From Capsulimonadaceae bacterium (GTDB taxonomy: Bacteria; Armatimonadota; Armatimonadia; Armatimonadales; Capsulimonadaceae), in contig DASXUY010000022.1 in NCBI GenBank assembly GCA_036504535.1, forward strand, positions 5,650 to 69,649: a stretch of DNA of 64,000 nt. The letters are read 5' to 3'. The first letter of the stretch is position 1. Each line of letters starts with the position of its first letter. The translations under genes and the position numbers were made by a program. Of this stretch, positions 1-64,000 are shown one piece after another. Under the pieces are notes generated by a model. It did not search any database. It worked only from the letters and a program-made list of their open reading frames with translations, and was not told where the DNA came from.

Positions 1-59
1 TCCAAGACGCATTCCCCGACAGAATCCATCTCGCTGGCTTTAAGGGCCTCGAGGTTGCG

Positions 60-2102
60 ATGGAAAGCCGCCGTTCGTCTCTCTCCATCATTTACCAACC
101 GACCATGAAGAAGTGGTTCGAGGTTCGCTACTATCCAACGCGGTCGGGCGTCACGGTTAACTTTCGCGATATAACCCACGCCAAGCAATCTGACGATGCC
201 GTGAAGCAACTTGCAGCGATAATCCGCTCAACTCCCGACGCGATTATCGCGAAGGCCATTGACGGCACGATTTTGAGTTGGAACCGAGGGGCCGAAAAAC
301 TGTATGGATACACCTCCGAAGAAGCCGTCAACAAACACGTGAGCCTCCTTGTGCCCGAAGGCTATGCGAACGACCTTGAGCAGATCATGGGGAGGCTTCG
401 GCACAACGAGACAATCGAGAACCATGAAACTCTGCGGCGACGCAAGGACGGAACTTTCGTCCATGTGTCTCTGACGATAGCCCCAATTGTCAACGAAAGC
501 GGCGAAGTTATCGGTGCGTCGACTATCGCCCGCGACATCTCTGACCGCATCGCCGCAGAGCAACAACTGCGTGAAAGCGCTCTGGCGCTTCAGCAAAGCG
601 AAGAGCGGTTGCGTTTTTCAGTGGTCGGCGCGGGTGTCGGCACATGGCACTACGATTTGCGAACGAGCGAACTCATGTGGTCGCAGAAAACGTATGAGCT
701 ATTCGGAATTCCGTTGGATCAACCCGTTACGCTCGACCTATTCTATTCAGCTATCCACCCTGACGACCGAAGCCGCACGACTGTGGCCGTCCAACGGGCT
801 ATTGAGTTGGGAACGCCACTCGAGGTCGAATTCTGTGCCGTGAGACCCGGAGGTAACACACTTTGGATATCGTCCAAAGGCAACGTGCACTATGATAAGG
901 ACGGCAATCCGATCACGTTCGAGGGGATTGTGCAAGACATTGACGCCCGCAAGAGAGCTGAATCGGCGCTGAGCGAAAACGAGGAGAGAATGCGGCTCGC
1001 GCTCTCTGCGGCTCACATGTATACGTGGTCGATTGAACTCACGGGCGATAGCCAAGCCCAGACGGATGATCCAGATACCATTCTTGCGCACCTTATGACC
1101 GCCGATCCGACCGCAGGACCTATAGGCTCGATACACGAGGCGTATCGGCGGGCAGTCATTGACATCCTTCGTGTAGCGGTGGAGCAGCGCTCAGAGTTCT
1201 CGACCGAATATCGCATTCTCGTCGGTCGCGATACGCGCTGGTATGCGTCTCGTGGTCAGGTGCAGACGAGCGGCGACGGCAAGACTGAGCGGATGATTGG
1301 CGTTGCGCTCGACATCACGGACCGCAAAGTCGCCGAGCAGGACTTGGCGGCGGCCCTGGAGCGGGAACACAACATAGCCGCTACACTTCAGCGGTCATTG
1401 CTGCAAATGCCCCCGTCTGACGCATTTCCCGGCATTGCCGTTACGACCATGTATGAGGCGGCGTCGACGGATATGGAAGTTGGCGGCGACTTTATGGACG
1501 CCTTCGCGCTGGAGGGTGGACGAGTGGCGCTTGTCGTAGGCGACGTGTCCGGCAAAGGGCTATCGGCAGCTGCGCGGACGGCGGAGATCAAATACACCCT
1601 GCGTGCCTACCTGCGCGAGTCGACGTCGCCGCAGCGGGCAATGGAACGCCTCAACGGCTTCCTTGCCGACGGACTCGCGCTTGAAAACACGCTGACTGCA
1701 GGCTTCGTCTGCCTGATGCTGGCAATATATGACCCCGCTACCGGGCAAACGGAATTTACCGTAGGCGGCTCTGAACCGCCACTGATCATCAAGCCCGATG
1801 GCACCGTTTACGAGGTCGACGCTCACGGCATGCCTCTGGGCGTGATGGTCGGGGCGGACTATGAGGCAGTCTCTGCTACGCTCGATAAAGGCGACATGAT
1901 CTTAATGGTCACCGACGGCATCACGGAGTCCCGCCGCAATGGGAACTTCTTCGGCATGGATGGCCTCAAGCGAATCGCGCAGCAAACATATTCTCTCGGC
2001 TCGCTTCGGCAAATGGCTACCACGTTTCTCGAAGCCGCTCGTTCCTTTGGCGGTGGAGTACTTACCGACGATGCCTGCCTGCTGCTCGCAAAGCGGCAGT
2101 GA
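60..2102 (+). CDS. PAS/PAC (x3) sensor fused to a PP2C/SpoIIE-type serine phosphatase (RsbU/RsbP-like). The reading frame is open back to nt 3, so the gene may be 5'-truncated by the window edge.
   Basis: Three PAS/PAC-like segments (e.g. ILSWNRGAEKLYGYTSEEA). The C-terminal half has PP2C/SpoIIE motifs GGDFMDAFAL...VALVVGDVSGKG and MVTDGITE. There is no stop codon between nt 3 and the ATG at 60. A paralog lies at 55377-56594. Confidence 0.8.
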   Translation: MESRRSSLSIIYQPTMKKWFEVRYYPTRSGVTVNFRDITHAKQSDDAVKQLAAIIRSTPDAIIAKAIDGTILSWNRGAEKLYGYTSEEAVNKHVSLLVPEGYANDLEQIMGRLRHNETIENHETLRRRKDGTFVHVSLTIAPIVNESGEVIGASTIARDISDRIAAEQQLRESALALQQSEERLRFSVVGAGVGTWHYDLRTSELMWSQKTYELFGIPLDQPVTLDLFYSAIHPDDRSRTTVAVQRAIELGTPLEVEFCAVRPGGNTLWISSKGNVHYDKDGNPITFEGIVQDIDARKRAESALSENEERMRLALSAAHMYTWSIELTGDSQAQTDDPDTILAHLMTADPTAGPIGSIHEAYRRAVIDILRVAVEQRSEFSTEYRILVGRDTRWYASRGQVQTSGDGKTERMIGVALDITDRKVAEQDLAAALEREHNIAATLQRSLLQMPPSDAFPGIAVTTMYEAASTDMEVGGDFMDAFALEGGRVALVVGDVSGKGLSAAARTAEIKYTLRAYLRESTSPQRAMERLNGFLADGLALENTLTAGFVCLMLAIYDPATGQTEFTVGGSEPPLIIKPDGTVYEVDAHGMPLGVMVGADYEAVSATLDKGDMILMVTDGITESRRNGNFFGMDGLKRIAQQTYSLGSLRQMATTFLEAARSFGGGVLTDDACLLLAKRQ

Positions 2103-2117
2103 TTAAGCCGTTTCGCG

Positions 2118-5100
2118 CTACTCCACGCCCGATATCGCGATCAGAATCGGAGTTGCCCCCGTATCCGACGAGACAAAGTCGATAGAGCTGATTGCCACGT
2201 CGCGCTTGATGTTCTGCCACTCCCACACCCGAAGGTATCGCCACGCGGGCTTGCCGTCGGCCGTCGATGTCACCCTCACCGGCACCAGCCGCGAGTCTTC
2301 GTTAGGCTGCGCGCCCACCCACCAGTTAGCGCAGTTGCGCGGTATCGATATCATCGCCGTGGCTGTATTTCCATCGGCATAGCGTATCAGGTACCGACCG
2401 ATCTCCCCGGGAGCATCCCACGAACACGATTGCAGGAAGTAAAGCACTCGCGCCTTGTGATTCACCGCAATACCCGTTACCCACTGTGGAAACGACGGCG
2501 TCGCTCCCTTGCCGCGCAGGGTGATCACCGCCGTTTCGTGGTTTGTGGCGGGGTCAACGATGTCAAACGGGACGCCAAAATACGATTGCTTCCCCACAGG
2601 CATGGTCGCAAGCGAGTTGAATGGTCCCTCGTCGCTCCATCCACCCTTGCGGTCACCTGCGGCGGCATCGTAGAAGCCCATGTTGGCGTAGCGCCGTAAA
2701 TCCACGGCGAAGAGCCCGCGCGGGTTTTCCATCGGTGCCGAGTAGTTGGCGCGGGCCGGACCGATATTCGGCGCATCGGATATGGCCGCCTTGCCTGGAA
2801 GCGCGACCGGAGTACGGAGCACGTCGATCGCCGCCGCCTTAAGCGCTTTGATCACATCGACAGCGTTGGCGGGGACGTGGAGATAGCTTGGCTCGTCAGT
2901 GACAATGGGCGCAGCGGTCACGGCGCGATCATTGCCCATGAAATCCACTGCCCGTAAATTCTTGCCTAGCCCTTTCGCGTTAATACGCACCTGACCGCCG
3001 TCCCCGACCCACCTAACGATTACTGACCCTTTCCCGGCTGGCTTTTGATAAACCACCGCCCAGAACCGCCCCTGCGGTCTGCGAACCATCCCGGCGCATC
3101 GGGCACCGTCCACTTGCGCGGCCATTGCGACCCGGGCGATCACCTGCGGCTTCTGCGCGTTCGTGATATCCGTGGTGCTGAGCGACTCATATGGCCCCGC
3201 ATCGCCAGCGCTCTGCAGGTACGAGAACGAGCGCACGTAACCGATCGCCTGTTGTAGCGCATCGAACTGCACCTGCCGCCGCGCGGCAGCAGCGGCGTTA
3301 CACGCTGGCCGGACGCTTTCCGGCAGAGCGGTCCATGCGTCCAGTCCGCGAAGCCAGCTGGTCGACGGCAATCCCGACTCCGTGTTCCAGATGGGCAGCG
3401 CCTTCCCGTGTCCGTACACAATAGGGAGGCGCTCAAAATGGTCGTATGTCGCCTTCATATTGGCGTATGCCTCTTCCGGGCTCTGCGACGCAGTGTAGTA
3501 AACGTGGCACGATACAGCATCGCCATACTTGAACGCTCCCGCCTTCGCAGCCTGCTCCTCCCAATTCCAAGCGCTAGTGTAGCCTGCGTGCATCACATTG
3601 CATGTCGGGTCGGCTGCCTTCGCGGCTTCATACGCCACCTTGATCATCTCGGCAAGCTGCTCGGGGCTGCCGTTCCAGAACATACTGACCTCTGGCTCGT
3701 TCCAAGTCTCCCAGTCGTGGATGGTTCCCTTGAATCGGTTGACCGTGCGCGTCACGTATTCGCGGAACGCATCCAGTTTTGGCGCCGAACCCGACGGGTA
3801 CGCGTTCACCTCGTCTTGGGGAATAGGGACACCGCCCGATGCTGCAGCCCAGTAAGGTGTTCCGAAGAACTGACCCAGGATGTTCATCTTCCGCTTCTTC
3901 AGGTTGTCGATTTGGAAATCGTGGTTGTAGTCCCAAGCTCCTTCGCGAGGTTCGGCACGAATGAACCATGTCGCCTGCAGCATGTTGTGACCGCGCTCCC
4001 AGCCCAGGCCCAGACGAGCTGCCGCGTCGAGCATATCCTGGCTCCAAGAGTTCACGTGGTAGCCAAAAAAAGAACCGGCGCTTGGTGCGCCGGTCGGCTG
4101 TGGCCAGGACGCCAAACTTGCAACATCGCGTTCCCACCGATCCGCGCCAACCTGCACACATGCAGCGACCTTGAACGCGCCACGCTCTGGTATACGGAAC
4201 GACACCGGCAAGGGACGCGATTCCCCGGGCGTGAGCGTAACAGCGATGCGCTGCTTCGCACGGACCGCATCGCGGACGTCAAGCAGCGAGAACTCGATCT
4301 CGCCAGTCCATGGGGCGATGCTTGCGTTCTTAATCGGCACCTTCGCTGTGAACGACTCGCTGGGCGCCACAATCGTGTCCTGTGCACGCATCGGTGCGAC
4401 CACGCTTACGATGATCGGCCACGGCTTCGCGAGCGACACTTTGACCTGTGCCGTCGACGAGAGCGCCTTAGCGGCCGCCTCGGGGTTATCGTGAAGCTGG
4501 GCGATCTCGGTGGCGGTCAGCGGACGCGTCCAGAATGCGACCTCATCATAGTCGCCAGGTGCGTTTTCGCGGCCGAGGGTGAACGTTACAGCGTCAACAA
4601 TGGGATCGGTGCGAATCAGGTCGGTCACATTTGACGCCACAACCTTGCCGTCCATATACATCGCCTTTGCGCCGGTCGAGCTGTCCCATGTGATCGCCAC
4701 ATGCCGCCACTCACCAGCCTTCCACGATTTCGCAACATTGTAATCGGCGTTGCCGTAGTCCCATTGATAGCCCACCTGTGGCTTGGATGTGCCCGTCATA
4801 AAGAACATCACGTTCTTGCTGGGCTGAATGCAAACCTGGAAGTTATCGGTACCCGCAAGCGTGCGAAACGAGTTCGTCGGATCGGAAACCGACCACGTCG
4901 GCTTCATCCAAAGTGAAATTGTCCCAGCTTTACGATCAAAGTTTGCTGCACCGGGGATGACAATCGCCTTGTCAGTCAATGCTGCCGCTTGACCGACAAC
5001 CCCCGCTTCGTATGTCATCGCTCCAGCCGTCACAGCCGTCGAGCCCGCAGCAACCTTTGGCGTCGTGGAACCGTCGAGCGGCAGGTATAAGCTCAGTCCG

Positions 5101-5204
5101 CTGCGTAAACCAGACAGGTCAGGAGCAGCGGGAACTGTGGAGCATGCCGCGAGCGAGACCGCAGCAAGAGCGGAGAGATGATACAAGGTCTTGAGGTTCA
5201 TCAT
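2118..5204 (-). CDS. Secreted glycoside hydrolase with a clan GH-A TIM-barrel, a LamG/concanavalin-like domain and a signal peptide.
   Basis: N-terminal signal peptide MMNLKTLYHLSALAAVSLAACS. LamG_3-like block (GTDNFQVCIQ...GEWRHVAITWDS...MYMDGKVV). Catalytic-acid motif WETWNEPE typical of GH-A families (GH5/GH39/GH30-like). Start confirmed as ATG-ATG at 5199-5204. Confidence 0.7.
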   Translation of the reverse strand: MMNLKTLYHLSALAAVSLAACSTVPAAPDLSGLRSGLSLYLPLDGSTTPKVAAGSTAVTAGAMTYEAGVVGQAAALTDKAIVIPGAANFDRKAGTISLWMKPTWSVSDPTNSFRTLAGTDNFQVCIQPSKNVMFFMTGTSKPQVGYQWDYGNADYNVAKSWKAGEWRHVAITWDSSTGAKAMYMDGKVVASNVTDLIRTDPIVDAVTFTLGRENAPGDYDEVAFWTRPLTATEIAQLHDNPEAAAKALSSTAQVKVSLAKPWPIIVSVVAPMRAQDTIVAPSESFTAKVPIKNASIAPWTGEIEFSLLDVRDAVRAKQRIAVTLTPGESRPLPVSFRIPERGAFKVAACVQVGADRWERDVASLASWPQPTGAPSAGSFFGYHVNSWSQDMLDAAARLGLGWERGHNMLQATWFIRAEPREGAWDYNHDFQIDNLKKRKMNILGQFFGTPYWAAASGGVPIPQDEVNAYPSGSAPKLDAFREYVTRTVNRFKGTIHDWETWNEPEVSMFWNGSPEQLAEMIKVAYEAAKAADPTCNVMHAGYTSAWNWEEQAAKAGAFKYGDAVSCHVYYTASQSPEEAYANMKATYDHFERLPIVYGHGKALPIWNTESGLPSTSWLRGLDAWTALPESVRPACNAAAAARRQVQFDALQQAIGYVRSFSYLQSAGDAGPYESLSTTDITNAQKPQVIARVAMAAQVDGARCAGMVRRPQGRFWAVVYQKPAGKGSVIVRWVGDGGQVRINAKGLGKNLRAVDFMGNDRAVTAAPIVTDEPSYLHVPANAVDVIKALKAAAIDVLRTPVALPGKAAISDAPNIGPARANYSAPMENPRGLFAVDLRRYANMGFYDAAAGDRKGGWSDEGPFNSLATMPVGKQSYFGVPFDIVDPATNHETAVITLRGKGATPSFPQWVTGIAVNHKARVLYFLQSCSWDAPGEIGRYLIRYADGNTATAMISIPRNCANWWVGAQPNEDSRLVPVRVTSTADGKPAWRYLRVWEWQNIKRDVAISSIDFVSSDTGATPILIAISGVE

Positions 5205-5283
5205 TGAGGTCTTTCACGTGATCGCGGACGCTGGCGGGCTAATCCGCTACGGTTCATCGTAATAGAGAGACACCGACGTCTCG

Positions 5284-6105
5284 TTAATGGTAGCCAAACG
5301 TTGCAGCAATAGTGGAGTCGGCGCAGCCGGAGTTAGCGGAGTTGCCGGGGTTGTTGCCGCTATAGACGCCGCAGTCGCCCGCAGTAGGGTTATCTTTGCC
5401 TGTCGTCACCGCATTGGGCTTTAGCCATTTGACGTGACCGTCGGCCAGCAGGAAGCAGGAGCCTCCTGAGTGTCGCCCGTCGACGCTCTGATACGTTTCG
5501 CAGGTCGAGCCGTGCCATGTCGAGTAGCGCATCCAGCCAGTCGCATAGAGCAGTGTCTGCCCCGAGCACGGCCATCCCGTTTGCCCCGCGCCATGTGGCT
5601 CATACGGGCCACCTGTGCCGTAGCCAGTAGGATCGTATTGCCCCATGTCAGTCGCCGGGTCGTATCCGCCGGCAATGTTGTTACCGGTGACTTCGAAGTA
5701 AATCACGGACTTCGCTGTCGATCCGAACATTGACAATTGTACGCCGGGGCTCACGCTCATGCCAGTGACGAAGCTGTTGAGGTTGCCGTTGTAGCCATAC
5801 GAACAGGACTTACCCGAAATGCTCACATCATCGGGGCAGTGGTATGTGTGGACTGACTTAACGTATGGGTTAATATCGGCCGCCCAGTGCTGACCGGCCG
5901 TGTACTGTCCCATGAAGAGCGTCTCATCGTAGTCCTGCGCATACTGAAGCGTGGCAAGCCCCATCTGCTTGAGGTTGGACGAGCACGACGTTTGCCGTGC
6001 CTTTTCACGAGCAGTCGCGAACACAGGGAAAAGTACAGCTGCGAGTATCGCAATAATAGCTATAACGACTAAAAGCTCAATAAGGGTAAATCCTGAACGC
6101 TTCAT
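5284..6105 (-). CDS. Prepilin-type N-terminal cleavage/methylation domain protein with a DUF1559 (H-X9-DG) C-terminal domain.
   Basis: Internal start [38 protein letters not shown] (ATG at 6103-6105). The C-terminus carries [11 protein letters not shown]. The longer ORF reaching 6195 has a non-homologous N-terminal extension. Confidence 0.8.
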
Positions 6106-6234
6106 AGGAGAAACCGCATCCTTTCGGTCACCATGCTGATTCCACGGTGCCAGGGGCGACGACAAACAACGATGAACCCATGATAGCACGAGCAATTAAC
6201 CTTGTCAAGGACTTCAATGACATTTTTTTTGACG

Positions 6235-6263
6235 TTGACATCCATGATTGTCCGTGCTATCAT
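6235..6263 (+). promoter_or_regulatory. Sigma70-like promoter (TTGACA-17 nt-TATCAT) upstream of the lacI-family gene at 6306.
   Basis: TTGACA at 6235-6240, a 17-nt spacer, TATCAT at 6258-6263, about 42 nt upstream of the ATG. An 11-bp palindrome CCTTGTCAAGG lies at 6200-6210. Confidence 0.4.
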
Positions 6264-6305
6264 CACATATCCGGTTCTTGACTGACCGCGAGGGATGGGG
6301 CGACC

Positions 6306-7316
6306 ATGACAATCACGATGAAAGATATTGCGCGGCGGGCGGGAGTCTCGCGGCAGGCGGTCTCAGCGGCCCTTGGCAGCTCCAAAACGTCAATTCGCGT
6401 AAGCGACGAGACTAAGTGGCGCGTCGAGCAGGTTGCTAGCGAACTCGGCTATCGCCCCAATAGCGCCGCGCGCACCATGGTGACCGGCAAGTTCGGCTGT
6501 GTCGCTATGCTCCTTACGCCGACGGCGGACCTAAGCACAATATCGTGGCCGTTCCTGTGGGGAATCCACGATGCCCTCGAAGCCCGTAATCTGCATCTGC
6601 TCCAAGCAATGTTGCCAAAACACGACCCGAAGCGCATCGATTCCATGCCCAAGTTCCTGCGCGAGTGGATGATCGACGGTGTTCTCGTCAACTACATGGC
6701 AGCCATCCCCCCGGCCCTGGAAGCTGCCCTCGACAACCCGTCGCAGCCAGCAGTATGGATGAACGTGAATCGTGAGTTCGATGCGGTGCGGCCCAACGAT
6801 TACGAAGCGTCTCGCGAGTTAACCCAACGCCTCATTGGCCACGGCCACACGAGAATTACGTTTGCGATGCATGGGACTACCCACTACAGCAAACACGACC
6901 GAATCGCTGGCTACACTGATGCTATGCGTGCCGCTGGGCTGCAGCCTAGCGTCGCCGAGAAGCTAGTGGGCACGCGAGGTTGGGTTGAAGTCGGTCGCGA
7001 ATGGTTCAGCAGCATCGAGAGGCCGACAGGCGTGATCGCGTACGATCAGTTCACCGCTAGCCCGCTCTTGTTCGCCGCGAAGATGGAGGGGCTCGATGTG
7101 CCCGGCGACCTTACGCTGGCGACATTTCGAGGCGAGTCGCGCGAAGACGACGCTGCTGGCGTAATCATCAGCTCCATGCTCGTCCCCTGGTACCAAATGG
7201 GCTCCGCGTCGGTTGGCATGCTTGTCGACAAGATCGACCACCCAGAAGCGCAGTATCCCGTCCGCCTGATACCCTTCACCTTCGACCCTGGTGAAACCGT
7301 GGGACCGCCTCGATAA
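6306..7316 (+). CDS. LacI-family transcriptional regulator.
   Basis: N-terminal helix-turn-helix MKDIARRAGVSRQAVSAAL...SDETKWRVEQVASELGYRPNSAAR, followed by a periplasmic-binding-protein-like sugar-binding core. Confidence 0.85.
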   Translation: MTITMKDIARRAGVSRQAVSAALGSSKTSIRVSDETKWRVEQVASELGYRPNSAARTMVTGKFGCVAMLLTPTADLSTISWPFLWGIHDALEARNLHLLQAMLPKHDPKRIDSMPKFLREWMIDGVLVNYMAAIPPALEAALDNPSQPAVWMNVNREFDAVRPNDYEASRELTQRLIGHGHTRITFAMHGTTHYSKHDRIAGYTDAMRAAGLQPSVAEKLVGTRGWVEVGREWFSSIERPTGVIAYDQFTASPLLFAAKMEGLDVPGDLTLATFRGESREDDAAGVIISSMLVPWYQMGSASVGMLVDKIDHPEAQYPVRLIPFTFDPGETVGPPR

Positions 7317-7429
7317 GCCAGATATGGCACCATTTGTAACAATGCTCACTACGTCATCGCTTTTTATCTCTGCCGTGGTAACATCTCGATCTAGTTGATC
7401 GTTTGTGCTTGAAATCACGGAGAAAAATC

Positions 7430-10360
7430 ATGACGCGCGCCATTGCAAGCTGCCTTTCGGCTTTCGTCGCTGCCGTCGTCTTCACGGCCTTTGCGGCGCG
7501 TGCGGATGAGCCTCCTACCGCGCCGATCCTTCGGGTAGAAACTGGTACGCACCTGGGCAATATTGGGCAGATCGCCACCGATTCCGCCGGTCGATACCTC
7601 GCATCCGCCTCCTTCGACAAAACTCTCCGAGTGTGGGATCTGGCGACAGGCCAACTTGAAACAACGATTCGCCCGCCGTGCGGTGATTCCTACGAAGGAG
7701 CCGTATACGCCGTCGCAATGTCCCCGGATGGCAATGTGGTCGCGTCCGGAGGCAATACCGGATACAGTTGGGATGTTCAATACTGCGTCTACCTGTTCGA
7801 TCGCCGCACAGGTGAGATGAAGCGCCGTTTGACTGAACTGCCCAGCACGATTGATCGCATGGCGTGGTCGTCCGATGGGCTCTACCTGGCTGTTGCCTGC
7901 TCCTCTGGAGAGGTGCGCGTTTACAAAACCACGAACTGGAAAGTCGCTGGCGCGGATACGAAATGCATTGCGCAGCGCTGGGGAATCTCATTTTCGAATA
8001 CTGCGCCGGATAGTTCCGAGCGCCTCGTCACTACCGCATTTGACGGTTCCATTACGACGTACTCGCTGACCGCCAGCGGCCTCAGCCAACTTGCACGCGT
8101 TGCTGCGCCCGGCGGCAAACAGCCTTATAGCTGCGCCTACTCCCCAGACGGCACGCGCATAGCCATCACCTACAACGATTCGATCCGAGTAGACGTACTG
8201 TCCGCCAAAGATCTATCTCGCCTCTATTCGCCGTCGGTAGAGGGCTTAACGCCTAACTGGAACCTCGCTACCACCTGGTCGCGGGACGGAAGCACTCTGC
8301 TGGCCGGTGGCGCTGGGTATTCTAGCCTGTCCCCCCAGTCTACCCTTGTGCGGAGTTGGCAGCACGGCGGCCAGGGCGCCTATTCGGACACTCCCATAGC
8401 ACCGAACACAATTACCAGCCTTTTGACGCTACCGTCCGGTGGGTACGTCGCCGCAAGCGCCGACCCGACTATCACCGTGTTTGATTCCGCTGGTCGGAAA
8501 ACGGTCGCCATTTCGCCATCAATCGCGAACCTTCACGGCAGTTTTGACAACTTCACAACGTCTGCCGACGGCACCGACACTTCCTTTTCATTCAAGGGCT
8601 ATGGTATTGAACCAGCAACGTTCTCGTTAGCGTCCCGCCAAATGCAGCAGGGCAGTTCAAACGCCAAATTCGTCAAGCCGATCACCTACGCGCCAGGTGT
8701 GGATATCAAAAATTGGCAAAATATGCGAACGCCATCGGTGAATGGCGTAGCGCTAACGCTGCAAAGCAACGAGTTCGCACGGTCGGTTGCCATAGCTCCC
8801 GCCCGCACACGATTTCTGCTAGGCGCGGAATGGACCCTTTATTGCTTCGCTCCAAACGGCGCGAAGCTGTGGTCAAACGCGCTTCCCGCCGATGCGTCGG
8901 CCGTGAACGTGTCCGCGGACGGTCGCGTTGGAATTGTCGCGTGTGATGATGGGACTATCCGCTGGTACCGCATGATCGACGGGCAAGGATTGCTGACATT
9001 CTTTCCCCACGCCGACCAAAAGCGCTGGGTCGCCTGGACTCCATCTGGTTATTACGATTGTTCCCCCGGCGGAGAAGACCTGATAGGCTGGCAAGTAAAT
9101 CGCGGAAAGGATCACTCCGCAGACTTCTTTCCTGCGTCACGATTCAGGGATCAGTTCTACCGCCCCGATGTGATAGCCAAAGCTATCACAGCACTCGATG
9201 AGAAAGTCGCCGTCAGTCAGGCCGATGCAGAAGCTGGCCGCAAAACAGTCGTCGCCGATATTGCGACGAAACTACCGCCCGTCGTAACAATCCTGTCGCC
9301 GACCGGCAGTGATCCGATCTCATCCGACACCGTTACCGTCCGCTACTCGGTGCGTACGCCATCAGGCGAGCCCGCGACCACGGTACGCGTGCTGGTCAAT
9401 GGCCGCCCCGCTGTAGCCGCCAAGCGCATTCAACTCGTTTCCGCCGACGGCCAAACTGACACTGCCACGGTGACCGTGCCGCACGCCGACTGCACGATAA
9501 GCGTGATTGCCGAGAACAGGTTCGCGTCGTCGGAGGCGGCAACCGTATCGCTGAAGTGGTCAGCGGGTACGGGCAACGCGAATGCTCCCACCGCCCTTAC
9601 GCCGGATGCGCTCAAACCCAAGCTATATATTCTCGCCGTCGGTGTCGCCGCATATAAGGACAAAGATCTGACGCTCACCTACCCAGGGAAAGACGCTGCT
9701 GATTTTGCGGCCAAGATGGTCTCGCAAAAGGGGTTGCTATATGGCGCGGTGACCGTCAAGGCGCTCACCGACGCTGGCGCTGACAAGGCCAGCATCGAGG
9801 ATGGCTTACAGTGGATACAGCAGGAAACCACCAGCCGAGACGTCGCCATGGTCTTTCTCTCCGGCCACGGAGCTCTCGACCCGAACGGCAACTATCTCTT
9901 CGTGCCCTACGATTTCGACCGCGCGCGCTACAAGAGCACTGGCATCCCGTTCTCGGACTTCACGAACACGCTCCAGGCAATCGCGGGCAAGGCGATCTTC
10001 TTCTTCGACTCGTGTCATTCCGGCAACGTTTCCGGTCGCGCTCACAAGGGCATCGCCCCCGACGTCACCCGCATCGTCAACGACCTCTCCAGCGCGGAGA
10101 ACGGCACCGTCGTGTTCTCATCGTCAACGGGTAGCGAGTCGTCGTACGAGGACCCGGTATGGGGGAATGGCGCATTCACAAAGGCGCTGCTTGAGGGCCT
10201 GAACGGCAAAGCCGACGCGTTCGGTAAAGGCAAGATCACAATTGCGACGCTCGACGCGTGGATCGCCGAGCGCGTGAAGGACCTGACCAACGGTACCCAG
10301 CACCCAACGACCCAAAAGCCCCCCAGCGTCCCAGACTTCCCGCTCGCCATCGTGCACTAG
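7430..10360 (+). CDS. Secreted WD40 beta-propeller protein fused to a C-terminal caspase-like (peptidase C14) domain.
   Basis: Signal peptide MTRAIASCLSAFVAAVVFTAFAARA. WD repeats (SFDKTLRVWDLATGQ etc.). C-terminal caspase His/Cys dyad context: AMVFLSGHGALDPNGNYLFVPYDFD and IFFFDSCHSGNVSG. GGAG ribosome-binding site 7 nt before the ATG at 7430. Confidence 0.8.
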   Translation: MTRAIASCLSAFVAAVVFTAFAARADEPPTAPILRVETGTHLGNIGQIATDSAGRYLASASFDKTLRVWDLATGQLETTIRPPCGDSYEGAVYAVAMSPDGNVVASGGNTGYSWDVQYCVYLFDRRTGEMKRRLTELPSTIDRMAWSSDGLYLAVACSSGEVRVYKTTNWKVAGADTKCIAQRWGISFSNTAPDSSERLVTTAFDGSITTYSLTASGLSQLARVAAPGGKQPYSCAYSPDGTRIAITYNDSIRVDVLSAKDLSRLYSPSVEGLTPNWNLATTWSRDGSTLLAGGAGYSSLSPQSTLVRSWQHGGQGAYSDTPIAPNTITSLLTLPSGGYVAASADPTITVFDSAGRKTVAISPSIANLHGSFDNFTTSADGTDTSFSFKGYGIEPATFSLASRQMQQGSSNAKFVKPITYAPGVDIKNWQNMRTPSVNGVALTLQSNEFARSVAIAPARTRFLLGAEWTLYCFAPNGAKLWSNALPADASAVNVSADGRVGIVACDDGTIRWYRMIDGQGLLTFFPHADQKRWVAWTPSGYYDCSPGGEDLIGWQVNRGKDHSADFFPASRFRDQFYRPDVIAKAITALDEKVAVSQADAEAGRKTVVADIATKLPPVVTILSPTGSDPISSDTVTVRYSVRTPSGEPATTVRVLVNGRPAVAAKRIQLVSADGQTDTATVTVPHADCTISVIAENRFASSEAATVSLKWSAGTGNANAPTALTPDALKPKLYILAVGVAAYKDKDLTLTYPGKDAADFAAKMVSQKGLLYGAVTVKALTDAGADKASIEDGLQWIQQETTSRDVAMVFLSGHGALDPNGNYLFVPYDFDRARYKSTGIPFSDFTNTLQAIAGKAIFFFDSCHSGNVSGRAHKGIAPDVTRIVNDLSSAENGTVVFSSSTGSESSYEDPVWGNGAFTKALLEGLNGKADAFGKGKITIATLDAWIAERVKDLTNGTQHPTTQKPPSVPDFPLAIVH

Positions 10361-10429
10361 GGCGATGGCATTTGCGCGATCCTGACGTCTCACAAAACTC
10401 GGCAGGGCCGGGTTGAATAAGCTGCGCTT

Positions 10430-10438
10430 TGGTATAAT
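10430..10438 (+). promoter_or_regulatory. Extended -10 promoter (TGgTATAAT) for the minigene at 10473.
   Basis: tttGgTATAATgg, with a perfect TATAAT at 10433-10438 and TG at 10430-10431. A GGAGGG ribosome-binding site lies at 10464-10469 and the ATG at 10473. Confidence 0.5.
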
Positions 10439-10472
10439 GGAGATGAGGGCGAGGGCTACAAACGGAGGGCGT

Positions 10473-10676
10473 ATGCTGACAGCAATTGAAGGTGTGTATA
10501 AAGACGGTCACGTGCACCTAAACGAACAGCCGCAGGGAATCGATAGCGCCGACGTTGTCGTTACGTTCCTGCAACGGGAGCGACAGCCGGACCGAAGCAC
10601 GCGCATGAGATTCGGCCAATTCCCCGCTGATGGCGCATTTGACGAGGATGATTTCAAGCTCGCCATCGTGGGCTAG
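10473..10676 (+). CDS. Small DUF104/AF2212-like protein (putative antitoxin-like) with no partner toxin gene.
   Basis: MLTAIEGVYKDGHVHLNEQPQGIDSADVVVTFL matches the DUF104 pattern (xIEAIYENGVxKPLEKxDLKEGxxVxV). The longer ORF from 10413 would read through its own promoter. Confidence 0.5.
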   Translation: MLTAIEGVYKDGHVHLNEQPQGIDSADVVVTFLQRERQPDRSTRMRFGQFPADGAFDEDDFKLAIVG

Positions 10677-10775
10677 CGGCAGCGAGGGGATGATCGATGC
10701 GCTGTGCCGCAGAGAAGTTTCCTTCCCGTTTCGGGAAGGTCCCGAGTCCGCGAGGGGGATGGGGATTTCCCGCCC

Positions 10776-11981
10776 CTAAGACGTCAGCGCGACCAGCTGC
10801 TCAACGTCCACCAGGGCGACATCAATCGACCCGCGCACATTGGTCGTGTACGCAATCATCCTGTCCCCGTTGCAGAATTGCGGGTGTGGGTGGACATGGT
10901 ACTGCGTTGCGTCGTAGCCAGCCGTCGTCGCCGGAAGGCTCGAGCAGCCGCAAGCGCCATTGTACACTGGGAACTCGGTCACGATGGCGATCTCTCGTCC
11001 GGTGGCGATGTTGTAAAACGCCATCGCCCAGTGTCCCGGAGGCGTGAAGGTATCGCCCACAAGGTAGCGCCCAGCCCGGTCGCAGTGAGAGTGCGTGTGG
11101 CCGTTCGCCCAGATGGTTTCGCGGACGCCCGTGTGGATGTTGACACGCTCAGTGCCGTTGCGGTAGTCGATGTACCAGACATGCTCGCCATCCGCATCCC
11201 ACCACTCATGACCGCGGCGGTTCGACGCTGCTGGCGCATCGGGGCAGAGCGGTCGCGCTTCGCCGCCCCGTGTCAGCAGCCACAGTCTGTCCTCGCCTTC
11301 GCCCTTCTCGCCGGTTGCTGAATCGAACCAGCCATCTTGCGCGACAAGTATCGTATTCGGGTCGGTCGGGCTGAACTGCGCGTGGTTATAGCATCGGTCA
11401 AATTGTTGCCAGATACGCGCTGGCGATGATCCGTCGACTGGTATATCGCCCACATACCAGTCAGGGCTGAACTCGGCGTCGATTGCGAACGATTTGCCGT
11501 CCGCTGACCGTGTCAAGTGTGTCGCGATCCGCCGCGGCCGCCGGTTATTGGCGACATCCGCCGGGAACGCCCCCACGCGTTGCGCGATATCGGTCGACCG
11601 AGGCCCGCGACGCCATATCTCCAGTCCCGTCGTCCAGTAAGCGTCGCCGGTTGCGAGGTCTACATAAGGCGATGCGTCCTGAAACATCGTCTCCGGATAA
11701 ACGCGAATGGTGTCGGCCTCGAAGTCCACTACGCCCAATTGCCACCCATAGGCGTTTCGACCTCCGGGCGGATACACGCAGTAAAACCACAAGTACCGCC
11801 CATCGTCGGTGAGGCTGGGGTTGACGAAATAGAACGACAGTTGCATCGGCGCGACACGCGAAGTCAAAACACGGCTTTCCACTCCGCTAACCGGGTCGCG
11901 CCAGCGAGTGAACAGACGGGAGCCATTGGCCACGTGCTCGCATTGTGATCCCGGGCGATTGCCGGCAAGGGTACTACTCAC
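10776..11981 (-). CDS. ogl: Oligogalacturonide lyase (PL22 family).
   Basis: Recalled similarity to Yersinia/Dickeya Ogl: FYFVNPSLTDDGRYLWF versus YFYQKCFTRDGSKLLF, and HVHPHPQFCNGDRMIAYTTN versus THPHPSFTPDDKHVLFTSD. Comparable length. GTG start at 11981, overlapping the upstream gene by 8 nt. Confidence 0.7.
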   Translation of the reverse strand: MSSTLAGNRPGSQCEHVANGSRLFTRWRDPVSGVESRVLTSRVAPMQLSFYFVNPSLTDDGRYLWFYCVYPPGGRNAYGWQLGVVDFEADTIRVYPETMFQDASPYVDLATGDAYWTTGLEIWRRGPRSTDIAQRVGAFPADVANNRRPRRIATHLTRSADGKSFAIDAEFSPDWYVGDIPVDGSSPARIWQQFDRCYNHAQFSPTDPNTILVAQDGWFDSATGEKGEGEDRLWLLTRGGEARPLCPDAPAASNRRGHEWWDADGEHVWYIDYRNGTERVNIHTGVRETIWANGHTHSHCDRAGRYLVGDTFTPPGHWAMAFYNIATGREIAIVTEFPVYNGACGCSSLPATTAGYDATQYHVHPHPQFCNGDRMIAYTTNVRGSIDVALVDVEQLVALTS

Positions 11982-14649
11982 GGCTCAACTCACATTCATT
12001 CCATGCTGTCACGGGGAGCTGAACCGCTCCGCCCGCACTCGGTGCCACAACCGCCGAAGTCGGCGTTGGCCGTGTCACGCTCATCGACCATTTTCCCTTC
12101 GCCAGACTATTCAGCGTCACCGCGAGAGAGTTCGACTCGGCCTTGCCATCGTTGTACGTGCGGCTGACGAGTATCCGCTTCGATGTTGCGAGCGGCAAAT
12201 CGTCGAGCGCGACGATCATAACGGTCGCGAACCCGCTTGTGCCACCGATGCTCAGAACCGACAGCTTCGCGGCGGGTTTGCCGTCGAGTTGCCCGCTGAA
12301 TCCCTCAGCCTTTGGAGCCGCGAACGACACCTGCTGGCGCGCAGGGTCATTGACGATCTGCCCGGTGTCTGAAACGATGGGGCCCGCGGGCAGCGGTTTT
12401 GTCCAAGGAGCGGTAGCCTGCGTTGCCGGAATCGCGCTGAACGCTTTCCGGAACCCGTGCACCGCCTGCCATCCGGGCTGCAGCACAGTTTGCCCCGCCA
12501 TCAATTGAGCGTACCCATTCGGCGTGTAGGTCGGACCTACAGCGATCAACTGCGGGTCGCTGCTAGGTGCAAGATACCGATTCTTGTAGATCAGTCCCGC
12601 CGTCCGGAGATGGTCGAGCATAGGTCCAGCGCCGCTCAGCGTGCCGATGATCCCTGGGAATGCCGGGTTTCGCGAGTCGCCCTTGCCCCAGCCGTCAGGC
12701 ATCGTCGAGAAGATGCCGTGTGCCCAAGCGAACCATACAATCCCGGCGTAGTTTTGAAGCGAAGCGTACGCCGCAGTCGCTGCGGGCATCATCGTATATG
12801 AAAGCTTGCGCTGATCATACATCTGGCGGCTCTCGCTCTGATTGAGCTCGCCGATTACCACAGGCTTGCCCGAAACCGCTGACTTCGTGATGCTGTACAG
12901 GAACTTGCTTCCTGGCTGTGTTGCCAGAGGGTCGTCATACGCATGATCCTCGATAACGCCGTCGGTCTGCGTTCGCATCCGAAGGTTGGCATCGCCGCGC
13001 CAGAGGTTCGAGCACTCGATTGGGCCCGCATATCCTGCCTTCCGAATCACTGCCTCCATACGGGTCGCGTATGACCTATCCAGGTCGTTGCAGAAGTCTG
13101 AGAAGCATCGAACCTGCTCCGGTGTGCGTGCATTGTAGAGCGTGAACGGTGCTACCCCCTTCGCCTTGCAGTACTCCGCGAGCTTGGCGTTGAGCTTGTC
13201 GGTCCAATAAGCCGGAAATGTGTTGTGGCAGACCAGCGTGTACTCCGATGAGAACTCATTGATCAGTTCCACCGACACGACTTGCGGGTCACTGCCGTAT
13301 GCGAGACCGGTGTACGGGTTAACATGCTTCAGCATCCGCGTTGCATATTCGGCGGCCAACGCGAAGCAGCGATCATCTATTACGGGGAGCATCTTGCAAG
13401 GGTCGATCTGCTTCTGCCAGCCCCAGTGGTTGAGCTCGTCCATCGCGTCGCCCCACGCCTCTTCATCGTCGGGGGTCCCCTTGATGATAGACACGTCGTT
13501 TGGCCTGTAGGAGCGGCTGCAGTGAATCGAGAGCGCCAGGTAGATTCGCTTCTGCCTCAGCACGGCGTTCATGTAATCGTAGCGGTCCCACGCCTTCAGG
13601 TTCGGCGTCCGCGAGTCTCCATCGTATGTGAGCAGCGACGCCACATCCGCCGGGTCCCAATCGCGGCTGTCACGAAGATTGTGGTGCGGGCGGACCAAGT
13701 TGACACCCACCGACGCCAGGTTATCAGCGGTCTTGTCCGCGAGCGCATGGTCGGGATAGAACGCCACTAGGTTCATTCCCCAGAAGCGGACAGGCTTCCC
13801 GGCAGCGTCAACAAAATCCTCACCGCGAGGGCGCAACGCGGGTAGGGGAGTCACCTTCGGCAGCATCGCGGCAACGGCGGCGGGGTCGGTTTCGTCCTTC
13901 TGCGGCTTCGGTGGCGCGGGCTTGGGACGCGCAGGCTTCGTCGCGTTCGGGTTATACTTCACCGCGAGCGGATTAGTCGACGAGACTCGATTGAAGCTCA
14001 GCTCCAACTTGGACGAATCGATACTGCCCTTGGATGGATCAAACCCTATCTGGATGTTGATATGCTCGGCCCCATAAGCGCGAATGTCTTGAACGTAGGC
14101 GCTGAGGTCGCCCGTGATGACGAGAGTTCCCTGGTTGCGCAGTGGGATTCGGATCGACTTGATATGCTTGACATTCGCCAATCCCTCACTCTTGAACCAC
14201 CACGGCATCTCAAGCGCTTGATCGCCCAGCATGATTGTCTGCGCCTTATAATCACCTACCGGTAGGTCGACGAGCAGACACAGCACATTCGTTAGCTTCG
14301 CCGGACTCCCAATCAGCGACGCGCTATACGTGACCGTGTCGCCATCCACTGCCTTCAGCTGCTCGTTTAACAGATACGTGCCCGATGGCGTCTTGAAGCT
14401 CCCCTTAGTTTCAAACCCGGCCGGTGTCGCTTGCGGAAACCCCGAGTCGACCGCGACGCTGTTCTGCATCGTATTCGCCCACTGGTCAGACTTGTGCAGG
14501 ATACCGAACGCAACCCCGTCAACCGTGAATGCACCGGTCTTGTCGGGGGCCATCGCCTCAAGCAGTGTGGGGGCTGCCAACCCGTTCGTGGTGGCAAGCA
14601 CTGAAAGGGCGACAGACAGTGCGAGAGTAGCCAGTAAATTGAGCTTCAT
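11974..14649 (-). CDS. Secreted putative glycoside hydrolase (TIM-barrel, cellulase/GH5-like) with a Pro-rich linker.
   Basis: Signal peptide MKLNLLATLALSVALSVLATTNGLAAP. Linker KPARPKPAPPKPQKDE. A VELINEFS block resembling the GH-A catalytic-acid (ELxNE) region. Confidence 0.5.
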   Translation of the reverse strand: MKLNLLATLALSVALSVLATTNGLAAPTLLEAMAPDKTGAFTVDGVAFGILHKSDQWANTMQNSVAVDSGFPQATPAGFETKGSFKTPSGTYLLNEQLKAVDGDTVTYSASLIGSPAKLTNVLCLLVDLPVGDYKAQTIMLGDQALEMPWWFKSEGLANVKHIKSIRIPLRNQGTLVITGDLSAYVQDIRAYGAEHINIQIGFDPSKGSIDSSKLELSFNRVSSTNPLAVKYNPNATKPARPKPAPPKPQKDETDPAAVAAMLPKVTPLPALRPRGEDFVDAAGKPVRFWGMNLVAFYPDHALADKTADNLASVGVNLVRPHHNLRDSRDWDPADVASLLTYDGDSRTPNLKAWDRYDYMNAVLRQKRIYLALSIHCSRSYRPNDVSIIKGTPDDEEAWGDAMDELNHWGWQKQIDPCKMLPVIDDRCFALAAEYATRMLKHVNPYTGLAYGSDPQVVSVELINEFSSEYTLVCHNTFPAYWTDKLNAKLAEYCKAKGVAPFTLYNARTPEQVRCFSDFCNDLDRSYATRMEAVIRKAGYAGPIECSNLWRGDANLRMRTQTDGVIEDHAYDDPLATQPGSKFLYSITKSAVSGKPVVIGELNQSESRQMYDQRKLSYTMMPAATAAYASLQNYAGIVWFAWAHGIFSTMPDGWGKGDSRNPAFPGIIGTLSGAGPMLDHLRTAGLIYKNRYLAPSSDPQLIAVGPTYTPNGYAQLMAGQTVLQPGWQAVHGFRKAFSAIPATQATAPWTKPLPAGPIVSDTGQIVNDPARQQVSFAAPKAEGFSGQLDGKPAAKLSVLSIGGTSGFATVMIVALDDLPLATSKRILVSRTYNDGKAESNSLAVTLNSLAKGKWSMSVTRPTPTSAVVAPSAGGAVQLPVTAWNECELSRE

Positions 14650-14888
14650 TGGGTGGGCTTTCTTTCAGGGGGGTGGTAGTTCCGAAGGCGTCTTGTCGAC
14701 GCGAACTCCGGTGCAGTTATCAAGGCGGCCCAAGCCGCTCCGACGTCCCGGCAGGGACAATCAGAAACTCGCTAGCCACTGAATTCATTCAGTGGACATC
14801 GTTGCCGCAAAGCTTAGGTCCTTAACAATTCAGTTGCGTTCAAATGAACGCAAGTCCCTGTTTGGTTCAGGCTGAGAAGCGGTCCGCT

Positions 14889-14960
14889 ATCGCGACTTCC
14901 TAGGCGCGGAAAGGGGTGACTTCGCGGTCTTCCGCGCACCTAGGCTCAGCCTGGTTGAGC
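14889..14960. repeat. REP-like hairpin repeat immediately 3' of the stop codon of the gene at 14960-15802. Related copies at 47261-47320 and 59118-59140.
   Basis: atcgcgacttcCTAGGCGCGGAAaggggtgacttcgcggtcTTCCGCGCacCTAGGctcagcctggttgag. A long inverted repeat plus the shared aaccaggctgagc motif. Confidence 0.6.
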
Positions 14961-15802
14961 TAGTGGACGCTGAACGTGGCGGAGAATGTGCCGCCGCTGA
15001 CCGCGCTCACGCCCGAGAATGACGTCGATGCCGCGACCATGGATGTCGTCGTGTTTGGCCCAATGGTGATATTCGGCGCTTCATCGCCTGTCGCCGTCGC
15101 CTTGGAGCCGTAGTTATCCCAACCAGGTGACACCTTCTCGCCCTTCAGCCACTTGACATGACCATCTGCGAGAACATAGTTCGCACCATCATTGTGCCAA
15201 CCCGGCAATACCGTTACATAGGTGCCAGCGTTGTTGACCGTGAGCGGCTCTCCGCCAAGATAGCCTGTCGTCAGGTAGATCCACTGGCCATTGCCCGGCA
15301 TCATCCACTGGATATTGCCCGCCGGGGATCCGCCCCAGTTGTCGACCGTCTGCTCGCCCGACGCCAGTCCCACCGCCTGGTACCCTTTGCACTCGAACAG
15401 GACCACACTCTTCGTCGGGTCCCCGAATTTAGATATATTCGAGACGTTGGCGATGTTCATGTTGTAGATATACGACATCGTCGTTCGCCCCGTGTAATCG
15501 CCCGTCGGATCGTTCGGGCACTTGTACACCCTCTCAGACTTCACATACGAATAGATGCGCCCCGCCCATCCCTGACCTGACGTATTTGCCCAGCGAATCA
15601 AGCCCATTGGGTAACATTCATCGTAGTCTGTGGAATACTGAATAAAGGCAAGCCCTAACTGCTTTTCGTTGGATAAACAAGCCGTCTGACGCGCCTTTTC
15701 GCGGGCTGTCGCAAACACAGGAAAGAGTATAGCTGCGAGAATCGCTATGATTGCGATAACTACGAGTAGCTCAATAAGAGTGAAACCCTTCAACTTCGTC
15801 AT
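14960..15802 (-). CDS. Prepilin-type N-terminal cleavage/methylation domain protein with DUF1559; paralog of 5284-6105.
   Basis: [39 protein letters not shown] ... [17 protein letters not shown] ribosome-binding site 8 nt before the ATG at 15800-15802. Confidence 0.85.
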
Positions 15803-15834
15803 CTCGATGCTCCTTGTGGGGTAACCACGTTGCC

Positions 15835-16857
15835 CTACTTAATCGCTGGGCCAGTCGTGCCCCGTTTAACCAATTCGGCATTGAACTCGATACGCTCGGG
15901 ACATTTCCCGACATGCTCCAATTGACCAATCACCATTTTCGCCGCCGCAGCGCCAATCTCCGGCAGCGGCCTGCGAATCGTCGTTAGCGGAGGCTGAGTC
16001 AATGCCGCACCCCGCACATCGTCGAACCCGATCACCGACACTTCGCCCGGAACATCGATATTCAGTTCCGCAAGTGCCTTTAGTACGCCAAACGCGATAG
16101 GGTCCGACTCGCAGAAGATCGCCGTTGGCTTCTCGCCGTTCGACGTCATCATCGCCAGCGTTCGCGCAAATCCCGATTCGCTGCGATAGTCGCCTTCCGG
16201 CATCCACTCGGCGCGCACCGGCAAGTTCCGGCTCGTAAGGGCGTTCAGATATGCCTCATCGCGCGGCCGCCCCTTCGACCAGTTGCCCGCAAGATACGCT
16301 ATCCGCGTGTGACCAAGACTCACCAGATAGTCCATCGCAATCGTCGCGCCGTGGTAAAGGTCGATACCTACATAGTTGTTCGTCGGGTCTTCAATCTCCG
16401 AACTTACCAGCACGTAAGGGTAATTCCGCTCCTTCAACGCACTGATAATCTCCTCGCATCCTGCCGGGTTCAACAGCAAAAGCGCATCGCACCTACCGTC
16501 AACATACACACGAAGCGCCTTAGTAGCGCTCTCCCACGAGTGTGTCGGCACCAACATCACGTTACATCCACTTCGGAGCGCGACCGCTGAGATACCGGAA
16601 ACGATAGAGAGATAGTATTCGTCCAGCTCTTCCGACACTTCATCGAGCGACGCGTTGACCACGACTCCCAGAGTCGTCAGCGTTTGCCCCTTGTTGCCAT
16701 AAAACATCGGGCTGGGCACATAACGCAATTCCCGCATCACTTCGATAATACGCTCGCGAGTGGACGCCTTCACGCGCTCGGTCTTACCGGTAAGCACCGC
16801 CGAGACCGTACTCGGCGCCACCCCACTCATTCTAGCGATGTCCTTAATGTTAGCCAT
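15835..16857 (-). CDS. LacI-family transcriptional regulator.
   Basis: Internal start [25 protein letters not shown] (ATG at 16855-16857), helix-turn-helix plus sugar-binding core. The upstream part of the long ORF overlaps the neighbouring gene and is rejected. Confidence 0.8.
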
Positions 16858-16868
16858 TGGTGTCTTCG

Positions 16869-16888
16869 TTATCGAACTAGTTCGATAA
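16869..16888. promoter_or_regulatory. 20-bp perfect palindrome, a candidate LacI-family operator.
   Basis: TTATCGAACTAGTTCGATAA, 12 bp upstream of the lacI start codon at 16857. Consistent with autoregulation of the lacI-prepilin-GH-ogl operon. Confidence 0.55.
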
Positions 16889-17012
16889 TAACACGGCGAG
16901 GGGAATGTGTCAATAGGGTGAGAGGAATAAATCAAACATCGAGTCATTTTCCGCGCCATGGGGAGCGCTTGCTTTGCTTGGCGCAAGCGCTCCATGAACG
17001 CGTTCGCTACGC

Positions 17013-19103
17013 CTACGTCCGCGCCGTCAACGTCAGCAACAACGGATAGTCCTTCACGAGCAGCCCCGCGATCACCGTTTCGCCGCTGGCCCGCGTCACG
17101 TTCAGCGGTGCCGCGTCCCCGTTCAACGTGTCGTACACGTAGGCGTCCCACAGCCCCTCCACCGCGACATCGACCGCCGTCCCCACGCAATCATCTGTGG
17201 CAAGACCCGGAGTCCAAATCGCGATCATTCGCTCACCGCCGCGTACGAACGTGTACACCTCAACCTCCGCCTGACCGCTGTCAATACGATGATCGACCTC
17301 GGCTGGCTCGAGCGAATCCAGCGCGGTCGAGAGATTGCGCATGGCGTAATACGCCGCCTGGGGCTGCTGGCGCGACTGCGGGTCGGAGAATGTGCTCCGG
17401 CGCAGCAAGCTCAAGTCGAGCGGGTAGTTGTCGTTCCACTGTTCACAGAAAATCGACGTCACCCCCAGTCCAACGTGGCGAACGGTCATCTGGGCGACAT
17501 ACTTAGCCTTTTGCAGCTCCGAGCAAACAAAGCTTCCCCACCAGTTTGGCGGCGTGGGCGGGGGATAGCTCGCACCGTATGTCCATTCCGATGCGATGTA
17601 CTCCCCCCGGAAGCCATGCTTGTGGCAGTAAGCTTGGAACGCGCGAACATCCGCTGGGTACTCCCGATACCGATCCGCCTCGGGGCTTGTCTGGTAGAAC
17701 GGGTGCCATTGGATCGCGTCGACCTCGCTGGCCAGCCTCTCGACCACATCGAGAAAGATCGCGTTCGGCGTATCCGGCCCGCGTTTCCCGTCGGGCCATT
17801 TGGCGATCCCCGCCACCCAGCCAGCGTATCCGCCAACCGACACCGTAGCCTCCGGGGCTTCTTCCCGTAAAATGTCGATAGCCACTCGCGCGATAGCGAC
17901 ATAGCGTTCGACACTCGCCTCTCCGCCAAAGTAGAGCGACCCGTTCCACTCGTTCCAAATCTCAAAACACTTCACACGATCTCGAAAATGCCGTGCCATG
18001 AACCGCACATAGCGGCCCCACGCCTCCAGCGCATCGGGCGTTGTTGGCGGGGCAGGGTTCTCGTAGTACCACTCCCAGAGCTGCGGCAGGTGCCTGGCCG
18101 GATCCGTCTGCGTGTACAGACGATTTCCGAACCCCAGCGCTATGACGGTATCGATCCCGTTTTCGGCCAGCCACGTAATCGACGCGTCCGTTTCGTAGTC
18201 CACCTCAAGCTTTCCGCGCTCGCGCTCCACCCAGTGCCAGTTCACCGGATCGTCGTGGTAGCCCACTCGTACCCACTTCACCCCAAGGTCCGCGCTCATC
18301 GGCCACAACTGCCGGTGCGCCTCGATGGTCTGCCCGAAGACGTGCTGCGTCGAGCTCACCGACACCCCGGCCCCGCGAGTGGCAAGCGCGACATTCACCC
18401 CGCCCATGTCGTACACTTCGACGCTGGCGATCGAGAACCCGAAGAGCCAGTTTTCCAGCCGGCAAAGGTGGCGGCCGTCGATCAAAATCTGCTTCGCGAT
18501 TCGCCCACGAGCGTCAAACGTGAACTCCCGCCGCGCCGCGTCATCATCGACTATCGCGGTCACCACGGTCTCCCACGTTTCCGCGTCGCGGCTCAGGGAG
18601 ACCGAAATCTCGCCCGGCATCGCCATCCCAATCTCCACCGCGCCTTCGTCAAGCGGCATCGAGCCTGGGACATTGCGCTTGGCGCCCGGGACGCGCTTCC
18701 GCAGCACAATGCGCGAAATGGCGGTTTCGGCGACCAGGTCGATCCGGATCCAGGGCGAATCGGCATCCGCACTTGGTGACGTGTGACTGCACCAGCACGT
18801 TGTCGGGTCGCCGTCGATCAGGTGGATCGCTTCCAGAGGCAGATAGTCAACCGCCGTCGAATGCGGCATGCGCGACGAGTTCACGCCCATCCGGTTCGAC
18901 ACGATCTCCGAACTCCGCTTGACCGGAACCTTTACCATCGCAGCCGCATTCCCCACCTGAGGCACAGGCGCTGGAGCGAGATCAGGCGGATCGCTCACCA
19001 CCCACGTGTACCCGTACGCCAATATCGGCTTCCCGCCGCAATGGGCAATCACCTGCGGCTCAGCGAAAAGTGCTTTGTGAAGCGGAACCTGTTCCATCAT
19101 CAT
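17013..19103 (-). CDS. Glycoside hydrolase (GH-A TIM barrel) with an F5/8 type C (discoidin) domain; no signal peptide.
   Basis: Discoidin-like block IDGDPTTCWCSH...PWIRIDL. GH-A motif CFEIWNEWNG. Starts with ATG x3 at 19095-19103. Confidence 0.6.
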   Translation of the reverse strand: MMMEQVPLHKALFAEPQVIAHCGGKPILAYGYTWVVSDPPDLAPAPVPQVGNAAAMVKVPVKRSSEIVSNRMGVNSSRMPHSTAVDYLPLEAIHLIDGDPTTCWCSHTSPSADADSPWIRIDLVAETAISRIVLRKRVPGAKRNVPGSMPLDEGAVEIGMAMPGEISVSLSRDAETWETVVTAIVDDDAARREFTFDARGRIAKQILIDGRHLCRLENWLFGFSIASVEVYDMGGVNVALATRGAGVSVSSTQHVFGQTIEAHRQLWPMSADLGVKWVRVGYHDDPVNWHWVERERGKLEVDYETDASITWLAENGIDTVIALGFGNRLYTQTDPARHLPQLWEWYYENPAPPTTPDALEAWGRYVRFMARHFRDRVKCFEIWNEWNGSLYFGGEASVERYVAIARVAIDILREEAPEATVSVGGYAGWVAGIAKWPDGKRGPDTPNAIFLDVVERLASEVDAIQWHPFYQTSPEADRYREYPADVRAFQAYCHKHGFRGEYIASEWTYGASYPPPTPPNWWGSFVCSELQKAKYVAQMTVRHVGLGVTSIFCEQWNDNYPLDLSLLRRSTFSDPQSRQQPQAAYYAMRNLSTALDSLEPAEVDHRIDSGQAEVEVYTFVRGGERMIAIWTPGLATDDCVGTAVDVAVEGLWDAYVYDTLNGDAAPLNVTRASGETVIAGLLVKDYPLLLTLTART

Positions 19104-19227
19104 TCACCTCGTTATTGACTGACGTACAATCTGTTTCGACAAACGATACGAATAATGCTCTTTATTATTTCGCTTCTTTGCGCACATTCACATAGCACGC
19201 ACCTACAGCCAAGCCTCTCGCCACCAC

Positions 19228-19296
19228 CCGCCGCGAAGCGGCACAAGGATGCAACGTCACGTTGCCGCACCGCGCGTAGCGGCCTGCGGAGCAATC
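19228..19296. repeat. Dispersed ~70-bp structured repeat, copy 1 (also at 39914-39989 and 42688-42765).
   Basis: ccgccgcgaagcggcacaaggatGCAACGtcacGTTGCcgcaccgcgcgtagcggcctgcggagcaatc. The central palindrome is preserved in all three copies through compensatory changes. Confidence 0.6.
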
Positions 19297-19455
19297 TGGA
19301 GTTCGCTATCACTACCGTTACTGCCCAATGCATCCGCTAACTGGCCGATTTCGGGTAAAACAGATTCCTGACTATTTGGCCCGATGTTGTGCCGAGTGTG
19401 GGCGAACAATCTGCCCGCCACTTTGAGAGACAAGCGAAAGGATACGACTTGATCC

Positions 19456-22400
19456 ATGGGCACAGCCACCTTACTACCCAACGTCTTATTGGCGAACGCT
19501 AACGGTTCCACGCCTCCCCCTGCTGACCCGGCGCGCGAGGAGCTTGTCGACTACATCAAGCTGCGCCTCGCCGTCGCCGGATGGGAGTTCGCCGACGACG
19601 ATTACCGCAAGCACACCACACTTCCACGGGAAGTCATCTCGCACCTCAAAGAGCGGATACGCCTGTCATATGGTAAGCGTAGCCCTATTGAGAAGCGCGC
19701 CCAGGCCTTCCTTGACCGCTATCTCGCCGACGTCCCTGACATCCCGCCAGTTCGCCTCCCCGGCCTTGGCCAGACGTACATTCTGGACCGCTCCGGAATG
19801 GCGGAAGAACTGTCCCTCCCCGCCGACGGTGACAACTTTATGTCTGACATCGTCAGCTCCTACCGGCTGACCAATGGCCAGGGCGTTCTCCACAACCCGA
19901 AGAGCGACCGCCGTACCACCGAGGGCGTTTTCCACGTAACCGAAGGCGGCGCACCGGTGCCGAACGACAAGAAGGCAGTGCCCAAAGCCGTCTTCGCGCG
20001 CATGCTCAATGCCGCGCTGACCCCGCCGCCATCCATTCTTGAACTGCCCTTCACGTCCAGTCAATTGCACCCGTTTCGCTCCCTCGTGACGTTGATGCTG
20101 CGACCGATGGTCGTGCCGCAGGTGGACGGCATCACGCCCCAGAAGTCGGCGGAGATCCAGTTTATCGCGCCCGGCAACCTTGTCAGTAACCTCGACTTCA
20201 TCGAGCGCATATTCGGCAACGCAGGCGACCCGCATCTGCCGGAAAACGACGCCGGCTTGGATGTCGAGCATTGGACCGGTCAGACGGGCATGGTCATCCT
20301 AGCGCCGCACCTCATTACGTTGACGAAGGAAGAACTTGGCCTTCCGCACATCGACAACGCCACCGAGAGGCAGAAGCGTGACGGCATGTGCTGGACCGAG
20401 ATTAACGAAATCTATAACGGCGGGAACGCGTTCAAGCTCACCTGTCGCAACGATGAAGGCGTGATCGTCACTATCATTGCCGACAACTACTTTGGCTACT
20501 GCAAGAAAGAAGTCAAAACCCAGATCTCCTACTGCGCCAACCTCCTCGGCGGCGTCGAGGAGGAGCATTCCGGCGGCGCGCTTGTCTTCCCGCGATACGA
20601 TCTCGGCAAGGAATTCACCGTCCCGACACACCTCCCAAAGACCGACCACACATTCGCAAAGGTCGTGGCGATGTTTGGCGACACCATGGATGTGATGCCC
20701 GAAGGTTATGCCGTAGACCGCTCTTACCCTGAGATCGTCTACGTCCCCGAGGATGTCCGCATCGACGTCACCACCCAGACCGTGTCGTGGACAACTGAAT
20801 GCGGTCCCAAATCGCTTCCGCTGGCTCCCGGAAAGCTTTACATTGTCCCGTCTGGCTTCAAAGTCAGTCTCGAATACGAAGCTGAGTCGGCTCAGTGGCG
20901 CCTAATCGGTACACGCGCCGAGGGCACATTCTGCCATAAGCCCAGTACCGTGTCCGGCGGCGGCAAGTCGGAGATCAGCAAACCGATCACCGACGCCATC
21001 ACCCACGCGCCGTTCTTCGTCGCCAACTTCGAAAGCGACATGGACCATGTGCAGCGCCTGCTCGATCACGACTACAGCCACCGGTTCCGCCACGGTCGCA
21101 CCGAAGTGAGCCGCCCCATCCTCAGCCCGCAGCGCTCACTCGGTTCCGTCATCAAGCTGCTGACACCATCCGAGACGCTGTACACCGACGAGTACAACAA
21201 GTGGCTGTTGTCCATCCCGCACTCCATCCGCGAGCTTGTGTTTGCTGTCAAGCGCTATTACCGGCCCGAGATGGGCGATGATTGGCGCTCCGATTTCAGT
21301 GTCAATGTGGTCAATGGCCGCCCCAGCAACACGCTCAAATTCGCCCACGAGCCCCTGATCGCCCGCTACATGCGCGTCGGCTTCGCGCTCGACGGTAGCT
21401 GGCGCATGTTCTCGCTGCGTAACGATTACGCCCCCGCCGAGAAGCTGCAGCGAGAGGACGATATCACTGTCTCAATGGTGATCCCAAACACCAAATTGCC
21501 CGGCCTTAACCCGCGCTATGTTGGCCCGGTGTCATCGAAGCTAGTGTCGCCGCGCAACCCGGAAAGCCGCCTGTTCCAGCGCCCCGACGATGCCGTGCAC
21601 CGCGGCTACGACAAGGCAACCGAAGCGCATTTTGCACGCAAGTCCAACTTCTTCTCCAACTACGAGCCGCTCACCGAAATCGATGCCGCCGCTATTCTAG
21701 CGAAGCCCATCGAGTTTGCCCAGTTCACTGAGCCGATGCGTGACGTTATCCGCAACGCCGCCGCGAACCGCGGCTACTTCGTCTCGTCCGCGCACCCTCG
21801 CATCGTCGACGGCAAGCCGACCAAGAACCCGCGTTACCTCCAGATCCCGTCGGAACTCGACGATAGCCGCCCCGATTATATCGCTCAGATAGGCGCGCGA
21901 CTGCACCGCAACATCCCCGAGAGCGGCGCCCTGCATCGGCCGGTGAATGCTGTTCTACCGGGCCGTCGCCTCAACCCGCCCGACGCCAAAGCTGGAATTC
22001 GATCGTTGGCCTGCTACAACCCGATCCACTACCAGGAGACGCCTGAACTCTTCATGGAGCTAATCAGCAGCCTCACTGGAAAGTCGCCCAGCACCACCGG
22101 AGCGGGGTCCGAGGGTGCGCTCACCAAGGGCCCATTCAACGCCCTCCTGCCCATCATCGACCTCAACGCCGCGTTCGTGTCGCACGTCCTCACCGGCACG
22201 CGCTGCTTCGTCACCGCCGCAGGATACGTCGGCCCCAAGTTCCGTGTGGATCACGACATCAGCCTTCTGATACCCGAGATCTGGTCGCGAATGGACGTTG
22301 AGCAGCGCTCGCCAGCATATCTCATCGAGAACCAGTTCCTCGAAAAGATCGAAGATTTCGAAGCCGACGGCCGCGTCGTACTTGCAAGCCGCCTGGGATA

Positions 22401-22938
22401 CCGCATAACGAACCATTTCGTCCGGACATTCTTCGGCATCGTCTTCGACAATCCGAACGACCTCTTCACCGACGAGATGCTGCGTCCGGAACTGCAGGAC
22501 CCTGAGTCTTTCAACGATGCCATCGACAACATCGTCGGCACCCAGAAGAGCATCGCCGAGCACTACTTCGCTGACGGTGGCATCGAGCTCGCATGCCCGC
22601 CGCTGCGCGTCCTCCTGCATATCATGCGCGACGGCCACTACGAAGGCAAGAGCATCCACGATCCCGAGATCCGCAAGATGTTCTCCGCCAGCGCCGTGCT
22701 CGAAAGCGGCTGGTACCGCGCCCGTCTCGAAGCTCAAAGCGCGGGCGATGTGCGCCTCTGGTCCCGACACGTCGAATATCTCGACGCTGCCCTCGACAAC
22801 GCAAACAAGGCCAGCTGGGAACTCAAGAGCCGCGCCAAAGCTGGCCTCCGCACCGCCAAAGCCATGCTAGAAACGGTCAAGGCAGAAGGCTACACCGAAT
22901 CGCTCATCGGATACATCGGCGCGACCCCGTCGAGTTAG
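19456..22938 (+). CDS. Large (1160 aa) conserved hypothetical protein.
   Basis: Long uninterrupted ORF with coding-like composition. No signal peptide, transmembrane segment or recognisable domain. The only motif is a P-loop-like STVSGGGKSE. Confidence 0.6.
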   Translation: MGTATLLPNVLLANANGSTPPPADPAREELVDYIKLRLAVAGWEFADDDYRKHTTLPREVISHLKERIRLSYGKRSPIEKRAQAFLDRYLADVPDIPPVRLPGLGQTYILDRSGMAEELSLPADGDNFMSDIVSSYRLTNGQGVLHNPKSDRRTTEGVFHVTEGGAPVPNDKKAVPKAVFARMLNAALTPPPSILELPFTSSQLHPFRSLVTLMLRPMVVPQVDGITPQKSAEIQFIAPGNLVSNLDFIERIFGNAGDPHLPENDAGLDVEHWTGQTGMVILAPHLITLTKEELGLPHIDNATERQKRDGMCWTEINEIYNGGNAFKLTCRNDEGVIVTIIADNYFGYCKKEVKTQISYCANLLGGVEEEHSGGALVFPRYDLGKEFTVPTHLPKTDHTFAKVVAMFGDTMDVMPEGYAVDRSYPEIVYVPEDVRIDVTTQTVSWTTECGPKSLPLAPGKLYIVPSGFKVSLEYEAESAQWRLIGTRAEGTFCHKPSTVSGGGKSEISKPITDAITHAPFFVANFESDMDHVQRLLDHDYSHRFRHGRTEVSRPILSPQRSLGSVIKLLTPSETLYTDEYNKWLLSIPHSIRELVFAVKRYYRPEMGDDWRSDFSVNVVNGRPSNTLKFAHEPLIARYMRVGFALDGSWRMFSLRNDYAPAEKLQREDDITVSMVIPNTKLPGLNPRYVGPVSSKLVSPRNPESRLFQRPDDAVHRGYDKATEAHFARKSNFFSNYEPLTEIDAAAILAKPIEFAQFTEPMRDVIRNAAANRGYFVSSAHPRIVDGKPTKNPRYLQIPSELDDSRPDYIAQIGARLHRNIPESGALHRPVNAVLPGRRLNPPDAKAGIRSLACYNPIHYQETPELFMELISSLTGKSPSTTGAGSEGALTKGPFNALLPIIDLNAAFVSHVLTGTRCFVTAAGYVGPKFRVDHDISLLIPEIWSRMDVEQRSPAYLIENQFLEKIEDFEADGRVVLASRLGYRITNHFVRTFFGIVFDNPNDLFTDEMLRPELQDPESFNDAIDNIVGTQKSIAEHYFADGGIELACPPLRVLLHIMRDGHYEGKSIHDPEIRKMFSASAVLESGWYRARLEAQSAGDVRLWSRHVEYLDAALDNANKASWELKSRAKAGLRTAKAMLETVKAEGYTESLIGYIGATPSS

Positions 22939-23459
22939 CACTTCAGCGGGTCAAGCCGCCCACAAAGGATAGCAGCGATGGTTCCAGCCGCAACTCTGGA
23001 CTCTTTCTCATCCGGGTGCGCTTCACGAAAGTGGCAAGCGGCCAATGATCGGGCAGTTTGATAGCGATCACCATGCCCGTGGCGCACCCGTAGCCCCGGA
23101 GGGGTGCTCTTCGTCAGACCGGGAGTTCTAGTCCCGGTGAATGCTTCTCATCCCCAGGGAGGAAGGGGCCCACGAAGTGGGAAGGTAGGTCGAGCGACGC
23201 GAGTCTGGTGGCAGTCGCTGCCAGCCGTGGTGCCTTCTTCCTCTGCGGCGACACAATATTGGGCCATCATAACGCTGGCTCAAAACAACCAACCATAAAT
23301 ATTCGGCTAGAATCCGGTCGGTAGGATGTATACTCTTCAAGGAATTGTTATTTGCACCACAATGCATAATAGTGACCGGTTGTGGAGGCACTTTCGCCGG
23401 TATCGTTTCAGTTCTGATCCGCATGGTAAGCAACGGCATCCCAGTGGAGATATTCTTTC

Positions 23460-24200
23460 ATGACCTTCCTTTCGCGCGCACAACGCCTCGCACTAGCGAC
23501 AGTCGTCACGCTCGTCCTATTCGCAATCGCTGGCCATTCGACGGCATCGGCGCAGACATACAACGTTTCAGTTGCCCTCGCTGGACCGCCAGTTTCGACA
23601 GAGGTCTTTGCCTTCTATCTTGTTCATAACGACGCTTTGAATTCGCCGAGCGCAGTCAGCATGTCGAACTTCGCCTATGGTGGCGGTGTGGGCGGCGTAG
23701 CTCCATTCATCGCTCTGCACACGACTGGCAACTTGACATCCGGTGTAAACTTCGCCGTCGATAATGCCAATCCACTTTCTGCATATGAGCCTGGTGGGAG
23801 CGTTACGGCCCCTGGATTTATCTCTTTCCAGATAGATGCATCGCAATTGAGCACGCCCAACGCCGGAAGTACTTCCGACGAATTCGGCCTCATACTTCTT
23901 GACCTCCCTACGAACCAGACGATCATAACGACTGCGCCTCCCGAGCTAATCAATGGCACTGGTCCATACACCCCCGTGTTCACATTCAGGCGGGACTCTT
24001 CCGGCGCCGTTCAAACGGGCTCATATACCTATGAGAGCGGCGGTCAGACTTGGAGTACGACCATTACGCCCGCAATTGCAGCTGCCCCAGAACTCGCTAC
24101 ATCGGTAAGCTTCGGGTTCCTGATCACCTTATTCGGTATGACAATCATTGCGGCCAAACGAAAAGGCGACACTAACTCTGCCTGTAACGATATCGCCTGA
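23460..24200 (+). CDS. Secreted protein with a PEP-CTERM-like C-terminal anchor.
   Basis: Signal peptide MTFLSRAQRLALATVVTLVLFAIAGHSTASAQ. C-terminus APEL-ATSVSFGFLITLFGMTIIAA-KRKGD (a PEx motif, a ~20-residue hydrophobic stretch, then a basic cluster) plus 9 extra residues. Confidence 0.55.
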   Translation: MTFLSRAQRLALATVVTLVLFAIAGHSTASAQTYNVSVALAGPPVSTEVFAFYLVHNDALNSPSAVSMSNFAYGGGVGGVAPFIALHTTGNLTSGVNFAVDNANPLSAYEPGGSVTAPGFISFQIDASQLSTPNAGSTSDEFGLILLDLPTNQTIITTAPPELINGTGPYTPVFTFRRDSSGAVQTGSYTYESGGQTWSTTITPAIAAAPELATSVSFGFLITLFGMTIIAAKRKGDTNSACNDIA

Positions 24201-24327
24201 CTCGTGCCGAACGGAATCGGATACAAACCAGGCGCTTTCGTGTATCGCGATTTGCGAACCATTCGTATATGATAGGCTGTCGCGGCATTATGCTGCGGCA
24301 GCCTATTTTCTTGGCGGAGGGTGACGA

Positions 24328-25797
24328 ATGGCAACCGGTACAATGGTTAGAGAATTGTTGGTGACGGCGCAGTCTGGCAAGAAGCCACTGATCGTTCAGC
24401 GGATGAACGAGTGGCACTACCTCGAACGGTCCCTGCACCGCCTCGTCGCCGCGTGGGCGCGACGGTTTCCCGACTGGGAGGACAAACGCGCCGTCTGCCG
24501 TCACGTGTGGGAGCAGGCGGAATGCGTCCGCCGCCTCCGCGAGCGCCTCGTCGAATTCCCCGGCACCAGCACCAACCTCGATGCGCCCGTATCGGCCCGC
24601 CTGGAGCACCTTACGAACACAGTGCTGCTCGCGCCCACCCATCAGGATGCCGTCGACGGCGTCTACCAGATCCTCACCGGTGCGCTGGTCCACGCTTACC
24701 TGCGCTATGTCGAGCACGCGCACCCGGTCCACGATGCGCCAACCGTTGCCATGCTGCAAGAAATCGTCCGCATCAAGGAGCAGCAGCGCCTCTGGCTGCG
24801 CGACTATCGCAGGCGGTACCCGCACACCGTCAACGCTGCCTACCGCGGCGCCATCGAAGCCGCCATCGCGGACTGCGCCGACTTCCGTGAATCGCTTCCC
24901 GTCGACCCTGCCGATCCCGCGCAGCCCGTCGGTGTCCGCACAGGTTTCCGGCTGCCCGCCGCCGCCGCAAGCCCGTTCGGCGGCTTCGTCGGCGCGGCAG
25001 AGATCGAGGACGCCAGCCCCATCGGTGACGCGCCCAAAGCCGTAACACCCGCGCAGCGCCTCGACTTCATGCCATGCATCGAGCGCGACTTCGTAACCAG
25101 CATCGAAGCGCGCCGTCTGTTCTGGATGTACGGCTACATGCTCGAACAAGGCCTGGCAGACGATCAGATGACGTGGATCTGGGCGTCGCATTCGCTGCCG
25201 TGGGAGTTCCAGCAGGACGTTTCCCGTCACCTGTGGGACGAATCCCGCCACGGCGACTCCGGCTACTCGCGCTTCCTCGACTTTGGCTTCGTCCCCGAGC
25301 GCATTGGCTTTGCTAACGACACTGAGCCTTACAAAGCCAACTACGTCGCTGGGGAAGTGCCTACCATGCCGACCCTGACCCCGCGCGAGCTGTACGACCG
25401 CGTCTTCTTCATCGGCATGTGCGCCGAAACCGGTCACTTCGCCGTCAAGCACGAAGCCTACGCCGACTTCAAGGACGGCGGCGACCTCGAATCGGCCGAG
25501 ATGGTTCTGTTCGACATCATCGACGAAACCAGCCACGTCCAGTACGCTCACCACTGGCTTCCAATGCTCGCCGAACGCGCCGACGTCGACCCCGCCGAGT
25601 TCCGCGACAAAGGCCGCACCGAACGTGACCGCTACCAGCAAGTCGCCGACACCCGCCTCGCCGCCCTCCAAGCCACACCTCTAGACACGAGCGCCCCCCA
25701 ATACGTCTACTACCAGCGCCTGCTCCAGATCCTACGCGACAAACAACCCCTCACCAACGCCAACACCTGCCCCCCAAGATCGTTCAAGCCGATGTAG
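24328..25797 (+). CDS. Ferritin-like di-iron carboxylate superfamily protein of unknown function.
   Basis: Two E...ExxH motifs about 100 aa apart (LEQG...WDESRHGD and CAETGH...DETSHVQYAHHW), typical of four-helix-bundle di-iron proteins. A ~230-aa N-terminal domain precedes them. Confidence 0.5.
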   Translation: MATGTMVRELLVTAQSGKKPLIVQRMNEWHYLERSLHRLVAAWARRFPDWEDKRAVCRHVWEQAECVRRLRERLVEFPGTSTNLDAPVSARLEHLTNTVLLAPTHQDAVDGVYQILTGALVHAYLRYVEHAHPVHDAPTVAMLQEIVRIKEQQRLWLRDYRRRYPHTVNAAYRGAIEAAIADCADFRESLPVDPADPAQPVGVRTGFRLPAAAASPFGGFVGAAEIEDASPIGDAPKAVTPAQRLDFMPCIERDFVTSIEARRLFWMYGYMLEQGLADDQMTWIWASHSLPWEFQQDVSRHLWDESRHGDSGYSRFLDFGFVPERIGFANDTEPYKANYVAGEVPTMPTLTPRELYDRVFFIGMCAETGHFAVKHEAYADFKDGGDLESAEMVLFDIIDETSHVQYAHHWLPMLAERADVDPAEFRDKGRTERDRYQQVADTRLAALQATPLDTSAPQYVYYQRLLQILRDKQPLTNANTCPPRSFKPM

Positions 25798-25824
25798 GGG
25801 CAGAGCTTGTCTCTGCCCTCCGGA
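25797..25824. repeat. Hairpin repeat GGGGCAGAGcttgtCTCTGCCC directly at the stop codon of 24328-25797, with a second copy at 26114-26143.
   Basis: The two copies share a 30-bp near-identical sequence, tgtaggggcagagcttgtctc(t/c)gccctccg. A 9-bp GC stem with a 5-nt loop; possibly a terminator or REP. Confidence 0.5.
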
Positions 25825-26030
25825 TTGCACCGACGCGCCACGTTACGGTCCGAATCCCTCGCCCGCCTCGGGAGAGGGTGGGGTGAGGGCAATTCGTGAA
25901 CGCTGCGTCGCCGTGAAATCCTGCCGCGTCTGAACGCCTAGTCCGCAGGCGGACGCAAGCGGCCTGACGCAGAGCACCCCAGCGCGGCTTAATCTCTGCA
26001 CCGACACGCTGGGTTAAGGTCCGAATGCAT

Positions 26031-26257
26031 CTCTGACTCCCCCTCGTCCTTATCTTAGGAGAGGGGGCGGGGGGTGAGGTATTTGCCCAAATTGGGGTGG
26101 CGCGCCGGGCATTTGTAGGGGCAGAGCTTGTCTCCGCCCTCCGACAGCAACGGCAAGCAAGCGGGACATATAGCCACTGTCCGGCCGCTTCTGACTCCCC
26201 TTCTCCTTATCCTAGGAGAAGGGGTCGGGGCTTGAGCTAGTCTTCTGGCCAGTTGAG
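26031..26257. repeat. Family of hairpin repeats (CCCCTTCTCC-ttatccta-GGAGAAGGGG type); two copies here and a third at 50108-50157.
   Basis: 26031-26078 tctgactccccctcgtccttatcttaggagagggggcgggg. 26189-26257 tctgactccccttctccttatcctaggagaaggggtcggggcttgagctagtcttctggccag. 50108-50157 gtccttatcttagggggctgggcttgagcctgtccgctggccag. Confidence 0.55.
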
Positions 26258-26265
26258 GTATTCCC

Positions 26266-27273
26266 CTACTCGAACTCGACCGACTCCGACTTCCCGCTCT
26301 TCGACGACTTCTCAGCCGCCTCGATAATCGCGATAATCCGCCGCGACTGCTCACCAGTCACCTTCAGCGGCGCGCCTTCGGTGAGGTGGGCGTTCAGGTC
26401 CTTATAGTACGTGTTCCACGCCGTCGGCTTGTTCTTCACCTCGCCCGTCAGCGCCATACCGTCCACCTGACGCACCAGCTTGAAGCCGTCCTTCACCGAT
26501 CCGTCTTCGACAATGCCGCCCTTGGTGCCGAGAATGCGCCACTTGGGCTGCCCGATACTGCAGATGGTCGATTGGGTAAGTTCCGCCGCAGCGCCGTTGT
26601 CGAAGCGGACAATGATCTGGCCGTGGTCCTCAATCGTGGCTTCGCTCCAGACGCTCTTCTGCAGGAACCCGGTCACCTGGGTCACCTTATGCGGTGCCAT
26701 GATGTTGAGGATCCAGTCGAGGAAGTGTGCGCCCCAGTCGTACATCAGGCCGCCGCTGATCTCCTTGCTCGAACGCCACCACGTTCCCGGCTTGCTGTAT
26801 CCGCCGCCGCCCGCTTGGATCTGGAAGACATCGCCGATAAAGCCCTTGTCGATGGTCTCCTTAATCGCCAAATAGTCGCCGTCCTCGCGCCGGTTGTGGA
26901 AGATGGACAACACCTTGCCCGCCGCCTTGGCGGCATCGATCATCGCCGTACATTCCGCCACCGTAATCGCCATCGGCTTTTCGACGACCACATGCTTGCC
27001 GGCTTTCGATGCCTTCACCGCAAGGTCCGCGTGCGAGTTGTGCGGCGTGATCACCGTGATCAAGTCGACGTCCTTATCGGCAAGCAGCGCCTCGACCGAC
27101 GAGTACGTCTTGATACCCGGGAAATCGGTGCCCGCGCTCTCGGTGCGAGTAGGGTCGATATCGCAGGCTGCTGCGGCGACCATACCGGCGTCCTGCATAT
27201 AACTAAGGTGGGCTTTGCCCATGTTAAAAGCGCCGCCGTAACCGATGACGGCGCCGCGAATTGGCTGTGACAT
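26266..27273 (-). CDS. Gfo/Idh/MocA-family NAD(P)-dependent oxidoreductase.
   Basis: MSQPIRGAVIGYGGAFNMGKAH...ITPHNSHADLAVKASKAGKHVVVEKP, a Rossmann fold followed by EKP. ATG at 27271-27273 with an AAGGAG ribosome-binding site 8 nt upstream. Confidence 0.85.
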   Translation of the reverse strand: MSQPIRGAVIGYGGAFNMGKAHLSYMQDAGMVAAAACDIDPTRTESAGTDFPGIKTYSSVEALLADKDVDLITVITPHNSHADLAVKASKAGKHVVVEKPMAITVAECTAMIDAAKAAGKVLSIFHNRREDGDYLAIKETIDKGFIGDVFQIQAGGGGYSKPGTWWRSSKEISGGLMYDWGAHFLDWILNIMAPHKVTQVTGFLQKSVWSEATIEDHGQIIVRFDNGAAAELTQSTICSIGQPKWRILGTKGGIVEDGSVKDGFKLVRQVDGMALTGEVKNKPTAWNTYYKDLNAHLTEGAPLKVTGEQSRRIIAIIEAAEKSSKSGKSESVEFE

Positions 27274-27537
27274 ACGAGAATCTCCTTGGATGTGTACTGA
27301 AAAATGTGAAGCTTGCCAACGAGTTCGCCACATCTAACGAATGGACCTGCTAATCGCGAGACATTTTCGCGGTACCTGGCTGGCTATTTCTACGGGGGGA
27401 AAGGTGACGTCAAACTTATGTTGCGGTCCGCAACAAAGTTGTCCCAGTGCCCTGGGCATTCTTATGCCGGGTACTTTCAAGCACTTCGCAGCCGTATGTT
27501 TCAACATACGGAAGGGCTTAGGCCCTCGCCCCCACAC

Positions 27538-28371
27538 CTACACCAGGTGGTGGACCATGTTCTGCGTGAAGTGGGTCATCACCGCAAGAACGAGGCAAAC
27601 GATCAGGATATAGTTGGCCCGAATGCCGCGCTCCATCGCCGTAGCGTGGACATACAGGTAGACACCCAGCGACAGCCACGTAAGCACCGAAAGCGCCGTG
27701 TGCATGTCGGCGATGGGGAGTTGTCGAGACACCGCCGTGATGATGCCAGCCGCGAGGCCGATTGTCAGAAGTGGGAACGCGAGCGAGACAAGACTGAACG
27801 ACAGCCCATCAAGTGTCGAAAGAGGCGGCAGCCTTGAAAACAGGCCGCCAACCACCTTCTTTTGCTTCAACAGCCTGTGTTCGAACAAGTAGATAAGCGC
27901 GCAGCCGACAGCGAGGAAAAGCAGGGCGAACGAAAACAGGAACGCCATCACGTGCAGGCTGATCACAGCGCTGTCCATGCCCATCGACGCTTCCGGTCGA
28001 TGCGGCAGGCTGGCGTGGATCACCGATCCCGTGAACACCGACAAAAAGCTGAGCCCGAATGCCAGAGAGCCAAGGGCGAGCGGAGGCCGTTCACGCATAA
28101 AAGCTTCGACGACCAGGTACGCCAGCGCTAGCGACCACCCTGTCGCAGCGATCAGGTCCACAGGCGTCGCGAACGGCGTGTGGTGGTTCTGCACGCAACT
28201 GATCCCAATCGCCGACGTGTGCAAGAACACGCCAACCAGTCCGCACACACGCGCCGTCGTCTGCCATGCGGCGCGATTCGCTGACGGTGCCTCGATCACC
28301 AGCTTGCCGTAAAATACCGCCGCAAGCAGGTAGCCGATCGCAGCCATGATGGTTTCCAAACCGCCGTTCAT
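27538..28371 (-). CDS. HemX-like, CcsA-family integral membrane protein (cytochrome c assembly family) downstream of hemA.
   Basis: Polytopic membrane protein of 277 aa. Its start overlaps the hemA stop by 4 nt (ATGA). The arrangement is the same as in Bacillus hemA-hemX. Confidence 0.6.
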   Translation of the reverse strand: MNGGLETIMAAIGYLLAAVFYGKLVIEAPSANRAAWQTTARVCGLVGVFLHTSAIGISCVQNHHTPFATPVDLIAATGWSLALAYLVVEAFMRERPPLALGSLAFGLSFLSVFTGSVIHASLPHRPEASMGMDSAVISLHVMAFLFSFALLFLAVGCALIYLFEHRLLKQKKVVGGLFSRLPPLSTLDGLSFSLVSLAFPLLTIGLAAGIITAVSRQLPIADMHTALSVLTWLSLGVYLYVHATAMERGIRANYILIVCLVLAVMTHFTQNMVHHLV

Positions 28372-29696
28372 TGGTGGATACCCTTCTCGATCGCGTCCTC
28401 TTCCAACCCGAATGCCGCGCGTATCGCGTCCAGCCGCTCGTAAGTCGACTCGCCGTCGCCGCCTGCGCTGCGCTTAATCGCGACCGTGGCCGAGTGCGCC
28501 ACCTTGTTGGCGTAGGCCTGCATGCTCGCCTCGACCGCCTTCATGTCGCGCTCCGAAAGGTGAGGGAACTTGGCCCGTAGCTTGGCCATCTCTTCCAGCC
28601 GCAGCGACTCCAGCCGCTGCCGGACCGCCACAACTAGTGGCGCCACTTCAAGCGACCGCCACCACGTCAAAAACTCGGTCACAGCGTGGTCGACGACGAC
28701 CTGCGCCTTCCCGATCTCCGCCGACCGCCCAGCCCTTGCTTCGGCGACCACCTGCTCAAGATCGTCAATGTTGAACAGATACACATTATCCATATCCCCG
28801 ACCGCCGACTCAACATCTCGGGGGACGGCAATGTCAATCAAGAACAGGGCACGGTTCCGACGCCCTTTCATCGCAGTTCGCACGAGGTCGCGGGTGACGA
28901 CGGGGTGCGGGGCTGCGGTGGAACAGATGACGATGTCAGATGACACTAATAAGCTGGGAAGCTCATCGAAGCTGCGCGCCTCGGCACCAGCGCCAAGCTG
29001 CTCGGCCAGTTGCTGAGCGCGCTCGAACGTGCGGTTGGCCACAAACACCGATGGGGTCCCGCGCGCCTGCAAGTGGCGTGCAGTGAGATCGCTCATCTTG
29101 CCCGCGCCAAGGATCAGCACCTTGTGCGACGCCAGCGAGTCGCCGAAGATCTGCCGCGCCAGCTCCACCGCCGCCGAGCCGATGCTGAATGCCCCCCGGC
29201 TAATCTCGGTATCGGTACGGACGCGTTTGCCGGCAGCAAGCGCGCTCTGTATCAAAGAGTTGAGGATCGCGCCGACGGAGCCTGCGGCTTGGGCAGCCGC
29301 ATATGCCGCCTTCACTTGAGCCAAAATCTGATACTCGCCGAGCACCATCGAGTCAAGCCCCGATGTCACATTCATCAGGTGATTCGCCGCAGCACCGTCG
29401 CGATACGTGTACGTGTGCCCCTCAATCAGGGGGCGCGCAATCCCGTGGAGCCCGACCAGAAAGCCGATCAGCTCGTCCTCGCCAAACGCTTCCCGGTCCG
29501 ATAGCGGGGCAGCGTCCTCGACCACACAGTAGATCTCCGTACGGTTGCACGTCGACAGTAGTACCGCCTCGCGGACACCGTCCATTGCTGTCAGCGAGCT
29601 AAGGCACGACGGTAGCGTGTGCTCAGGGATGACGACCCGCTCACGCACCTCGACAGGTGCGCTGGTATGGTTCACGCCAAATGCGATCAGATGCAA
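28368..29696 (-). CDS. hemA: Glutamyl-tRNA reductase.
   Basis: MHLIAFGVNHTSAPVEVRE...LSTCNRTEIY signature, an NADP-binding domain and a dimerisation helix. TTG start. Confidence 0.92.
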   Translation of the reverse strand: MHLIAFGVNHTSAPVEVRERVVIPEHTLPSCLSSLTAMDGVREAVLLSTCNRTEIYCVVEDAAPLSDREAFGEDELIGFLVGLHGIARPLIEGHTYTYRDGAAANHLMNVTSGLDSMVLGEYQILAQVKAAYAAAQAAGSVGAILNSLIQSALAAGKRVRTDTEISRGAFSIGSAAVELARQIFGDSLASHKVLILGAGKMSDLTARHLQARGTPSVFVANRTFERAQQLAEQLGAGAEARSFDELPSLLVSSDIVICSTAAPHPVVTRDLVRTAMKGRRNRALFLIDIAVPRDVESAVGDMDNVYLFNIDDLEQVVAEARAGRSAEIGKAQVVVDHAVTEFLTWWRSLEVAPLVVAVRQRLESLRLEEMAKLRAKFPHLSERDMKAVEASMQAYANKVAHSATVAIKRSAGGDGESTYERLDAIRAAFGLEEDAIEKGIHQ

Positions 29697-30107
29697 GACA
29701 AACCAGCCGTTTCGGACCCATCTTCCACGCGATCAACAGTGATCGGCGTGTCGTTACTCCACTCGCGGGCGGCAGGCGCGCGCTCCGAGCAAGGCTTGTT
29801 GTGAATCGAGTAATACATGGAATCGTTATCTTATTATGGGGTAGGTCCGCTCAGAAGTCAACCAACGCGCAAATCTGAACGCCAGTACGCCATTTGCACC
29901 CTGAATCAGAGTACATTACGATTCTTTGGGAGGTGAATGCAACTATATTGGCGCAATTGGTTCTAACACATTGAGGCGTATTCGGTCAATGAGACGCAAT
30001 CGCGAACGATTATCAACCGATATCGAAGCACGTCTTGCGGACTTCAGCCGACTCTTACTTAGCCGTCTGCGGCTAGACAAGCGTCCCTGAGACACGCTGG
30101 TTAAAGG

Positions 30108-30893
30108 ATGAGTGTAATGAACGGAGTCAACGACCTGACGACGTGGCAGTATTTGATCTTCGAGCTACCGCTTGCTGCTGGCGCATTCATGATCATCATG
30201 ACAGTCGTGCATCCACACGGTGATCATGGTGATGGACACGGGGCCGATGCAGGGCACGGTGACATGGGGCACGGAGATGCTGGCCACGGGCACGTTGGGA
30301 TTACCGATGCCGGGCACGGGCACGACATCGGGCATTCGCATCCGGGGCATGTGCACATCGATCACGCCGCGCATCCTCCGCATGGCCCGGGGCACGGTCA
30401 CGCTCACGGCCACGCGGCGAGCCATGGCAGAGACGTGGGCGGGTTTATCCTTGGGCTATTCGGTGCCCGGAAAGCGCCGCTGCCATTGGTGCTCGAAGCT
30501 GGGCTGCTTGGCTGGGGCGTGTTCGGCTTCTGCGCCAACATGTTCTTCCAGGTCGGCGCTTCGCCATCGGCGTTGCTGGCTATGCCTGCAATAGCCGTCG
30601 CCGCAGTCGGCGGTTTTGCCACGATGCATATTGCAGGTGCCACATTCGCCCGCTTTATGCCGGAGGATGAGTCGTCGGCGTTGAGCCGAAACTCCTTGTT
30701 CGGAATAGCTGGGGAGGTCGTCTACCCGGTCAGCGAAACTGGTGGCCGCATCCACGTTTACGACCCGTACGGCACGATGCACGACGAATCGTGCCGCGTT
30801 GCCGCAGGGCAGCAGACCATCGAACGGGGCCGTCGGGCAATGGTTGTCGATATCGACGCCAAAGGCACTCTCATTGTAGAAGAGGCGCCATAG
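30108..30893 (+). CDS. NfeD-like membrane protein with an extremely His-rich low-complexity segment; upstream partner of a flotillin.
   Basis: N-terminal transmembrane helix. A ~70-aa segment with ~27 His (HGDHGDGHGADAGHGDMGHGDAGHGH...GHGHAHGH). Membrane region, then a C-terminal NfeD-type beta-barrel (GEVVYPVSETGGRIHV...GRRAMVVDIDAKGTLIVEE). The real start may be the ATG at 30117. Confidence 0.65.
   Translation: MSVMNGVNDLTTWQYLIFELPLAAGAFMIIMTVVHPHGDHGDGHGADAGHGDMGHGDAGHGHVGITDAGHGHDIGHSHPGHVHIDHAAHPPHGPGHGHAHGHAASHGRDVGGFILGLFGARKAPLPLVLEAGLLGWGVFGFCANMFFQVGASPSALLAMPAIAVAAVGGFATMHIAGATFARFMPEDESSALSRNSLFGIAGEVVYPVSETGGRIHVYDPYGTMHDESCRVAAGQQTIERGRRAMVVDIDAKGTLIVEEAP
30205..30420 (+). repeat. 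Imperfect short tandem repeats (ggncacggnga...) encoding the His/Gly/Asp-rich region.
   Basis: Reiterated GGGCACGG/GGACACGG units read directly in the sequence. Confidence 0.6.
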
Positions 30894-30958
30894 CGAGCGC
30901 TTACTAATCATCGCTAGCTGTCGGCGGAACAGCCGCCGACACGGGAAAGAGGCATATC

Positions 30959-32977
30959 ATGTTCGCAGTGTCGCTTATAATTGTAGGTTTGCTACTCATT
31001 TTTGCTCCCATAGGAGCGAGTGCCATGACTGGCGCTCACAATATCCTGGGAACGCTCATTTGTATGATTTCTGGTCTTGCCCTTGCGCTCGTCGGGCTTG
31101 TTGTCGCCGTCTGGCAGGCGTGGTATCGACGCACCAGCGCTGACCAGGCGTTCGTCCGCACAGGCAAGGGCGGAAGTCGCGTTGTGCTCGATGGCGGCAC
31201 ACTTGTTGTACCGATGTTCCACCGGGTCATCGAGATCAACCTCAAGACCATGAAACTTGGCGTCAACCCGCGAGGCGCTAATGCGCTGATCACCCGCGAT
31301 AACCTTCGCGCCAACGTCCTTGCACAGTTCTATATTCGAGTTGCCGCCGACGAGGAGCATATCCTCAACGCTGCCCGCTCGCTTGGCGAAAACAGCGTTA
31401 ATGCGGAAGCTGTCGAGGCGCTCGTTAGCGAAAAGCTCGTGTCGGCCCTCCGCGCAATCGCATCGCAAATGGACCTTTTCGAGATCCATACGAAGCGCGA
31501 CGAGTTCGCGGAAAAGGTCAAAGAGCATGTCAAGTCCGACCTTGAGGCGAACGGCTTGTTACTGGAGTCGGTCACCATCTCCGAACTCGACCAAACGGAT
31601 CCGTCCGAGCTGAGCGACAACAACGTGTTCGACGCGCAAGGTAAGCGCAAGATCACCGAGATTACGGCAGCTGCGGCAATCGAGCGCAATAATCTGGAGC
31701 GCGACGCGGAACGTGCCCGAAAGATCAAGGACGTCGATACGCGGCAGCAAGTGCTCGCCCTTGAGCGCCAGCAGGCTGAGGCCGAGGCGTCGCAGGCAAC
31801 AGAAATCGCCAAAGTACGGGCCGATAAAGAGCGCGAGGCGCAGGAGGCCGTCATCACCCAGCAGCGGCAGGTTGAATTGGCCAAGATCGAGAAAGAGCGC
31901 CAGGTGCAGGCGCAGGAGATCGCCCGCGAGCAGGCCATCGAAGTAGCACGCACGCAGCAAGAGCAAGCCGTTCAAGCCGCCCAGGTCCAGCGCGACGGCG
32001 CCATTCAAATGGCAAATGTCGAGCGCGAGAAGTCCGTCGCCGTTGCGGATCGCCAGCGAGAGATTGCGCTCGCCGAACAGGAGATGGCGCGAGCCAAGGC
32101 CGAAGAGGCCGCACTTAACGCCAGTGCTGAGCGAGAAAAGGCAGGCCAGCAGGTCACGACAGTCACGCAGCTCGCAGAGGCAGACCGAGAGGCGAGCAAG
32201 AAGATCATCGCCGCCAAGCAGGAGATCGAGCAAGGACGACTGCGCCAGCAAACAGCCGCTGACATCGAGGCCTATACAAAGGTGAAGCAAGCCGAGGCCG
32301 AACGAGAAGCGGCGACCAAGCAGGCGGAGGCGAAACTGCAACTCGCACAGGCTGAATCAGCGTCTATGGAGCAGATCTCGAAGGGCCAAAACGCGCTCCA
32401 AATGGTTGCGGTCAACGTAGCCCGAGAGCAGGTCAACGTCGAGCAGGCCAAGGTCGCCGTGGAACGCCAGCAGCTTGAGAACCGGCAAGAGTTCGCCGAG
32501 GCTGGCATCCAGCTTGAGATCCAGCGCCTGACCATCCAGGCCGGCCGAGATGTCCAGATGGAGTTCGCAAGGTCGCTGGCGGCGTTCCTCAGCAACGGCC
32601 ACATGACCCTCTACGGCACACCGGAAACCGCGACGACTATGCTCGACAATATGTCGAAAGGCTTCGCGGCAAGGTCCCTCGTCGACGGCTTCATCAGCGG
32701 CCCCGCGTCGAACGGATCTTCCGGTGACGGCCTATCAACCCTGCTTTCCGGCATGGGGAGCATTTTGCAGCCGATGATCGACAAGGCATCAGGAGGCACA
32801 AAACTGTCGCCGGACGCTGCGGCGGACCTAGCACGCAACCTTGCAAACAACCCCGTGTTCCTTGCGGTGCTCAACGAGGCTGTTCAGAAAGCACCCTCGG
32901 AATCGCCCGCCACAGCCGCGCCGGCAGCCGAACCCAAGGCAGCCGCCGCCGACGGAGCAAGCGCCAAACGCAAATAA
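30959..32977 (+). CDS. Flotillin-like SPFH/band-7 protein (FloT/YuaG-like) with a long coiled-coil.
   Basis: N-terminal transmembrane segment. SPFH domain. An EA/QA-rich coiled-coil (EAEASQATEIAKVRADKEREAQEAVITQQRQVELAKIEKERQ...). Follows an NfeD gene, as in yuaF-floT. Confidence 0.8.
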   Translation: MFAVSLIIVGLLLIFAPIGASAMTGAHNILGTLICMISGLALALVGLVVAVWQAWYRRTSADQAFVRTGKGGSRVVLDGGTLVVPMFHRVIEINLKTMKLGVNPRGANALITRDNLRANVLAQFYIRVAADEEHILNAARSLGENSVNAEAVEALVSEKLVSALRAIASQMDLFEIHTKRDEFAEKVKEHVKSDLEANGLLLESVTISELDQTDPSELSDNNVFDAQGKRKITEITAAAAIERNNLERDAERARKIKDVDTRQQVLALERQQAEAEASQATEIAKVRADKEREAQEAVITQQRQVELAKIEKERQVQAQEIAREQAIEVARTQQEQAVQAAQVQRDGAIQMANVEREKSVAVADRQREIALAEQEMARAKAEEAALNASAEREKAGQQVTTVTQLAEADREASKKIIAAKQEIEQGRLRQQTAADIEAYTKVKQAEAEREAATKQAEAKLQLAQAESASMEQISKGQNALQMVAVNVAREQVNVEQAKVAVERQQLENRQEFAEAGIQLEIQRLTIQAGRDVQMEFARSLAAFLSNGHMTLYGTPETATTMLDNMSKGFAARSLVDGFISGPASNGSSGDGLSTLLSGMGSILQPMIDKASGGTKLSPDAAADLARNLANNPVFLAVLNEAVQKAPSESPATAAPAAEPKAAAADGASAKRK

Positions 32978-33007
32978 GCCATTGCAGCCAATCAATTTGG
33001 CACGATC

Positions 33008-33040
33008 TAGGCCCGCCATCGGCAACGCTGGCGGGCTTAG
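33008..33040 (+). terminator. Possible terminator hairpin after the flotillin gene.
   Basis: GCCCGCCA-tcggcaacgc-TGGCGGGC followed by ttaggcatt. The U-tract is weak. Confidence 0.3.
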
Positions 33041-33209
33041 GCATTAGTACAACCAACAAATCCATCACTCTCACCCTCGCCAAACCCACTCCACACCCCG
33101 TCCCCCACCGCGAAGCGATCCAAAAAAGGCCCGCCCGGCCTGAGAGGGCTCCTACCATCTCTCCCCCTCACACGCAGGATTCACCATCAAAAACGAGTAA
33201 CATTCTCAC

Positions 33210-33929
33210 GTGGACGCAACCGTACTCCAACATTTTGCTCCGTTCACCCTATCGTCGGCCTGCTATGCCGCCGGATACAGCGTCGGGCTGGGCGCGTTCG
33301 CGTGGATGGCGCATCGGCGGCGGTTGTGGACGTCGGGGATGATCCGCCTGATGGCGGCGGGGCTGATCGGCGGCCTCGTTTTCGCCAATCTCGCCCAGCT
33401 TATCTTCGCTCACGAGCCTGGCAAGTCGGTCTTGGGGGCGCTAGCGGGTGGGTATCTCGTGGTCGCGATCTACAAACGCCGCCTCGGCATCCGACGCGCG
33501 ACTGGCGACCTCTTCGCTGTGGCGCTCTCGGCTGGGGAGGCTGTGGGGCGGTTTGGCTGCCTTTTCGGCGGCTGCTGCTACGGCCGCGCAACGGCTATGC
33601 CGTGGGCCATCGCGCAGCACGGAGCCATGCGCCACCCCACGCAGCTTTACCTTGCGGCGGCAAGCGCAGCTATTCTAGCGGTTCTGCTTGTGCTGGAGCG
33701 GCGACGCCCGCCGGAGAATACGCTGTTCTATGTGCAAGGTGTTCTCTATTGCACCGCCCGTTTTACCATCGAGTTCTTCCGTGACACCAGCACCCTCGCC
33801 CTGGGGCTGACGTCGGCGCAATGGGCCTGCATCGCTGGCGTCGCCTTCTTCGGCACGATGCTCGCTCGGCTGCGTCAAGTGGAGGCAGCGCGGGCAGGAG
33901 GGACTGCGTCGGAGGCGGCGACAGCATGA
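33210..33929 (+). CDS. lgt: Prolipoprotein diacylglyceryl transferase (Lgt) family.
   Basis: Polytopic membrane protein. GRFGCLFGGCCYGR...PWAI...RHPTQLYL matches the Lgt signature region (GRxGxFxNxE / HPTQLYE); this is a Cys-containing variant. GTG start. The TGA overlaps the ATG of the next gene. Confidence 0.65.
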   Translation: MDATVLQHFAPFTLSSACYAAGYSVGLGAFAWMAHRRRLWTSGMIRLMAAGLIGGLVFANLAQLIFAHEPGKSVLGALAGGYLVVAIYKRRLGIRRATGDLFAVALSAGEAVGRFGCLFGGCCYGRATAMPWAIAQHGAMRHPTQLYLAAASAAILAVLLVLERRRPPENTLFYVQGVLYCTARFTIEFFRDTSTLALGLTSAQWACIAGVAFFGTMLARLRQVEAARAGGTASEAATA

Positions 33930-34342
33930 TGCGATGTTCGAACTGCAATGCCGAGGTATTCAACAATAAGACTGTGTGCCCAAACTGCGGCAATAACGTT
34001 CCGACAGCCACACCAACGCCTTTTACCGACGACCTACCGGCAATTACGAACTCGCAACGCCTGCCAGATCGCGAGGCATATTTTGCGGGGGTGTGGTTAG
34101 CCATCTTCACTGTTATTCTCGCCAGTATCGTAACGATGGCAACAGGAGCGTGGCCGCTGTTCTTTGCTGGTCCGATATCAGCGTTACTGCTCTCCTTTCG
34201 CCAGCGGGCAAGTTCTCCAGATAATGCACGTGGATTGATCATGGGTCTTGTTTATTGCTTTGGCGGCGTCGCGACACTTTACCTGGGGGCACTTGCTTTG
34301 TGTAGAGTCGCCGCACTGTATCTGGTGATGCTCGCGCAATAA
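33926..34342 (+). CDS. Zinc-ribbon membrane protein, array member 1 of 14.
   Basis: MMRCSNCNAEVFNNKTVCPNCGNNV, then transmembrane helices, then ...DNARGLIMG... and a C-terminal LALC. The ATG overlaps the lgt stop (ATGA). Confidence 0.7.
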   Translation: MMRCSNCNAEVFNNKTVCPNCGNNVPTATPTPFTDDLPAITNSQRLPDREAYFAGVWLAIFTVILASIVTMATGAWPLFFAGPISALLLSFRQRASSPDNARGLIMGLVYCFGGVATLYLGALALCRVAALYLVMLAQ

Positions 34343-34365
34343 GGCGTTGCGGGAGTTCGGTGATC

Positions 34366-34926
34366 ATGGTTATCAAATGCCCTAACTGTGCGAGCAACAT
34401 TTCCGAGGATACAATCATCTGTCCGGAATGCGGCTACAAGCCCATGACGGATTTGTCGCTGGAAGTCAGTGGGGAATCACAGGAACCGATTGGTTGCGTG
34501 CAACCTGCCAAATGCCCAAACTGTGCCGCTAGCATACCAGAGGGTGCGATCCTGTGCCCGGAATGCGGCTACGATACCAAGACCATTTGGCCGCCGTCCC
34601 CAAGAGGTCGATTCGCCTCGCCAGCGGCGACAACTGGTGCCGAAAAGCGTGCTCGTGCAGGCGGCGTTGTGGTCTCGGTAGCGGTTCTCGTGCTTTTCGG
34701 CGTCGTTTCGTCACAGCTAGGCTACGGTCCGATTGTCTTTTTGGGCCCTTTAGCGGTGCTGGCGATATCATCATTAACAAGCGAGCACTACCCACAATTC
34801 GCTGTGGGGCTTCGTATCACTCTCAAGTTTGTACGTGGAGCGATAATCATCGTGGTCCTGGGCGCCCTCGGCGCGTTTTCAATATGCGTATGTTTTTGGC
34901 TGTTGGAGGCGCTATTTCATCGATGA
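34366..34926 (+). CDS. Zinc-ribbon membrane protein, array member 2 (duplicated zinc ribbon).
   Basis: MVIKCPNCASNISEDTIICPECGY followed by a second ribbon KCPNCAASIPEGAILCPECGY, then 2-3 transmembrane helices. GGGAG ribosome-binding site. Confidence 0.7.
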   Translation: MVIKCPNCASNISEDTIICPECGYKPMTDLSLEVSGESQEPIGCVQPAKCPNCAASIPEGAILCPECGYDTKTIWPPSPRGRFASPAATTGAEKRARAGGVVVSVAVLVLFGVVSSQLGYGPIVFLGPLAVLAISSLTSEHYPQFAVGLRITLKFVRGAIIIVVLGALGAFSICVCFWLLEALFHR

Positions 34927-35321
34927 CCGCCAAATGCCCACACTGTGCTGCCGACATACCGGGGCGCCCCACGCTGTGTCCGAACTGCGGTCACAAGATC
35001 ACGGCGGCGTGGACCCAGCGTTTAGGGCTTATGCCGCTCAATATGGACGCCGATCTGCGTCCCTTTTTTGCCGGAATTAGGGCGCCCATTTTACTTGTAG
35101 TTCTATTCACCTGGCTCGCGTTCCAGTTCAACGACTGGGAGCTAGGGTTTGGCGGCCCGGCGACAGCGCTCACAGCTGCTGCGGCGTTGTGGTGGAAGCA
35201 CCGTCAACTTTCGCGCGGCCTCGGCATGGGCATCATGTGGATATTGGCGACAATCGGCGTGATATTCCTCGGCGCTCTGGTGATCTGCGGCGTTGAGACG
35301 GCGATTGGGGCGAACAAGTGA
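34923..35321 (+). CDS. Zinc-ribbon membrane protein, array member 3.
   Basis: MTAKCPHCAADIPGRPTLCPNCGH, transmembrane helices, RQLSRGLGMG, C-terminal LVICGV. The ATG overlaps the previous stop (ATGA). Confidence 0.7.
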   Translation: MTAKCPHCAADIPGRPTLCPNCGHKITAAWTQRLGLMPLNMDADLRPFFAGIRAPILLVVLFTWLAFQFNDWELGFGGPATALTAAAALWWKHRQLSRGLGMGIMWILATIGVIFLGALVICGVETAIGANK

Positions 35322-35328
35322 GACGGCA

Positions 35329-35718
35329 ATGACAACCAAATGCCCTAACTGCGCTACTGGCATCTGCGGTGACGAAAAGATGTGCCCGAACTGTGGCAAG
35401 CTCGTGCTGATTCAAGCCGTTGGGTCGTCTGGCACGAGAAGCTCTCTCGGCGCAATCGGCTGCTTTCAAGCCTTTATTTTGGTGTTGATTGCTATGTTGG
35501 CGATTGATCGTATTGCCAACATAGCATGGGAGAGGAAGTCATTTCTCGTGTATGCCGTCGGCTCTCTTGCCGTTTTGGCAGCGATCGTCGCCGCAAAGGC
35601 ACGGTTGCCGCGCTTCGCAAGTAATGTCCTTGTTGTTGTGCTTGTCTTCACCTTGATCGTCGCGATGATGGGCTTGGGAGCATTCGTGGCCTGTTGGGGA
35701 CCGGGGAACGGCTTATGA
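35329..35718 (+). CDS. Zinc-ribbon membrane protein, array member 4.
   Basis: MTTKCPNCATGICGDEKMCPNCGK, transmembrane helices, KARLPRFASN, C-terminal FVACWG. Confidence 0.7.
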   Translation: MTTKCPNCATGICGDEKMCPNCGKLVLIQAVGSSGTRSSLGAIGCFQAFILVLIAMLAIDRIANIAWERKSFLVYAVGSLAVLAAIVAAKARLPRFASNVLVVVLVFTLIVAMMGLGAFVACWGPGNGL

Positions 35719-36116
35719 CCATCAAATGCCCAAACTGCGCTACTAGCATCTCCAATGACGTGGCCCTGTGTCCGGAATGCGGCTGCGAAATCGCGGTGGA
35801 TGCGTCGGCTGTCAAGAACGAGATGGCTACACCATCGGGGAAAAGTGTTCCGCCAATCTGGTACCGCACGCCAGCCGCGATTTACATCTGGATAGGTGGT
35901 TTAGGTATGGTGTTTATAATCGCTGCTCTTCAGCGGACATTGGCGTCATTCTTCTGTGGCCTGACCTTATACTTCGTGGTTGCTACGGTCGCGATCTGGA
36001 AGGCGCCCCGTAGTCCAAAACGGACCATAGACTTGGTCTTGTTACTGTTGTTGATGGCAACTCTGATTTGCCTAAGTGGTTTCTTTACTTGCTGTGCTGT
36101 GATTTCGAAGGACTGA
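35715..36116 (+). CDS. Zinc-ribbon membrane protein, array member 5.
   Basis: MTIKCPNCATSISNDVALCPECGC, three transmembrane helices, KAPRSPKR, C-terminal FFTCCAV. ATGA overlap with the previous gene. Confidence 0.7.
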   Translation: MTIKCPNCATSISNDVALCPECGCEIAVDASAVKNEMATPSGKSVPPIWYRTPAAIYIWIGGLGMVFIIAALQRTLASFFCGLTLYFVVATVAIWKAPRSPKRTIDLVLLLLLMATLICLSGFFTCCAVISKD

Positions 36117-36124
36117 GCGGCTCA

Positions 36125-36532
36125 ATGACAACCAAATGCGCGAACTGTGGCGAGCCGCTCTCTAGCGACGATAAGCTATGCCCGAACTGCGGGGCGGCAC
36201 TGGGCGAGATGTGGCCGCCGCCGCCCTCGTCTCGGGGCGACGAGCTTCCGGGCCCAGCTAGAAGCTTGCCACCGTGGCTTCAGTGCTTGATAGGCGTCTT
36301 TATTGTCTTCGCTCTTTCTACTGGACTGGCGTTGGTAGCGAGAGAAGCTAAGCTGTTCTCCGTTTATGCGGTCGGTGTTGGGCTTCTTCTACTGGTCGCG
36401 ATTATAGCCGTTCGAAACTCACCTGGATTCAAAAAGAACTCAGTGGCCGTAGCCGCTCTCTTCCTCGGTGGGTCGCTGGTCGTATTCTGGAATGGCTTAA
36501 TAACGTGCTACGGTATTTTTCGGCACAGATAA
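36125..36532 (+). CDS. Zinc-ribbon membrane protein, array member 6.
   Basis: MTTKCANCGEPLSSDDKLCPNCGA, transmembrane helices, RNSPGFKKN, C-terminal LITCYG. Confidence 0.7.
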   Translation: MTTKCANCGEPLSSDDKLCPNCGAALGEMWPPPPSSRGDELPGPARSLPPWLQCLIGVFIVFALSTGLALVAREAKLFSVYAVGVGLLLLVAIIAVRNSPGFKKNSVAVAALFLGGSLVVFWNGLITCYGIFRHR

Positions 36533-36537
36533 ACGCT

Positions 36538-36927
36538 ATGACCATCAAATGCCCAAACTGCGCTAGCGCCATTCCCGAGGACACGGCACTGTGTCCGGAA
36601 TGTGGCTACGAGCACGTCGCCGACTGGCCGCACGTTACGATGGGCGAAGCATATGGTCCGCTTGGCTGCCTTCAGACATTCTTGGTTGTGTTCGCAACGT
36701 TGCTCGCGATCGCAGGGGTCGGCTATATCGCGGCGGAGAAGAGCTCGCTCATCGTATATATCATCGGGGCGGCGTGCGTTGTGCTGGCAAGTGCCCTCGC
36801 AACCCGTCGGTTACCGCGAATAATGAAGAACACCCAGGCACTTCTGTTCGTGATCATTGTAATTGGGGTTATGACCTGGTTTGGCGCTTTCGTGACATGT
36901 TCTAGGTCGATGGGGCCCGTATGGTAA
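36538..36927 (+). CDS. Zinc-ribbon membrane protein, array member 7.
   Basis: MTIKCPNCASAIPEDTALCPECGY, transmembrane helices, RRLPRIMKN, C-terminal FVTCSR. Confidence 0.7.
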   Translation: MTIKCPNCASAIPEDTALCPECGYEHVADWPHVTMGEAYGPLGCLQTFLVVFATLLAIAGVGYIAAEKSSLIVYIIGAACVVLASALATRRLPRIMKNTQALLFVIIVIGVMTWFGAFVTCSRSMGPVW

Positions 36928-37322
36928 CCAAATGCCCAAACTGCGCCGCGACGCTTACTGGCGACGAAACCTTGTGCCCGAACTGCGGACACGAGATCGC
37001 TAGCGCATGGCCGCCCCCGCTCGCCGAAGAGCTGCCGGATATGCCCAAGTTCCCGCCGCAACGCGATACGCAGGCGTATAATGCTGGCGGCTTAGCATCA
37101 CTTGGTCTCGTGTTCCTATCGCTTTACCTTGCGTCGGTTACTGGAAAGTGGCTGGTCATCTGTGTGGGCCCAATCATCGCGTTCTTGTGTGCTGCGTACC
37201 AATGGAATAGATATCGCGACCTGGCACGCGGGCTGATCATGGGCGTCGTCATCTTTTACGGAGGCGTCGCGGTACTCTGGCTGGGACTGCTTGCTATTTG
37301 TAGCTGGGGTACATACCGATGA
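36921..37322 (+). CDS. Zinc-ribbon membrane protein, array member 8 (nearly identical to member 9).
   Basis: MVTKCPNCAATLTGDETLCPNCGH...NRYRDLARGLIMG...LAICSW. Overlaps the previous gene by 7 nt (ATGGTAA). Confidence 0.75.
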   Translation: MVTKCPNCAATLTGDETLCPNCGHEIASAWPPPLAEELPDMPKFPPQRDTQAYNAGGLASLGLVFLSLYLASVTGKWLVICVGPIIAFLCAAYQWNRYRDLARGLIMGVVIFYGGVAVLWLGLLAICSWGTYR

Positions 37323-37723
37323 CACCCAACTGCCCAAACTGTACCGCGAAGCTTATCGGCGACCAAACCCTGTGCCCGAACTGCGGACACGAGATCGCTA
37401 GCGCATGGCCGCCCCCGCTTGCCGAAGAGCTGCCGGATATGCCCAAGTTCCCGCCGCAACGCGATACGCAGGCGTATAATGCTGGCGGCTTAGCATCACT
37501 CGGTCTCGTGTTCCTATCGCTTTACCTTGCGTCGGTTTCCGGAAAGTGGCCGGTAATTCTGGTTGGCCCCATCATCTCATTCTTGTGTGCCGCGCACCAA
37601 TGGAATAGATATCGTGATCTCGCACGCGGCCTGATCATGGGCGTCGTCCTCTTTTACGGCGGCGTCGCGGTACTCTGGCTTGGACTCCTTGTTATTTGTA
37701 GTAATATGGCAGGATACCGATGA
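37319..37723 (+). CDS. Zinc-ribbon membrane protein, array member 9 (recent tandem duplicate of member 8).
   Basis: MTPNCPNCTAKLIGDQTLCPNCGH. About 90% identical to member 8 at nucleotide and protein level. ATGA overlap. Confidence 0.75.
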   Translation: MTPNCPNCTAKLIGDQTLCPNCGHEIASAWPPPLAEELPDMPKFPPQRDTQAYNAGGLASLGLVFLSLYLASVSGKWPVILVGPIISFLCAAHQWNRYRDLARGLIMGVVLFYGGVAVLWLGLLVICSNMAGYR

Positions 37724-38136
37724 CACCCACATGCCCAAACTGCTCTGCGACGCTTACCGGTGCCGAGACCCTGTGTCCGGAATGCGGGTTCTCGCTACTG
37801 GGTGTCTGGCCGCCGCCGCCCGACACAGTACCGGCACCAGCGCCGAAGCGCACATGGCGCGAACGGCGTCCGTATATTCTCGGCAACGTGGCCGGCATCG
37901 CGATCATTCTAGGGTCCATATTCCTCACCGGTTTTATCGATGCTTGGTGGCTATTCCTCGTGGGAATTGGACTCTCTGGGATCATCGGTCGGTTAATTCA
38001 ACCTCGCGCACCTGAATTCGGGCGGGGTATGTCCATCAGCCCGCTATACTTTGTCCTCATCGTCGCCGTTCTGATCCTCGGCGCACTCGCCACCTGCTTC
38101 GTGGGCCTGCTGTTTAGCCGCGCTCATTCGCCGTAA
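37720..38136 (+). CDS. Zinc-ribbon membrane protein, array member 10.
   Basis: MTPTCPNCSATLTGAETLCPECGF...RAPEFGRGMSISP...LATCFV. ATGA overlap. Confidence 0.7.
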   Translation: MTPTCPNCSATLTGAETLCPECGFSLLGVWPPPPDTVPAPAPKRTWRERRPYILGNVAGIAIILGSIFLTGFIDAWWLFLVGIGLSGIIGRLIQPRAPEFGRGMSISPLYFVLIVAVLILGALATCFVGLLFSRAHSP

Positions 38137-38152
38137 ATGAAACAGAGTCGCC

Positions 38153-38542
38153 ATGCCCAACGTATGCAAAAACTGTGGAGCCGAGCAAACCGGAACGTCA
38201 ACGGTCTGCCTGAACTGCGGAGTGAGTGTTGCGCCGCTGACGCCGCAAGTCCAGACCTTGATGATAGGCAGGCGTCGCGACCCGTATTTAGGGTTCATAC
38301 TCTCTGTATTGGGCCCGCTTGGCGTGGCGGCGATATGCCTGAGCTTTTGGCCGTCGTATACTATTTTTGCGTGGATCGTATCTATCATCGGGACGCATGG
38401 GATTGGCGATGCCATAAAAGAGAAGTGGCCCCTTTTCGGCGGTGCCCTAAAGCGGGGCATCGAATTACAGTTCACAGTACTGGTCGTACTTGTCCTTGGA
38501 GGCTTGGCCATTTGCGCCGGAGCAGCGCGTCAAGGTGCTTGA
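38153..38542 (+). CDS. Zinc-ribbon membrane protein, array member 11.
   Basis: MPNVCKNCGAEQTGTSTVCLNCGV, then transmembrane helices, C-terminal LAICAG. Confidence 0.65.
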   Translation: MPNVCKNCGAEQTGTSTVCLNCGVSVAPLTPQVQTLMIGRRRDPYLGFILSVLGPLGVAAICLSFWPSYTIFAWIVSIIGTHGIGDAIKEKWPLFGGALKRGIELQFTVLVVLVLGGLAICAGAARQGA

Positions 38543-38599
38543 ACGTCCGAAGCACAATCTGTGTGCTATTCGTTTGGGCGGTAGGGAGCGTAAAGTGCT

Positions 38600-38962
38600 A
38601 TGACCTACATATGCAAAAACTGCGACTCCGAGCTAACCGAAACGTCGAACGTCTGCCCAAACTGCGGCGAGCCCGTCGCGCGGAAGCCGACGTGGCACGA
38701 GCGGCGTTTGTATATTGGCGGCATCATTACGGGACTCGTTATAATAATTGGGACAATATTTATCACGTCTACGCTTACCTCTACGCGGGCATTTATAGTC
38801 CCCGCTGCAATGGCGGCGTTTGTTGGAGTGGCCATTCTAAGCACCTCGTTTCAGTTTCGGTCCCCGGAATTCGGGCGCGGCCTTCGAATCAGCCCTGCGT
38901 ATTTTTTCGTTGTTGTAGCGGTAATGCTTCTTGGTCTATTCGTCGTATGCCTCGCTGAATGA
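38600..38962 (+). CDS. Zinc-ribbon membrane protein, array member 12.
   Basis: MTYICKNCDSELTETSNVCPNCGE...RSPEFGRGLRISP...FVVCLAE. Confidence 0.7.
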   Translation: MTYICKNCDSELTETSNVCPNCGEPVARKPTWHERRLYIGGIITGLVIIIGTIFITSTLTSTRAFIVPAAMAAFVGVAILSTSFQFRSPEFGRGLRISPAYFFVVVAVMLLGLFVVCLAE

Positions 38963-38983
38963 TGAACCGAAACCGATTTACCG

Positions 38984-39415
38984 ATGACATACACCTGCAA
39001 AAACTGTGGAGATGAGCTAACCGAAACATCGATCGTCTGCCCGAACTGCGGCGAGCGTGTCGTCACGCACTGGCCCCCGTTCATCATGCAGGATGACGCG
39101 CCCGAGCCCGAGACCGAGCCCCAGCCAAAGCCGCTCATTCGGCGCGGCGACAAAGCGGTGGGCTTCGCCTTGTCGTGCATCCCAGCGCCGGTTACGATCC
39201 TCGTGGAGCGCCTGCTTCCGAACGTCGGCGCGACGGCAGCGCTTCTTGGCTATGGACTTGTGATTGTTGCAGCGAGCAGTATTCAGTATCGCAGACCAGA
39301 CGTTTTCGCGGGCATGGTGCGCGGACTCAAACTACAGCTACTCGTAGCAGCATTGCTCATGCTGGGGTCAATATATACTTGCTTTACTACCGGCCCTTAT
39401 AGCCAACGCCAATAA
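38984..39415 (+). CDS. Zinc-ribbon membrane protein, array member 13.
   Basis: MTYTCKNCGDELTETSIVCPNCGE...RRPDVFAGMVRGLKLQ...IYTCFT. Confidence 0.7.
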   Translation: MTYTCKNCGDELTETSIVCPNCGERVVTHWPPFIMQDDAPEPETEPQPKPLIRRGDKAVGFALSCIPAPVTILVERLLPNVGATAALLGYGLVIVAASSIQYRRPDVFAGMVRGLKLQLLVAALLMLGSIYTCFTTGPYSQRQ

Positions 39416-39491
39416 TCTTTACGTTTGTTCGAGTGCTACCGGGGTTGGCTAAGGGAGTCGCATACCTTTGCGGCCCGCAAGAACGAAAACA

Positions 39492-39869
39492 ATGAACACT
39501 ACGTGCAAGAATTGCAATAAGCCGATCAGTGACGACGACATCAAATGTCCATCCTGTGGCCATGTGCCCCCCGAGCCGTGCACCAAGGGCCAGTCACCGG
39601 GGATGGCCCTTGGAATGATAGGCGGGATAGGGGCCACACTTGTGTTGGCATTCATGGGTAGCATTTTAATCTATTGTGGCTTGTTCATAGCGGTCCCGGT
39701 TTGGCTTGGTTGTCTTTTTGCACTCGACTCACACGCGGTTAAGGTTTCCGCACGGACGCCAGGGTTTGCGCGAGGGTTGCGGCTAGGAATCCGTCTGCAA
39801 ATTCTCGGATTTATGGTGTTGATTATCGAAACCACCATCAAGCTTCACAACTGGTATGGAGTGCAATGA
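39492..39869 (+). CDS. Zinc-ribbon membrane protein, array member 14.
   Basis: MNTTCKNCNKPISDDDIKCPSCGH...RTPGFARGLRLG. An alternative upstream start exists at 39468. Confidence 0.65.
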   Translation: MNTTCKNCNKPISDDDIKCPSCGHVPPEPCTKGQSPGMALGMIGGIGATLVLAFMGSILIYCGLFIAVPVWLGCLFALDSHAVKVSARTPGFARGLRLGIRLQILGFMVLIIETTIKLHNWYGVQ

Positions 39870-39913
39870 AAATCACCCGATGCTCCCTGCTCGCCAACCC
39901 ATCGCCCCGCCTC

Positions 39914-39989
39914 CTAGCGGCGAAGCCGTTCAAGGGTGCAGCGTCACGCTGCCGCCAGCCGCGTAGGCTACCCCTGCGGCGAGCAGTCC
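39914..39989. repeat. Dispersed ~70-bp structured repeat, copy 2.
   Basis: ctagcggcgaagccgttcaagggtGCAGCGtcacGCTGCcgccagccgcgtaggctacccctgcggcgagcagtcc. Confidence 0.6.
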
Positions 39990-40034
39990 TAAACCGTTAC
40001 CTTACAACCGACACCATACCCTGAACACCAAACC

Positions 40035-41441
40035 ATGACCCAACCCGCCGCGATCACCGATCCCTGGACCGAAGACACCGCCAGCCTGTGCCCGACATGC
40101 CTTGCGCACGTCCCGGCGCGCATTGCGGTCGACGGCGGCGGAGTCTGGATCACGAAGCGCTGCCCCGCGCACGGCGAATCCAGCGCGCTGCTGGCTAGCG
40201 ACGCCACCGAGTACTTGCGCCTGCGCCAGTTTGTCCCGGACCGCAGCGGAGCGAACTGCTGCTGCGGACCCGGCGACTCGTGCACCGGCGCGCCTCCCGT
40301 GTGTGTCCTGCTGCTGGAGATCACGCAAGCCTGTAACCTGCGCTGCCCAACATGCTACGCCGACGCGCACGGGCACGAGTTTATGACCGTCGACGAAGCT
40401 CGGCGGCGACTCGATTCGTTCTTCGTAAAGCAGCCAGTGCTCGATGTGCTCATGATCAGCGGCGGCGAGCCCACCATCCACCCCCAGTTTCGCGAGATCC
40501 TCGACCTCGCGCTGTCGTACCCGATCAACCGTGTGCTCATCAACACCAACGGCCTCCGCCTTGTCCAGAGCGACACTGTGCTCGATGCCATCGCCGCGCA
40601 CCGAAACCGCGTCGAGCTGTTCCTGTCGTTCGCCAGCTTCCGCGCCGACGTCCACGAGCGGCTCTACGGCCGTGACCTGCGAACCGAAAAGACCGCCGCC
40701 GTCGATCGAGCGCGTGACGCCGGACTCTTCACGACCATCGTGCCGACAATCGAACGCGGCGTCAACGACGACGAGATCGGCGACCTTTACCGGTTCGCCC
40801 TGTCCCGCGACAACATCAACGGCATCAACTTCCAGCCCGTCATGAGCGCGGGGCGCTACGATCACGGATACGATCCCGCCGGGCGCATGACCCTCACCGA
40901 CGTGATCGCCGCCCTTGAGTCGCAAACCAACGGCCACCTCATCCGCACCGATTTCGTCGGCCTGCCGTGCTCGCATCCCGACTGCTGCGCACTCACATAC
41001 GGCTTTCTCGACGCTGCCCGCACCCGAATCGCTCCGCTCCCGCGATCGCTCGACGTTGCCCGGTACATGGACCTGTTCACGGACCGCATCAGCTTCTCGG
41101 GTCTCGTCGGCGGGGCGTTGCGACGCGTCTGGAGCGACATGGCGCATATGCGAGCAGCGCAAACCCTGCGCGACCTCGGGACCCTCTTCGCCACCGCTGG
41201 CATACGCGACGTGCTCCCACTTATCGGTCGCCCGGAAGAGTTTGGCAAACGTGTCCTGCGTATCGTCGTCAAGCCGTTTATGGACGCGCACACGTACGAC
41301 CAGCATCGTGTTGAGCAGTGCTGCACGAAGATCATCGACGAGACGGGTCAGCCCGTCTCGTTCTGCGAATACAACGTTCTGCGCCGCGGGGTAACGCTCC
41401 CGGCGCGCCGTGGCTCCGTGCCGTTGTCGGTCGTCGGGTAG
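40035..41441 (+). CDS. Radical SAM enzyme with an N-terminal Cys/His-rich (zinc-ribbon/rubredoxin-like) extension and a C-terminal Cys cluster.
   Basis: CNLRCPTCY (CxxxCxxC) plus the GGEPTIHPQF SAM-binding motif. N-terminal LCPTC...(22)...CPAHG and CCCGPGDSC. C-terminal CSHPDCC and QCCTKIIDETGQPVSFC. Confidence 0.8.
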   Translation: MTQPAAITDPWTEDTASLCPTCLAHVPARIAVDGGGVWITKRCPAHGESSALLASDATEYLRLRQFVPDRSGANCCCGPGDSCTGAPPVCVLLLEITQACNLRCPTCYADAHGHEFMTVDEARRRLDSFFVKQPVLDVLMISGGEPTIHPQFREILDLALSYPINRVLINTNGLRLVQSDTVLDAIAAHRNRVELFLSFASFRADVHERLYGRDLRTEKTAAVDRARDAGLFTTIVPTIERGVNDDEIGDLYRFALSRDNINGINFQPVMSAGRYDHGYDPAGRMTLTDVIAALESQTNGHLIRTDFVGLPCSHPDCCALTYGFLDAARTRIAPLPRSLDVARYMDLFTDRISFSGLVGGALRRVWSDMAHMRAAQTLRDLGTLFATAGIRDVLPLIGRPEEFGKRVLRIVVKPFMDAHTYDQHRVEQCCTKIIDETGQPVSFCEYNVLRRGVTLPARRGSVPLSVVG

Positions 41442-41623
41442 GGGATTTAGGACGGCTCGTGCCGCCGGGGCATCTTTTATATAAGGGTGGCGGTGCGGTA
41501 AACCCGCTATCCCAGCCCACTCGACTTTCCAGCACACCGACAAGCATAGTCAGATAGAGGGAGCGAAGCGAGAAAAAATGCCCAAGCGGCACGAGCGATC
41601 CTAATATTATAAGTGGGGGAGAT

Positions 41624-41905
41624 ATGAGCGAATTCGATAGACAAGAACAGGGTCGACGGTATGAGGGGTGGGCGTTTACGTACTGCAAAGCGGCGCTGCT
41701 GGTGCTTATCTTCCAGCGTTACTCGCTCATCGCCCTATCAGCGCTCTCGGTGATCTTCTACCTCGCCGCCGCCGCGAAGGGCGTTGACAAGTACCGCTGC
41801 TTCGTCAAGCCGCCCTGGGTCACCATCGCCTGGACCATCGTCCTCATCGCCCAGCTTTACGCCATCCACATCCACGGTTGGCCCCCATGGCGGCTGATCG
41901 GGTAG
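41624..41905 (+). CDS. Small (93 aa) two-transmembrane-helix membrane protein of unknown function.
   Basis: GGGGGAG ribosome-binding site before the ATG. Two hydrophobic helices (AALLVLIFQRYSLIALSALSVIFYLAAAA; VTIAWTIVLIAQLYAI). Confidence 0.4.
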   Translation: MSEFDRQEQGRRYEGWAFTYCKAALLVLIFQRYSLIALSALSVIFYLAAAAKGVDKYRCFVKPPWVTIAWTIVLIAQLYAIHIHGWPPWRLIG

Positions 41906-42003
41906 AGGGGTAGACTTGATCCTCTCCGCCCCACCTCCCGCCAAGCCGCAGAGCCTCATCAACACCCCAAGCATTGGGGTGCGAGCCAAGCGAGCGGGGT
42001 CCC

Positions 42004-42624
42004 TCACACACACAGCCGCGCCGCTTCTTCGGCTTCGTTCAGCTTGCCGGCGGCGATCAGCGAACGTATCTCGTGCGTCTCCATGATGCGGTTCACCCAC
42101 GCTTTGCGGCGCGCAATCCCCTCCATGCCTTGGATCGTGTTGCGAAGCCGCCCAAACAGCTGTATCCAGAGGTCGTATTCGGGACCGTACTGCTTCTCCA
42201 CCCGGTCGCGCAGCACGGACGCGAACGTTGGGCTTTCACCACCCGTCGAGATTGACAAGAGCAGCTTCCCGCGCGCAACCGTGCTGGGGGTGATGAACGA
42301 GCCCTCAGTCGGCGCATCGGCGCGGCAGACAAGCGCGCCCGCAGCCTCGGCGGCCCTGGCAACAGCCTCGTTCACCGTCTGCGAGTTGGTCGCCGCGTGC
42401 ACCAGAAACGCGCCCGCGACATCGCTCTCAGCAAACTCGCGGCGTATAATCTCGCATGCCCGCGAACGCGCCAGGTCCTCGATCTGCGCCGTGACACTGG
42501 GAGCAACAACACGCACCGTTGCTCCCTGGCCGTGCAATGACTCCACACGCCTCGTCGCTACCGATCCGCCGCCGACCACCACCACGAGCCGACCGGTCAA
42601 ATTCAATATCACTGGGTATGGCAT
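42004..42624 (-). CDS. sirC: Precorrin-2 dehydrogenase / sirohydrochlorin ferrochelatase (SirC/CysG N-terminal domain type).
   Basis: MPYPVILNLTGRLVVVVGGGSVATRRVESLHGQGATVRVVAP Rossmann motif typical of the siroheme synthase N-terminal domain. About 200 aa. Confidence 0.75.
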   Translation of the reverse strand: MPYPVILNLTGRLVVVVGGGSVATRRVESLHGQGATVRVVAPSVTAQIEDLARSRACEIIRREFAESDVAGAFLVHAATNSQTVNEAVARAAEAAGALVCRADAPTEGSFITPSTVARGKLLLSISTGGESPTFASVLRDRVEKQYGPEYDLWIQLFGRLRNTIQGMEGIARRKAWVNRIMETHEIRSLIAAGKLNEAEEAARLCV

Positions 42625-42687
42625 ATCTTTATTATAAGCTTCTTGCTCTTACAATCAGCACTAAAACGCTAATAGGGTATCGCAACA

Positions 42688-42765
42688 CTCGCGGCGAAGC
42701 CGCATAACGGTCCAGCGGACTCGCTGGCTCCCGCCGAGTAGGCGGCCCCAGCGGCGAGCGTTCCT
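42688..42765. repeat. Dispersed ~70-bp structured repeat, copy 3.
   Basis: ctcgcggcgaagccgcataacggtCCAGCGgactCGCTGGctcccgccgagtaggcggccccagcggcgagcgttcc. Confidence 0.6.
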
Positions 42766-42780
42766 ACTCCCTCATTCTAC

Positions 42781-42826
42781 GGAAACAAACAGCCCCTCGT
42801 TTCACACAACGTGCAATTCGAGGGGC
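42781..42826 (-). terminator. Rho-independent terminator for pntB (minus strand).
   Basis: On the minus strand: GCCCCTCG-(19-nt loop)-CGAGGGGC followed by TGTTTGTTT. It lies 28 nt after the pntB stop. Confidence 0.5.
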
Positions 42827-42853
42827 CGTTAACCAACATTCACAACCCAGCCG

Positions 42854-44299
42854 CTACATCTCTTTCACGGCGCGGGCGAGTTTGTCGACCGAGTCCTTGG
42901 CGTCGCCAAAGAGCATGACCGTCTTCTCGTTTTCGTACAGCGGGTTCGCGATACCGGCGAATCCGGAGCGCATGGAGCGCTTCAGGACGACGATATTCTG
43001 AGCCTTGTCCACGTCGAGAATAGGCATGCCGTAGATTGGGCTGCTGGCGTCGTTGCGCGCCGCCGGGTTGGTGACGTCGTTCGCGCCGATGACCAGGGCG
43101 ACATCCGTGCGAGCGAACTCGGGGTTGATGTCTTCCATGTCGAACAGCGCGGGATACGGCACATCCGCTTCGGCGAGGAGGACGTTCATGTGCCCGGGCA
43201 TTCGTCCGGCGACCGGGTGAATGGCGTACTTGACGACAACATCCTTGGCTTCGAGCTGATCGGCCAGCTCTTTGACCGCATGCTGCGCCTGAGCGACTGC
43301 CATGCCGTAGCCGGGGACGATGATCACCTGACTGGCGTACGCCAGCATGGTCGCGACATCGTCAGCTGATGCGCTCCGGACATTCATGTCAGCCGCGGGA
43401 CCGGCAGCAGCGGTCGTGTCGACAGCGCCGAATGCGCCGAAGAGGACGTTGCTGATCGGCCGGTTCATCGCCTTGCCCATTTCGACGGTGAGCAGAGTAC
43501 CGGATGCGCCGACGAATGCGCCGGCGACCACGAGGGCGTTATTCCCCAGTGCAAAGCCGCCCGCCGCCACCGCGATACCGGTGAATGCGTTCAGCAGTGA
43601 GATCACAACGGGCATATCCGCGCCGCCGATTGGGAGCACGAACAGGACACCGAGGAACAACGACACAATCGCAGCGACTGTGAACGCTACTTCGGGGTTA
43701 ATGACGCCAAGGAACGACGCGATCATGACGCCGATGACAGCAACAAAGCCGCCAATGTTCATGATATTTGCGCCTGGCCACGTGATAGGTCGGCCCGAGA
43801 TCAGTTCTTGGAGCTTCCCGAAGGCAATCAGCGAACCGGTGAAGCTAAGGCAGCCGATGATCACGCTTAGGAAGATAGACGCGACCGCATCGGGCGGGAG
43901 CTTTGTGGCGTTATGCAGACCAGCTTCTTGAAGCGCGAGGTGCAGGTCGTAGACCGCAACCAACGCCGCCGTCGCGCCTCCAGCACCGTTGAAGATCGCC
44001 ACCATTTGTGGCATCGCGGTCATCTTCACCCGCAGCGCGGAAATGGCGCCGATGCCGCCTCCGAGGAGCAGACCGACAACAATGATGCCAGTTTGGCAGG
44101 GGCTGTAGTTGACAAGCTTGGCGCCCATGGCATCGGTGCCGATGAACACGCCAATTACGGTGATCAGCATGCCAACCATGGCGATACGGTTACCGAGCTT
44201 GGCAGTCGCTGGCGCGTTCATGTACTTAAGCGCCAGGTAGAACAGAAACGCCGTGACAAGATAGGCGATTTCGATAGGTGAAACAGTCGTGGTAGGCAT
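42854..44299 (-). CDS. pntB: NAD(P) transhydrogenase subunit beta.
   Basis: N-terminal polytopic membrane domain and a C-terminal NADP(H)-binding domain (IIVPGYGMAVAQAQH...AIHPVAGRMPGHMNVLLAEA). Confidence 0.9.
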   Translation of the reverse strand: MPTTTVSPIEIAYLVTAFLFYLALKYMNAPATAKLGNRIAMVGMLITVIGVFIGTDAMGAKLVNYSPCQTGIIVVGLLLGGGIGAISALRVKMTAMPQMVAIFNGAGGATAALVAVYDLHLALQEAGLHNATKLPPDAVASIFLSVIIGCLSFTGSLIAFGKLQELISGRPITWPGANIMNIGGFVAVIGVMIASFLGVINPEVAFTVAAIVSLFLGVLFVLPIGGADMPVVISLLNAFTGIAVAAGGFALGNNALVVAGAFVGASGTLLTVEMGKAMNRPISNVLFGAFGAVDTTAAAGPAADMNVRSASADDVATMLAYASQVIIVPGYGMAVAQAQHAVKELADQLEAKDVVVKYAIHPVAGRMPGHMNVLLAEADVPYPALFDMEDINPEFARTDVALVIGANDVTNPAARNDASSPIYGMPILDVDKAQNIVVLKRSMRSGFAGIANPLYENEKTVMLFGDAKDSVDKLARAVKEM

Positions 44300-44614
44300 T
44301 TAATTTTTGCCTCCCGTTGTCGGTTTCTTCTTCTTGAACATCTGGAGCATTCTTTCGGTAACGACGAAGCCGCCGAACACATTGACTGCGCCAAGCGTGA
44401 CCGCAGCAAACGAGCCGATGTATCCTAGTCCGTTGTTCGGGAACAGCGCCGAGCCCGTCGCGATTATAGCGCCGACGACAACGATCCCGTGGATCGCATT
44501 GGTTGCCGACATAAGCGGTGTGTGAAGGGTGGTAGGAACGTGGGAAACCACTTCCAGACCGATCAGAATCGCGAACATCAAGACCGCGACATGGGTGAAC
44601 ATTTCCGGAGTCAT
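44300..44614 (-). CDS. pntAB: NAD(P) transhydrogenase subunit alpha, part 2 (membrane).
   Basis: A ~100-aa, three-helix membrane protein (HVAVLMFAILIGLEVVSHVP...NAIHGIVVVGAIIATG) between pntAA and pntB. Confidence 0.85.
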   Translation of the reverse strand: MTPEMFTHVAVLMFAILIGLEVVSHVPTTLHTPLMSATNAIHGIVVVGAIIATGSALFPNNGLGYIGSFAAVTLGAVNVFGGFVVTERMLQMFKKKKPTTGGKN

Positions 44615-45762
44615 TTTCCTTCTCCTTCCGGTAAGCCGAGCGCGGCACGAGTCACTTTGTGCAGAACCTCGCCGTCATGGGTCAGCGTCGAACTCGCGAT
44701 GATCTCATCCTTGAAGTCAAGATTGAGCGCCCCTTCTTTGTTGACGATCAGCGCCAAAAGGCTCGTGATGTTTCGCGAGTAGAGCTGACTGGCGTGGAAA
44801 GGAACCGTTGCAGGCAAGTTGAGCGTGCCGTCAATGGTGACCCCGTGAACGGACACAACTTCGCCCTTCACCGTGAGCTCGCAGTTGCCGCCGGTTTCAG
44901 CTGCCATGTCGATAATCACCGATCCAGGCTTCATCGCCTTGACCGCGTCGGCAATCACCATTAGTGGAGCGGGGCGTCCCGGGACGAGCGCGGTGGTGAT
45001 GACTATGTCAGACGCTGCGACATACGGGATCATCATCTCACGCTGCTTCTGCGCCTCTTCGGGAGTCAGTGCGCGAGCATAACCGCCCGCCGCTTCCCCG
45101 TCGCCAGTGACATTGATCTCAATGAACTCAGCCCCAAGGCTGTGAACCTGCTCTTTGACCACCGCCCGGACATCGAACGCCGACACGACGGCACCAAGAC
45201 GCCGCGCTGTTGCGATAGCCTGAAGGCCCGCAACACCCACACCAAGGATGAGCACCTTGGCTGGCGGGATAGTGCCAGCCGCCGTTGTCATCATCGGCAG
45301 GATCTTCGGCAAGTGGTTCGCCGCGATTAGCACCGACTTATAACCTGCGAGGTTGCTCTGCGATGACAGGACGTCCATCGACTGAGCGCGCGTGATTCGA
45401 GGAACCATTTCCATGCTGATAGCCGTCAGCTTGTGGTCCGCGAGCGACTTCACATAGTCCGGGTGGCCGAGAGGTGAGAGTAGTCCGACAACAATTGCGC
45501 CGCTGGGAATAGCGGCGAGTTCATCGGCATCGGGGCGAGCTACTTTGACGACAATGTCAGCGCCCTTGTAAAGTGAAGCAGTATCCGGGGCGATTTCGGC
45601 TCCGGCAGCCGCGTACGCTTCATCGAGAAATCCGGCGCTGACGCCCGCTCCTGATTGGACACGAACAGTCAGGCCGCTTTTTATGAGTCGGGTAATACCA
45701 TCGGGAATAAGCGCGACTCGGCGCTCTCCGGTATTCCGCTCCTGCGGCACGGCGACGATCAT
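44611..45762 (-). CDS. pntAA: NAD(P) transhydrogenase subunit alpha, part 1 (alanine-dehydrogenase-like NAD(H)-binding).
   Basis: MIVAVPQERNTGERRVALIPDGITRLIKSGLTVRVQSGAG...; ATG at 45760-45762 with a GGAGG ribosome-binding site 7 nt upstream. The longer ORF reaching 45828 is rejected. Confidence 0.88.
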   Translation of the reverse strand: MIVAVPQERNTGERRVALIPDGITRLIKSGLTVRVQSGAGVSAGFLDEAYAAAGAEIAPDTASLYKGADIVVKVARPDADELAAIPSGAIVVGLLSPLGHPDYVKSLADHKLTAISMEMVPRITRAQSMDVLSSQSNLAGYKSVLIAANHLPKILPMMTTAAGTIPPAKVLILGVGVAGLQAIATARRLGAVVSAFDVRAVVKEQVHSLGAEFIEINVTGDGEAAGGYARALTPEEAQKQREMMIPYVAASDIVITTALVPGRPAPLMVIADAVKAMKPGSVIIDMAAETGGNCELTVKGEVVSVHGVTIDGTLNLPATVPFHASQLYSRNITSLLALIVNKEGALNLDFKDEIIASSTLTHDGEVLHKVTRAALGLPEGEGK

Positions 45763-45966
45763 AGTGAAACCTCCGTGCAATCTTCGCCAGTCAGTGGATT
45801 CGGGGGAATTGACCGCCCGGTGAAACATGGCGATTTGTTAGATAATTCTACTAGCGTGGCGGCCAGACAGTCATCCGCCTTATGGCCGTTCTTACGCTAT
45901 TATTTGGACATATGACCCACTTTGTGACTATTTTCACGATTTCCCTGCGTTAACGCTGGGTATACT

Positions 45967-46950
45967 TTGGCCATGATTAAGTCGTTTTTTGATGGGAATG
46001 TGCATCCTGCCTGGTATATACCCCTTTCGCGCGGCATCGTACGCGTCGCGGGCCGCGACCGCCTTGCGTTCCTGCACGGACAACTGAGCAACGATGTCCT
46101 GTCGCTTCAACCAGGCGAAGGCATTCGCGCCTGCCTGCTCAATAATACTGGCCATTTGCTCGCAGATATCATCGTCCACGCGTTCGACGGACACGTTTTC
46201 CTCGAAACAGATCCATCGCAAGCCCCTATTCTGTTGAGGGCCCTCGACAGGTTCATCATACGCGAAAAGGTGCTGCTGGAAGATGTCAGCGCGTCGTGGC
46301 AAATCGTGACGCTGCAAGGACCGGGCGCGCGCGACGCGTGGGAACGCCTAGATTCCACACCGCTGACCGTCGCCGACGGCCCACTCTACGCCCACGCCCC
46401 GCTTCCGTTCACCGCAGCCGACGGCTCCGCGCACGGCGAGATCGCTAGGCGTCCCCGAATAGGTGCGCCCGACGGATACGACCTCTGGCTGCCCGTGAGC
46501 ATTGCCGCCGAAATCATTGCCGCGCTTTCCGCGAATCCTGGTGTGGCTGAACTCGACGACTCCACCTACGAAACCCTGCGCATCGAATCCGCTGAGCCTG
46601 CCTGGGGGGCCGAACTCACCGAAGCCGTCATCCCGCTAGAAGCCGGGCTGCTGGACGCGATCAGCTTCACCAAAGGATGCTACATGGGCCAGGAAATCAT
46701 CGCCCGCATCCACTCGCGCGGCCACACAAACCGCACCCTGCGCCGCCTCACACTCGCCGCACCCGCAAACCCCGCCGACAAAATCGTCGCCGTCGGCGGC
46801 CCCAAAAACGGCGAAGAAGTCGGCTGGCTCACATCAACCGCCACATCGCCGCGCCTCGGCCCAATAGCCCTAGCCTACATCCGCAACGAATACGCCGCCG
46901 CAGGGAGCACGGTCAAGGTGAACGAGGCTGGGGCGACGGTGGATGGGTGA
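45967..46950 (+). CDS. ygfZ: YgfZ-type folate-binding protein (GcvT-like fold; Fe-S cluster repair/tRNA modification family).
   Basis: C-terminal signature KGCYMGQEIIARIHSRGHTNR (the KGCYxGQE motif). Confidence 0.8.
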   Translation: MAMIKSFFDGNVHPAWYIPLSRGIVRVAGRDRLAFLHGQLSNDVLSLQPGEGIRACLLNNTGHLLADIIVHAFDGHVFLETDPSQAPILLRALDRFIIREKVLLEDVSASWQIVTLQGPGARDAWERLDSTPLTVADGPLYAHAPLPFTAADGSAHGEIARRPRIGAPDGYDLWLPVSIAAEIIAALSANPGVAELDDSTYETLRIESAEPAWGAELTEAVIPLEAGLLDAISFTKGCYMGQEIIARIHSRGHTNRTLRRLTLAAPANPADKIVAVGGPKNGEEVGWLTSTATSPRLGPIALAYIRNEYAAAGSTVKVNEAGATVDG

Positions 46951-46965
46951 GTGCGGGGGAGGCGA

Positions 46966-47169
46966 CTACAAAGATTCGTAAGCGTTAAGGAAATCGTTGC
47001 GATCAATACCCGATTGAGTGAGGATAGTTCTCAGTGTTGAACTGCGAAGCTGGCGGTGGTTGGGGATAGTCATCGGGGTTGTGGTCCCGTCTGGGTTTCG
47101 GCGTTCGAGAGCGATGTGATTGCCCTCGCGAACAACTGTGAATCCAAGCATTCGGAGGGCTGTGAGCAC
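46966..47169 (-). CDS. hicA: HicA-family mRNA interferase toxin.
   Basis: GFTVVREGNHIALERRNPDGTTTPMTIPNH...SSTLRTILTQSGI matches the HicA pattern (GSHHxxxxxxGxxxxxPxHxxKDLKxGTLKSIxKQAGL). GTG start. Confidence 0.7.
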   Translation of the reverse strand: MLTALRMLGFTVVREGNHIALERRNPDGTTTPMTIPNHRQLRSSTLRTILTQSGIDRNDFLNAYESL

Positions 47170-47260
47170 GCGATCAATGGGAGCGTCGACGGTAGATATC
47201 GCAGTTGCGCAGTTCTGGCTTCAAAGTTAAAGTAATACCCAGTTAGGTTTTTGCTTTGAT

Positions 47261-47320
47261 GCGGGCCATCATCGCGACTTCCTAGGCGCGGAATGGGTCC
47301 AGGCTCAGCTTGGTTTGGCA
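47261..47320. repeat. REP-like element (partial copy) between hicB and hicA, immediately 3' of the hicB stop.
   Basis: atcgcgacttcctaggcgcggaatgggtccaggctcagcttggtttggca is related to 14889-14960. Confidence 0.55.
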
Positions 47321-47545
47321 TTACGCCGCGATCCTTGCCTCGGCAATGAACGCTTCCAGCACAGGTTGGTCGGCTTCAAGCACGACTCGTCCAAATGTCT
47401 CGATATGAAAATCGAGCGCAGACCTCATGTCGGCTAGCGCCTCGTCGTACGTGTCTCCTTCGCCAATCACAACCCCGGTGACACCCAGCGGGTACGCCAC
47501 ATACCCGTCGGCGTGCCTCTCTACAACGACTTTCACTTGTTCCAT
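47321..47545 (-). CDS. hicB: HicB-family antitoxin (N-terminal UPF0150 domain only).
   Basis: MEQVKVVVERHADGYVAYPLGVTGVVIGEGDTYDEALADMRSALDFHIETFG. ATG at 47543-47545 with an AGGA ribosome-binding site. The 56-aa upstream extension of the long ORF is rejected. Confidence 0.65.
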   Translation of the reverse strand: MEQVKVVVERHADGYVAYPLGVTGVVIGEGDTYDEALADMRSALDFHIETFGRVVLEADQPVLEAFIAEARIAA

Positions 47546-47703
47546 ATTCGTGATTCCTCGAACCAGCGTGACGCTGGAGCCCTGTCTCGCCGCAGACGGC
47601 TCGGTGACAGCCGGGTACAGTCCCTTGTCGCGAGCGACGCAAGCCGGAGCTTGCTCCGTGTAAGGTTTGTTGCCCAGTCGGACCAGCCTCCTGAAATTAT
47701 ACC

Positions 47704-47793
47704 ACCGCCACATCCCCGCGCCTTGGTCCCAATAGCGCTAGCATACATCCGCAACGAAGCGCCGCTGGCGTCGCAGAGCCGAGTTGCCGCCGG
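47704..47793 (+). pseudogene. Displaced duplicate of the ygfZ 3' end (fragment A).
   Basis: ccgccacatccccgcgccttggtcccaatagcgctagcatacatccgcaacgaa is ~85% identical to ygfZ 46838-46892. It encodes PIALAYIRNE... and ends with a TAG. Confidence 0.7.
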
Positions 47794-48665
47794 GTTGAAG
47801 TAGTTCACCTGATTGGTCTCCTCCCAAGCGCGGCGCTAGCCCGTCACGTCGCCGCAATTCCATCTGCTCTTTCGGGTGACCCGGCATAATCCGAAAATAC
47901 GATGTGGGTATGCGTTTTCCTCGTGAGGGATATGAAATGAGTCGATAATCGATGAAATCGTTGGATAAGAAGGCGCATAATATGTGCTTTGCGGGCAGTT
48001 ATGCGTTGTGCCGCCGTCCTGCGAGCGATGAGACGCAGAGCAAGAGCATAGGCCTGTCGAAGTTGGTTGTCAATGTGCACTCGAAGGCCCCCTTTAGGTT
48101 ATCCGCCTTCACATTAAGTATATCATTGTTATATCTAAAAGTCAACTATAGAGTTAAAAATAGTTTATTTGATCGTACATACGACCTGTTCAAATGGCCG
48201 ACGCGTGTGGTCTACGGATGCATCCGCTGAAGCGGTGCCTGTGAAAAGCAGATCGCCCTTTGGGCTAAGAGCAATCAACCCGCAGCCACCATCTCCGAAC
48301 GAACCCCACCCTGGGGACTGCCCCGCAGAAGGTGACGTCGGGCACAAGCAAGTTGCCCCGCTCGCGGCGTAGGAGCCGGCCTACCCACCGCCACCGCCCA
48401 ATCCCATCATCCCAATCGTGGCGCGTCGCCGCTGTTGGGGGGCGCCTTCGAGGAGCGGGCGCCCGAAAAGTTTGGCGCCAACCCTCGCTACAGAGCGGTG
48501 CATCCTCCGTGAGGGGCTGCCGTCGCCATGCCGCTATATGTTGTGATCCAGTCAGTTGCCCCGAAATGGACAATAGCTGAAAATTTGCTTCACGAGATCG
48601 GTAATCAATGTCGCAGGATTAATCCAATAGATAGCGAATGTTAGCATATCGAAAAGGTTGCGACG

Positions 48666-49154
48666 ATGCACAAACTAGCTGGCCTTCTATCTCTTGCCGC
48701 ACTCAGCTTCGCCGCCTGCCGTATCAACGCTATCGCCACGCGTCACGCGGCAATCGCTGCCGCGCGCGCTCACCGTCAGGCCGATCTGTGGCCCTTTGGC
48801 GCAGACAATCGGGTCACAAACGACTCACCCATTGTTCGAATTGCATATACGATCATAGTTCAAGGCGCTAAAGAAAACGCCACTGAAATCTACATTATCC
48901 CTGGCGAAACAGGCGTGCGAATCGACGTTGAAATCGAAGGTGAACGTAGTCCGATGATGCAACTCCCCAAGCACATCCAAAGGCCAATCGAATTCTGTCT
49001 GCGCTCTGGTGCCGCTCGCAGCACCGAGACCGACCCCATTGGTGGCTGCTTGTTGATCGCGCACGACGGCACCCGCTACCGCTATCGCTTAACACGGTCC
49101 ATCGGCGCGTACGGTAGCATTTTGAAGTTCACGCGGTACGAGCCAGTCGGGTGA
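48666..49154 (+). CDS. GspE/PilB N-terminal (N2) domain-only protein with an N-terminal signal/anchor; paralog 1.
   Basis: IVRIAYTIIVQGAKENATEIYIIPGETGVRIDVEIEGE...LPKHIQRPIEF...GGCLLIAHDGTRYRYRLTRSIGAYGSILKFTRYEP resembles the segment before Walker A in T2SS/T4P ATPases (ASDIHIEP...VRxRIDG...RLPQDGRI...RVSTLPxxYGExVVxRLL). There is no ATPase core. Confidence 0.6.
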   Translation: MHKLAGLLSLAALSFAACRINAIATRHAAIAAARAHRQADLWPFGADNRVTNDSPIVRIAYTIIVQGAKENATEIYIIPGETGVRIDVEIEGERSPMMQLPKHIQRPIEFCLRSGAARSTETDPIGGCLLIAHDGTRYRYRLTRSIGAYGSILKFTRYEPVG

Positions 49155-49190
49155 CGGAACAGCTTCGCCCCTCTGGCGTCGCACAATGAG

Positions 49191-49763
49191 GTGATCGCGA
49201 TGATGCAGTTTACACCCGCATATGCTGTCCTCGTTGGCCTCATCCTGGGTGCCCTTGTGGCGCGATACAAGCACCGGCAACGGGTTCGGCTTATCCTCTC
49301 CGAGCGCTTGAAGCGCAGATTGGATGAGATCCCGCGAACCGACGAAAACGGCGTGTGGCACGAAACTGGCAACTCCCCGATTCAAACGATATGCGTAACG
49401 ATTCTCATTCAATCCATACGCGAAAACGCTACTGCGATCGACCTTATCCCGCCGACGGAAGCCTATGTTGATCCCGAGGACAACTACGTCGAGCCTATCG
49501 ACCGGAAACCGGAAGCGCCGTACGGCTTGACTGTGCAATATCTGATAGATGGAGTGCCCAAGACAGTCATGGTGATGCCGTGCCACGTTGGCTGGCCCGC
49601 CGAATATACATTCATAATGGCAGCCGCGACAAGCACCGCCGCAGATCCCTGCGGTGGCGCGCTGCACATCGACTTCGAAGGCTCTCTGTACCATTTCCGC
49701 CTATCGCGCGTCGCGACGCCTTACGGCAACCACGTGACGCTCGACCGGTACGAACCCACGTGA
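49191..49763 (+). CDS. GspE/PilB N2-domain-only protein with an N-terminal transmembrane helix; paralog 2.
   Basis: IQTICVTILIQSIRENATAIDLIP...GLTVQYLIDGVPKTVMVMP...CGGALHIDFEGSLYHFRLSRVATPYGNHVTLDRYEP. Confidence 0.6.
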   Translation: MIAMMQFTPAYAVLVGLILGALVARYKHRQRVRLILSERLKRRLDEIPRTDENGVWHETGNSPIQTICVTILIQSIRENATAIDLIPPTEAYVDPEDNYVEPIDRKPEAPYGLTVQYLIDGVPKTVMVMPCHVGWPAEYTFIMAAATSTAADPCGGALHIDFEGSLYHFRLSRVATPYGNHVTLDRYEPT

Positions 49764-49921
49764 GATCGCTATCGGTACGTCCGTCACAGTGGCGGCAAGA
49801 TTGGTGCATTTGTTTGTAAATAGATATCGTAGTAGTCGCTCTGAGTGATGCAGTATAACCATAAATGACATTTCTCGCTCTGGCAACGTGCACCCGCGCC
49901 TCATAACACCGCGACGCCCAC

Positions 49922-50047
49922 CAGGGCCGCCGCCGCCTCGCTCTGACCGCGCTCGCAAACCCCGCCGACTAAATCGTCGCCGTCGTAGACCCGAATGGCG
50001 CGAAGAAATCGGCTGGCTGACGTCCACCGCCCAATCCCCTCGCGCTT
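49922..50047 (+). pseudogene. Degenerate duplicate of an internal 3' portion of ygfZ (fragment B).
   Basis: gccgcctcgctctgaccgcgctcgcaaaccccgccgactaaatcgtcgccgtcg...gaagaaatcggctggctgacgtccaccgcc aligns with ygfZ 46742-46845 and carries in-frame stops. Confidence 0.65.
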
Positions 50048-50285
50048 AGTCGCCGGGCTCTCATCGGCCTTTGGCGCTGGGCACAATTCACATGCGATAC
50101 AAGGCAAGTCCTTATCTTAGGGGGCTGGGCTTGAGCCTGTCCGCTGGCCAGGTACGGTCTTGCCCTTGGCACCCTATTGACTAGCTTAACCAAGTCTGAG
50201 CCCACGTCTATCCGGACCTCAGTAAACACTTCTTCGCTGCAGGACTTCTGCAATGACTGGCGAATATGTGCATATCAGAGAGATT

Positions 50286-50771
50286 CCGATAATGAATAAA
50301 CTAGCCGCCTCTTTATCCCTCACTGCACTCGCCTTTGCCGCAAGCCGCATCAACGCCATCCTCAAGCATCGCGCGGCAATTGCTGCCTCGCGTGCGAGCC
50401 GGCAAGCTGATCTCTGGCGCGGTGACGGCTCCATGGACTTCGCTGACGATTCGCCGCTTGTCCAGATCACGTTTATCATCATTGGGAAGGCTATGGCCGA
50501 GGACGCCTCCGAAATCTACCTCGTACCCGACAAGACCCACATCCGTGTCGATTACAAAATCCACGGTGAGCGCTGCGAGGTCATGAAAATTCCGAAGCAC
50601 TACCAGCGCCCCATCGAGTTCTGCTTTCGTGCCGCCGCAGCCGTAAGCACTGACATCAATCCGCTGGGCGGAGACCTCTCCGTCGTGCGGCGTGGCGTCC
50701 GGCAAAGATTTCACCTGCGCCGAGTTGTCGGTTCCGACGGCAGCGAGTTGACGTTCACTCGGTATGAATAA
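50286..50771 (+). CDS. GspE/PilB N2-domain-only protein; paralog 3.
   Basis: MNKLAASLSLTALAFAASRINAILKHRAAIAASRASRQADLW...LVQITFIIIGKAMAEDASEIYLVPDKTHIRVDYKIHGE...IPKHYQRPIEF...LTFTRYE. Confidence 0.6.
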   Translation, partial: PIMNKLAASLSLTALAFAASRINAILKHRAAIAASRASRQADLWRGDGSMDFADDSPLVQITFIIIGKAMAEDASEIYLVPDKTHIRVDYKIHGERCEVMKIPKHYQRPIEFCFRAAAAVSTDINPLGGDLSVVRRGVRQRFHLRRVVGSDGSELTFTRYE

Positions 50772-50816
50772 GCCACAATAGAAACCATCGAGATTATACG
50801 AAAGGCATCGTCCAAC

Positions 50817-52016
50817 ATGCTAAAGGCCTTAGCTCTCACTCTCACATCGTTGGTGAGCCTTGGCGGCGTGACAGCCGCGACGCCAATCGCGACGATGAAG
50901 GTTGCGAGAATTTCCGTTTTTGAATCTGGTTACGGCTGGGCACTGGGCCGTCAAAGAGATCGACTTGCGGTGTTGCGGATTCAGGAGCGTCACGATATCG
51001 CACAAATTGTAAGCACGCAAACTTGGGCCACTTCTTCGGCCTGTGAATGCGATAACTACGAGGACGTCGGAACCGCATTTGTTACGTCACGACTTGCCTT
51101 TGTCGCTTTGTTTAGCGCCGTAAACGAATTATCGATAAAGCGTACCGACAATGGCGGCGGAAGTTGGACTTCGGCGAAATTCGTGGTTCCTGACAGTATG
51201 GAGGAGGGGACAATCCTGCTCACTTTCGCCGATAGCCTACACGGGTACTTGTTGCTGTCGTCACCCCACCGAGGCTTTCACGGCCAACTTGCTCTCTATA
51301 CCACCGCAGACTCGGGGCGATCATGGAGCCGAAAAGCAAGCTCTAGTGACGTAACTGCGGGCCTGCCAACGCAGGGCAGGCCCAAAACCATATCGTTCAT
51401 TTCCCCCCGCGAAGGCTGGATTGGCATGGACCTCGGGGGAATATCCCCCAAATCACTTCTGCATACGACCGATGGGGGCTCGCATTGGACAGGAATAAAT
51501 GTAGATAACTTTCAGGATATCCATCCTCAGCGCTACACAATCCCGGTCTTAATCCGTCCGTTTCATAAAGGAGGAGCGAAGGCCATTCTGTTCTTCAAAG
51601 TGATGGGAGACTCGCGTAACAAATGCGTCGTCTACCTCCTCAAAGGAACCCCGTCGCATCCGATTTATACAAAATCAGGCGAGGTGACCGTCAATTCGAG
51701 TGGCAGTGACCTTGCTATAGCGTCGTTCGGCGCATCATTGTATTTTGTCGATCCCAGCAAAAAGGAGCTGTACGTAGGAAGTTCCGTCGGTGCCAAATGG
51801 CGCTCCGTTCGTTATTCCGCCCCTTTAGGCGGCGAATACGACACTGCCTGGCTCTATGCTGGGCAGTCACATGTCCTCTACTTCGTACAGGCAGTTGATG
51901 GGGCGCAAGGCGTGGCCAGGACAACGACTTTGTTAAGATCAGGTAATGACGGAAAAACGTGGCAACGGCTCAGCTTACGCCAACCTCCCGACAAAGTCCG
52001 TCAAAGACACCGATAG
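50817..52016 (+). CDS. Secreted BNR/Asp-box repeat beta-propeller protein (Ycf48/sialidase-like fold).
   Basis: Signal peptide MLKALALTLTSLVSLGGVTAA. Asp-box repeats TDNGGGSWTS, TADSGRSWS, TTDGGSHWT, GNDGKTWQRL. Confidence 0.6.
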   Translation: MLKALALTLTSLVSLGGVTAATPIATMKVARISVFESGYGWALGRQRDRLAVLRIQERHDIAQIVSTQTWATSSACECDNYEDVGTAFVTSRLAFVALFSAVNELSIKRTDNGGGSWTSAKFVVPDSMEEGTILLTFADSLHGYLLLSSPHRGFHGQLALYTTADSGRSWSRKASSSDVTAGLPTQGRPKTISFISPREGWIGMDLGGISPKSLLHTTDGGSHWTGINVDNFQDIHPQRYTIPVLIRPFHKGGAKAILFFKVMGDSRNKCVVYLLKGTPSHPIYTKSGEVTVNSSGSDLAIASFGASLYFVDPSKKELYVGSSVGAKWRSVRYSAPLGGEYDTAWLYAGQSHVLYFVQAVDGAQGVARTTTLLRSGNDGKTWQRLSLRQPPDKVRQRHR

Positions 52017-52516
52017 CGCTTCCACCGGGATTCGCCAGTTGGTGCGCTAAGCCCGCCCAAACCTCACTGCAAATGTCGACCAACCCGCATTCCATATAAT
52101 AGGATGTGATTCTATTACGATGATTGCTGGAACTGGCCAAAGCCTCTTTGATCATTCAATGAAATGTGACTTGCCGTCCAATGTCGCTGATTACGAACGT
52201 GTGTAATTATAAAATAGCTTAACAGAAATAGATATTGTCAAATTAAAATGTTTTGGGTATAATATCATCAAGGCGATAATCCCAAAGAGGCCGCCCCATT
52301 GCGTTCCGACGCATCTGCACCTTAAAAATCGAAATCGCCTATCGTCGCCGAGCAAAAACTGTAGCGCTGCACACAATAATATCCATGAATATTGCGATTC
52401 CAAAATGCCAAAATATTCACAACTCGCCACTGCCAACTCCGTCCGCCAACGTGGTTGGAAATCATAAACCCCACGCGTGGGGTGGCGTGGTACGCGCCGG
52501 GGTAATCCGGCCACAA

Positions 52517-52551
52517 TTTTGCGCAAAAAATAGAATCGCGTTGCGCAACGC
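52517..52551. promoter_or_regulatory. Two TTGCGCAA-core perfect palindromes 22 bp apart; a candidate operator in the AT-rich region upstream of the GT2 gene.
   Basis: TTTTGCGCAAAA (52517-52528) and GCGTTGCGCAACGC (52538-52551), followed by cgcaaaacgcgcaaaac direct repeats. Confidence 0.45.
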
Positions 52552-52644
52552 AAAACGCGCAAAACAATACCGAATATTGGTCGCCCTCCGCACGCCAACG
52601 CGGTCGGTGACCTCGCTTCTGAGCGCAACATCATAGTCCCTAAT

Positions 52645-52775
52645 CACTTGGGGACAGCGAGCCGAACGAGCAGGGGTAATCCGTCCTCAACCCACCCGGC
52701 CTCGCCAAGAAGTGGTCGGACAACACCGTCCCCACTCGTGGGGACAGCTCGCCCGAGCGAGCAGGGGGTACCCTA
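52645..52775 (+). repeat. Tandem ~40-bp direct repeats in the 5' leader of the GT2 gene; a third related copy at 52472-52510.
   Basis: cacttggggacagcgagccgaacgagcaggggtaatccg (52645-52683) and cactcgtggggacagctcgcccgagcgagcagggggtaccc (52733-52774). Distal copy: cacgcgtggggtggcgtggtacgcgccggggtaatccgg. Confidence 0.55.
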
Positions 52776-52780
52776 TACGC

Positions 52781-53923
52781 GTGTCTGTAGCAATCGTTTA
52801 CCATTTGCTCGTTCTCGCAGCGTCCTGCGTACTCGCCGGGATCGCCGTCGCCAACTTCTTCGCGTTTCGTCGCCCGCGAGCCGTCGTCGGGCACACTGAA
52901 TTGCCGTTCGTGTCCGTCCTCATCCCCGCGCGCAACGAAGAAAAGCACATCGCGGCGTGTGTTCGCTCCCTGCTGGCCCAGAACTATCCCGCATTCGAGG
53001 TGATTGTGCTTGACGATAGCTCGGACGATGCCACGTACGATATCGTCCACAAGTTGCGCGACGAAGACCACCGCTTGCGGGTGCTCGTCGGGGCTGAGTT
53101 GCCAGATGGCTGGTGCGGAAAGCCCCACGCATGTGTCCAACTCGCCAATGCCGCGCGTGGCGAGTGGCTGCTCTTTACCGACGCCGACTGCCGCTTCTCG
53201 CCCGACGCGCTCTTACTTGCGCACGGCGCACATGTGGAGCACGATGCCGAGATGGTCTCGCTCATGCCTGACTATATCGCAGTTACGTTCTGGGAACGTG
53301 TCGTTATCCCGCTGCTCATCATGATCCCCATCGCATTTCTCCCCGTCGCAGGAGTGCGGCGATCCCGGTTTGGCCTGTTCGCCGCTGCGAACGGCTCGTT
53401 CATTTCGATCTCTCGCGACGCGTACCAGCGGATCGGCGGGCATGGAGCGGTACGTGCTCAACTCGCCGAGGACGTCAAGCTCGCGCAGCTTGCCAAACGG
53501 ATGGGCGTGACTCAGTGGTACGGTGATGGAACACGCGCCTATTCGGTTCGCATGTACGAATCGTGGGGCGAGATCTGGCGAGGCTTCACCAAGAACCTGT
53601 TCGCAGCGTTCTCGCGCAAAGTCTGGATTCTCGCACCGACACTCGTCATGCTCGCCGTAGTCATGATCCTGCCTCCGTTCTTCGCCATCGTTGGTGTCGT
53701 AACCGGGGCGCCGTGGACCATGTTGCCAGTGATCAGCTACGCTTTGATGGTCGGGATTAGGCTGGGGATTGTGTGGCGGATCGGCCAGGATTCGCCATGG
53801 TACGCGTACCTGAACCCGCTCTCCTGGCTGGTAGCGATCATGGTCGCAATTGCATCGGTAGTCGTTTCAAACGGCAAAGGCGCTGAATGGAAGGGACGCG
53901 TCTACCGCAAACCGGCAGATTAG
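52781..53923 (+). CDS. Family 2 glycosyltransferase (GT-A fold, membrane-anchored).
   Basis: LPFVSVLIPARNEEKHIAACVRSLLAQNYPAFEVIVLDDSSDD (DxD-type motif). N-terminal transmembrane helix and C-terminal transmembrane helices. GTG at 52781 is suggested as the start because upstream ORF sequence is made of the leader repeats. Confidence 0.7.
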   Translation: MSVAIVYHLLVLAASCVLAGIAVANFFAFRRPRAVVGHTELPFVSVLIPARNEEKHIAACVRSLLAQNYPAFEVIVLDDSSDDATYDIVHKLRDEDHRLRVLVGAELPDGWCGKPHACVQLANAARGEWLLFTDADCRFSPDALLLAHGAHVEHDAEMVSLMPDYIAVTFWERVVIPLLIMIPIAFLPVAGVRRSRFGLFAAANGSFISISRDAYQRIGGHGAVRAQLAEDVKLAQLAKRMGVTQWYGDGTRAYSVRMYESWGEIWRGFTKNLFAAFSRKVWILAPTLVMLAVVMILPPFFAIVGVVTGAPWTMLPVISYALMVGIRLGIVWRIGQDSPWYAYLNPLSWLVAIMVAIASVVVSNGKGAEWKGRVYRKPAD

Positions 53924-53937
53924 CATTGAACAGAACC

Positions 53938-54255
53938 ATGCCACTCTACGAATACACTTGCAGCAGTTGCCATAAGCGCTTCACCTGGCTCGTCGGGGTA
54001 GTCGCGAACTCGGGAGTGCCGACATGCGACCGATGCGGCTCGATTGCGGCGACACGCCGCGAGGTCTCGCGCTTCCGGCAGGCAAGATCGTCAGCGGACT
54101 CCATTCCCGCTATCGATGACCCGGCCGCACTGGGCGATCCGGCCGACCCGGCAACCATGGAGAGGTGGGCGAAAAGCGTCTCAAACGAGATGGGCGAAGG
54201 GTTGGGCGAAGAGTTCGACGAATACATCGCGGACGCCCATGACGATGCTGGCTAG
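53938..54255 (+). CDS. FmdB-family zinc-ribbon protein with an acidic tail.
   Basis: MPLYEYTCSSCHKRFTWLV...VPTCDRCGS matches the FmdB pattern (MPxYEYxCxxCxxxFE...CPxCG). Confidence 0.65.
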   Translation: MPLYEYTCSSCHKRFTWLVGVVANSGVPTCDRCGSIAATRREVSRFRQARSSADSIPAIDDPAALGDPADPATMERWAKSVSNEMGEGLGEEFDEYIADAHDDAG

Positions 54256-54410
54256 CGCCATTACGAGATTACGAGCGGCAACATGTTGTCGGTCACGAAT
54301 TCGTTGCAAGCACAGTCGTAGAACATCGCCAGTTGCCGCCGATTCCGGCGTCCCGGAGGGACATTCAGAAATTCGCTAGCCCTCGACTTCAGTCGGGGGT
54401 AGTCGGGGAC

Positions 54411-55247
54411 CTACGCTATACGCGAGGGCATTTGCGGGCTCTGCATGCCGCTCCCCGGCTTCGATTGGCTGCGCTCCAGGAGTAGTCGCCGCATCCGCTT
54501 GCAGGCATCGTGGTAGTCGTCTACCGTGTCGATGTCGAACGCGAGTGACGGACTCACGCCGCGAACGACCTTGCAGCGGCACTCGGTTAACGCGCTGGCA
54601 CGCTCTTCGATGTCCGACACCGACAGCTTGCCTCGCATGAGCTTGAACATGAACGCGAGCCCGAGAGTCATAGCCATGCCCGCCGCAGAACCACGGTGCG
54701 CCATCGCGTGACCGAGTAGCTTGAGGTTGGCTGAGATGATGCGCGAGTCGACAATCGCCATGCTCCCGATGGCAATGCCACCGTCGTGCAGGTTGACGAA
54801 TCGCTTGTTGTTATCGGGGAAACGCTTATCGAAATCGACTTGGGTGATGAGTGGGAGACAGATCTCCGCGTCGATGGACGCGCCCTGGACAAAGCCAGTG
54901 ATCGCTTTGGAGGACACAAGTGGAAGATCGCACGCAGTAACGAGGACGCGCCTCGTTGTGCTGCCAAGGCTCTCGATGCCTGTCCGCAGGTTATCCATGA
55001 CAGAGCCCTCGTCATGGGTCCAGATGTCCGCTGCCTGGGTGGCGTCGCGGACCGATTCAGGACCGACGAGGCATATCCGCTGGATGCAAGGCGCGCCACG
55101 GAGCGCGGTTGCCAGCAGGTCAACGACGGGCGTCCCGGCAATTGGCGCGAGTGCCTTGATGGACGTATGCGCAGCTTGTGAATAAGCGCCCCGAATGCGA
55201 CCGCCCGCTAGGACGATCACATCGATACAGTCGTCGGTTCGGCTCAT
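54411..55247 (-). CDS. MobA-like nucleotidyltransferase domain protein with a C-terminal extension.
   Basis: MSRTDDCIDVIVLAGGRIRG...KALAPIAGTPVVD (NTP_transf_3-like). A DIDTVDDY motif near the C-terminus resembles MobA/CofC. ATG at 55245-55247 with an AAGGAG ribosome-binding site. Confidence 0.55.
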   Translation of the reverse strand: MSRTDDCIDVIVLAGGRIRGAYSQAAHTSIKALAPIAGTPVVDLLATALRGAPCIQRICLVGPESVRDATQAADIWTHDEGSVMDNLRTGIESLGSTTRRVLVTACDLPLVSSKAITGFVQGASIDAEICLPLITQVDFDKRFPDNNKRFVNLHDGGIAIGSMAIVDSRIISANLKLLGHAMAHRGSAAGMAMTLGLAFMFKLMRGKLSVSDIEERASALTECRCKVVRGVSPSLAFDIDTVDDYHDACKRMRRLLLERSQSKPGSGMQSPQMPSRIA

Positions 55248-55376
55248 AGCCAAGCTCCTTTCGACGATCTAACTGAAGATGTACCAGTTAGTACCGAAAG
55301 CTAAACATGACAAGTGAGCCGATTTTGTACGATATACAGGAGGAAAGATCTGCGGCCGACACACTAACAAGTCGAA

Positions 55377-56594
55377 TCATTGACGACGCGCTAGTAAGAG
55401 ACAGACATCGTCGCGCAACGGGCCTTGAGCGAACAAGCGCGCACCACGGTAGATCGATTGTGTGAGCTCAAGCAGCGATGATTCGTTGCCATGCTCTTCG
55501 GCCAGAGCTCGCATGCCCTCCGATCCGAGGAAGTCTTTGCCGTGGCGGGCTTCAGTGATGCCATCTGTCGCCATGAGAATCGTTTCGCCGGGGAGCAGGG
55601 TGGTCGTCACTTCAACGTATGATTCGCCCGGTTGAACGCCGAGTGGTGTGCCGACAATCTCGATGGCTTCCGCCAAGCCACTTTCTCGAAGGATAATTGA
55701 CGGCTCAGCGCCAGCGGCTGAGAACGTTACCTCGCCAGTGTATGGATTGAGCACGGCGATGCCCAAGACGATGAACGTTTCCTGAGCGTTCGCGTCCGTT
55801 CGGTGGGATTCGCAGATGAAATCGTTGAGGTGCGTGAGAGCCAACGCTGGCGTGTGGTTTTCGTGTAGGAAGGCGCGTAACGCGTACTTCACTTCCGCTG
55901 TACGACCCGCTGCAAGGAGACCCTTGCCGGAGACGTCACCAACGACCAGAGCGACCTTTTCGGGGCTTAAAGCGAATGCGTCAAAGAAGTCGCCGCCAAC
56001 TTCGGCCTCATTCAGTGCGGCCGCGTAAAGCGTCTCAACTTCGAGGCCGGAGAACATGCCGGTCGGCGACGCTTGCAGCATGGAGCGTTGAAGCGTTTCC
56101 GCTATTCGCTCGTTCCGAGCCGCCGCAGTCGCCAAAAGGTGCTCAACCGTCTTGCGATCAGTGATGTCGCGAATGTTGCATTGGATGACCGTATGCCCGT
56201 TTTCGCGATAGAGGTTGCTAACGAACTCGACATCGCGGCGGTCGCCGGCACGGGTTTCAAGCGGTATGCTTTCATACCGAATGTAGTGGTCGCGTTGGAG
56301 CTTGAGGAACGCATCCTGGCTAGTCTTCTTGTCCTTGAGGAGGCCTATCTCCCAAAGCTCTTTGCCCAGGAATTCGGCGTGACTATACCCAAGGAGCTCA
56401 GCCATAAAGGGGTTCGCATCGGTGATCTGGCCCGTTTGGGAGTCGAGAAGCAATATCCCATCGCGGGCAGCTTCGAAGAGGCGGCGGTAGCGAAGTTCGG
56501 TTACCTTAAGTGCATCCGCAATGCTTTCGGCGGAGGCTTGGGCAGCTTGTGCGGCGGCTAATGCGCCAGCTGCGAGATGTGGAGGATCGGACAT
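55377..56594 (-). CDS. PAS sensor fused to a PP2C/SpoIIE serine phosphatase; paralog of the gene at 60-2102.
   Basis: PAS (ILLLDSQTGQITDANPFMAELLGYSHAEFLGK) plus PP2C motifs GGDFFDAFAL...VALVVGDVSGKG and MATDGITE. Confidence 0.8.
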   Translation of the reverse strand: MSDPPHLAAGALAAAQAAQASAESIADALKVTELRYRRLFEAARDGILLLDSQTGQITDANPFMAELLGYSHAEFLGKELWEIGLLKDKKTSQDAFLKLQRDHYIRYESIPLETRAGDRRDVEFVSNLYRENGHTVIQCNIRDITDRKTVEHLLATAAARNERIAETLQRSMLQASPTGMFSGLEVETLYAAALNEAEVGGDFFDAFALSPEKVALVVGDVSGKGLLAAGRTAEVKYALRAFLHENHTPALALTHLNDFICESHRTDANAQETFIVLGIAVLNPYTGEVTFSAAGAEPSIILRESGLAEAIEIVGTPLGVQPGESYVEVTTTLLPGETILMATDGITEARHGKDFLGSEGMRALAEEHGNESSLLELTQSIYRGARLFAQGPLRDDVCLLLARRQ

Positions 56595-56850
56595 GTCGAA
56601 GTTCCTGCTTTCTGACGCTTTCTACGACCGTTCCAAATCTCCCTCAGGAACGAGAGAGACAGGAATGTATGAAGGCAGAATAGTCTTCACGCATATCGAT
56701 ATAAGGTGGGCGAATTGCTCAACCCGCCTTTAATATTACCCCACTAGAGCGTTTTCATAAACGCAAAAGATTCTTATCAATATAGATTTGTTTTCGATTT
56801 ATGTTAACGTTTAGCAACTGTTAATGAGTAATATTTATAAGTCTCTGTAG

Positions 56851-56900
56851 TTGCAAAAAAGTAAGCCTGCTACATTCGACAAAGTGAATGGGCAGGCTTG
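56851..56900 (-). terminator. Rho-independent terminator of the CorC-family gene.
   Basis: On the minus strand: AAGCCTGC-(loop)-GCAGGCTT followed by ACTTTTTTGC, about 25 nt after the stop at 56922. Confidence 0.6.
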
Positions 56901-56921
56901 CTCAGCGTGTCGCGAGTAATG

Positions 56922-58289
56922 CTATGGCTGATCGACGACGGTTTCGACACCTTCAGTGTCCTCGTCATCCTTGGGCTTGATCTCAATCCGTAGGCGGTAG
57001 ATACGGCGCCCGTCGGCCTCGGTCACCGTGAACGATAGCTCTTCATGATCCACCGTCTCGCCCTTCACGGGCATATGCCCCAACAGGCCGAATACGAAGC
57101 CTCCGATGGTGTCGAAATCGTCCGATGAGATGTTGAGATCTAGCTCGTCGTTCACGTCGTCAATGTTGAGGCGCGCGTCGATATCGGCAGCTCCATTTTC
57201 CTCGCGAACGATCTTGGGTTGCTCCACGTCGTACTCGTCTTGGATCTCACCGACAATCTCCTCGAGCAAATCCTCCACTGTCACAAGGCCCGCGGTGCCG
57301 CCGTACTCGTCTTGAACAATGGCGATCTGCGAACGAGCGCGCCGGAACTCCTCAAGCAAGTCGTCGACCCGCTTGTTCTCCGGAACGTGGCCGATACGCC
57401 GCATCATAGAGCGCAGATCAGTTGTCGGCACACCGGTCGCCAGCGCTGGCAGCAGGTCTTTGGCGTGGATGATGCCGATGACGTTGTCGACGCTGCCCTC
57501 GAAGATGGGAATGCGAGAGTGACCACAGTCGACGATCAGGTTGACCAGCTTAACAATGGTAGTGCCAACATCCGCCGCGCGCATATCGATACGCGGGGTC
57601 ATCACTTCATGCACCATGGTATCGCCGAAGCTGATGACGTTTCGCAGCATCTCCTTCTCGTCCTGCTCAATCACGCCCTCTTCCTGGCTTGTGTCAAGCA
57701 GAGTTCTGAGCTCTTCCTCAGTGATCACCGGGGCGGAGAACGAAGCGGTCATTCCAAACGGCTTAACGATCACATTGCTCAGTCCGAGCACCAGAGCGGT
57801 AACAGGACGTTCGATGAGTTCCAGCCACCTCAATGGTTCAGCGACCAACAGTGCTACGCGCTCCGGCTGTCTCTGTGCGATAGCGCGCGGGACGATCTCG
57901 CCCACGACAAGCGTCAGCAGCGCTACAAGCGCAACAAGGCTGACGACCGAAATCACGTGCGGGTCGGGGACGTGCTCCGCCTTCAGCCAATCCGCCATAC
58001 GCGGAGCCAGGACGCTCACCGAAATCGCAGCGGCGGTCAGGCTGAGGACCGTGAGGCCAATTTGCACGGCGGCAACGATGCGGGTAGGTTCACGGAGGAA
58101 CGCATTGATGGCCGCGTACCGCCTGTCGGCGCGTCGGCTAGACCTATCAGCGTCGCGCAGCTTTTCGATCACCTGCTCCAACCGGCTTGATCGGCACGAG
58201 ACGAGAGCCGTTTCGGCGAGCGAAAAGAAAAAATTGAACAGTGTACAGGCCAGGATGGCGGTTATCGCCAGCCATTCGTTTAGTGCCAC
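56922..58289 (-). CDS. CNNM/CorC/HlyC-family transporter (DUF21 membrane domain, CBS pair and CorC_HlyC domain).
   Basis: N-terminal DUF21 with four transmembrane helices (MALNEWLAITAILACTLFNFFFSLAETALVS), then a CBS pair, then a C-terminal transporter-associated domain. GTG start. Confidence 0.8.
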   Translation of the reverse strand: MALNEWLAITAILACTLFNFFFSLAETALVSCRSSRLEQVIEKLRDADRSSRRADRRYAAINAFLREPTRIVAAVQIGLTVLSLTAAAISVSVLAPRMADWLKAEHVPDPHVISVVSLVALVALLTLVVGEIVPRAIAQRQPERVALLVAEPLRWLELIERPVTALVLGLSNVIVKPFGMTASFSAPVITEEELRTLLDTSQEEGVIEQDEKEMLRNVISFGDTMVHEVMTPRIDMRAADVGTTIVKLVNLIVDCGHSRIPIFEGSVDNVIGIIHAKDLLPALATGVPTTDLRSMMRRIGHVPENKRVDDLLEEFRRARSQIAIVQDEYGGTAGLVTVEDLLEEIVGEIQDEYDVEQPKIVREENGAADIDARLNIDDVNDELDLNISSDDFDTIGGFVFGLLGHMPVKGETVDHEELSFTVTEADGRRIYRLRIEIKPKDDEDTEGVETVVDQP

Positions 58290-58336
58290 TTTTGCCTCAA
58301 CCAGTATTTCGCTGGACTAATGATCGCCGAAGTCGC

Positions 58337-59068
58337 TCAATGAATGCCCAAGCGGAAATAATAGACACCCGCCGTCATGCAGATACCCAGAAGACCGCCG
58401 ATGATGACTTCCTGCAGAGTGTGGATCTTGCCTTCCACGCGGCTTTGTGCGACCATCAAAGCCAATACCATGACAAGAAGAATGGTCATCGCATCCCATC
58501 CCACGCGCTTGATGATACTCACTGCAAGCACGAATGCCACTGCCGCGTGGCCGCTGATAATGCCGCCTTGTAGCATCGTGCCCTTGCCCCCTAGGACTTT
58601 TGCGATTAGGGTAATTACCACGACAAGCACCACAAGGATAATCAGCGCAGTCGGAAGCAGCGTGTGATCTTCCTTGAGGACGATTGGCTGCGCGTCCTTG
58701 AGGCTCCAAAATTTGCTAATGAACAGGATCAGACCCACTGAAGCTGCCGTGATCGCGGTCACCAGAACCGCTCCTGCCGCGATATCCTTCGAGAGCTTCG
58801 CCAGCGGGTGGTACGACTGCGTGATCATATCGACAACAGTCTCTATAGCCGTATTCATCATCTCAGCCACGATGACGCTGGAGCAGACTACGCTCAACAC
58901 AGCCATCTCGATAGCGCTGAAGCTGCAGAAAAGACCTAGCAGCAACACGAGCACCACAATAATCATGTGGAAACGCATGTGCCGTTGAGTCCGGAATACA
59001 TGCGCCACGCCTTCTACGGCATATCGAAAACTGTCTATATGGTTTTTGGGACGCGGAACCGGACGCAT
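58337..59068 (-). CDS. dgkA: Diacylglycerol kinase (DgkA-type) fused to a PAP2 phosphatase-like C-terminal domain.
   Basis: N-terminal DgkA motifs (IDSFRYAVEGVAHVFRTQRH...EMMNTAIETVVD). C-terminal PAP2 motifs SGH and SRVEGKIHTLQEV. Confidence 0.7.
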   Translation of the reverse strand: MRPVPRPKNHIDSFRYAVEGVAHVFRTQRHMRFHMIIVVLVLLLGLFCSFSAIEMAVLSVVCSSVIVAEMMNTAIETVVDMITQSYHPLAKLSKDIAAGAVLVTAITAASVGLILFISKFWSLKDAQPIVLKEDHTLLPTALIILVVLVVVITLIAKVLGGKGTMLQGGIISGHAAVAFVLAVSIIKRVGWDAMTILLVMVLALMVAQSRVEGKIHTLQEVIIGGLLGICMTAGVYYFRLGIH

Positions 59069-59139
59069 ATACTCTTATTATTACATTACCAGGGAAAATC
59101 CATACAATCAGTACAGAATTTGGTCCAAGCTCAGCCTGG

Positions 59140-59634
59140 TTACGGAGCTATTGATTGAAAGAATGGATGCTCGGACGGTGGAAGGGCAATTTCGGCTTTC
59201 GTAAGAATCAGCCTCGTTAACCGCTCCATCTCGGCGGCACCGTCTTCGTCCTCATCGTCATGTCCCACCAAATGCAGCAATCCGTGCACCGCCAGAAGCG
59301 CCAGCTCAGACTCCAGGGGCCACGACGCTGCAGCAGCCTGACGCTCCGCCGTATCAATAGAGATGACGATATCGCCCAGACATTCAGGGTCATCCTGCGG
59401 GAAAGAAAGCACATCGGTGGGCTTGTCGAGGGAGCGGTAGCGGTAGTTAAGATCGCGTATGAACGTGTCTCCGCAAAGCAAGACGCTCACTTCCGCGTTG
59501 CGAGCAACCTCAACGATAGGGGTGCTCTTGCGTAGAGCTGACCGAAGCGGGCTCAGGGTCGTCGCTGAGAGAGGCGATAAGAAGCGACTCCCGGAGGTCG
59601 TCGTTTCCGTTTCTTGGCGGAGCAGTATCTTCAT
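59140..59634 (-). CDS. ybeY: rRNA maturation endoribonuclease YbeY.
   Basis: AEVSVLLCGDTFIRDLNYRYRSLDKPTDVLSF and LLAVHGLLHLVGHDDEDEDG (the H-x-H-x-x-G-x-D-H zinc motif). The 5' 125 nt overlap the upstream gene. Confidence 0.85.
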   Translation of the reverse strand: MKILLRQETETTTSGSRFLSPLSATTLSPLRSALRKSTPIVEVARNAEVSVLLCGDTFIRDLNYRYRSLDKPTDVLSFPQDDPECLGDIVISIDTAERQAAAASWPLESELALLAVHGLLHLVGHDDEDEDGAAEMERLTRLILTKAEIALPPSEHPFFQSIAP

Positions 59635-61321
59635 CGTGTGCTATTTTACCGTTAGCTTGTTGCGGCTTGCCTGCTGGCAGTTCGGGGTATTCCACTCGGC
59701 TGTGGAGCATTCCGCATAACAGGCGAACAAACGTCGCCTTGATCGATGCGAGATCCTGCAATGTGATCGGTGCTTCTTCGAGTTGCTTGTCCCGCAGCTT
59801 CTCGTCGATCATCTTCTGCACGAACTCCTCGACTCGGGCCGGGGTGGGGCGCTCGAGAACGTGCGAGGCGGCTTCGACGCAGTCCGCGAGCATCATAATG
59901 ACCGCTTCACGCGTCTGCGGCTTTGGCCCAGGGTAGCGAAACTGATGCTCAAGTGCGCCTGCCTGGTTGTCGGCGCAGCCCTCGGACGCGCGATGGTAGA
60001 AGTAGCGAATCAGGCTCGTGCCATGGTGCTGGGAAATGAGATCGCGAATCGCTGGTGGAAGTTTGGCTTCCTTCGCAATTTCGACCCCATCCTTGACGTG
60101 CGCGGTCACGATTAGCGCTGACAGGGACGGGTTGAGGCGCTCATGGACGTTGTCGCCGCTCTGGTTCTCCACAAAAAAGTGCGCTCGCCGGAGCTTCCCA
60201 ATATCGTGATAGTACGCGGCCACGCGACAAAGCAGCGAATCCGCCCCGATCGAGTCGGCAGCCGCAGAGGCTAAATTGCCCACTGAAATCGAGTGTGCAT
60301 AACTGCCGGGGCACTCGTGGCAGAACTGCTGCAACAGGGGGCGGTTTGGATCGGAAAGCTCAAGCAGTCCGAGATGGGTGCAGAGGCCAAAGGGACGCTC
60401 GAAGATGGCGACACCGATGGAGAACAGGGCGACGGACAGCATTCCCGCAACGGCGGCCCACAACGACCCCTCGAATATCTTCGCCGCAGAGTCGCTGGAG
60501 ACTTCGCCCAGCAGCACTGTCAGCACCACATTCGTGAGTGCCAAAATACCGCCAGCCCGAAGTACGTCTCCACGGCTCTTAAGCGCGCTCACGCTTATCA
60601 GGGCGACCAGCGACGATGCGTACGTCATCAAGCAGTATTGCAGTTCGTTGCCGAGAATGAGAGTCGAGAGCACAGACAGCAAAGCAGCCACGATGAGCGC
60701 TATATACGGTTCGAGCAGCACGGTGATTGCCATTGTGACGGCAGTGATGCACAGGAGCGATATATAACCAAACTGAAGGTTGTCGAGGTTAACGCCAAGT
60801 AGCATGCCGCCTATCTTGAGACCGAGAACGCACAGCGCGGTCAAAATGGCGAGCAGCGCCATACGGCTGTCGCTGCGATACAGCGCGGGATCAAAGCGGT
60901 TAAGATACAGCGCTACAAACCCCACCATCAATGCGACGAGAAGCCCGACCCCAAGCACGAGGCTGGACGACAATCGCAACGTTTGGGATGCCCACTTCTC
61001 AATCGCTGTGTTAACGCTGGGAGCAGGATGTGCGGGTGCTAGGATTGAGGCATTTGGTGACGCGCCAACAAGCGCCGCGCCAGGATGGGACGCGTTATAT
61101 GTCGCGACGGCGGCGCCGCGGCGCGGAAGTGGTAATAAGAGCAGGGCTGACAGAACGAAGACGGAGGCAATGCAGAGGAGGAGCCTGGTGGGCGAAATAC
61201 CCGAAACCCACGCGGCAACCTTTTCCTGAATAATCCCTAATGCGCGTGTAATGGCACGCAAAGGTCGCCCGTCCGTTCTGCCTCCCTTGTGGGATTTCAT
61301 TGCGAGATTAGTATACACCAC
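59510..61321 (-). CDS. 7TM receptor with an intracellular HD hydrolase domain (7TMR-HD; YqfF/PgpH-like).
   Basis: Seven transmembrane helices followed by an HD domain (YYHDIGKLRRAHFF...LISQHHGTSLIRYFY). The start is uncertain: GTG at 61321 or ATG at 61300. Confidence 0.75.
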   Translation of the reverse strand: MVYTNLAMKSHKGGRTDGRPLRAITRALGIIQEKVAAWVSGISPTRLLLCIASVFVLSALLLLPLPRRGAAVATYNASHPGAALVGASPNASILAPAHPAPSVNTAIEKWASQTLRLSSSLVLGVGLLVALMVGFVALYLNRFDPALYRSDSRMALLAILTALCVLGLKIGGMLLGVNLDNLQFGYISLLCITAVTMAITVLLEPYIALIVAALLSVLSTLILGNELQYCLMTYASSLVALISVSALKSRGDVLRAGGILALTNVVLTVLLGEVSSDSAAKIFEGSLWAAVAGMLSVALFSIGVAIFERPFGLCTHLGLLELSDPNRPLLQQFCHECPGSYAHSISVGNLASAAADSIGADSLLCRVAAYYHDIGKLRRAHFFVENQSGDNVHERLNPSLSALIVTAHVKDGVEIAKEAKLPPAIRDLISQHHGTSLIRYFYHRASEGCADNQAGALEHQFRYPGPKPQTREAVIMMLADCVEAASHVLERPTPARVEEFVQKMIDEKLRDKQLEEAPITLQDLASIKATFVRLLCGMLHSRVEYPELPAGKPQQANGKIAHDEDTAPPRNGNDDLRESLLIASLSDDPEPASVSSTQEHPYR

Positions 61322-61495
61322 CTATTTGGTGGGTGTCAAATGACGTCTGCTTCCACGAATAGTGAAGCCGTTGCTCCCTTGAGGTACAATTTGAGACTAT
61401 ACCCGTGTTCTCGATGGTTGCCTTACACTGAAGGCAATTCAGACCCTCTTAGTCGGTAGTTTGGCTGGCACAACAGGAAAGACGAAGAGAACCGA

Positions 61496-63289
61496 ATGCA
61501 CGAACCTCGGCATGAATCCGCCGTCCCTCTGCAAGTAAGCGCTCTGAAGCGCGTCGCCCCGGCTATCTTGTTCCTTATCTGGTTTGTTGCGGGCTACTTT
61601 CTCACCTACCAGCTTGGGGTAGCGTTCTTCTACAAATCCGCAAGCGCAACTACACTGTGGCTGTCCAATGGCTTTCTGCTGGCCGTTCTCCTCCTCCAAA
61701 CCCGATCACGCTGGCCGCTTACAGTCTCTACCGCACTAATCACTCACATCCTCATCTTTTACAGCAACCATCCAAGAGATCAGGTGTGGGGATATCAAAC
61801 CGCCCTGATCGATGTTGGTGAGGCACTGCTTGCAGCGGTGATTGCTAAGCGCTGGATCCACGACGAGTTCGACATTTCTCGTCTCCGGCACACCCTTACC
61901 CTCGCCAGCGCAATCGTCGTAGGTACGGCGGCATCGTCCGTCGTGGCGGCGGCGATCATCACCAGCAAAGTGGGCGGACCTGATTACTGGCGGGCGCTCC
62001 GCCTCTGGTGGTTTGGCGATTTTGTCGGCGATATCGTGTTGACCCCGCTCATTCTCGCGTGGGCGCATGTCAACTACAGAACAGTAAAGGCGCTCAGCCC
62101 GCAACGCGTTATCGAAGTGTTGGCGTTGGGCTTTGTCATGGCCACGGTGACCTATGAATCGTTCAACGTCACCGCCGGACTTCTCCCGGCAAACTGGCTG
62201 CTTCCGGTCTTTCTGTGGGCTTCGCTCCGCTTCCATCCACGTGTCGTTCTCGCTCTGCTCATGCTCGCGACCTTTCACGCCGTCGATGCGTCTATCAACG
62301 GTTTCGGACCGTTCGTTGCAGCGGGCATGCCCATTATCGACACGGTCATTTCCCTTCAGTCGTACATTGCGGTGCTGTCGTTGTCCATGCTGATAGTCAG
62401 CTCGCTCACATCCGACCGTAATCGCGTGTTGGAACTCAATGTAGCTGCGCAGAAAACGATGAAAGCTCTCAACGCGGATCTTGAGGATCGTGTCGCCGAG
62501 CGGACAGTGCAGCTCGAAGAGGCAAATCGCGAACTCAAGCTGGAAATGGCCGTCAGAGCTGACGCTGAAGCGGCTCTCCGCGCCAGGAACGATGAACTGC
62601 GATCCTTTGCCTACACAGTGTCGCACGATCTCAAGGCGCCCCTTCGAGGGGTAGCCGGGTACGCTAACGAACTCGAAAAGAAACACGCGTCGTCGCTGAG
62701 TGAGAGAGCATCATTCTGCCTTAAGCAGATCCTGGCCGCCACCCATAATTTGGACGAGCTTATCGAAGACCTTCTTAAGTATTCGCGCTACGACTCAGAG
62801 CGGCCCATATTTGTCCCAACAAACCTTTCGTTGATCGTGGAGCGCATCTTGGCTGAGAGGTCGCATGAGATTGCGTCGCGCAACGTCAATGTCGAGATTA
62901 ATCTAGCAGTTGTTTCTCTCGTCGATTGGGAACGAGGCTTAGCGCAGACTCTAGCAAACCTGATCGACAACGCCATCAAGTACGCCCGGCACTCAGACCC
63001 ACCGCGCATCATCGTTTCGTCGGTGCAGGACGGTGACATAATCGCCATTAGCGTGGCCGACAATGGGATCGGGTTCGACATGAAGTACCACGACCGTCTC
63101 TACGGCCTCTTTAACCGGCTCGTGCATCAGGACGAGTTTGAGGGCACCGGAGCAGGCTTGGCCATCGCAAAGAAGCTGGTCGACAAGTCGGGCGGCCGTC
63201 TGTGGGCAACCTCCCGGCCCGGACATGGGGCCACGTTCACTATCGAAATGCCGGTGAGGATGCCGGATATCGTTGAGGCGCAGCAATGA
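61496..63289 (+). CDS. Sensor histidine kinase with an N-terminal MASE1-like membrane domain.
   Basis: A polytopic N-terminal sensor. HisKA motif (SFAYTVSHDLKAPLRGV). HATPase_c motifs (DNGIGFD...GTGAGLAIAKKLV). Confidence 0.85.
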   Translation: MHEPRHESAVPLQVSALKRVAPAILFLIWFVAGYFLTYQLGVAFFYKSASATTLWLSNGFLLAVLLLQTRSRWPLTVSTALITHILIFYSNHPRDQVWGYQTALIDVGEALLAAVIAKRWIHDEFDISRLRHTLTLASAIVVGTAASSVVAAAIITSKVGGPDYWRALRLWWFGDFVGDIVLTPLILAWAHVNYRTVKALSPQRVIEVLALGFVMATVTYESFNVTAGLLPANWLLPVFLWASLRFHPRVVLALLMLATFHAVDASINGFGPFVAAGMPIIDTVISLQSYIAVLSLSMLIVSSLTSDRNRVLELNVAAQKTMKALNADLEDRVAERTVQLEEANRELKLEMAVRADAEAALRARNDELRSFAYTVSHDLKAPLRGVAGYANELEKKHASSLSERASFCLKQILAATHNLDELIEDLLKYSRYDSERPIFVPTNLSLIVERILAERSHEIASRNVNVEINLAVVSLVDWERGLAQTLANLIDNAIKYARHSDPPRIIVSSVQDGDIIAISVADNGIGFDMKYHDRLYGLFNRLVHQDEFEGTGAGLAIAKKLVDKSGGRLWATSRPGHGATFTIEMPVRMPDIVEAQQ

Positions 63290-63759
63290 CGAACGATCAC
63301 AATCAGGTCGTAATCAAGAGGCCAATTCTGCTGGTCGAAGACAACCCAATGGATGTCGACCTTACAATCCAAGCCTGCCGCGAGCTGGGGATTACCCACC
63401 AAATCGAGGTGTGCCGCGATGGTGAAGAAGCGCTTGAGTACATAAAATCGCACCCGTCCGCAGCCGATGCCAAGTTTCCAGCGCTGGTTTTGCTTGACCT
63501 CAGGATGCCCAAAGTTTCCGGCTTCGAAGTGCTGACCGCTGCTCGCGGCGACGTCAATTGGCGTCAGGTTCCCATCGTTGTCCTGACCACCTCCACGCAG
63601 CTTTCTGACGTTAATGCGGCCTATGAGAATGGCGTTAACTCCTATCTCGTCAAGCCAGTGGATTCAAGCGACTTCGCCAGCCTCATGCAGGCTGTGAACA
63701 TTTACTGGCTGCAAGCCAACCACCCGCCATACCCAACGCTCATCGGGAGGATCCTGTGA
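63286..63759 (+). CDS. Single-domain response regulator (CheY-like REC).
   Basis: ILLVEDNPMDVDLT...LVLLDLRMPKVSGFEVL...VVLTTS. Its start overlaps the kinase stop (ATGA). Confidence 0.85.
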   Translation: MTNDHNQVVIKRPILLVEDNPMDVDLTIQACRELGITHQIEVCRDGEEALEYIKSHPSAADAKFPALVLLDLRMPKVSGFEVLTAARGDVNWRQVPIVVLTTSTQLSDVNAAYENGVNSYLVKPVDSSDFASLMQAVNIYWLQANHPPYPTLIGRIL

Positions 63760-64000
63760 AACCAACCATTCGTGTGTTGAACGCTGAAGACAATGCGTTT
63801 GACGCTGACTTAACGGAACGCTACTTTCAAGAGAATGCTCCCGAGTTCAAGATACACACGGTTCGAACAGCCAAGGCATTCTTGTCATGCCTGCGTGAGC
63901 CCGTGTTCGACATTGTTCTGCTGGACAACCACCTGCCTGACCGCGATGGTATCGACTTGCTGCGCGACCTCCACAAGTCCGGCATTTCTGTCCCCATCGT
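63756..64000 (+). CDS. Response regulator receiver domain protein, truncated by the window end.
   Basis: GTG start overlapping the previous stop. IRVLNAEDNAFDADL...DIVLLDNHLPDRDGIDLL. Confidence 0.7.
   Translation, partial: MKPTIRVLNAEDNAFDADLTERYFQENAPEFKIHTVRTAKAFLSCLREPVFDIVLLDNHLPDRDGIDLLRDLHKSGISVPI

Follow-up and report, generated by a model that had tools for sequence, protein, structure and literature searches.

The 64,000-nucleotide window analysed here, from a Capsulimonadaceae bacterium, carries a run of genes on the forward strand that begins with a gene of the LGT family, continues with a tandem array of 14 genes for small zinc-ribbon membrane proteins (hereafter Z), and ends with a radical SAM gene (hereafter rSAM) and a gene for a small membrane protein (hereafter D). 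The first-pass annotation had placed a radical SAM enzyme with Cys/His-rich extensions directly downstream of an array, and it was right on both counts (Table 1). The rSAM gene is real, since the very same protein has been recorded from a Capsulimonadaceae MAG and over 120 clusters are related to it at 64-82% identity. An antisense open reading frame of 513 aa that overlaps it (40002-41543, minus strand) is a high-GC artefact and not a gene.

Table 1 Genes and protein regions of the LGT-like, Z, rSAM and D locus, in positions of the window.
Feature	Position	Strand	Description
LGT-like gene	33210..33929	+	239 aa; Lgt fold by sequence; signature motif GRFGCLFGGCCYG; Leu in place of H103
Z array	33926..39869	+	14 tandem genes directly upstream of rSAM, LGT-like gene in front
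Z genes 1-5, likely coordinates	33926-34342, 34360-34926, 34923-35321, 35329-35718, 35715-36116	+	Open reading frames with likely starts
Z genes 6-10, likely coordinates	36125-36532, 36538-36927, 36921-37322, 37319-37723, 37720-38136	+	Open reading frames with likely starts
Z genes 11-14, likely coordinates	38153-38542, 38600-38962, 38984-39415, 39492-39869	+	Open reading frames with likely starts
Radical SAM gene (rSAM)	40035..41441	+	468 aa, ATG start; Tes/GDGT-MAS (MJ0619) fold
rSAM, rubredoxin-like zinc-ribbon domain	40071..40196	+	aa 13-54; C19-X2-C22-X20-C43-X2-H46; PF23545 61.7 bits
rSAM, N-terminal auxiliary-cluster loop	40257..40304	+	aa 75-90; C(75)-C76-C77-x5-C83-x6-C90
rSAM, radical SAM core	40317..40799	+	aa 95-255; C100-x3-C104-x2-C107 and G143-G-E-P; PF04055 75.2 bits
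rSAM, C-terminal auxiliary-cluster / lipid-pocket domain	40968..41366	+	aa 312-444; C312, H314, C317, C318, C429, C430, C444
D gene	41624..41905	+	93 aa small membrane protein, motif EGWAFTFCKAAFLVL...LSGLA..FY...W.CWAKPP.VT.FW

The rSAM protein belongs to the Radical SAM superfamily, for which the Pfam cut-off of 29.5 bits is well exceeded (E = 9e-21), and likewise to the Zn_ribbon_HMPTM family of the MJ0619/Tes superfamily, which is matched at residues 13-54 against a cut-off of 27 bits (E = 5e-17). All of the motifs originally quoted for the protein are present, namely C19-P-T-C22, C43-P-A-H46-G and C75-C-C-G-P-G-D-S-C83 in the N-terminal part, CNLRCPTC (C100, C104, C107) and G143-G-E-P in the core, and C312-S-H-P-D-C317-C318, Q-C429-C430-T-K and F-C444 towards the C-terminus, and these clusters are kept in hundreds of orthologues. 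In an alignment of 60 sequences C19, C22, C43, H46, C100, C104, C107 and G143-G144-E145 are invariant and C83, C90, C312, C317, C429, C430 and C444 are at least 90% conserved, against a mean column identity of 34%, and the clusters are therefore not chance cysteines.

The overall architecture of rSAM closely follows that of Tes/GDGT-MAS. The AF2 model of the protein (pLDDT 88.3, pTM 0.89) superimposes in Foldseek on 7TOL/7TOM at a TM of 0.77-0.78 over ~491 columns, other radical SAM enzymes reaching ~0.37 or below; 7TOL is the sole full-length structural match (TM 0.77) and is also matched by the rSAM sequence at E = 9e-49. As modelled, rSAM has the four-domain fold of Tes/GDGT-MAS, composed of rubredoxin, N-cluster, radical SAM core and C-cluster domains, with low confidence at the N-terminal auxiliary-cluster loop (aa 75-90), as is expected of a cofactor-binding loop. 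First, the rubredoxin-like site that had been suspected in the N-terminal extension is clearly conserved, with the Fe ligands C9X2C12X20C33X2H36 of Tes corresponding at identical spacing to C19X2C22X20C43X2H46 of rSAM. Next, the CX3CX2C and GGE motifs are common to both enzymes. Finally, the C-terminal domain aligns to residues 353-499 of the Tes chain, where C317, C429, C430 and C444 of rSAM match Tes cysteines, C312 and C318 are two extra conserved cysteines, and the helical region that matches the Tes lipid pocket is kept. The initial likening to the MJ0619/Tes group thus names the right superfamily, the N-terminal Pfam domain of which is itself named after MJ0619, but it does not extend to orthology with Tes.

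Despite the common fold, rSAM is only ~25% identical to Tes and represents a separate, tightly conserved bacterial clade that is orthologous neither to Tes nor to TrsS. The Tes model NF045702 matches rSAM in two stretches with 194.9 bits against an equivalog cut-off of 450, and the best NCBIfam match, TrsS (NF045646), covers residues 14-449 end to end at 229.3 bits against a cut-off of 490; neighbouring subfamilies of rSAM also reach only 254-265 bits with the TrsS model. The N-cluster ligands differ as well, as C73-X3-C77-X2-C80-X2-His of the Tes [4Fe-4S]N is replaced by CC-x5-C-x6-C (C76-C77-x5-C83-x6-C90), a motif that is conserved across the rSAM clade and specific to it, and at the Tes site only one cysteine of the clade aligns, with no histidine at the Tes position. 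Furthermore, Tes Met439 and Tyr459 are Lys413 and Ile433, respectively, in every member of the clade. Met439 is a labile ligand of the [4Fe-4S]C in Tes, and both residues are fully conserved in 1,000 archaeal homologues according to the Tes structure paper; with these Tes-invariant residues absent, Tes-type chemistry is not guaranteed for rSAM. The clade has one full-length 50%-identity representative, and its next relatives are at most 47% identical. The Tes-type N-cluster ligand motif is found in other bacterial relatives of rSAM.

The LGT-like protein matches the Pfam LGT model (PF01790) with 96.1 bits against a cut-off of 24.9, and reaches 49.8 bits with the TIGR00544 lgt model, for which the cut-off is 118.9. 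When aligned to E. coli Lgt (5AZB; residue numbers are those of E. coli), the family keeps R143, G154, HPxQLY, R239, E243 and R246, two of which, R143 and R239, are DAG-binding residues in Lgt (PMC4728403). From the Pfam membership and the two arginines the protein is assigned the Lgt fold, and its diacylglyceryl-binding pocket is probably retained, given the conservation of all these residues. In contrast, the essential residues of the housekeeping enzyme are replaced: H103 by leucine and N146 and E151 by cysteine, invariantly, with a further cysteine at L152 (GC...GCC), so that the Lgt signature G142-RLGNFINGELW-G154, which is accompanied by H103 in the HGGL motif, reads G-RFGCLFGGCCY-G. H103, N146 and E151 are all essential in E. 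coli Lgt, where substitutions of H103 as well as E151A/Q abolish activity (PMC4728403). The LGT-like proteins are also shorter than Lgt, at 225-239 aa. Judged by the TIGR00544 score, the signature and position 103, the protein is not a housekeeping Lgt.

The Z genes are spaced at -7 to +76 nt, with several ATGA overlaps, and encode polytopic proteins of 115-190 aa that consist of a CPxC...CPxCG zinc ribbon, a WPPPP linker and ~3 TM helices, with an R.xYPxFARGLGxG loop and, ahead of a short tail, a terminal L-G-x-x-x-x-C motif. Mean column identity within the family is 27%, and beyond the zinc ribbon (C5, C8, C19, C22, G23, P20) the only columns conserved at 90% or above are G121 and the terminal cysteine, C126; the L-G-x-x-x-x-C motif is present in ~46 of the 56 members, and the last copy in the window (39492-39869) is without the terminal cysteine. 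In the AF2 model (pLDDT 87; helices 46-73, 77-93 and 98-135) the three-helix arrangement puts this cysteine opposite the zinc ribbon, on the side of the Lgt active site. The surrounding segment is organised like the signal peptide of a lipoprotein, with a basic loop, a hydrophobic helix and L-A-x-C, and has at -1 a bulky residue that is unlike the canonical lipobox. The terminal cysteine is a candidate lipid acceptor, located near the C-terminus of a polytopic protein, whereas the acceptor cysteine of Lgt substrates follows an N-terminal signal peptide. Z copy number varies from 1 to 14 across loci, with 1-3 copies at the same position in other genomes, a variation that fits substrates better than subunits. 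Searching 5.8 billion proteins with a profile of the Z family returned mostly generic zinc ribbons (14-30% query coverage) and no annotation, and no PDB structure resembles the Z model (best E > 5). The D protein is strongly conserved and has two invariant cysteines; it has no Pfam or NCBIfam match and, in the loci examined, was not found outside Armatimonadota.

The LGT-like protein, Z, rSAM and D constitute a conserved four-component membrane module. The order in Armatimonadota is LGT-like, Z (1-3 copies; 14 here), rSAM and D (~90 aa), with the LGT-like and Z genes upstream of rSAM in 21 of 24 informative loci and D downstream in 29 of 32. In three loci (L014, L023 and L025) for which 2.5 kb or more of upstream sequence is available, rSAM has no LGT/Z ahead of it, and the same holds for a fourth with only ~2 kb (L021). 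The flanks outside the cassette are unconserved, the best case being metK in 6 of 35 loci. In the cultured Capsulimonas corticalis the cassette genes overlap as ATGA, including D with the rSAM stop codon, an arrangement from which the genes are taken to be translationally coupled. Outside Armatimonadota, in other lineages and phyla, the LGT domain is either fused to rSAM or encoded downstream of it. Single polypeptides of LGT::Zn_ribbon_HMPTM::Radical_SAM composition are found in three cases (P0127, P0166 and L037), and the fusions fall into two lineages that are 33-36% identical to each other; a metagenome-contig scan with one of them (P0127) gave only 4 loci, all unfused. In another locus the order is permuted to Z-like, Z-like, rSAM, LGT (L063), and Z-like proteins accompany both fused and permuted systems (L037, L005 and L063). 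The C-terminus of Lgt is cytoplasmic, as derived from the Lgt structure paper (PMC4728403), and the fusions therefore place the Fe-S enzyme in the cytoplasm. The genetic tie or fusion to a radical SAM enzyme distinguishes the LGT-like protein from Lgt, just as the Lgt-fold partner distinguishes the bacterial rSAM of Armatimonadota from the archaeal Tes, which needs no membrane partner. A lipid- or protein-modifying role, at first suggested by the lgt gene and the array nearby, is strongly reinforced by this synteny and by the natural fusions. In the literature we found no earlier description of the cassette, no paper that connects Lgt-like proteins to Tes or to radical SAM enzymes and none mentioning PF23545.

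On balance, the cassette most likely functions as a lipid or lipid-protein modifying machine with rSAM as its cytoplasmic catalytic subunit, a view that we hold with moderate confidence and from which the following reaction may be inferred. The rSAM protein would contain four metallocentres, one Fe in the rubredoxin-like site and three [4Fe-4S] clusters, of which one is N-terminal, one cleaves SAM and one is C-terminal, and would be partnered by an Lgt-fold integral membrane protein in which phospholipid-recognition and catalytic residues are replaced by cysteines. The central cavity of the LGT-like protein would bind a glycerolipid in the way that phosphatidylglycerol is bound by Lgt, and the protein would probably also transfer lipid to the conserved cysteine at the outer end of the last Z helix. 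Held at the cytoplasmic face, rSAM would generate 5'-deoxyadenosyl radicals. These would remove hydrogen from an unactivated carbon in the lipid chain, and a new C-C or C-S bond would form, assisted as in Tes by the C-terminal cluster; Tes itself joins the termini of lipid tails in a C(sp3)-C(sp3) coupling that proceeds by way of a cluster-sulfur adduct. The product would be either a modified lipid, for example a cross-linked or membrane-spanning one, or a lipid-protein conjugate. A direct reaction of rSAM with the Z cysteine would be topologically awkward, since rSAM is cytoplasmic and the cysteine is predicted to lie at the outer leaflet. In the literature searched, neither membrane-spanning or unusual lipids nor lipidated Z proteins are recorded for Armatimonadota. 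A more elaborate and much more tentative proposal is that of a new lipidation machinery, in which the cysteine-substituted Lgt-fold enzyme would lipidate the non-lipobox cysteine of Z and the Tes-type rSAM would then cross-link the inert tails by C-C or C-S bonds into a macrocyclic or membrane-spanning anchor. If true, this would be the first case of C(sp3) coupling of the Tes type in bacteria and the first member of the Lgt family with a different acceptor and donor, and would make one source of bacterial membrane-spanning lipids genetically accessible.

The tandem small genes could instead suggest that rSAM is a RiPP-type peptide or protein maturase, with the multi-copy Z as precursors that receive a cross-link such as a thioether without any lipid. 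Multiple small genes directly upstream of the enzyme, 14 of them here, are typical of RiPP clusters, Z has a conserved cysteine and a variable C-terminal tail, and there are weak NCBIfam and structural matches to SkfB, AlbA, SuiB and CteB. These matches are, however, confined to the barrel common to radical SAM enzymes: with the RiPP-maturase models rSAM reaches 27-45 bits where 250-850 are required, the matched region is limited to residues ~88-315 and the structural TM is ~0.37, and the resemblance to such maturases proposed in the first-pass annotation does not reach further than that. The SPASM/twitch maturases (AlbA, SkfB, SuiB, CteB and PqqE) were rejected as counterparts, no SPASM/twitch or RRE/PqqD domain being matched in rSAM by Pfam. 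Furthermore, the Z proteins are polytopic membrane proteins rather than short peptides, their cysteine is predicted to be across the membrane from the enzyme, and the LGT fusions would be left unexplained, all of which makes a RiPP role unlikely.

Similarly unlikely, and marginally more so, is that rSAM is a plain bacterial tetraether synthase, orthologous to Tes and acting alone to join lipid tails into membrane-spanning, brGDGT-like lipids, beside a housekeeping lgt that shares its operon by chance. The Tes fold does extend over the full length of rSAM, bacterial Tes homologues have been hypothesised in the literature to make brGDGT-type lipids, and a co-occurrence study cited in the literature points to Armatimonadota and Planctomycetota, the very phyla in which LGT-linked systems occur, as potential sources of overly branched GDGTs. 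Against this stand the low score with the Tes model, the substitution of Met439 and Tyr459 by lysine and isoleucine and the loss of the [4Fe-4S]N ligand motif, as well as the fact that in three proteins the partner without the essential Lgt residues is fused to the enzyme and that Z and D travel together with rSAM. The known producers of iso-diabolic acid are also, according to the literature, mostly without Tes homologues. A radical SAM enzyme that has been proposed to couple bacterial lipid tails, Mss of Thermotoga/Thermoanaerobacter, is described as only remotely related to Tes and, unlike rSAM, is without the HMPTM zinc ribbon context and has no reported LGT partner.

Other bacterial subfamilies of the Zn-ribbon rSAM superfamily have a MerA-like reductase and a CobW::DVU_1556-type methyltransferase as neighbours, and with members in such metal(loid) and methyltransferase contexts the superfamily is not restricted to lipids. 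Conceivably rSAM might likewise act on a metal(loid) or a sulfur/selenium small molecule, as is suspected for relatives of the TrsS type, with the cysteines of the LGT-like protein, Z and D serving as a thiol relay or metal site. TrsS is the best NCBIfam match over the full length and has the same layout of an N-terminal zinc ribbon and a radical SAM domain, polar positions of the Lgt signature are occupied by cysteine, two cysteines are invariant in D, and in one locus (L005) a rhodanese-domain membrane protein follows the fusion gene. Nevertheless, the TrsS score is far under the cut-off, the Armatimonadota cassette has no ArsM, MerA or CobW genes, and the Lgt fold is a lipid-binding one, with its DAG-binding arginines kept in the LGT-like protein, so we regard this as quite improbable. 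TrsS is moreover a radical SAM (seleno)protein, whereas rSAM here has no selenocysteine, and our literature search on TrsS yielded the family name only and no function. That rSAM is a class D radical SAM C-methyltransferase (7,8-dihydro-6-hydroxymethylpterin dimethyltransferase), as the JGI name of several orthologues has it and as the Pfam name HMPTM echoes, is scarcely credible, given that the authors of the Tes structure could not confirm MJ0619 as a methylase and re-assigned it as GDGT-MAS, and that methanopterin is a methanogen cofactor and the cassette is without pterin genes.

Several other identities were rejected. A confident match to a housekeeping family of the HemW or RlmN type, which the first reading had itself regarded as evidence against it, was not found among the best 25 of the 52 NCBIfam matches, from which both families are absent; AhbD gives 28.4 bits against a cut-off of 500. 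A role in anti-phage defence was likewise dismissed, as PADLOC gave only partial matches to the viperin core (pVip, 46 bits, core residues 94-226).

The locus brings together two well-studied types of lipid-handling enzyme that have not been connected before, as one well-conserved bacterial branch of the Tes family is coupled, physically as well as genetically, to an Lgt-fold protein whose active site has been rebuilt, and also to small membrane proteins of two cysteine-bearing families. As of 2025-2026 the literature contains no bacterial Tes homologue with a demonstrated function, and the role of these homologues bears on the biological sources of the branched GDGT palaeoclimate proxies. If the module indeed lipidates Z or cross-links lipid tails, it would broaden the chemistry of Lgt-family enzymes and also extend the range of C-C coupling of the Tes type. 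The natural fusion proteins offer material for biochemistry, and Capsulimonas corticalis is a cultured aerobic host with a compact, coupled four-gene operon, which makes these hypotheses directly testable.

Little regulatory structure was apparent around the genes. An Rfam scan of positions 30000-43000 gave no match, and a promoter scan found sites no more numerous than in shuffled sequence. Terminator-like hairpins are commoner than in shuffles (19 versus 10.5 +/- 3.0), all of them short and weak, and in the same scan none marks an obvious operon boundary; one such hairpin is located just past the rSAM stop codon, at 41459-41473.

All the Cys/His motifs that the first-pass annotation assigned to the radical SAM protein of the window (rSAM) are present in an ORF of exactly the proposed extent and, judged by an alignment of 60 sequences with a mean column identity of 34%, they are conserved features, with chance excluded. 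Cys19, Cys22, Cys43, His46, Cys100, Cys104, Cys107 and Gly143-Gly144-Glu145 are invariant, and Cys83, Cys90, Cys312, Cys317, Cys429, Cys430 and Cys444 are at least 90% conserved. A Capsulimonadaceae (Armatimonadota) MAG has a protein identical to rSAM on record, and over 120 protein clusters show 64-82% identity to it. The antisense ORF covering the entire gene is an artefact of high GC; the synteny analysis likewise grouped reading frames antisense to rSAM and LGT from different loci into clusters.

Coordinates of the window features (nt) and residues of the rSAM motifs
Feature	Window position	Strand	Length, motif or residues
Housekeeping surroundings	27538-29696	-	
ORF preceding SPFH/Band 7 gene	30108-30893		261 aa
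SPFH/Band 7 (flotillin-like) protein	30959-32977	+	672 aa
LGT-like gene (Lgt fold)	33210-33929	+	
Array of Z genes (small zinc-ribbon membrane proteins)	33926-39869		14 copies
Z copy, two zinc ribbons	34360-34926		
Adjacent Z copies	36921-37322, 37319-37723		
Last Z copy	39492-39869		
Antisense ORF	40002-41543	-	513 aa
rSAM ORF	40035-41441	+	468 aa
rSAM zinc-ribbon motifs			CPTC and CPAHG: C19, C22, C43, H46
rSAM N-terminal cluster motif			CCCGPGDSC: C75-C83
rSAM radical SAM motifs			CNLRCPTC: C100, C104, C107; GGEP: 143-146
rSAM C-terminal motifs			CSHPDCC: C312, C317, C318; QCCTK...FC: C429, C430, C444
D gene	41624-41905	+	
Housekeeping surroundings	42004-42624	-	
Housekeeping surroundings	42854-45828	-	
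Housekeeping surroundings	45967-46950	+	

The closest structural kin of rSAM is the archaeal tetraether lipid synthase Tes (GDGT-MAS, MJ0619; 7TOL, E = 9e-49), its sole solved full-length relative. In Pfam, rSAM matches Zn_ribbon_HMPTM (62 bits), a domain carrying the name of MJ0619, followed by Radical_SAM (75 bits). A confident AlphaFold model built from the orthologue alignment (pLDDT 88.3, pTM 0.89) is matched full-length in Foldseek by 7TOL/7TOM alone (TM 0.77-0.78, E ~1e-35), while SkfB, SuiB, CteB, viperins, MoaA, NifB and PFL-AE share only the common barrel (TM ~0.37); PADLOC found no defence system on rSAM, only partial viperin-core matches. The solved Tes has four domains and four metallocentres: a rubredoxin-like Fe (C9X2C12X20C33X2H36), [4Fe-4S]N (C73, C77, C80 and His), the RS cluster and the catalytic [4Fe-4S]C with the labile ligand Met439. 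The Tes-only full-length match, the identical rubredoxin spacing in rSAM (C19X2C22X20C43X2H46) and the alignment of its four C-terminal cysteines to Tes cysteines bear out the earlier guess that the extensions hold MJ0619/Tes-type rubredoxin-like and auxiliary Fe-S sites.

Judged by its sequence, however, rSAM is not Tes. Met439 and Tyr459 are reported to be invariant among 1,000 archaeal Tes homologues, whereas Lys413 and Ile433 replace them in every member of the rSAM clade, which also has CC-x5-C-x6-C in place of the [4Fe-4S]N motif CX3CX2CX2H and two extra conserved cysteines in the C-domain. The Tes-type N-cluster motif persists in several other bacterial relatives. Against the curated NCBIfam models rSAM scores 229 bits on the radical SAM family TrsS (cut-off 490) and 195 bits on Tes (cut-off 450), and its clade is isolated: when 1.84 billion representatives were searched exhaustively, a single full-length 50%-identity representative came back at 64% and the next at 47% or less.

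Loci were mapped for orthologues from long contigs and 51 named genomes, the profiles being made from genes of the window itself. In Armatimonadota the cassette runs on one strand from an LGT-family gene through 1-3 Z genes and rSAM to D, a ~90-aa membrane protein. LGT-like and Z lie upstream of rSAM in 21 of the 24 loci whose upstream sequence spans at least 2.5 kb, and D is present in 29 of the 32 with downstream sequence; LGT/Z are absent at L014, L023 and L025, each with at least 2.5 kb upstream, and likewise at L021 within ~2 kb. Z is present as one copy in nine loci, two in six, three in five and 14 in the window only. In Capsulimonas corticalis, a cultured type strain (AP025739.1), ATGA overlaps occur at all three junctions of the four genes; in the window the LGT-like gene overlaps the first Z gene in the same manner, the Z array is tightly packed (gaps of -7 to +76 nt) and rSAM is flanked by gaps of 165 and 182 nt. 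Beyond the cassette no gene is conserved, metK (6/35 loci) being the commonest and sole recurrent neighbour, and the linkage is therefore specific to the cassette and not an inherited neighbourhood. The metK gene (S-adenosylmethionine synthetase) lies a few kb from the cassette in L001, L002, L004, L010 and others.

LGT-like matches Pfam LGT with 96 bits but reaches only 49.8 bits on the Lgt equivalog model (cut-off 118.9). Aligned to E. coli Lgt, it keeps R143, G154, HPxQLY, R239, E243 and R246, whereas H103 is invariably Leu and, since its signature motif reads G-R(W/F)GC...GCC(Y/F)-G, the N146 and E151 positions are Cys. In the E. coli enzyme the diacylglyceryl pocket is made by R143 and R239, activity is lost with E151A/Q and with every H103 substitution, and the active site faces the periplasmic side (PMC4728403). 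From its structure, E243/R246 and the L6-7 loop are periplasmic, so TM7, the final helix, terminates on the cytoplasmic side, and LGT::rSAM fusions therefore put the Fe-S enzyme where it is required. Z has a zinc ribbon in the cytoplasm, a linker rich in Pro and about three helices, together with a basic YPxFARGLGxG loop and the terminal motif L-G-x-x-x-x-C with 1-15 residues after it; columns at least 90% conserved are confined to the ribbon (four invariant Cys, G23, P20), G121 and the terminal C126. The predicted model (pLDDT 87; helices 46-73, 77-93 and 98-135) puts this cysteine in the outer half of helix 3. The basic loop, hydrophobic helix and L-A-x-C read as the layout of a lipoprotein signal peptide, although the -1 residue is bulky and not G/A/S. 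Z has no PDB fold match (best E > 5) and no annotated homologues in a profile search of 5.8 billion proteins. D, in which two Cys are invariant, shows very strong conservation and matches no Pfam or NCBIfam family.

Outside Armatimonadota, LGT, Zn_ribbon_HMPTM and Radical_SAM are joined in one polypeptide in P0127 (671 aa), in P0166 (733 aa) and in the L037 protein, from Pirellulaceae. P0127 and the L037 protein are 61% identical, P0166 only 33-36% to either, and the P0166 subfamily keeps the Tes-type N-cluster motif and lacks the C-cluster cysteines. In L037 and L005 the genes before the fusions encode Z-like membrane proteins that have a zinc ribbon and, close to where the last helix ends, a Cys; these Z-like genes come after one for a conserved membrane protein of ~215 aa. 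L063 has a permuted order of two Z-like genes, rSAM and LGT, its rSAM being 41% (HMMER matched stretches) or ~33% (BLASTP) identical to that of the window. The 32-38%-identity relatives in Planctomycetota, Gemmatimonadota and Myxococcota (L039-L057) have no LGT, Z or D at their loci and form a separate subfamily, scoring 254-265 bits on TrsS, below cut-off; consistently downstream are genes for a FAD oxidoreductase resembling MerA and for a CobW-type GTPase in fusion with a DVU_1556-family methyltransferase, a setting that looks organometal(loid)-related and seems unexplored. The rSAM superfamily is thus functionally heterogeneous, with the LGT link limited to certain branches. Further members (P0235, P0245, P0265) are C-terminally fused to DUF5714 or a class I SAM methyltransferase domain, which adds to the evidence that the Zn_ribbon_HMPTM rSAM family has diversified in function.

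It is established that rSAM is a Tes-fold enzyme with the full set of metal sites, partnered with an Lgt-fold protein that keeps the lipid-pocket arginines and has changed donor-selection and catalytic residues. The module's inferred role is to modify either a glycerolipid or a conjugate of lipid and protein. LGT-like would bind the lipid and probably S-alkylate the Z cysteine, as this is the only chemistry known for the Lgt fold, at the position where Lgt acts; rSAM would abstract hydrogen from a lipid carbon that is not activated and make a bond, C-C or C-S, via its C-terminal cluster, as in Tes. The variation of Z from 1 to 14 copies is easier to reconcile with a substrate than with a stoichiometric subunit. 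The weak points are the loss of the Tes Met439 and Tyr459, the predicted location of rSAM and the Z cysteine on opposite membrane sides, and the four loci without LGT/Z linkage.

The TrsS-like relatives and, in L005, a neighbour with a rhodanese domain suggest metal(loid) or sulfur chemistry, but genes of this sort are absent from the cassette; TrsS itself is a selenoprotein family by name only, with no function assigned in the literature. The L005 neighbour (4686-6065), directly 3′ of the fusion, has a rhodanese domain and a polytopic membrane half with a conserved C..C..C motif, and a homologue of that half lies 5′ of the fusion in L006 (30-806). A stand-alone Tes orthologue beside a housekeeping lgt is contradicted by the LGT::rSAM fusions and by the Tes hallmarks that rSAM fails. 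A RiPP-type maturase acting on Z is unlikely, with SPASM and RRE domains missing from rSAM and LGT left unexplained. Pterin methylase is a legacy annotation: the JGI name "7,8-dihydro-6-hydroxymethylpterin dimethyltransferase" on several orthologues (e.g. P0071, P0102, P0111) comes down from the original assignment of MJ0619, one that the Tes structure paper failed to corroborate, and has likely spread as a misannotation.

The literature treats bacterial Tes homologues as uncharacterised, and no mention of an Lgt-like partner was found in the literature searched; we rate rSAM as a Tes-family enzyme inside a new multi-component, Lgt-linked system. The system makes the role of bacterial Tes homologues testable in a cultured organism.

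Just 5′ of the LGT-like gene in the window lies an SPFH/Band 7 gene (PF01145, 77.6 bits), not conserved beside the cassette in other genomes, preceded by an ORF that matches no family. An Rfam scan of 30000-43000 gave no match. Among the housekeeping surroundings are glutamyl-tRNA reductase HemA, a cytochrome c assembly protein, a protein with a siroheme synthase N-terminal domain (TIGR01470, 139 bits) and, as called by eye, a YgfZ-like folate-binding protein and transhydrogenase subunits of the pntB/pntA type. The 14 Z copies are divergent and in tandem, against 1-3 in all other genomes examined; one has two zinc ribbons, the last has lost the terminal Cys, and the ~85% identity of two adjacent copies suggests a recent duplication.

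Follow-up and report, generated by a model that had tools for sequence, protein, structure and literature searches.

Downstream of the intact ygfZ gene of a Capsulimonadaceae bacterium lie pieces of that gene's own 3' coding sequence, interspersed with a toxin-antitoxin pair and three small paralogous genes. How did these pieces come to be there, and do they mark repeated insertion at the end of ygfZ? An earlier note on this DNA had described two displaced fragments (copies A and B) and interpreted them as traces of site-specific insertions that regenerate the 3' end of their target. We analyzed this locus within the window, i.e., the whole 64,000-nt stretch under study. The features of the locus are listed below in window coordinates.

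45973..46950, + strand: ygfZ, the intact target gene, COG0354 folate-binding protein, 325 aa
46837..46854, + strand: core 1, within ygfZ codons 289-294, ACCGCCACATCGCCGCGC (sequence alignment)
46855..46950, + strand: right arm R, the current ygfZ 3' end (canonical C-terminus compared with relatives)
46966..47169, - strand: hicA toxin gene, 67 aa (Pfam HicA_toxin, 8.3e-10, 54 of 58 profile positions)
47321..47545, - strand: hicB antitoxin gene, 74 aa (homologues named HicB family)
47704..47803, + strand: copy A, core 2 (47704-47721) and right arm R' (blastn and codon alignment)
47804..48351, no strand: spacer with an AT-rich tract (GC 47.5% at 47800-48199), hypothetical ORFs only
48352..48408, + strand: copy C, degenerate left-arm remnant and core 3 (48391-48406, CCACCGCCCAATCCCA) (pattern scans and local alignment)
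48666..49154, + strand: paralog 1, 162 aa, predicted hydrophobic N-terminal helix and PilB/GspE N2 domain, no ATPase domain
49191..49763, + strand: paralog 2, 190 aa from GTG or 187 aa from ATG at 49200
49931..50047, + strand: copy B, left arm L' (matching ygfZ 46741-46836) and core 4 (50024-50039), no right arm
50292..50771, + strand: paralog 3, 159 aa from ATG 50292 (the ORF opens at 50253; NCBI calls a 159-aa protein)
50817..52016, + strand: BNR/Ycf48-like beta-propeller gene (Pfam PSII_BNR, 1.7e-7), GC3 low, 0.56
52017..52711, no strand: AT-rich stretch, GC 49%, with short direct repeats (composition, repeat search)

Fragments of ygfZ and their common core

The ygfZ product matches Pfam GCV_T (1.2e-25) and GCV_T_C (7.5e-9), and both its KGCYMGQE motif and its full-length C-terminus align with those of 10 relatives. 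A blastn search with ygfZ against the whole window returned two highly significant downstream matches: copy A (47704-47765 versus ygfZ 46837-46898, 56 of 63 positions identical, 89%, E 1e-15) and copy B (49931-50043 versus ygfZ 46741-46854, 91 of 114 positions identical, 80%, E 1e-22). All further matches of ygfZ in the window were at most 16 nt long with E at least 0.2. The two fragments reported earlier are thus real, and we add a third, weaker one, copy C. The gene order described for the locus also holds: ygfZ is followed by hicA and hicB, then copy A, paralogs 1 and 2, copy B, and finally paralog 3.

An alignment of the fragments, which the earlier note had recommended for locating an att core, revealed a single shared core of about 18 bases in ygfZ codons 289-294. 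Core 1 is the segment in which the left end of copy A overlaps the right ends of copies B and C: copy A begins at ygfZ 46837, copies B and C end at ygfZ 46854-46858, and all these breakpoints lie in one stretch of 18-22 nt. All four copies (ygfZ, A, B, and C) contain the pattern ACCGCCMMATCSCC on the + strand. Its four occurrences lie within 3.2 kb, compared with 0.29 expected in the whole window, which supports serial insertion at one site. The core has no dyad symmetry typical of tyrosine-recombinase sites, as judged by inspection of its sequence and by a repeat search that found no inverted repeat at the cores; we count this against site-specific insertion.

The anatomy of the fragments differs. 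Copy A consists of the core and a right arm, and alignment and repeat search found no left-arm homology there. Over 18 codons all substitutions are in third positions and synonymous; the frame then breaks, with a 1-nt insertion relative to ygfZ. Copy A had been placed at 47704-47793 and credited with an alternative C-terminus ending in a stop. Its start is as described, and the decayed frame does reach a stop, although at TAG 47801-47803; significant homology ends at 47765, and the tail beyond about this position has no significant similarity to ygfZ. The allele-like, exclusively synonymous divergence implies that copy A diverged as a working allele before its displacement. Coding constraint thus acted on it in a different lineage or allele, as in the icd/icdC case discussed below. 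We read copy A as the displaced former 3' end of ygfZ, which has since decayed.

Copies B and C have the opposite structure, a left arm followed by the core. Copy B is degenerate, with in-frame TAA and TAG stops and indels, as had been noted, but it starts at 49931 and not at 49922. Its substitutions are distributed over the codon positions as 6/5/12. Its homology to ygfZ does not extend on either side, and the ancestral 3' end is absent after it. The core of copy C (48391-48405) equals that of copy B over 15 of 15 nt, including a derived CCAAT; a match of 15 arose in one of 5000 simulated sequences (P about 2e-4), and elsewhere in the window the longest match is 10-11 nt. In a shuffling test, 2 of 300 shuffled sequences did as well as the 57-nt local alignment of copies C and B. 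Copies B and C are colinear with the genes that follow them, lying 253 and 260 nt upstream of paralogs 3 and 1, respectively. By these similarities B and C are sister copies, each within a colinear unit of fragment, leader, and paralog. They may therefore stem from one event followed by duplication of the unit rather than from separate insertions, and perhaps only two independent breakpoints are left. We estimate the probability that two breakpoints coincide within about 20 nt by chance at roughly 0.04-0.18, which counts against serial insertion. In addition, fragments without a right arm are not predicted by simple 3'-regenerating insertion. The target-regenerating pattern previously suggested for the locus is therefore borne out by copy A, which alone has the expected core-plus-right-arm anatomy, but not by copies B and C.

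Genes and composition of the islet

The hicA gene, which was not called by JGI, ends 15 nt past the ygfZ stop. Its product has 69% amino acid identity to the Pfam-annotated HicA of L014. The HicB protein has no Pfam or NCBIfam match; a search gave 4778 homologues, of up to 85% identity, and JGI or NCBI assign several of these to the HicB family. It is 83% identical to the HicB of L014, which precedes a HicA gene. Identity to HicB is 82-85% for proteins from unrelated contexts, compared with 58% for the best relative of YgfZ. By these comparisons hicBA is a real pair and is clearly mobile, widely and horizontally. We infer that right arm R came together with it.

The earlier note had called the three small genes novel. 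They are not novel in fold: a PilB/GspE N2 domain is present. The AF2 model of paralog 1 (pLDDT 72.6) has PilB 5zfr as its top Foldseek match (E 4.8e-7), and paralog 3 has weak GspE/PilB NCBIfam matches. A profile search gave 798 matches; in Pfam scans, the eight large ones and small standalone proteins among them aligned to PF00437 starting at its N-terminal end. In the paralogs themselves, the region of about residues 45-160 corresponds to the N-terminal portion of PF00437 and can be superposed on the N2 domains of PilB, PilF, and EpsE. Each of the three proteins is thus predicted to combine a hydrophobic N-terminal helix with a PilB/GspE N2 domain, the ATPase domain being absent. They have no Walker motifs and hence are not ATPases. 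Other small proteins of 110-200 aa also consist only of this N2 domain; the paralogs carry a hydrophobic helix or signal-like segment at the N-terminus, whereas some of the other N2 proteins have an anti-sigma zf-HC2 N-terminus. A word-index search found no homologues of the paralogs outside their own genome, and the closest outside match in the profile search has E 2.6e-16. Paralog 2 begins 37 nt past paralog 1. The DNA homology of paralogs 1 and 3 begins 53 nt upstream of both ATGs, and DNA identity between the paralog coding sequences is only 62%.

The composition is mildly deviant across 46951-52711, where GC3 of islet genes is 0.56-0.69 versus 0.65-0.83 in flanking genes. The AT-rich tract in the spacer had been cited in support of foreign origin, but this is weak evidence on its own; the ORFs of the spacer have no Pfam or NCBIfam match, and the spacer has no Rfam match. 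The BNR/Ycf48-like gene is absent downstream of ygfZ in relatives and possibly belongs to the same lineage-specific stretch. The ORFs of 52017-52711 have no significant family match, and this segment is likely the right edge of the low-GC islet.

Relatives, recombinase searches, and assembly

Comparison with relatives, which the earlier note had proposed, was made with genomes related at the genus level or more distantly. They carry pntBA-ygfZ-SpoIIM-RDD-M16 and have neither the islet nor any ygfZ fragment copies; SpoIIM, RDD, and M16 homologues are absent from the window. Direct downstream 3' copies of this kind are missing from all 85 further ygfZ loci, six of which have only short inverted or weak matches. 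The region from 46951 to about 52.7 kb thus appears to be lineage-specific. Among Capsulimonadaceae-like relatives the flanks of ygfZ vary on both sides.

The searches from window position 1 to about 73 kb, i.e., about 9 kb beyond the right end, gave no integrase or recombinase, in agreement with the earlier statement that none is present. The suggestion of cassettes mobilized in trans found no direct support: searches of plasmids, phages, viral contigs, and metagenome contigs gave no attP-like copy, second occupied site, related cassette, or recombinase. We found no literature report of insertion scars targeting ygfZ.

The sequence is derived from a metagenome, and the Logan assembly breaks at 48230-48248 and 52415-52741, so a chimeric assembly, or chance similarity in GC-rich DNA, could be suspected. 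We regard such an artefact as hardly credible. Every fragment lies within a Logan contig of SRR11794808 that matches the window at 100% identity, JGI contig Ga0376481_000111 carries the exact YgfZ protein, and an NCBI MAG contig joins hicB to all three paralogs, whose locus tags run consecutively with that of hicB (VGK19_05200 to VGK19_05215). Chance is opposed by the E-values of copies A and B. With 80-89% identity to ygfZ, the copies have diverged from it and hence are not collapsed repeats.

Possible origins of the islet

The best reading of the locus, which we favor tentatively, is serial insertion at one site within the 3' end of ygfZ. All three fragments are in direct orientation (A and B highly significant, C with a significant core), which counts for it. 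The islet would have been built stepwise at the short core ACCGCCACATCGCCGCGC, each event joining incoming DNA at the core and leaving a partial ygfZ copy behind. Older events would have attached the paralog-bearing segments; copies C and B would be their scars, each at a fixed distance of about 255 nt in front of paralogs 1 and 3, respectively. The latest event would have brought hicBA with the replacement 3' end (46855-46950), and the previous 3' end, pushed downstream, would have decayed into copy A. This order of events is presumed, as is a site-specific recombinase acting on the core to make the joints; the elements would now be integrase-less remnants, like tandem CIMEs or the icd/icdC pair of e14.

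A somewhat unlikely but serious alternative is homology-facilitated illegitimate recombination with DNA of a related lineage, with no dedicated mobile element. A homologous anchor in pntAB or ygfZ would be combined with an illegitimate end joint; a donor ygfZ-hicBA would have replaced the resident ygfZ, leaving the recipient's old 3' end as copy A, and copies B and C would go back to one earlier joint of truncated ygfZ to a leader-paralog unit, later duplicated in tandem. Donor and recipient alleles account equally well for the synonymous-only divergence between the right arm and copy A, and the derived core and colinear spacing of B and C do look like one duplicated unit. The empty searches for an integrase, attP, or second locus, the asymmetry of the core, and the variable flanks of ygfZ, as expected of a general recombination or rearrangement hotspot, also agree with it. 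However, two independent joints must then fall in the same 18-22 nt of ygfZ. Moreover, the core of B and C is fully conserved next to an unalignable leader, which suggests constraint on the core or recent formation, and left-arm remnants are still recognizable although the paralogs have diverged so far.

Segmental duplication of the ygfZ 3' region and downstream genes within the genome, followed by partial deletion and decay and involving no foreign DNA, is improbable. The three tandem paralogs show that duplication operates at the locus, and the fragments are direct-oriented and near their parent gene. But synonymous-only substitutions are unexpected in a neutrally decaying, non-functional duplicate, HicB is closer to proteins of unrelated organisms than YgfZ is to its best relative, and GC3 of the islet genes is below that of their neighbors. 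Furthermore, the fragments are far less diverged than the paralog coding sequences, which are under selection, and so were not created together with them. Finally, same-orientation partial copies after an expressed gene superficially resemble pilE/pilS or TR/VR arrangements, i.e., silent gene-conversion donors or a DGR-type template diversifying the YgfZ C-terminus. Such a function has a negligible probability: mismatches are not limited to adenines of either copy and the searches made found no reverse transcriptase or Avd, which effectively refutes the DGR or cassette reading. The copies also contain stops and frameshifts, and YgfZ is a conserved cytoplasmic housekeeping protein in which the segment that was copied is conserved among relatives.

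The modules of chromosomal integron cassette arrays, CALINs, and pdif/Xer systems are of about 0.5-2 kb, often carry toxin-antitoxin and small uncharacterized genes, and are separated by short recombination sites; their recombinase can be encoded elsewhere. The ygfZ locus is also an array of small modules with a toxin-antitoxin pair and short sites between them. However, its cores are direct repeats derived from coding sequence with no hairpin or dyad, no IntI was found, a repeat search showed no attC-like inverted repeats, and the locus has no dif-like AT-rich spacer.

Closer parallels are found among insertions at gene ends. In e14 and phage 21 of E. coli, the inserted DNA supplies a replacement 3' end of icd, and icdC remains downstream (PMC13626634). 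Here too the intact target runs into inserted DNA with the displaced 3' end downstream in direct orientation, and the two versions of the icd 3' end differ mainly synonymously (PMC13626634), as copy A and ygfZ do. Nevertheless, the prophage e14 measures 15 kb, encodes its own integrase, and has only one displaced fragment, whereas the segment inserted at ygfZ is of 0.87 kb (hicBA only), has no integrase, and is accompanied by two extra left-arm-plus-core fragments. Tandem integrase-less att-bounded elements at gene 3' ends are a documented class of 1.2-13 kb, with microCIMEs of 130-220 bp; streptococcal CIMEs and microCIMEs, which are cis-mobilizable, accrete in tandem at the 3' end of fda, rpsI, rpmG, or rplL (PMC7563491). 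The ygfZ locus resembles them in being integrase-less and decayed, bounded by direct repeats, arranged in tandem beside the 3' end of a conserved gene, and provided with cargo genes; its segments between cores (0.69-1.6 kb) are comparable in size. Unlike this locus, for which none are known, CIMEs are recognized through related ICEs or IMEs with a cognate integrase at the same att, and the streptococcal att repeats include the gene 3' end, while copies B and C include only sequence upstream of the core.

Overall, the locus has the appearance of a gene end at which DNA inserted repeatedly, leaving remnants that lack an integrase. Such a scar is of a familiar, already known kind; what differs from the known cases is ygfZ as the target gene and a host of the phylum Armatimonadota.

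Partial copies of the ygfZ 3' end

The ygfZ gene at 45973-46950 is genuine. Its product carries the motif KGCYMGQE, which is invariant across the alignment (KGCYxGQE is the signature of the YgfZ family). The C-terminus is full-length and can be aligned to its end with 10 relatives; the best YgfZ relative is only 58% identical. The gene is preceded by divergently oriented pntAB, as it is in the relative's locus L007. The DNA of the window is also present on contig Ga0376481_000111 (220.7 kb) of JGI metagenome 3300035523, and the same proteins are found at NCBI in a Capsulimonadaceae MAG (locus tags VGK19_05200 to VGK19_05215). The following features of ygfZ and of the islet, i.e., the lineage-specific low-GC stretch 3' of this gene, are used below.

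45973-46950: ygfZ, YgfZ/COG0354 folate-binding protein (Pfam GCV_T and GCV_T_C), annotated start at the ATG at 45973
46966-47169, minus strand: hicA, Pfam PF07927 HicA toxin domain (E 8.3e-10, above the gathering score)
47321-47545, minus strand: hicB, 74 aa, homology to HicB-family proteins
47704-47765, plus strand: copy A, corresponds to ygfZ 46837-46898 (89%, E 1e-15)
48352-48408: copy C, a partial ygfZ 3' copy
49931-50043, plus strand: copy B, corresponds to ygfZ 46741-46854 (80%, E 1e-22)

In a blastn comparison of ygfZ with the whole window, copies A and B, both on the plus strand, are the only significant matches besides the gene itself. Copy C is absent from the earlier note and was found by repeat finding and pattern scans. 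Its core (we call core the short segment common to ygfZ and all three copies), CCACCGCCCAATCCC, coincides with the core of copy B over 15 nt with no mismatch. Of 5000 simulated sequences, one attained such a 15-nt match (P about 2e-4); elsewhere in the window no match exceeds 10-11 nt. Only 2 of 300 shuffles equalled the local alignment of copies C and B, which spans 57 nt. Chance similarity is thus ruled out by the E-values and the shuffles. The pattern ACCGCCMMATCSCC with at most one mismatch has six matches in the whole window against 0.29 expected: those at 46837, 47704, 48393 and 50026, all on the plus strand, and two isolated sites elsewhere. The displaced ygfZ fragments that the earlier note had reported downstream of the gene are therefore confirmed by blastn, with corrected coordinates and with copy C adding a fourth core.

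The copies retain different parts of ygfZ beside the core. Copy A consists of the core and the right arm (the sequence downstream of the core), with no ygfZ likeness left of 47702. Copy B consists of 96 nt of the left arm and the core, and copy C of a weak left arm and the core. Homology does not extend right of about 47765 in copy A, left of 49931 or right of 50047 in copy B, or right of copy C. On the ygfZ sequence, the left end of copy A and the right ends of copies B and C share one segment, 46837-46854 (codons 289-294), and the alignment of the fragments, proposed earlier as a way to find an attachment core, defines the shared core at this place. The right arm and hicBA are flanked by cores, ACCGCCACATCGCC at 46837 and ACCGCCACATCCCC at 47704.

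In the 18 codons past the core, copy A differs from ygfZ by third-position changes only, all of them synonymous (TCG/TCC, CTC/CTT, GCC/GCG and GCC/GCA; GGC/GGT depends on the placement of a 1-nt insertion in copy A). Beyond these codons the reading frame is lost. A dead duplicate would not diverge by synonymous changes alone, and therefore copy A was probably a functional allele that was later displaced. In copy B, 6 substitutions fall on first, 5 on second and 12 on third codon positions; stops and indels also occur, and the whole reads as allelic divergence mixed with decay. The derived core state CCAAT is common to copies B and C; ygfZ and copy A have CACAT. Copy B lies 253 nt upstream of the ATG of paralog 3 and copy C lies 260 nt upstream of the ATG of paralog 1 (paralogs 1-3 are related small genes, the first two between copies A and B and the third after copy B). 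About 55 nt before these two ATGs are conserved, and the leader between the core and this stretch is unalignable. Given the shared core state and the colinear spacing, B and C are sister copies in colinear core-leader-paralog units.

At every fragment the window is matched with 100% identity by Logan contigs of SRR11794808, and the NCBI MAG contig likewise links hicB with the paralogs. Because these sources agree, an assembly artefact is contradicted as the origin of the layout.

Flanks and composition of the islet

The earlier note had proposed a comparison of the region downstream of ygfZ across related genomes; relatives prove to lack the islet or to have different genes there. In loci L007-L009 (Capsulimonadaceae MAG) the gene order is pntBA-ygfZ-SpoIIM-RDD-M16. 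The same downstream genes follow ygfZ in L005, and homologues of SpoIIM, RDD and M16 were not found in the window. L005 (1-7833 of Logan SRR29681755_14138) is the locus of the closest YgfZ relative (58%). In it a defence-like island (restriction endonuclease/helicase, N6 methyltransferase, TIR-domain protein, SNF2 helicase) replaces pntAB directly upstream of ygfZ. In L006 (8951-12788 of ENA ERZ12298643 scaffold_18_c1; YgfZ 53% identical) ygfZ is followed straight by seven small membrane-protein paralogs, an array that differs from that of the window. These multi-pass proteins of 160-211 aa all end in EG(A/V/L)WPPP, have no Pfam match and are unrelated to the window paralogs. Copies of the ygfZ 3' end were not found in L005-L009, nor between the L006 paralogs. 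Since the flanks of the relatives differ and lack fragments, the islet is lineage-specific and the flanks of ygfZ are variable in the family. None of 85 more distant ygfZ loci has a comparable direct downstream copy of a 3' fragment; six gave any match at all, and these are short inverted repeats or weak similarities of 72-82% identity. The 85 loci thus rule out ygfZ as a general fragment hotspot.

The low-GC stretch extends from 46951 to about 52711, beyond the end of the region described earlier. GC3 of the islet genes is 0.56-0.69 versus 0.65-0.83 in neighbouring genes. The AT-rich, gene-poor right edge contains two short direct-repeat pairs at 52437-52690 (22 nt and 25 nt, 82-84% identical, 149-174 nt apart). 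A weak match to Rfam Chlorobi-1 at 52463-52512 is far under the threshold; a non-coding RNA in the islet was rejected with no Rfam match, the sole entry reported having E 0.5. The Logan assembly of SRR11794808 is broken exactly at 48230-48248 and at 52415-52741, both in or beside AT-rich stretches of the islet, where the breaks may reflect low coverage or strain heterogeneity. At about 35.7-37.8 kb (153-1815 in L001, a locus record overlapping the window) there are tandem genes of small zinc-ribbon proteins (129-135 aa). They hold a 463-nt direct DNA repeat with 88.6% identity and are another recent local duplication.

hicBA and the small paralogs

The hicB product has no direct profile match in Pfam or NCBIfam. 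It has thousands of homologues of 74 aa that are 70-85% identical; JGI and NCBI name several of these HicB family. It is also 83% identical to a protein of locus L014 that precedes a Pfam HicA gene. We therefore predict from homology that hicBA is a HicAB type II toxin-antitoxin system with both partners present. The hicA gene is not called by the JGI annotation, and the spacer between hicB and hicA is 151 nt in the window versus 48 nt in the homologous L014 pair. The closest HicB homologues have neighbourhoods unrelated to ygfZ. Since these contexts are unrelated, and the best YgfZ relative is so distant, hicBA is horizontally mobile relative to its host. The closest homologue (85% identity; L010 5526-6435, JGI 3300032722) has as neighbours, a few kb away, a diversity-generating retroelement (bAvd and reverse transcriptase) and a NACHT/FGE-sulfatase protein.

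The mutual identity of paralogs 1-3 is 35-53%. In a word-index search, none of 5.8 billion proteins from other genomes than the source proved to be a homologue. A profile search gave 798 matches; eight large ones and small standalone proteins were scanned with Pfam, and they match PF00437 (PilB/GspE ATPases) from its N-terminal end. The N2 domains of PilB, PilF and EpsE can be superposed on an AlphaFold model with pLDDT 72.6 (Foldseek E 5e-7 to 1e-5). Each paralog comprises a hydrophobic N-terminal helix and then an N2 domain. The C-terminal RecA-like ATPase domain with Walker A and B motifs is absent, and the paralogs are outside the ATPase family proper because they end at 159-190 aa, directly after N2. 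The three small genes, which had been called novel, are thus orphans by sequence, and their predicted fold, PilB/GspE N2, is already known.

DNA homology between paralogs 1 and 3 begins just 53 nt upstream of the ATG. The identity is 62% for their coding sequences and 80-89% for the ygfZ fragments, so the fragments and the paralog duplication differ in age. The limit of upstream homology and the different ages rule out that fragment, spacer and paralog were copied along with ygfZ.

The hydrophobic N-terminus of paralog 1 (48666-48720) ends in a lipoprotein-box-like ...LSFAAC. Paralog 3 has serine at this position, which makes export or lipidation of the paralogs uncertain. P0133, P0138 and P0139 are further standalone PilB/GspE N2 proteins (165-176 aa). 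Their Cys/His-rich N-termini are of the anti-sigma-factor zinc-finger (zf-HC2) type, with Pfam confirmation for P0133, a hint at a possible regulatory role of N2 domains that stand alone. The role of standalone N2 domains with a hydrophobic N-terminus, and their place in a variable islet, is a side question raised by this work.

Known systems and the origin of the islet

Neither the large ORFs nor the JGI/Logan gene calls from window position 1 to ~9 kb past the right end yielded an integrase, recombinase or transposase family, and minor islet ORFs have no recombinase match either. The absence of an integrase, noticed earlier from the sequence, thus holds for the window and this extension. ORFs at 47.5-48.6, 49.7-50.3 and 52.2-52.6 kb were rejected as decayed recombinase pseudogenes, having no significant Pfam match. 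Plasmid and phage collections contain no similar DNA. Viral contigs matched neither the core pattern nor the paralog profile. In metagenome contigs, a collection that does not include the source contig, there were 0 matches to a codon-degenerate ygfZ pattern and no relatives of the paralogs. A literature search found no paper naming ygfZ together with attB.

The closest precedents are icd/e14 and arrays of CIMEs. At e14, the insertion supplies a replacement 3' end of icd and displaces the earlier end, icdC (PMC13626634). Similarly, copy A is a displaced partial 3' copy that lies downstream in direct orientation, the current and the displaced ygfZ ends are both coding-type alleles with mainly synonymous differences, and the same core is present at both ends of the inserted hicBA segment. 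Unlike e14, the islet has no integrase or recombinase gene beside the att site. CIMEs and microCIMEs accrete in tandem at the 3' ends of fda, rpsI, rpmG and rplL (PMC7563491), and in the islet four direct cores likewise bound segments devoid of recombination genes. For CIMEs, however, an ICE or IME with a cognate integrase on the same site is known, whereas none was found for the ygfZ core in plasmids, phages, viral and metagenome contigs or the 85 ygfZ loci. Since the islet falls short of the e14 and CIME groups on their defining recombinase feature, we file it as gene-end insertion scars, at a target gene for which we found no earlier report.

Several other systems were rejected. An integron or CALIN is contradicted by the lack of an IntI-like ORF and of an inverted-repeat pair at the cores, and dif/Xer sites by cores devoid of dyad symmetry. 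A diversity-generating retroelement does not fit because there is no reverse transcriptase and the mismatches affect all four bases (10 transitions, 13 transversions) rather than adenine specifically. Gene-conversion cassettes were rejected together with the retroelement, attC and dif/Xer readings; functional silent cassettes are likewise contradicted by specific results, as is a purely internal duplication.

The evidence best supports insertion in steps at a single short site in the 3' part of ygfZ. The latest event would have brought in hicBA with a replacement ygfZ 3' end and displaced the earlier end, which became copy A; the whole set would now be integrase-less remnants accreted in tandem. 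We infer that the joints were made by a site-specific recombinase, that the events took this order and that the current right arm arrived together with hicBA. In the original proposal, a 3'-regenerating hotspot whose cassettes are mobilised in trans, the regeneration part agrees well with copy A and hicBA, but the hotspot and the in-trans part are conjecture. Stepwise insertion has weak points: copies B and C carry the "wrong" arm for simple regeneration of a 3' end, the core has no recombinase-like symmetry, and neither a second locus nor an attP was found in the collections searched.

The chief alternative is homology-facilitated illegitimate recombination involving DNA of related lineages, followed by tandem duplication of the fragment-leader-paralog unit. 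It accounts just as well for the synonymous divergence and for the lack of an integrase, but the coincidence of breakpoints and the perfect conservation of the core must then be due to chance. Copies B and C may result from one event plus duplication of the unit. In this case there are only two independent breakpoints, and we estimate the probability of their chance coincidence at roughly 0.04-0.18. We consider it improbable that recombination is still active at the four cores, in a cassette system whose recombinase is encoded at another place in the genome or by a helper element. In such a system hicBA, the AT-rich segment and the genes of secreted or membrane-anchored PilB-N2 proteins would be inserted in trans into the 16-18-nt ygfZ site, and the PilB-N2 proteins might be decoys against ATPases of type IV pili or type II secretion. 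It would functionally resemble an integron or a CIME array, but with the site anchored in a housekeeping gene of Armatimonadota, and would be considerably more interesting than scars.

The current understanding is not overturned by these results, as partial gene-end copies beside inserted DNA and integrase-less remnants are well known. Their practical yield is a 16-18-nt motif and junction predictions for the reads of one public sample. If serial insertion is true, ygfZ would be a new case of a protein-coding gene used as an attachment target, and the first to be described from Armatimonadota, a phylum that has been little studied. The islet would then be a compact case of att-site accretion with its whole history readable within 3 kb from allele-like ends, sister scars and a toxin-antitoxin cassette.
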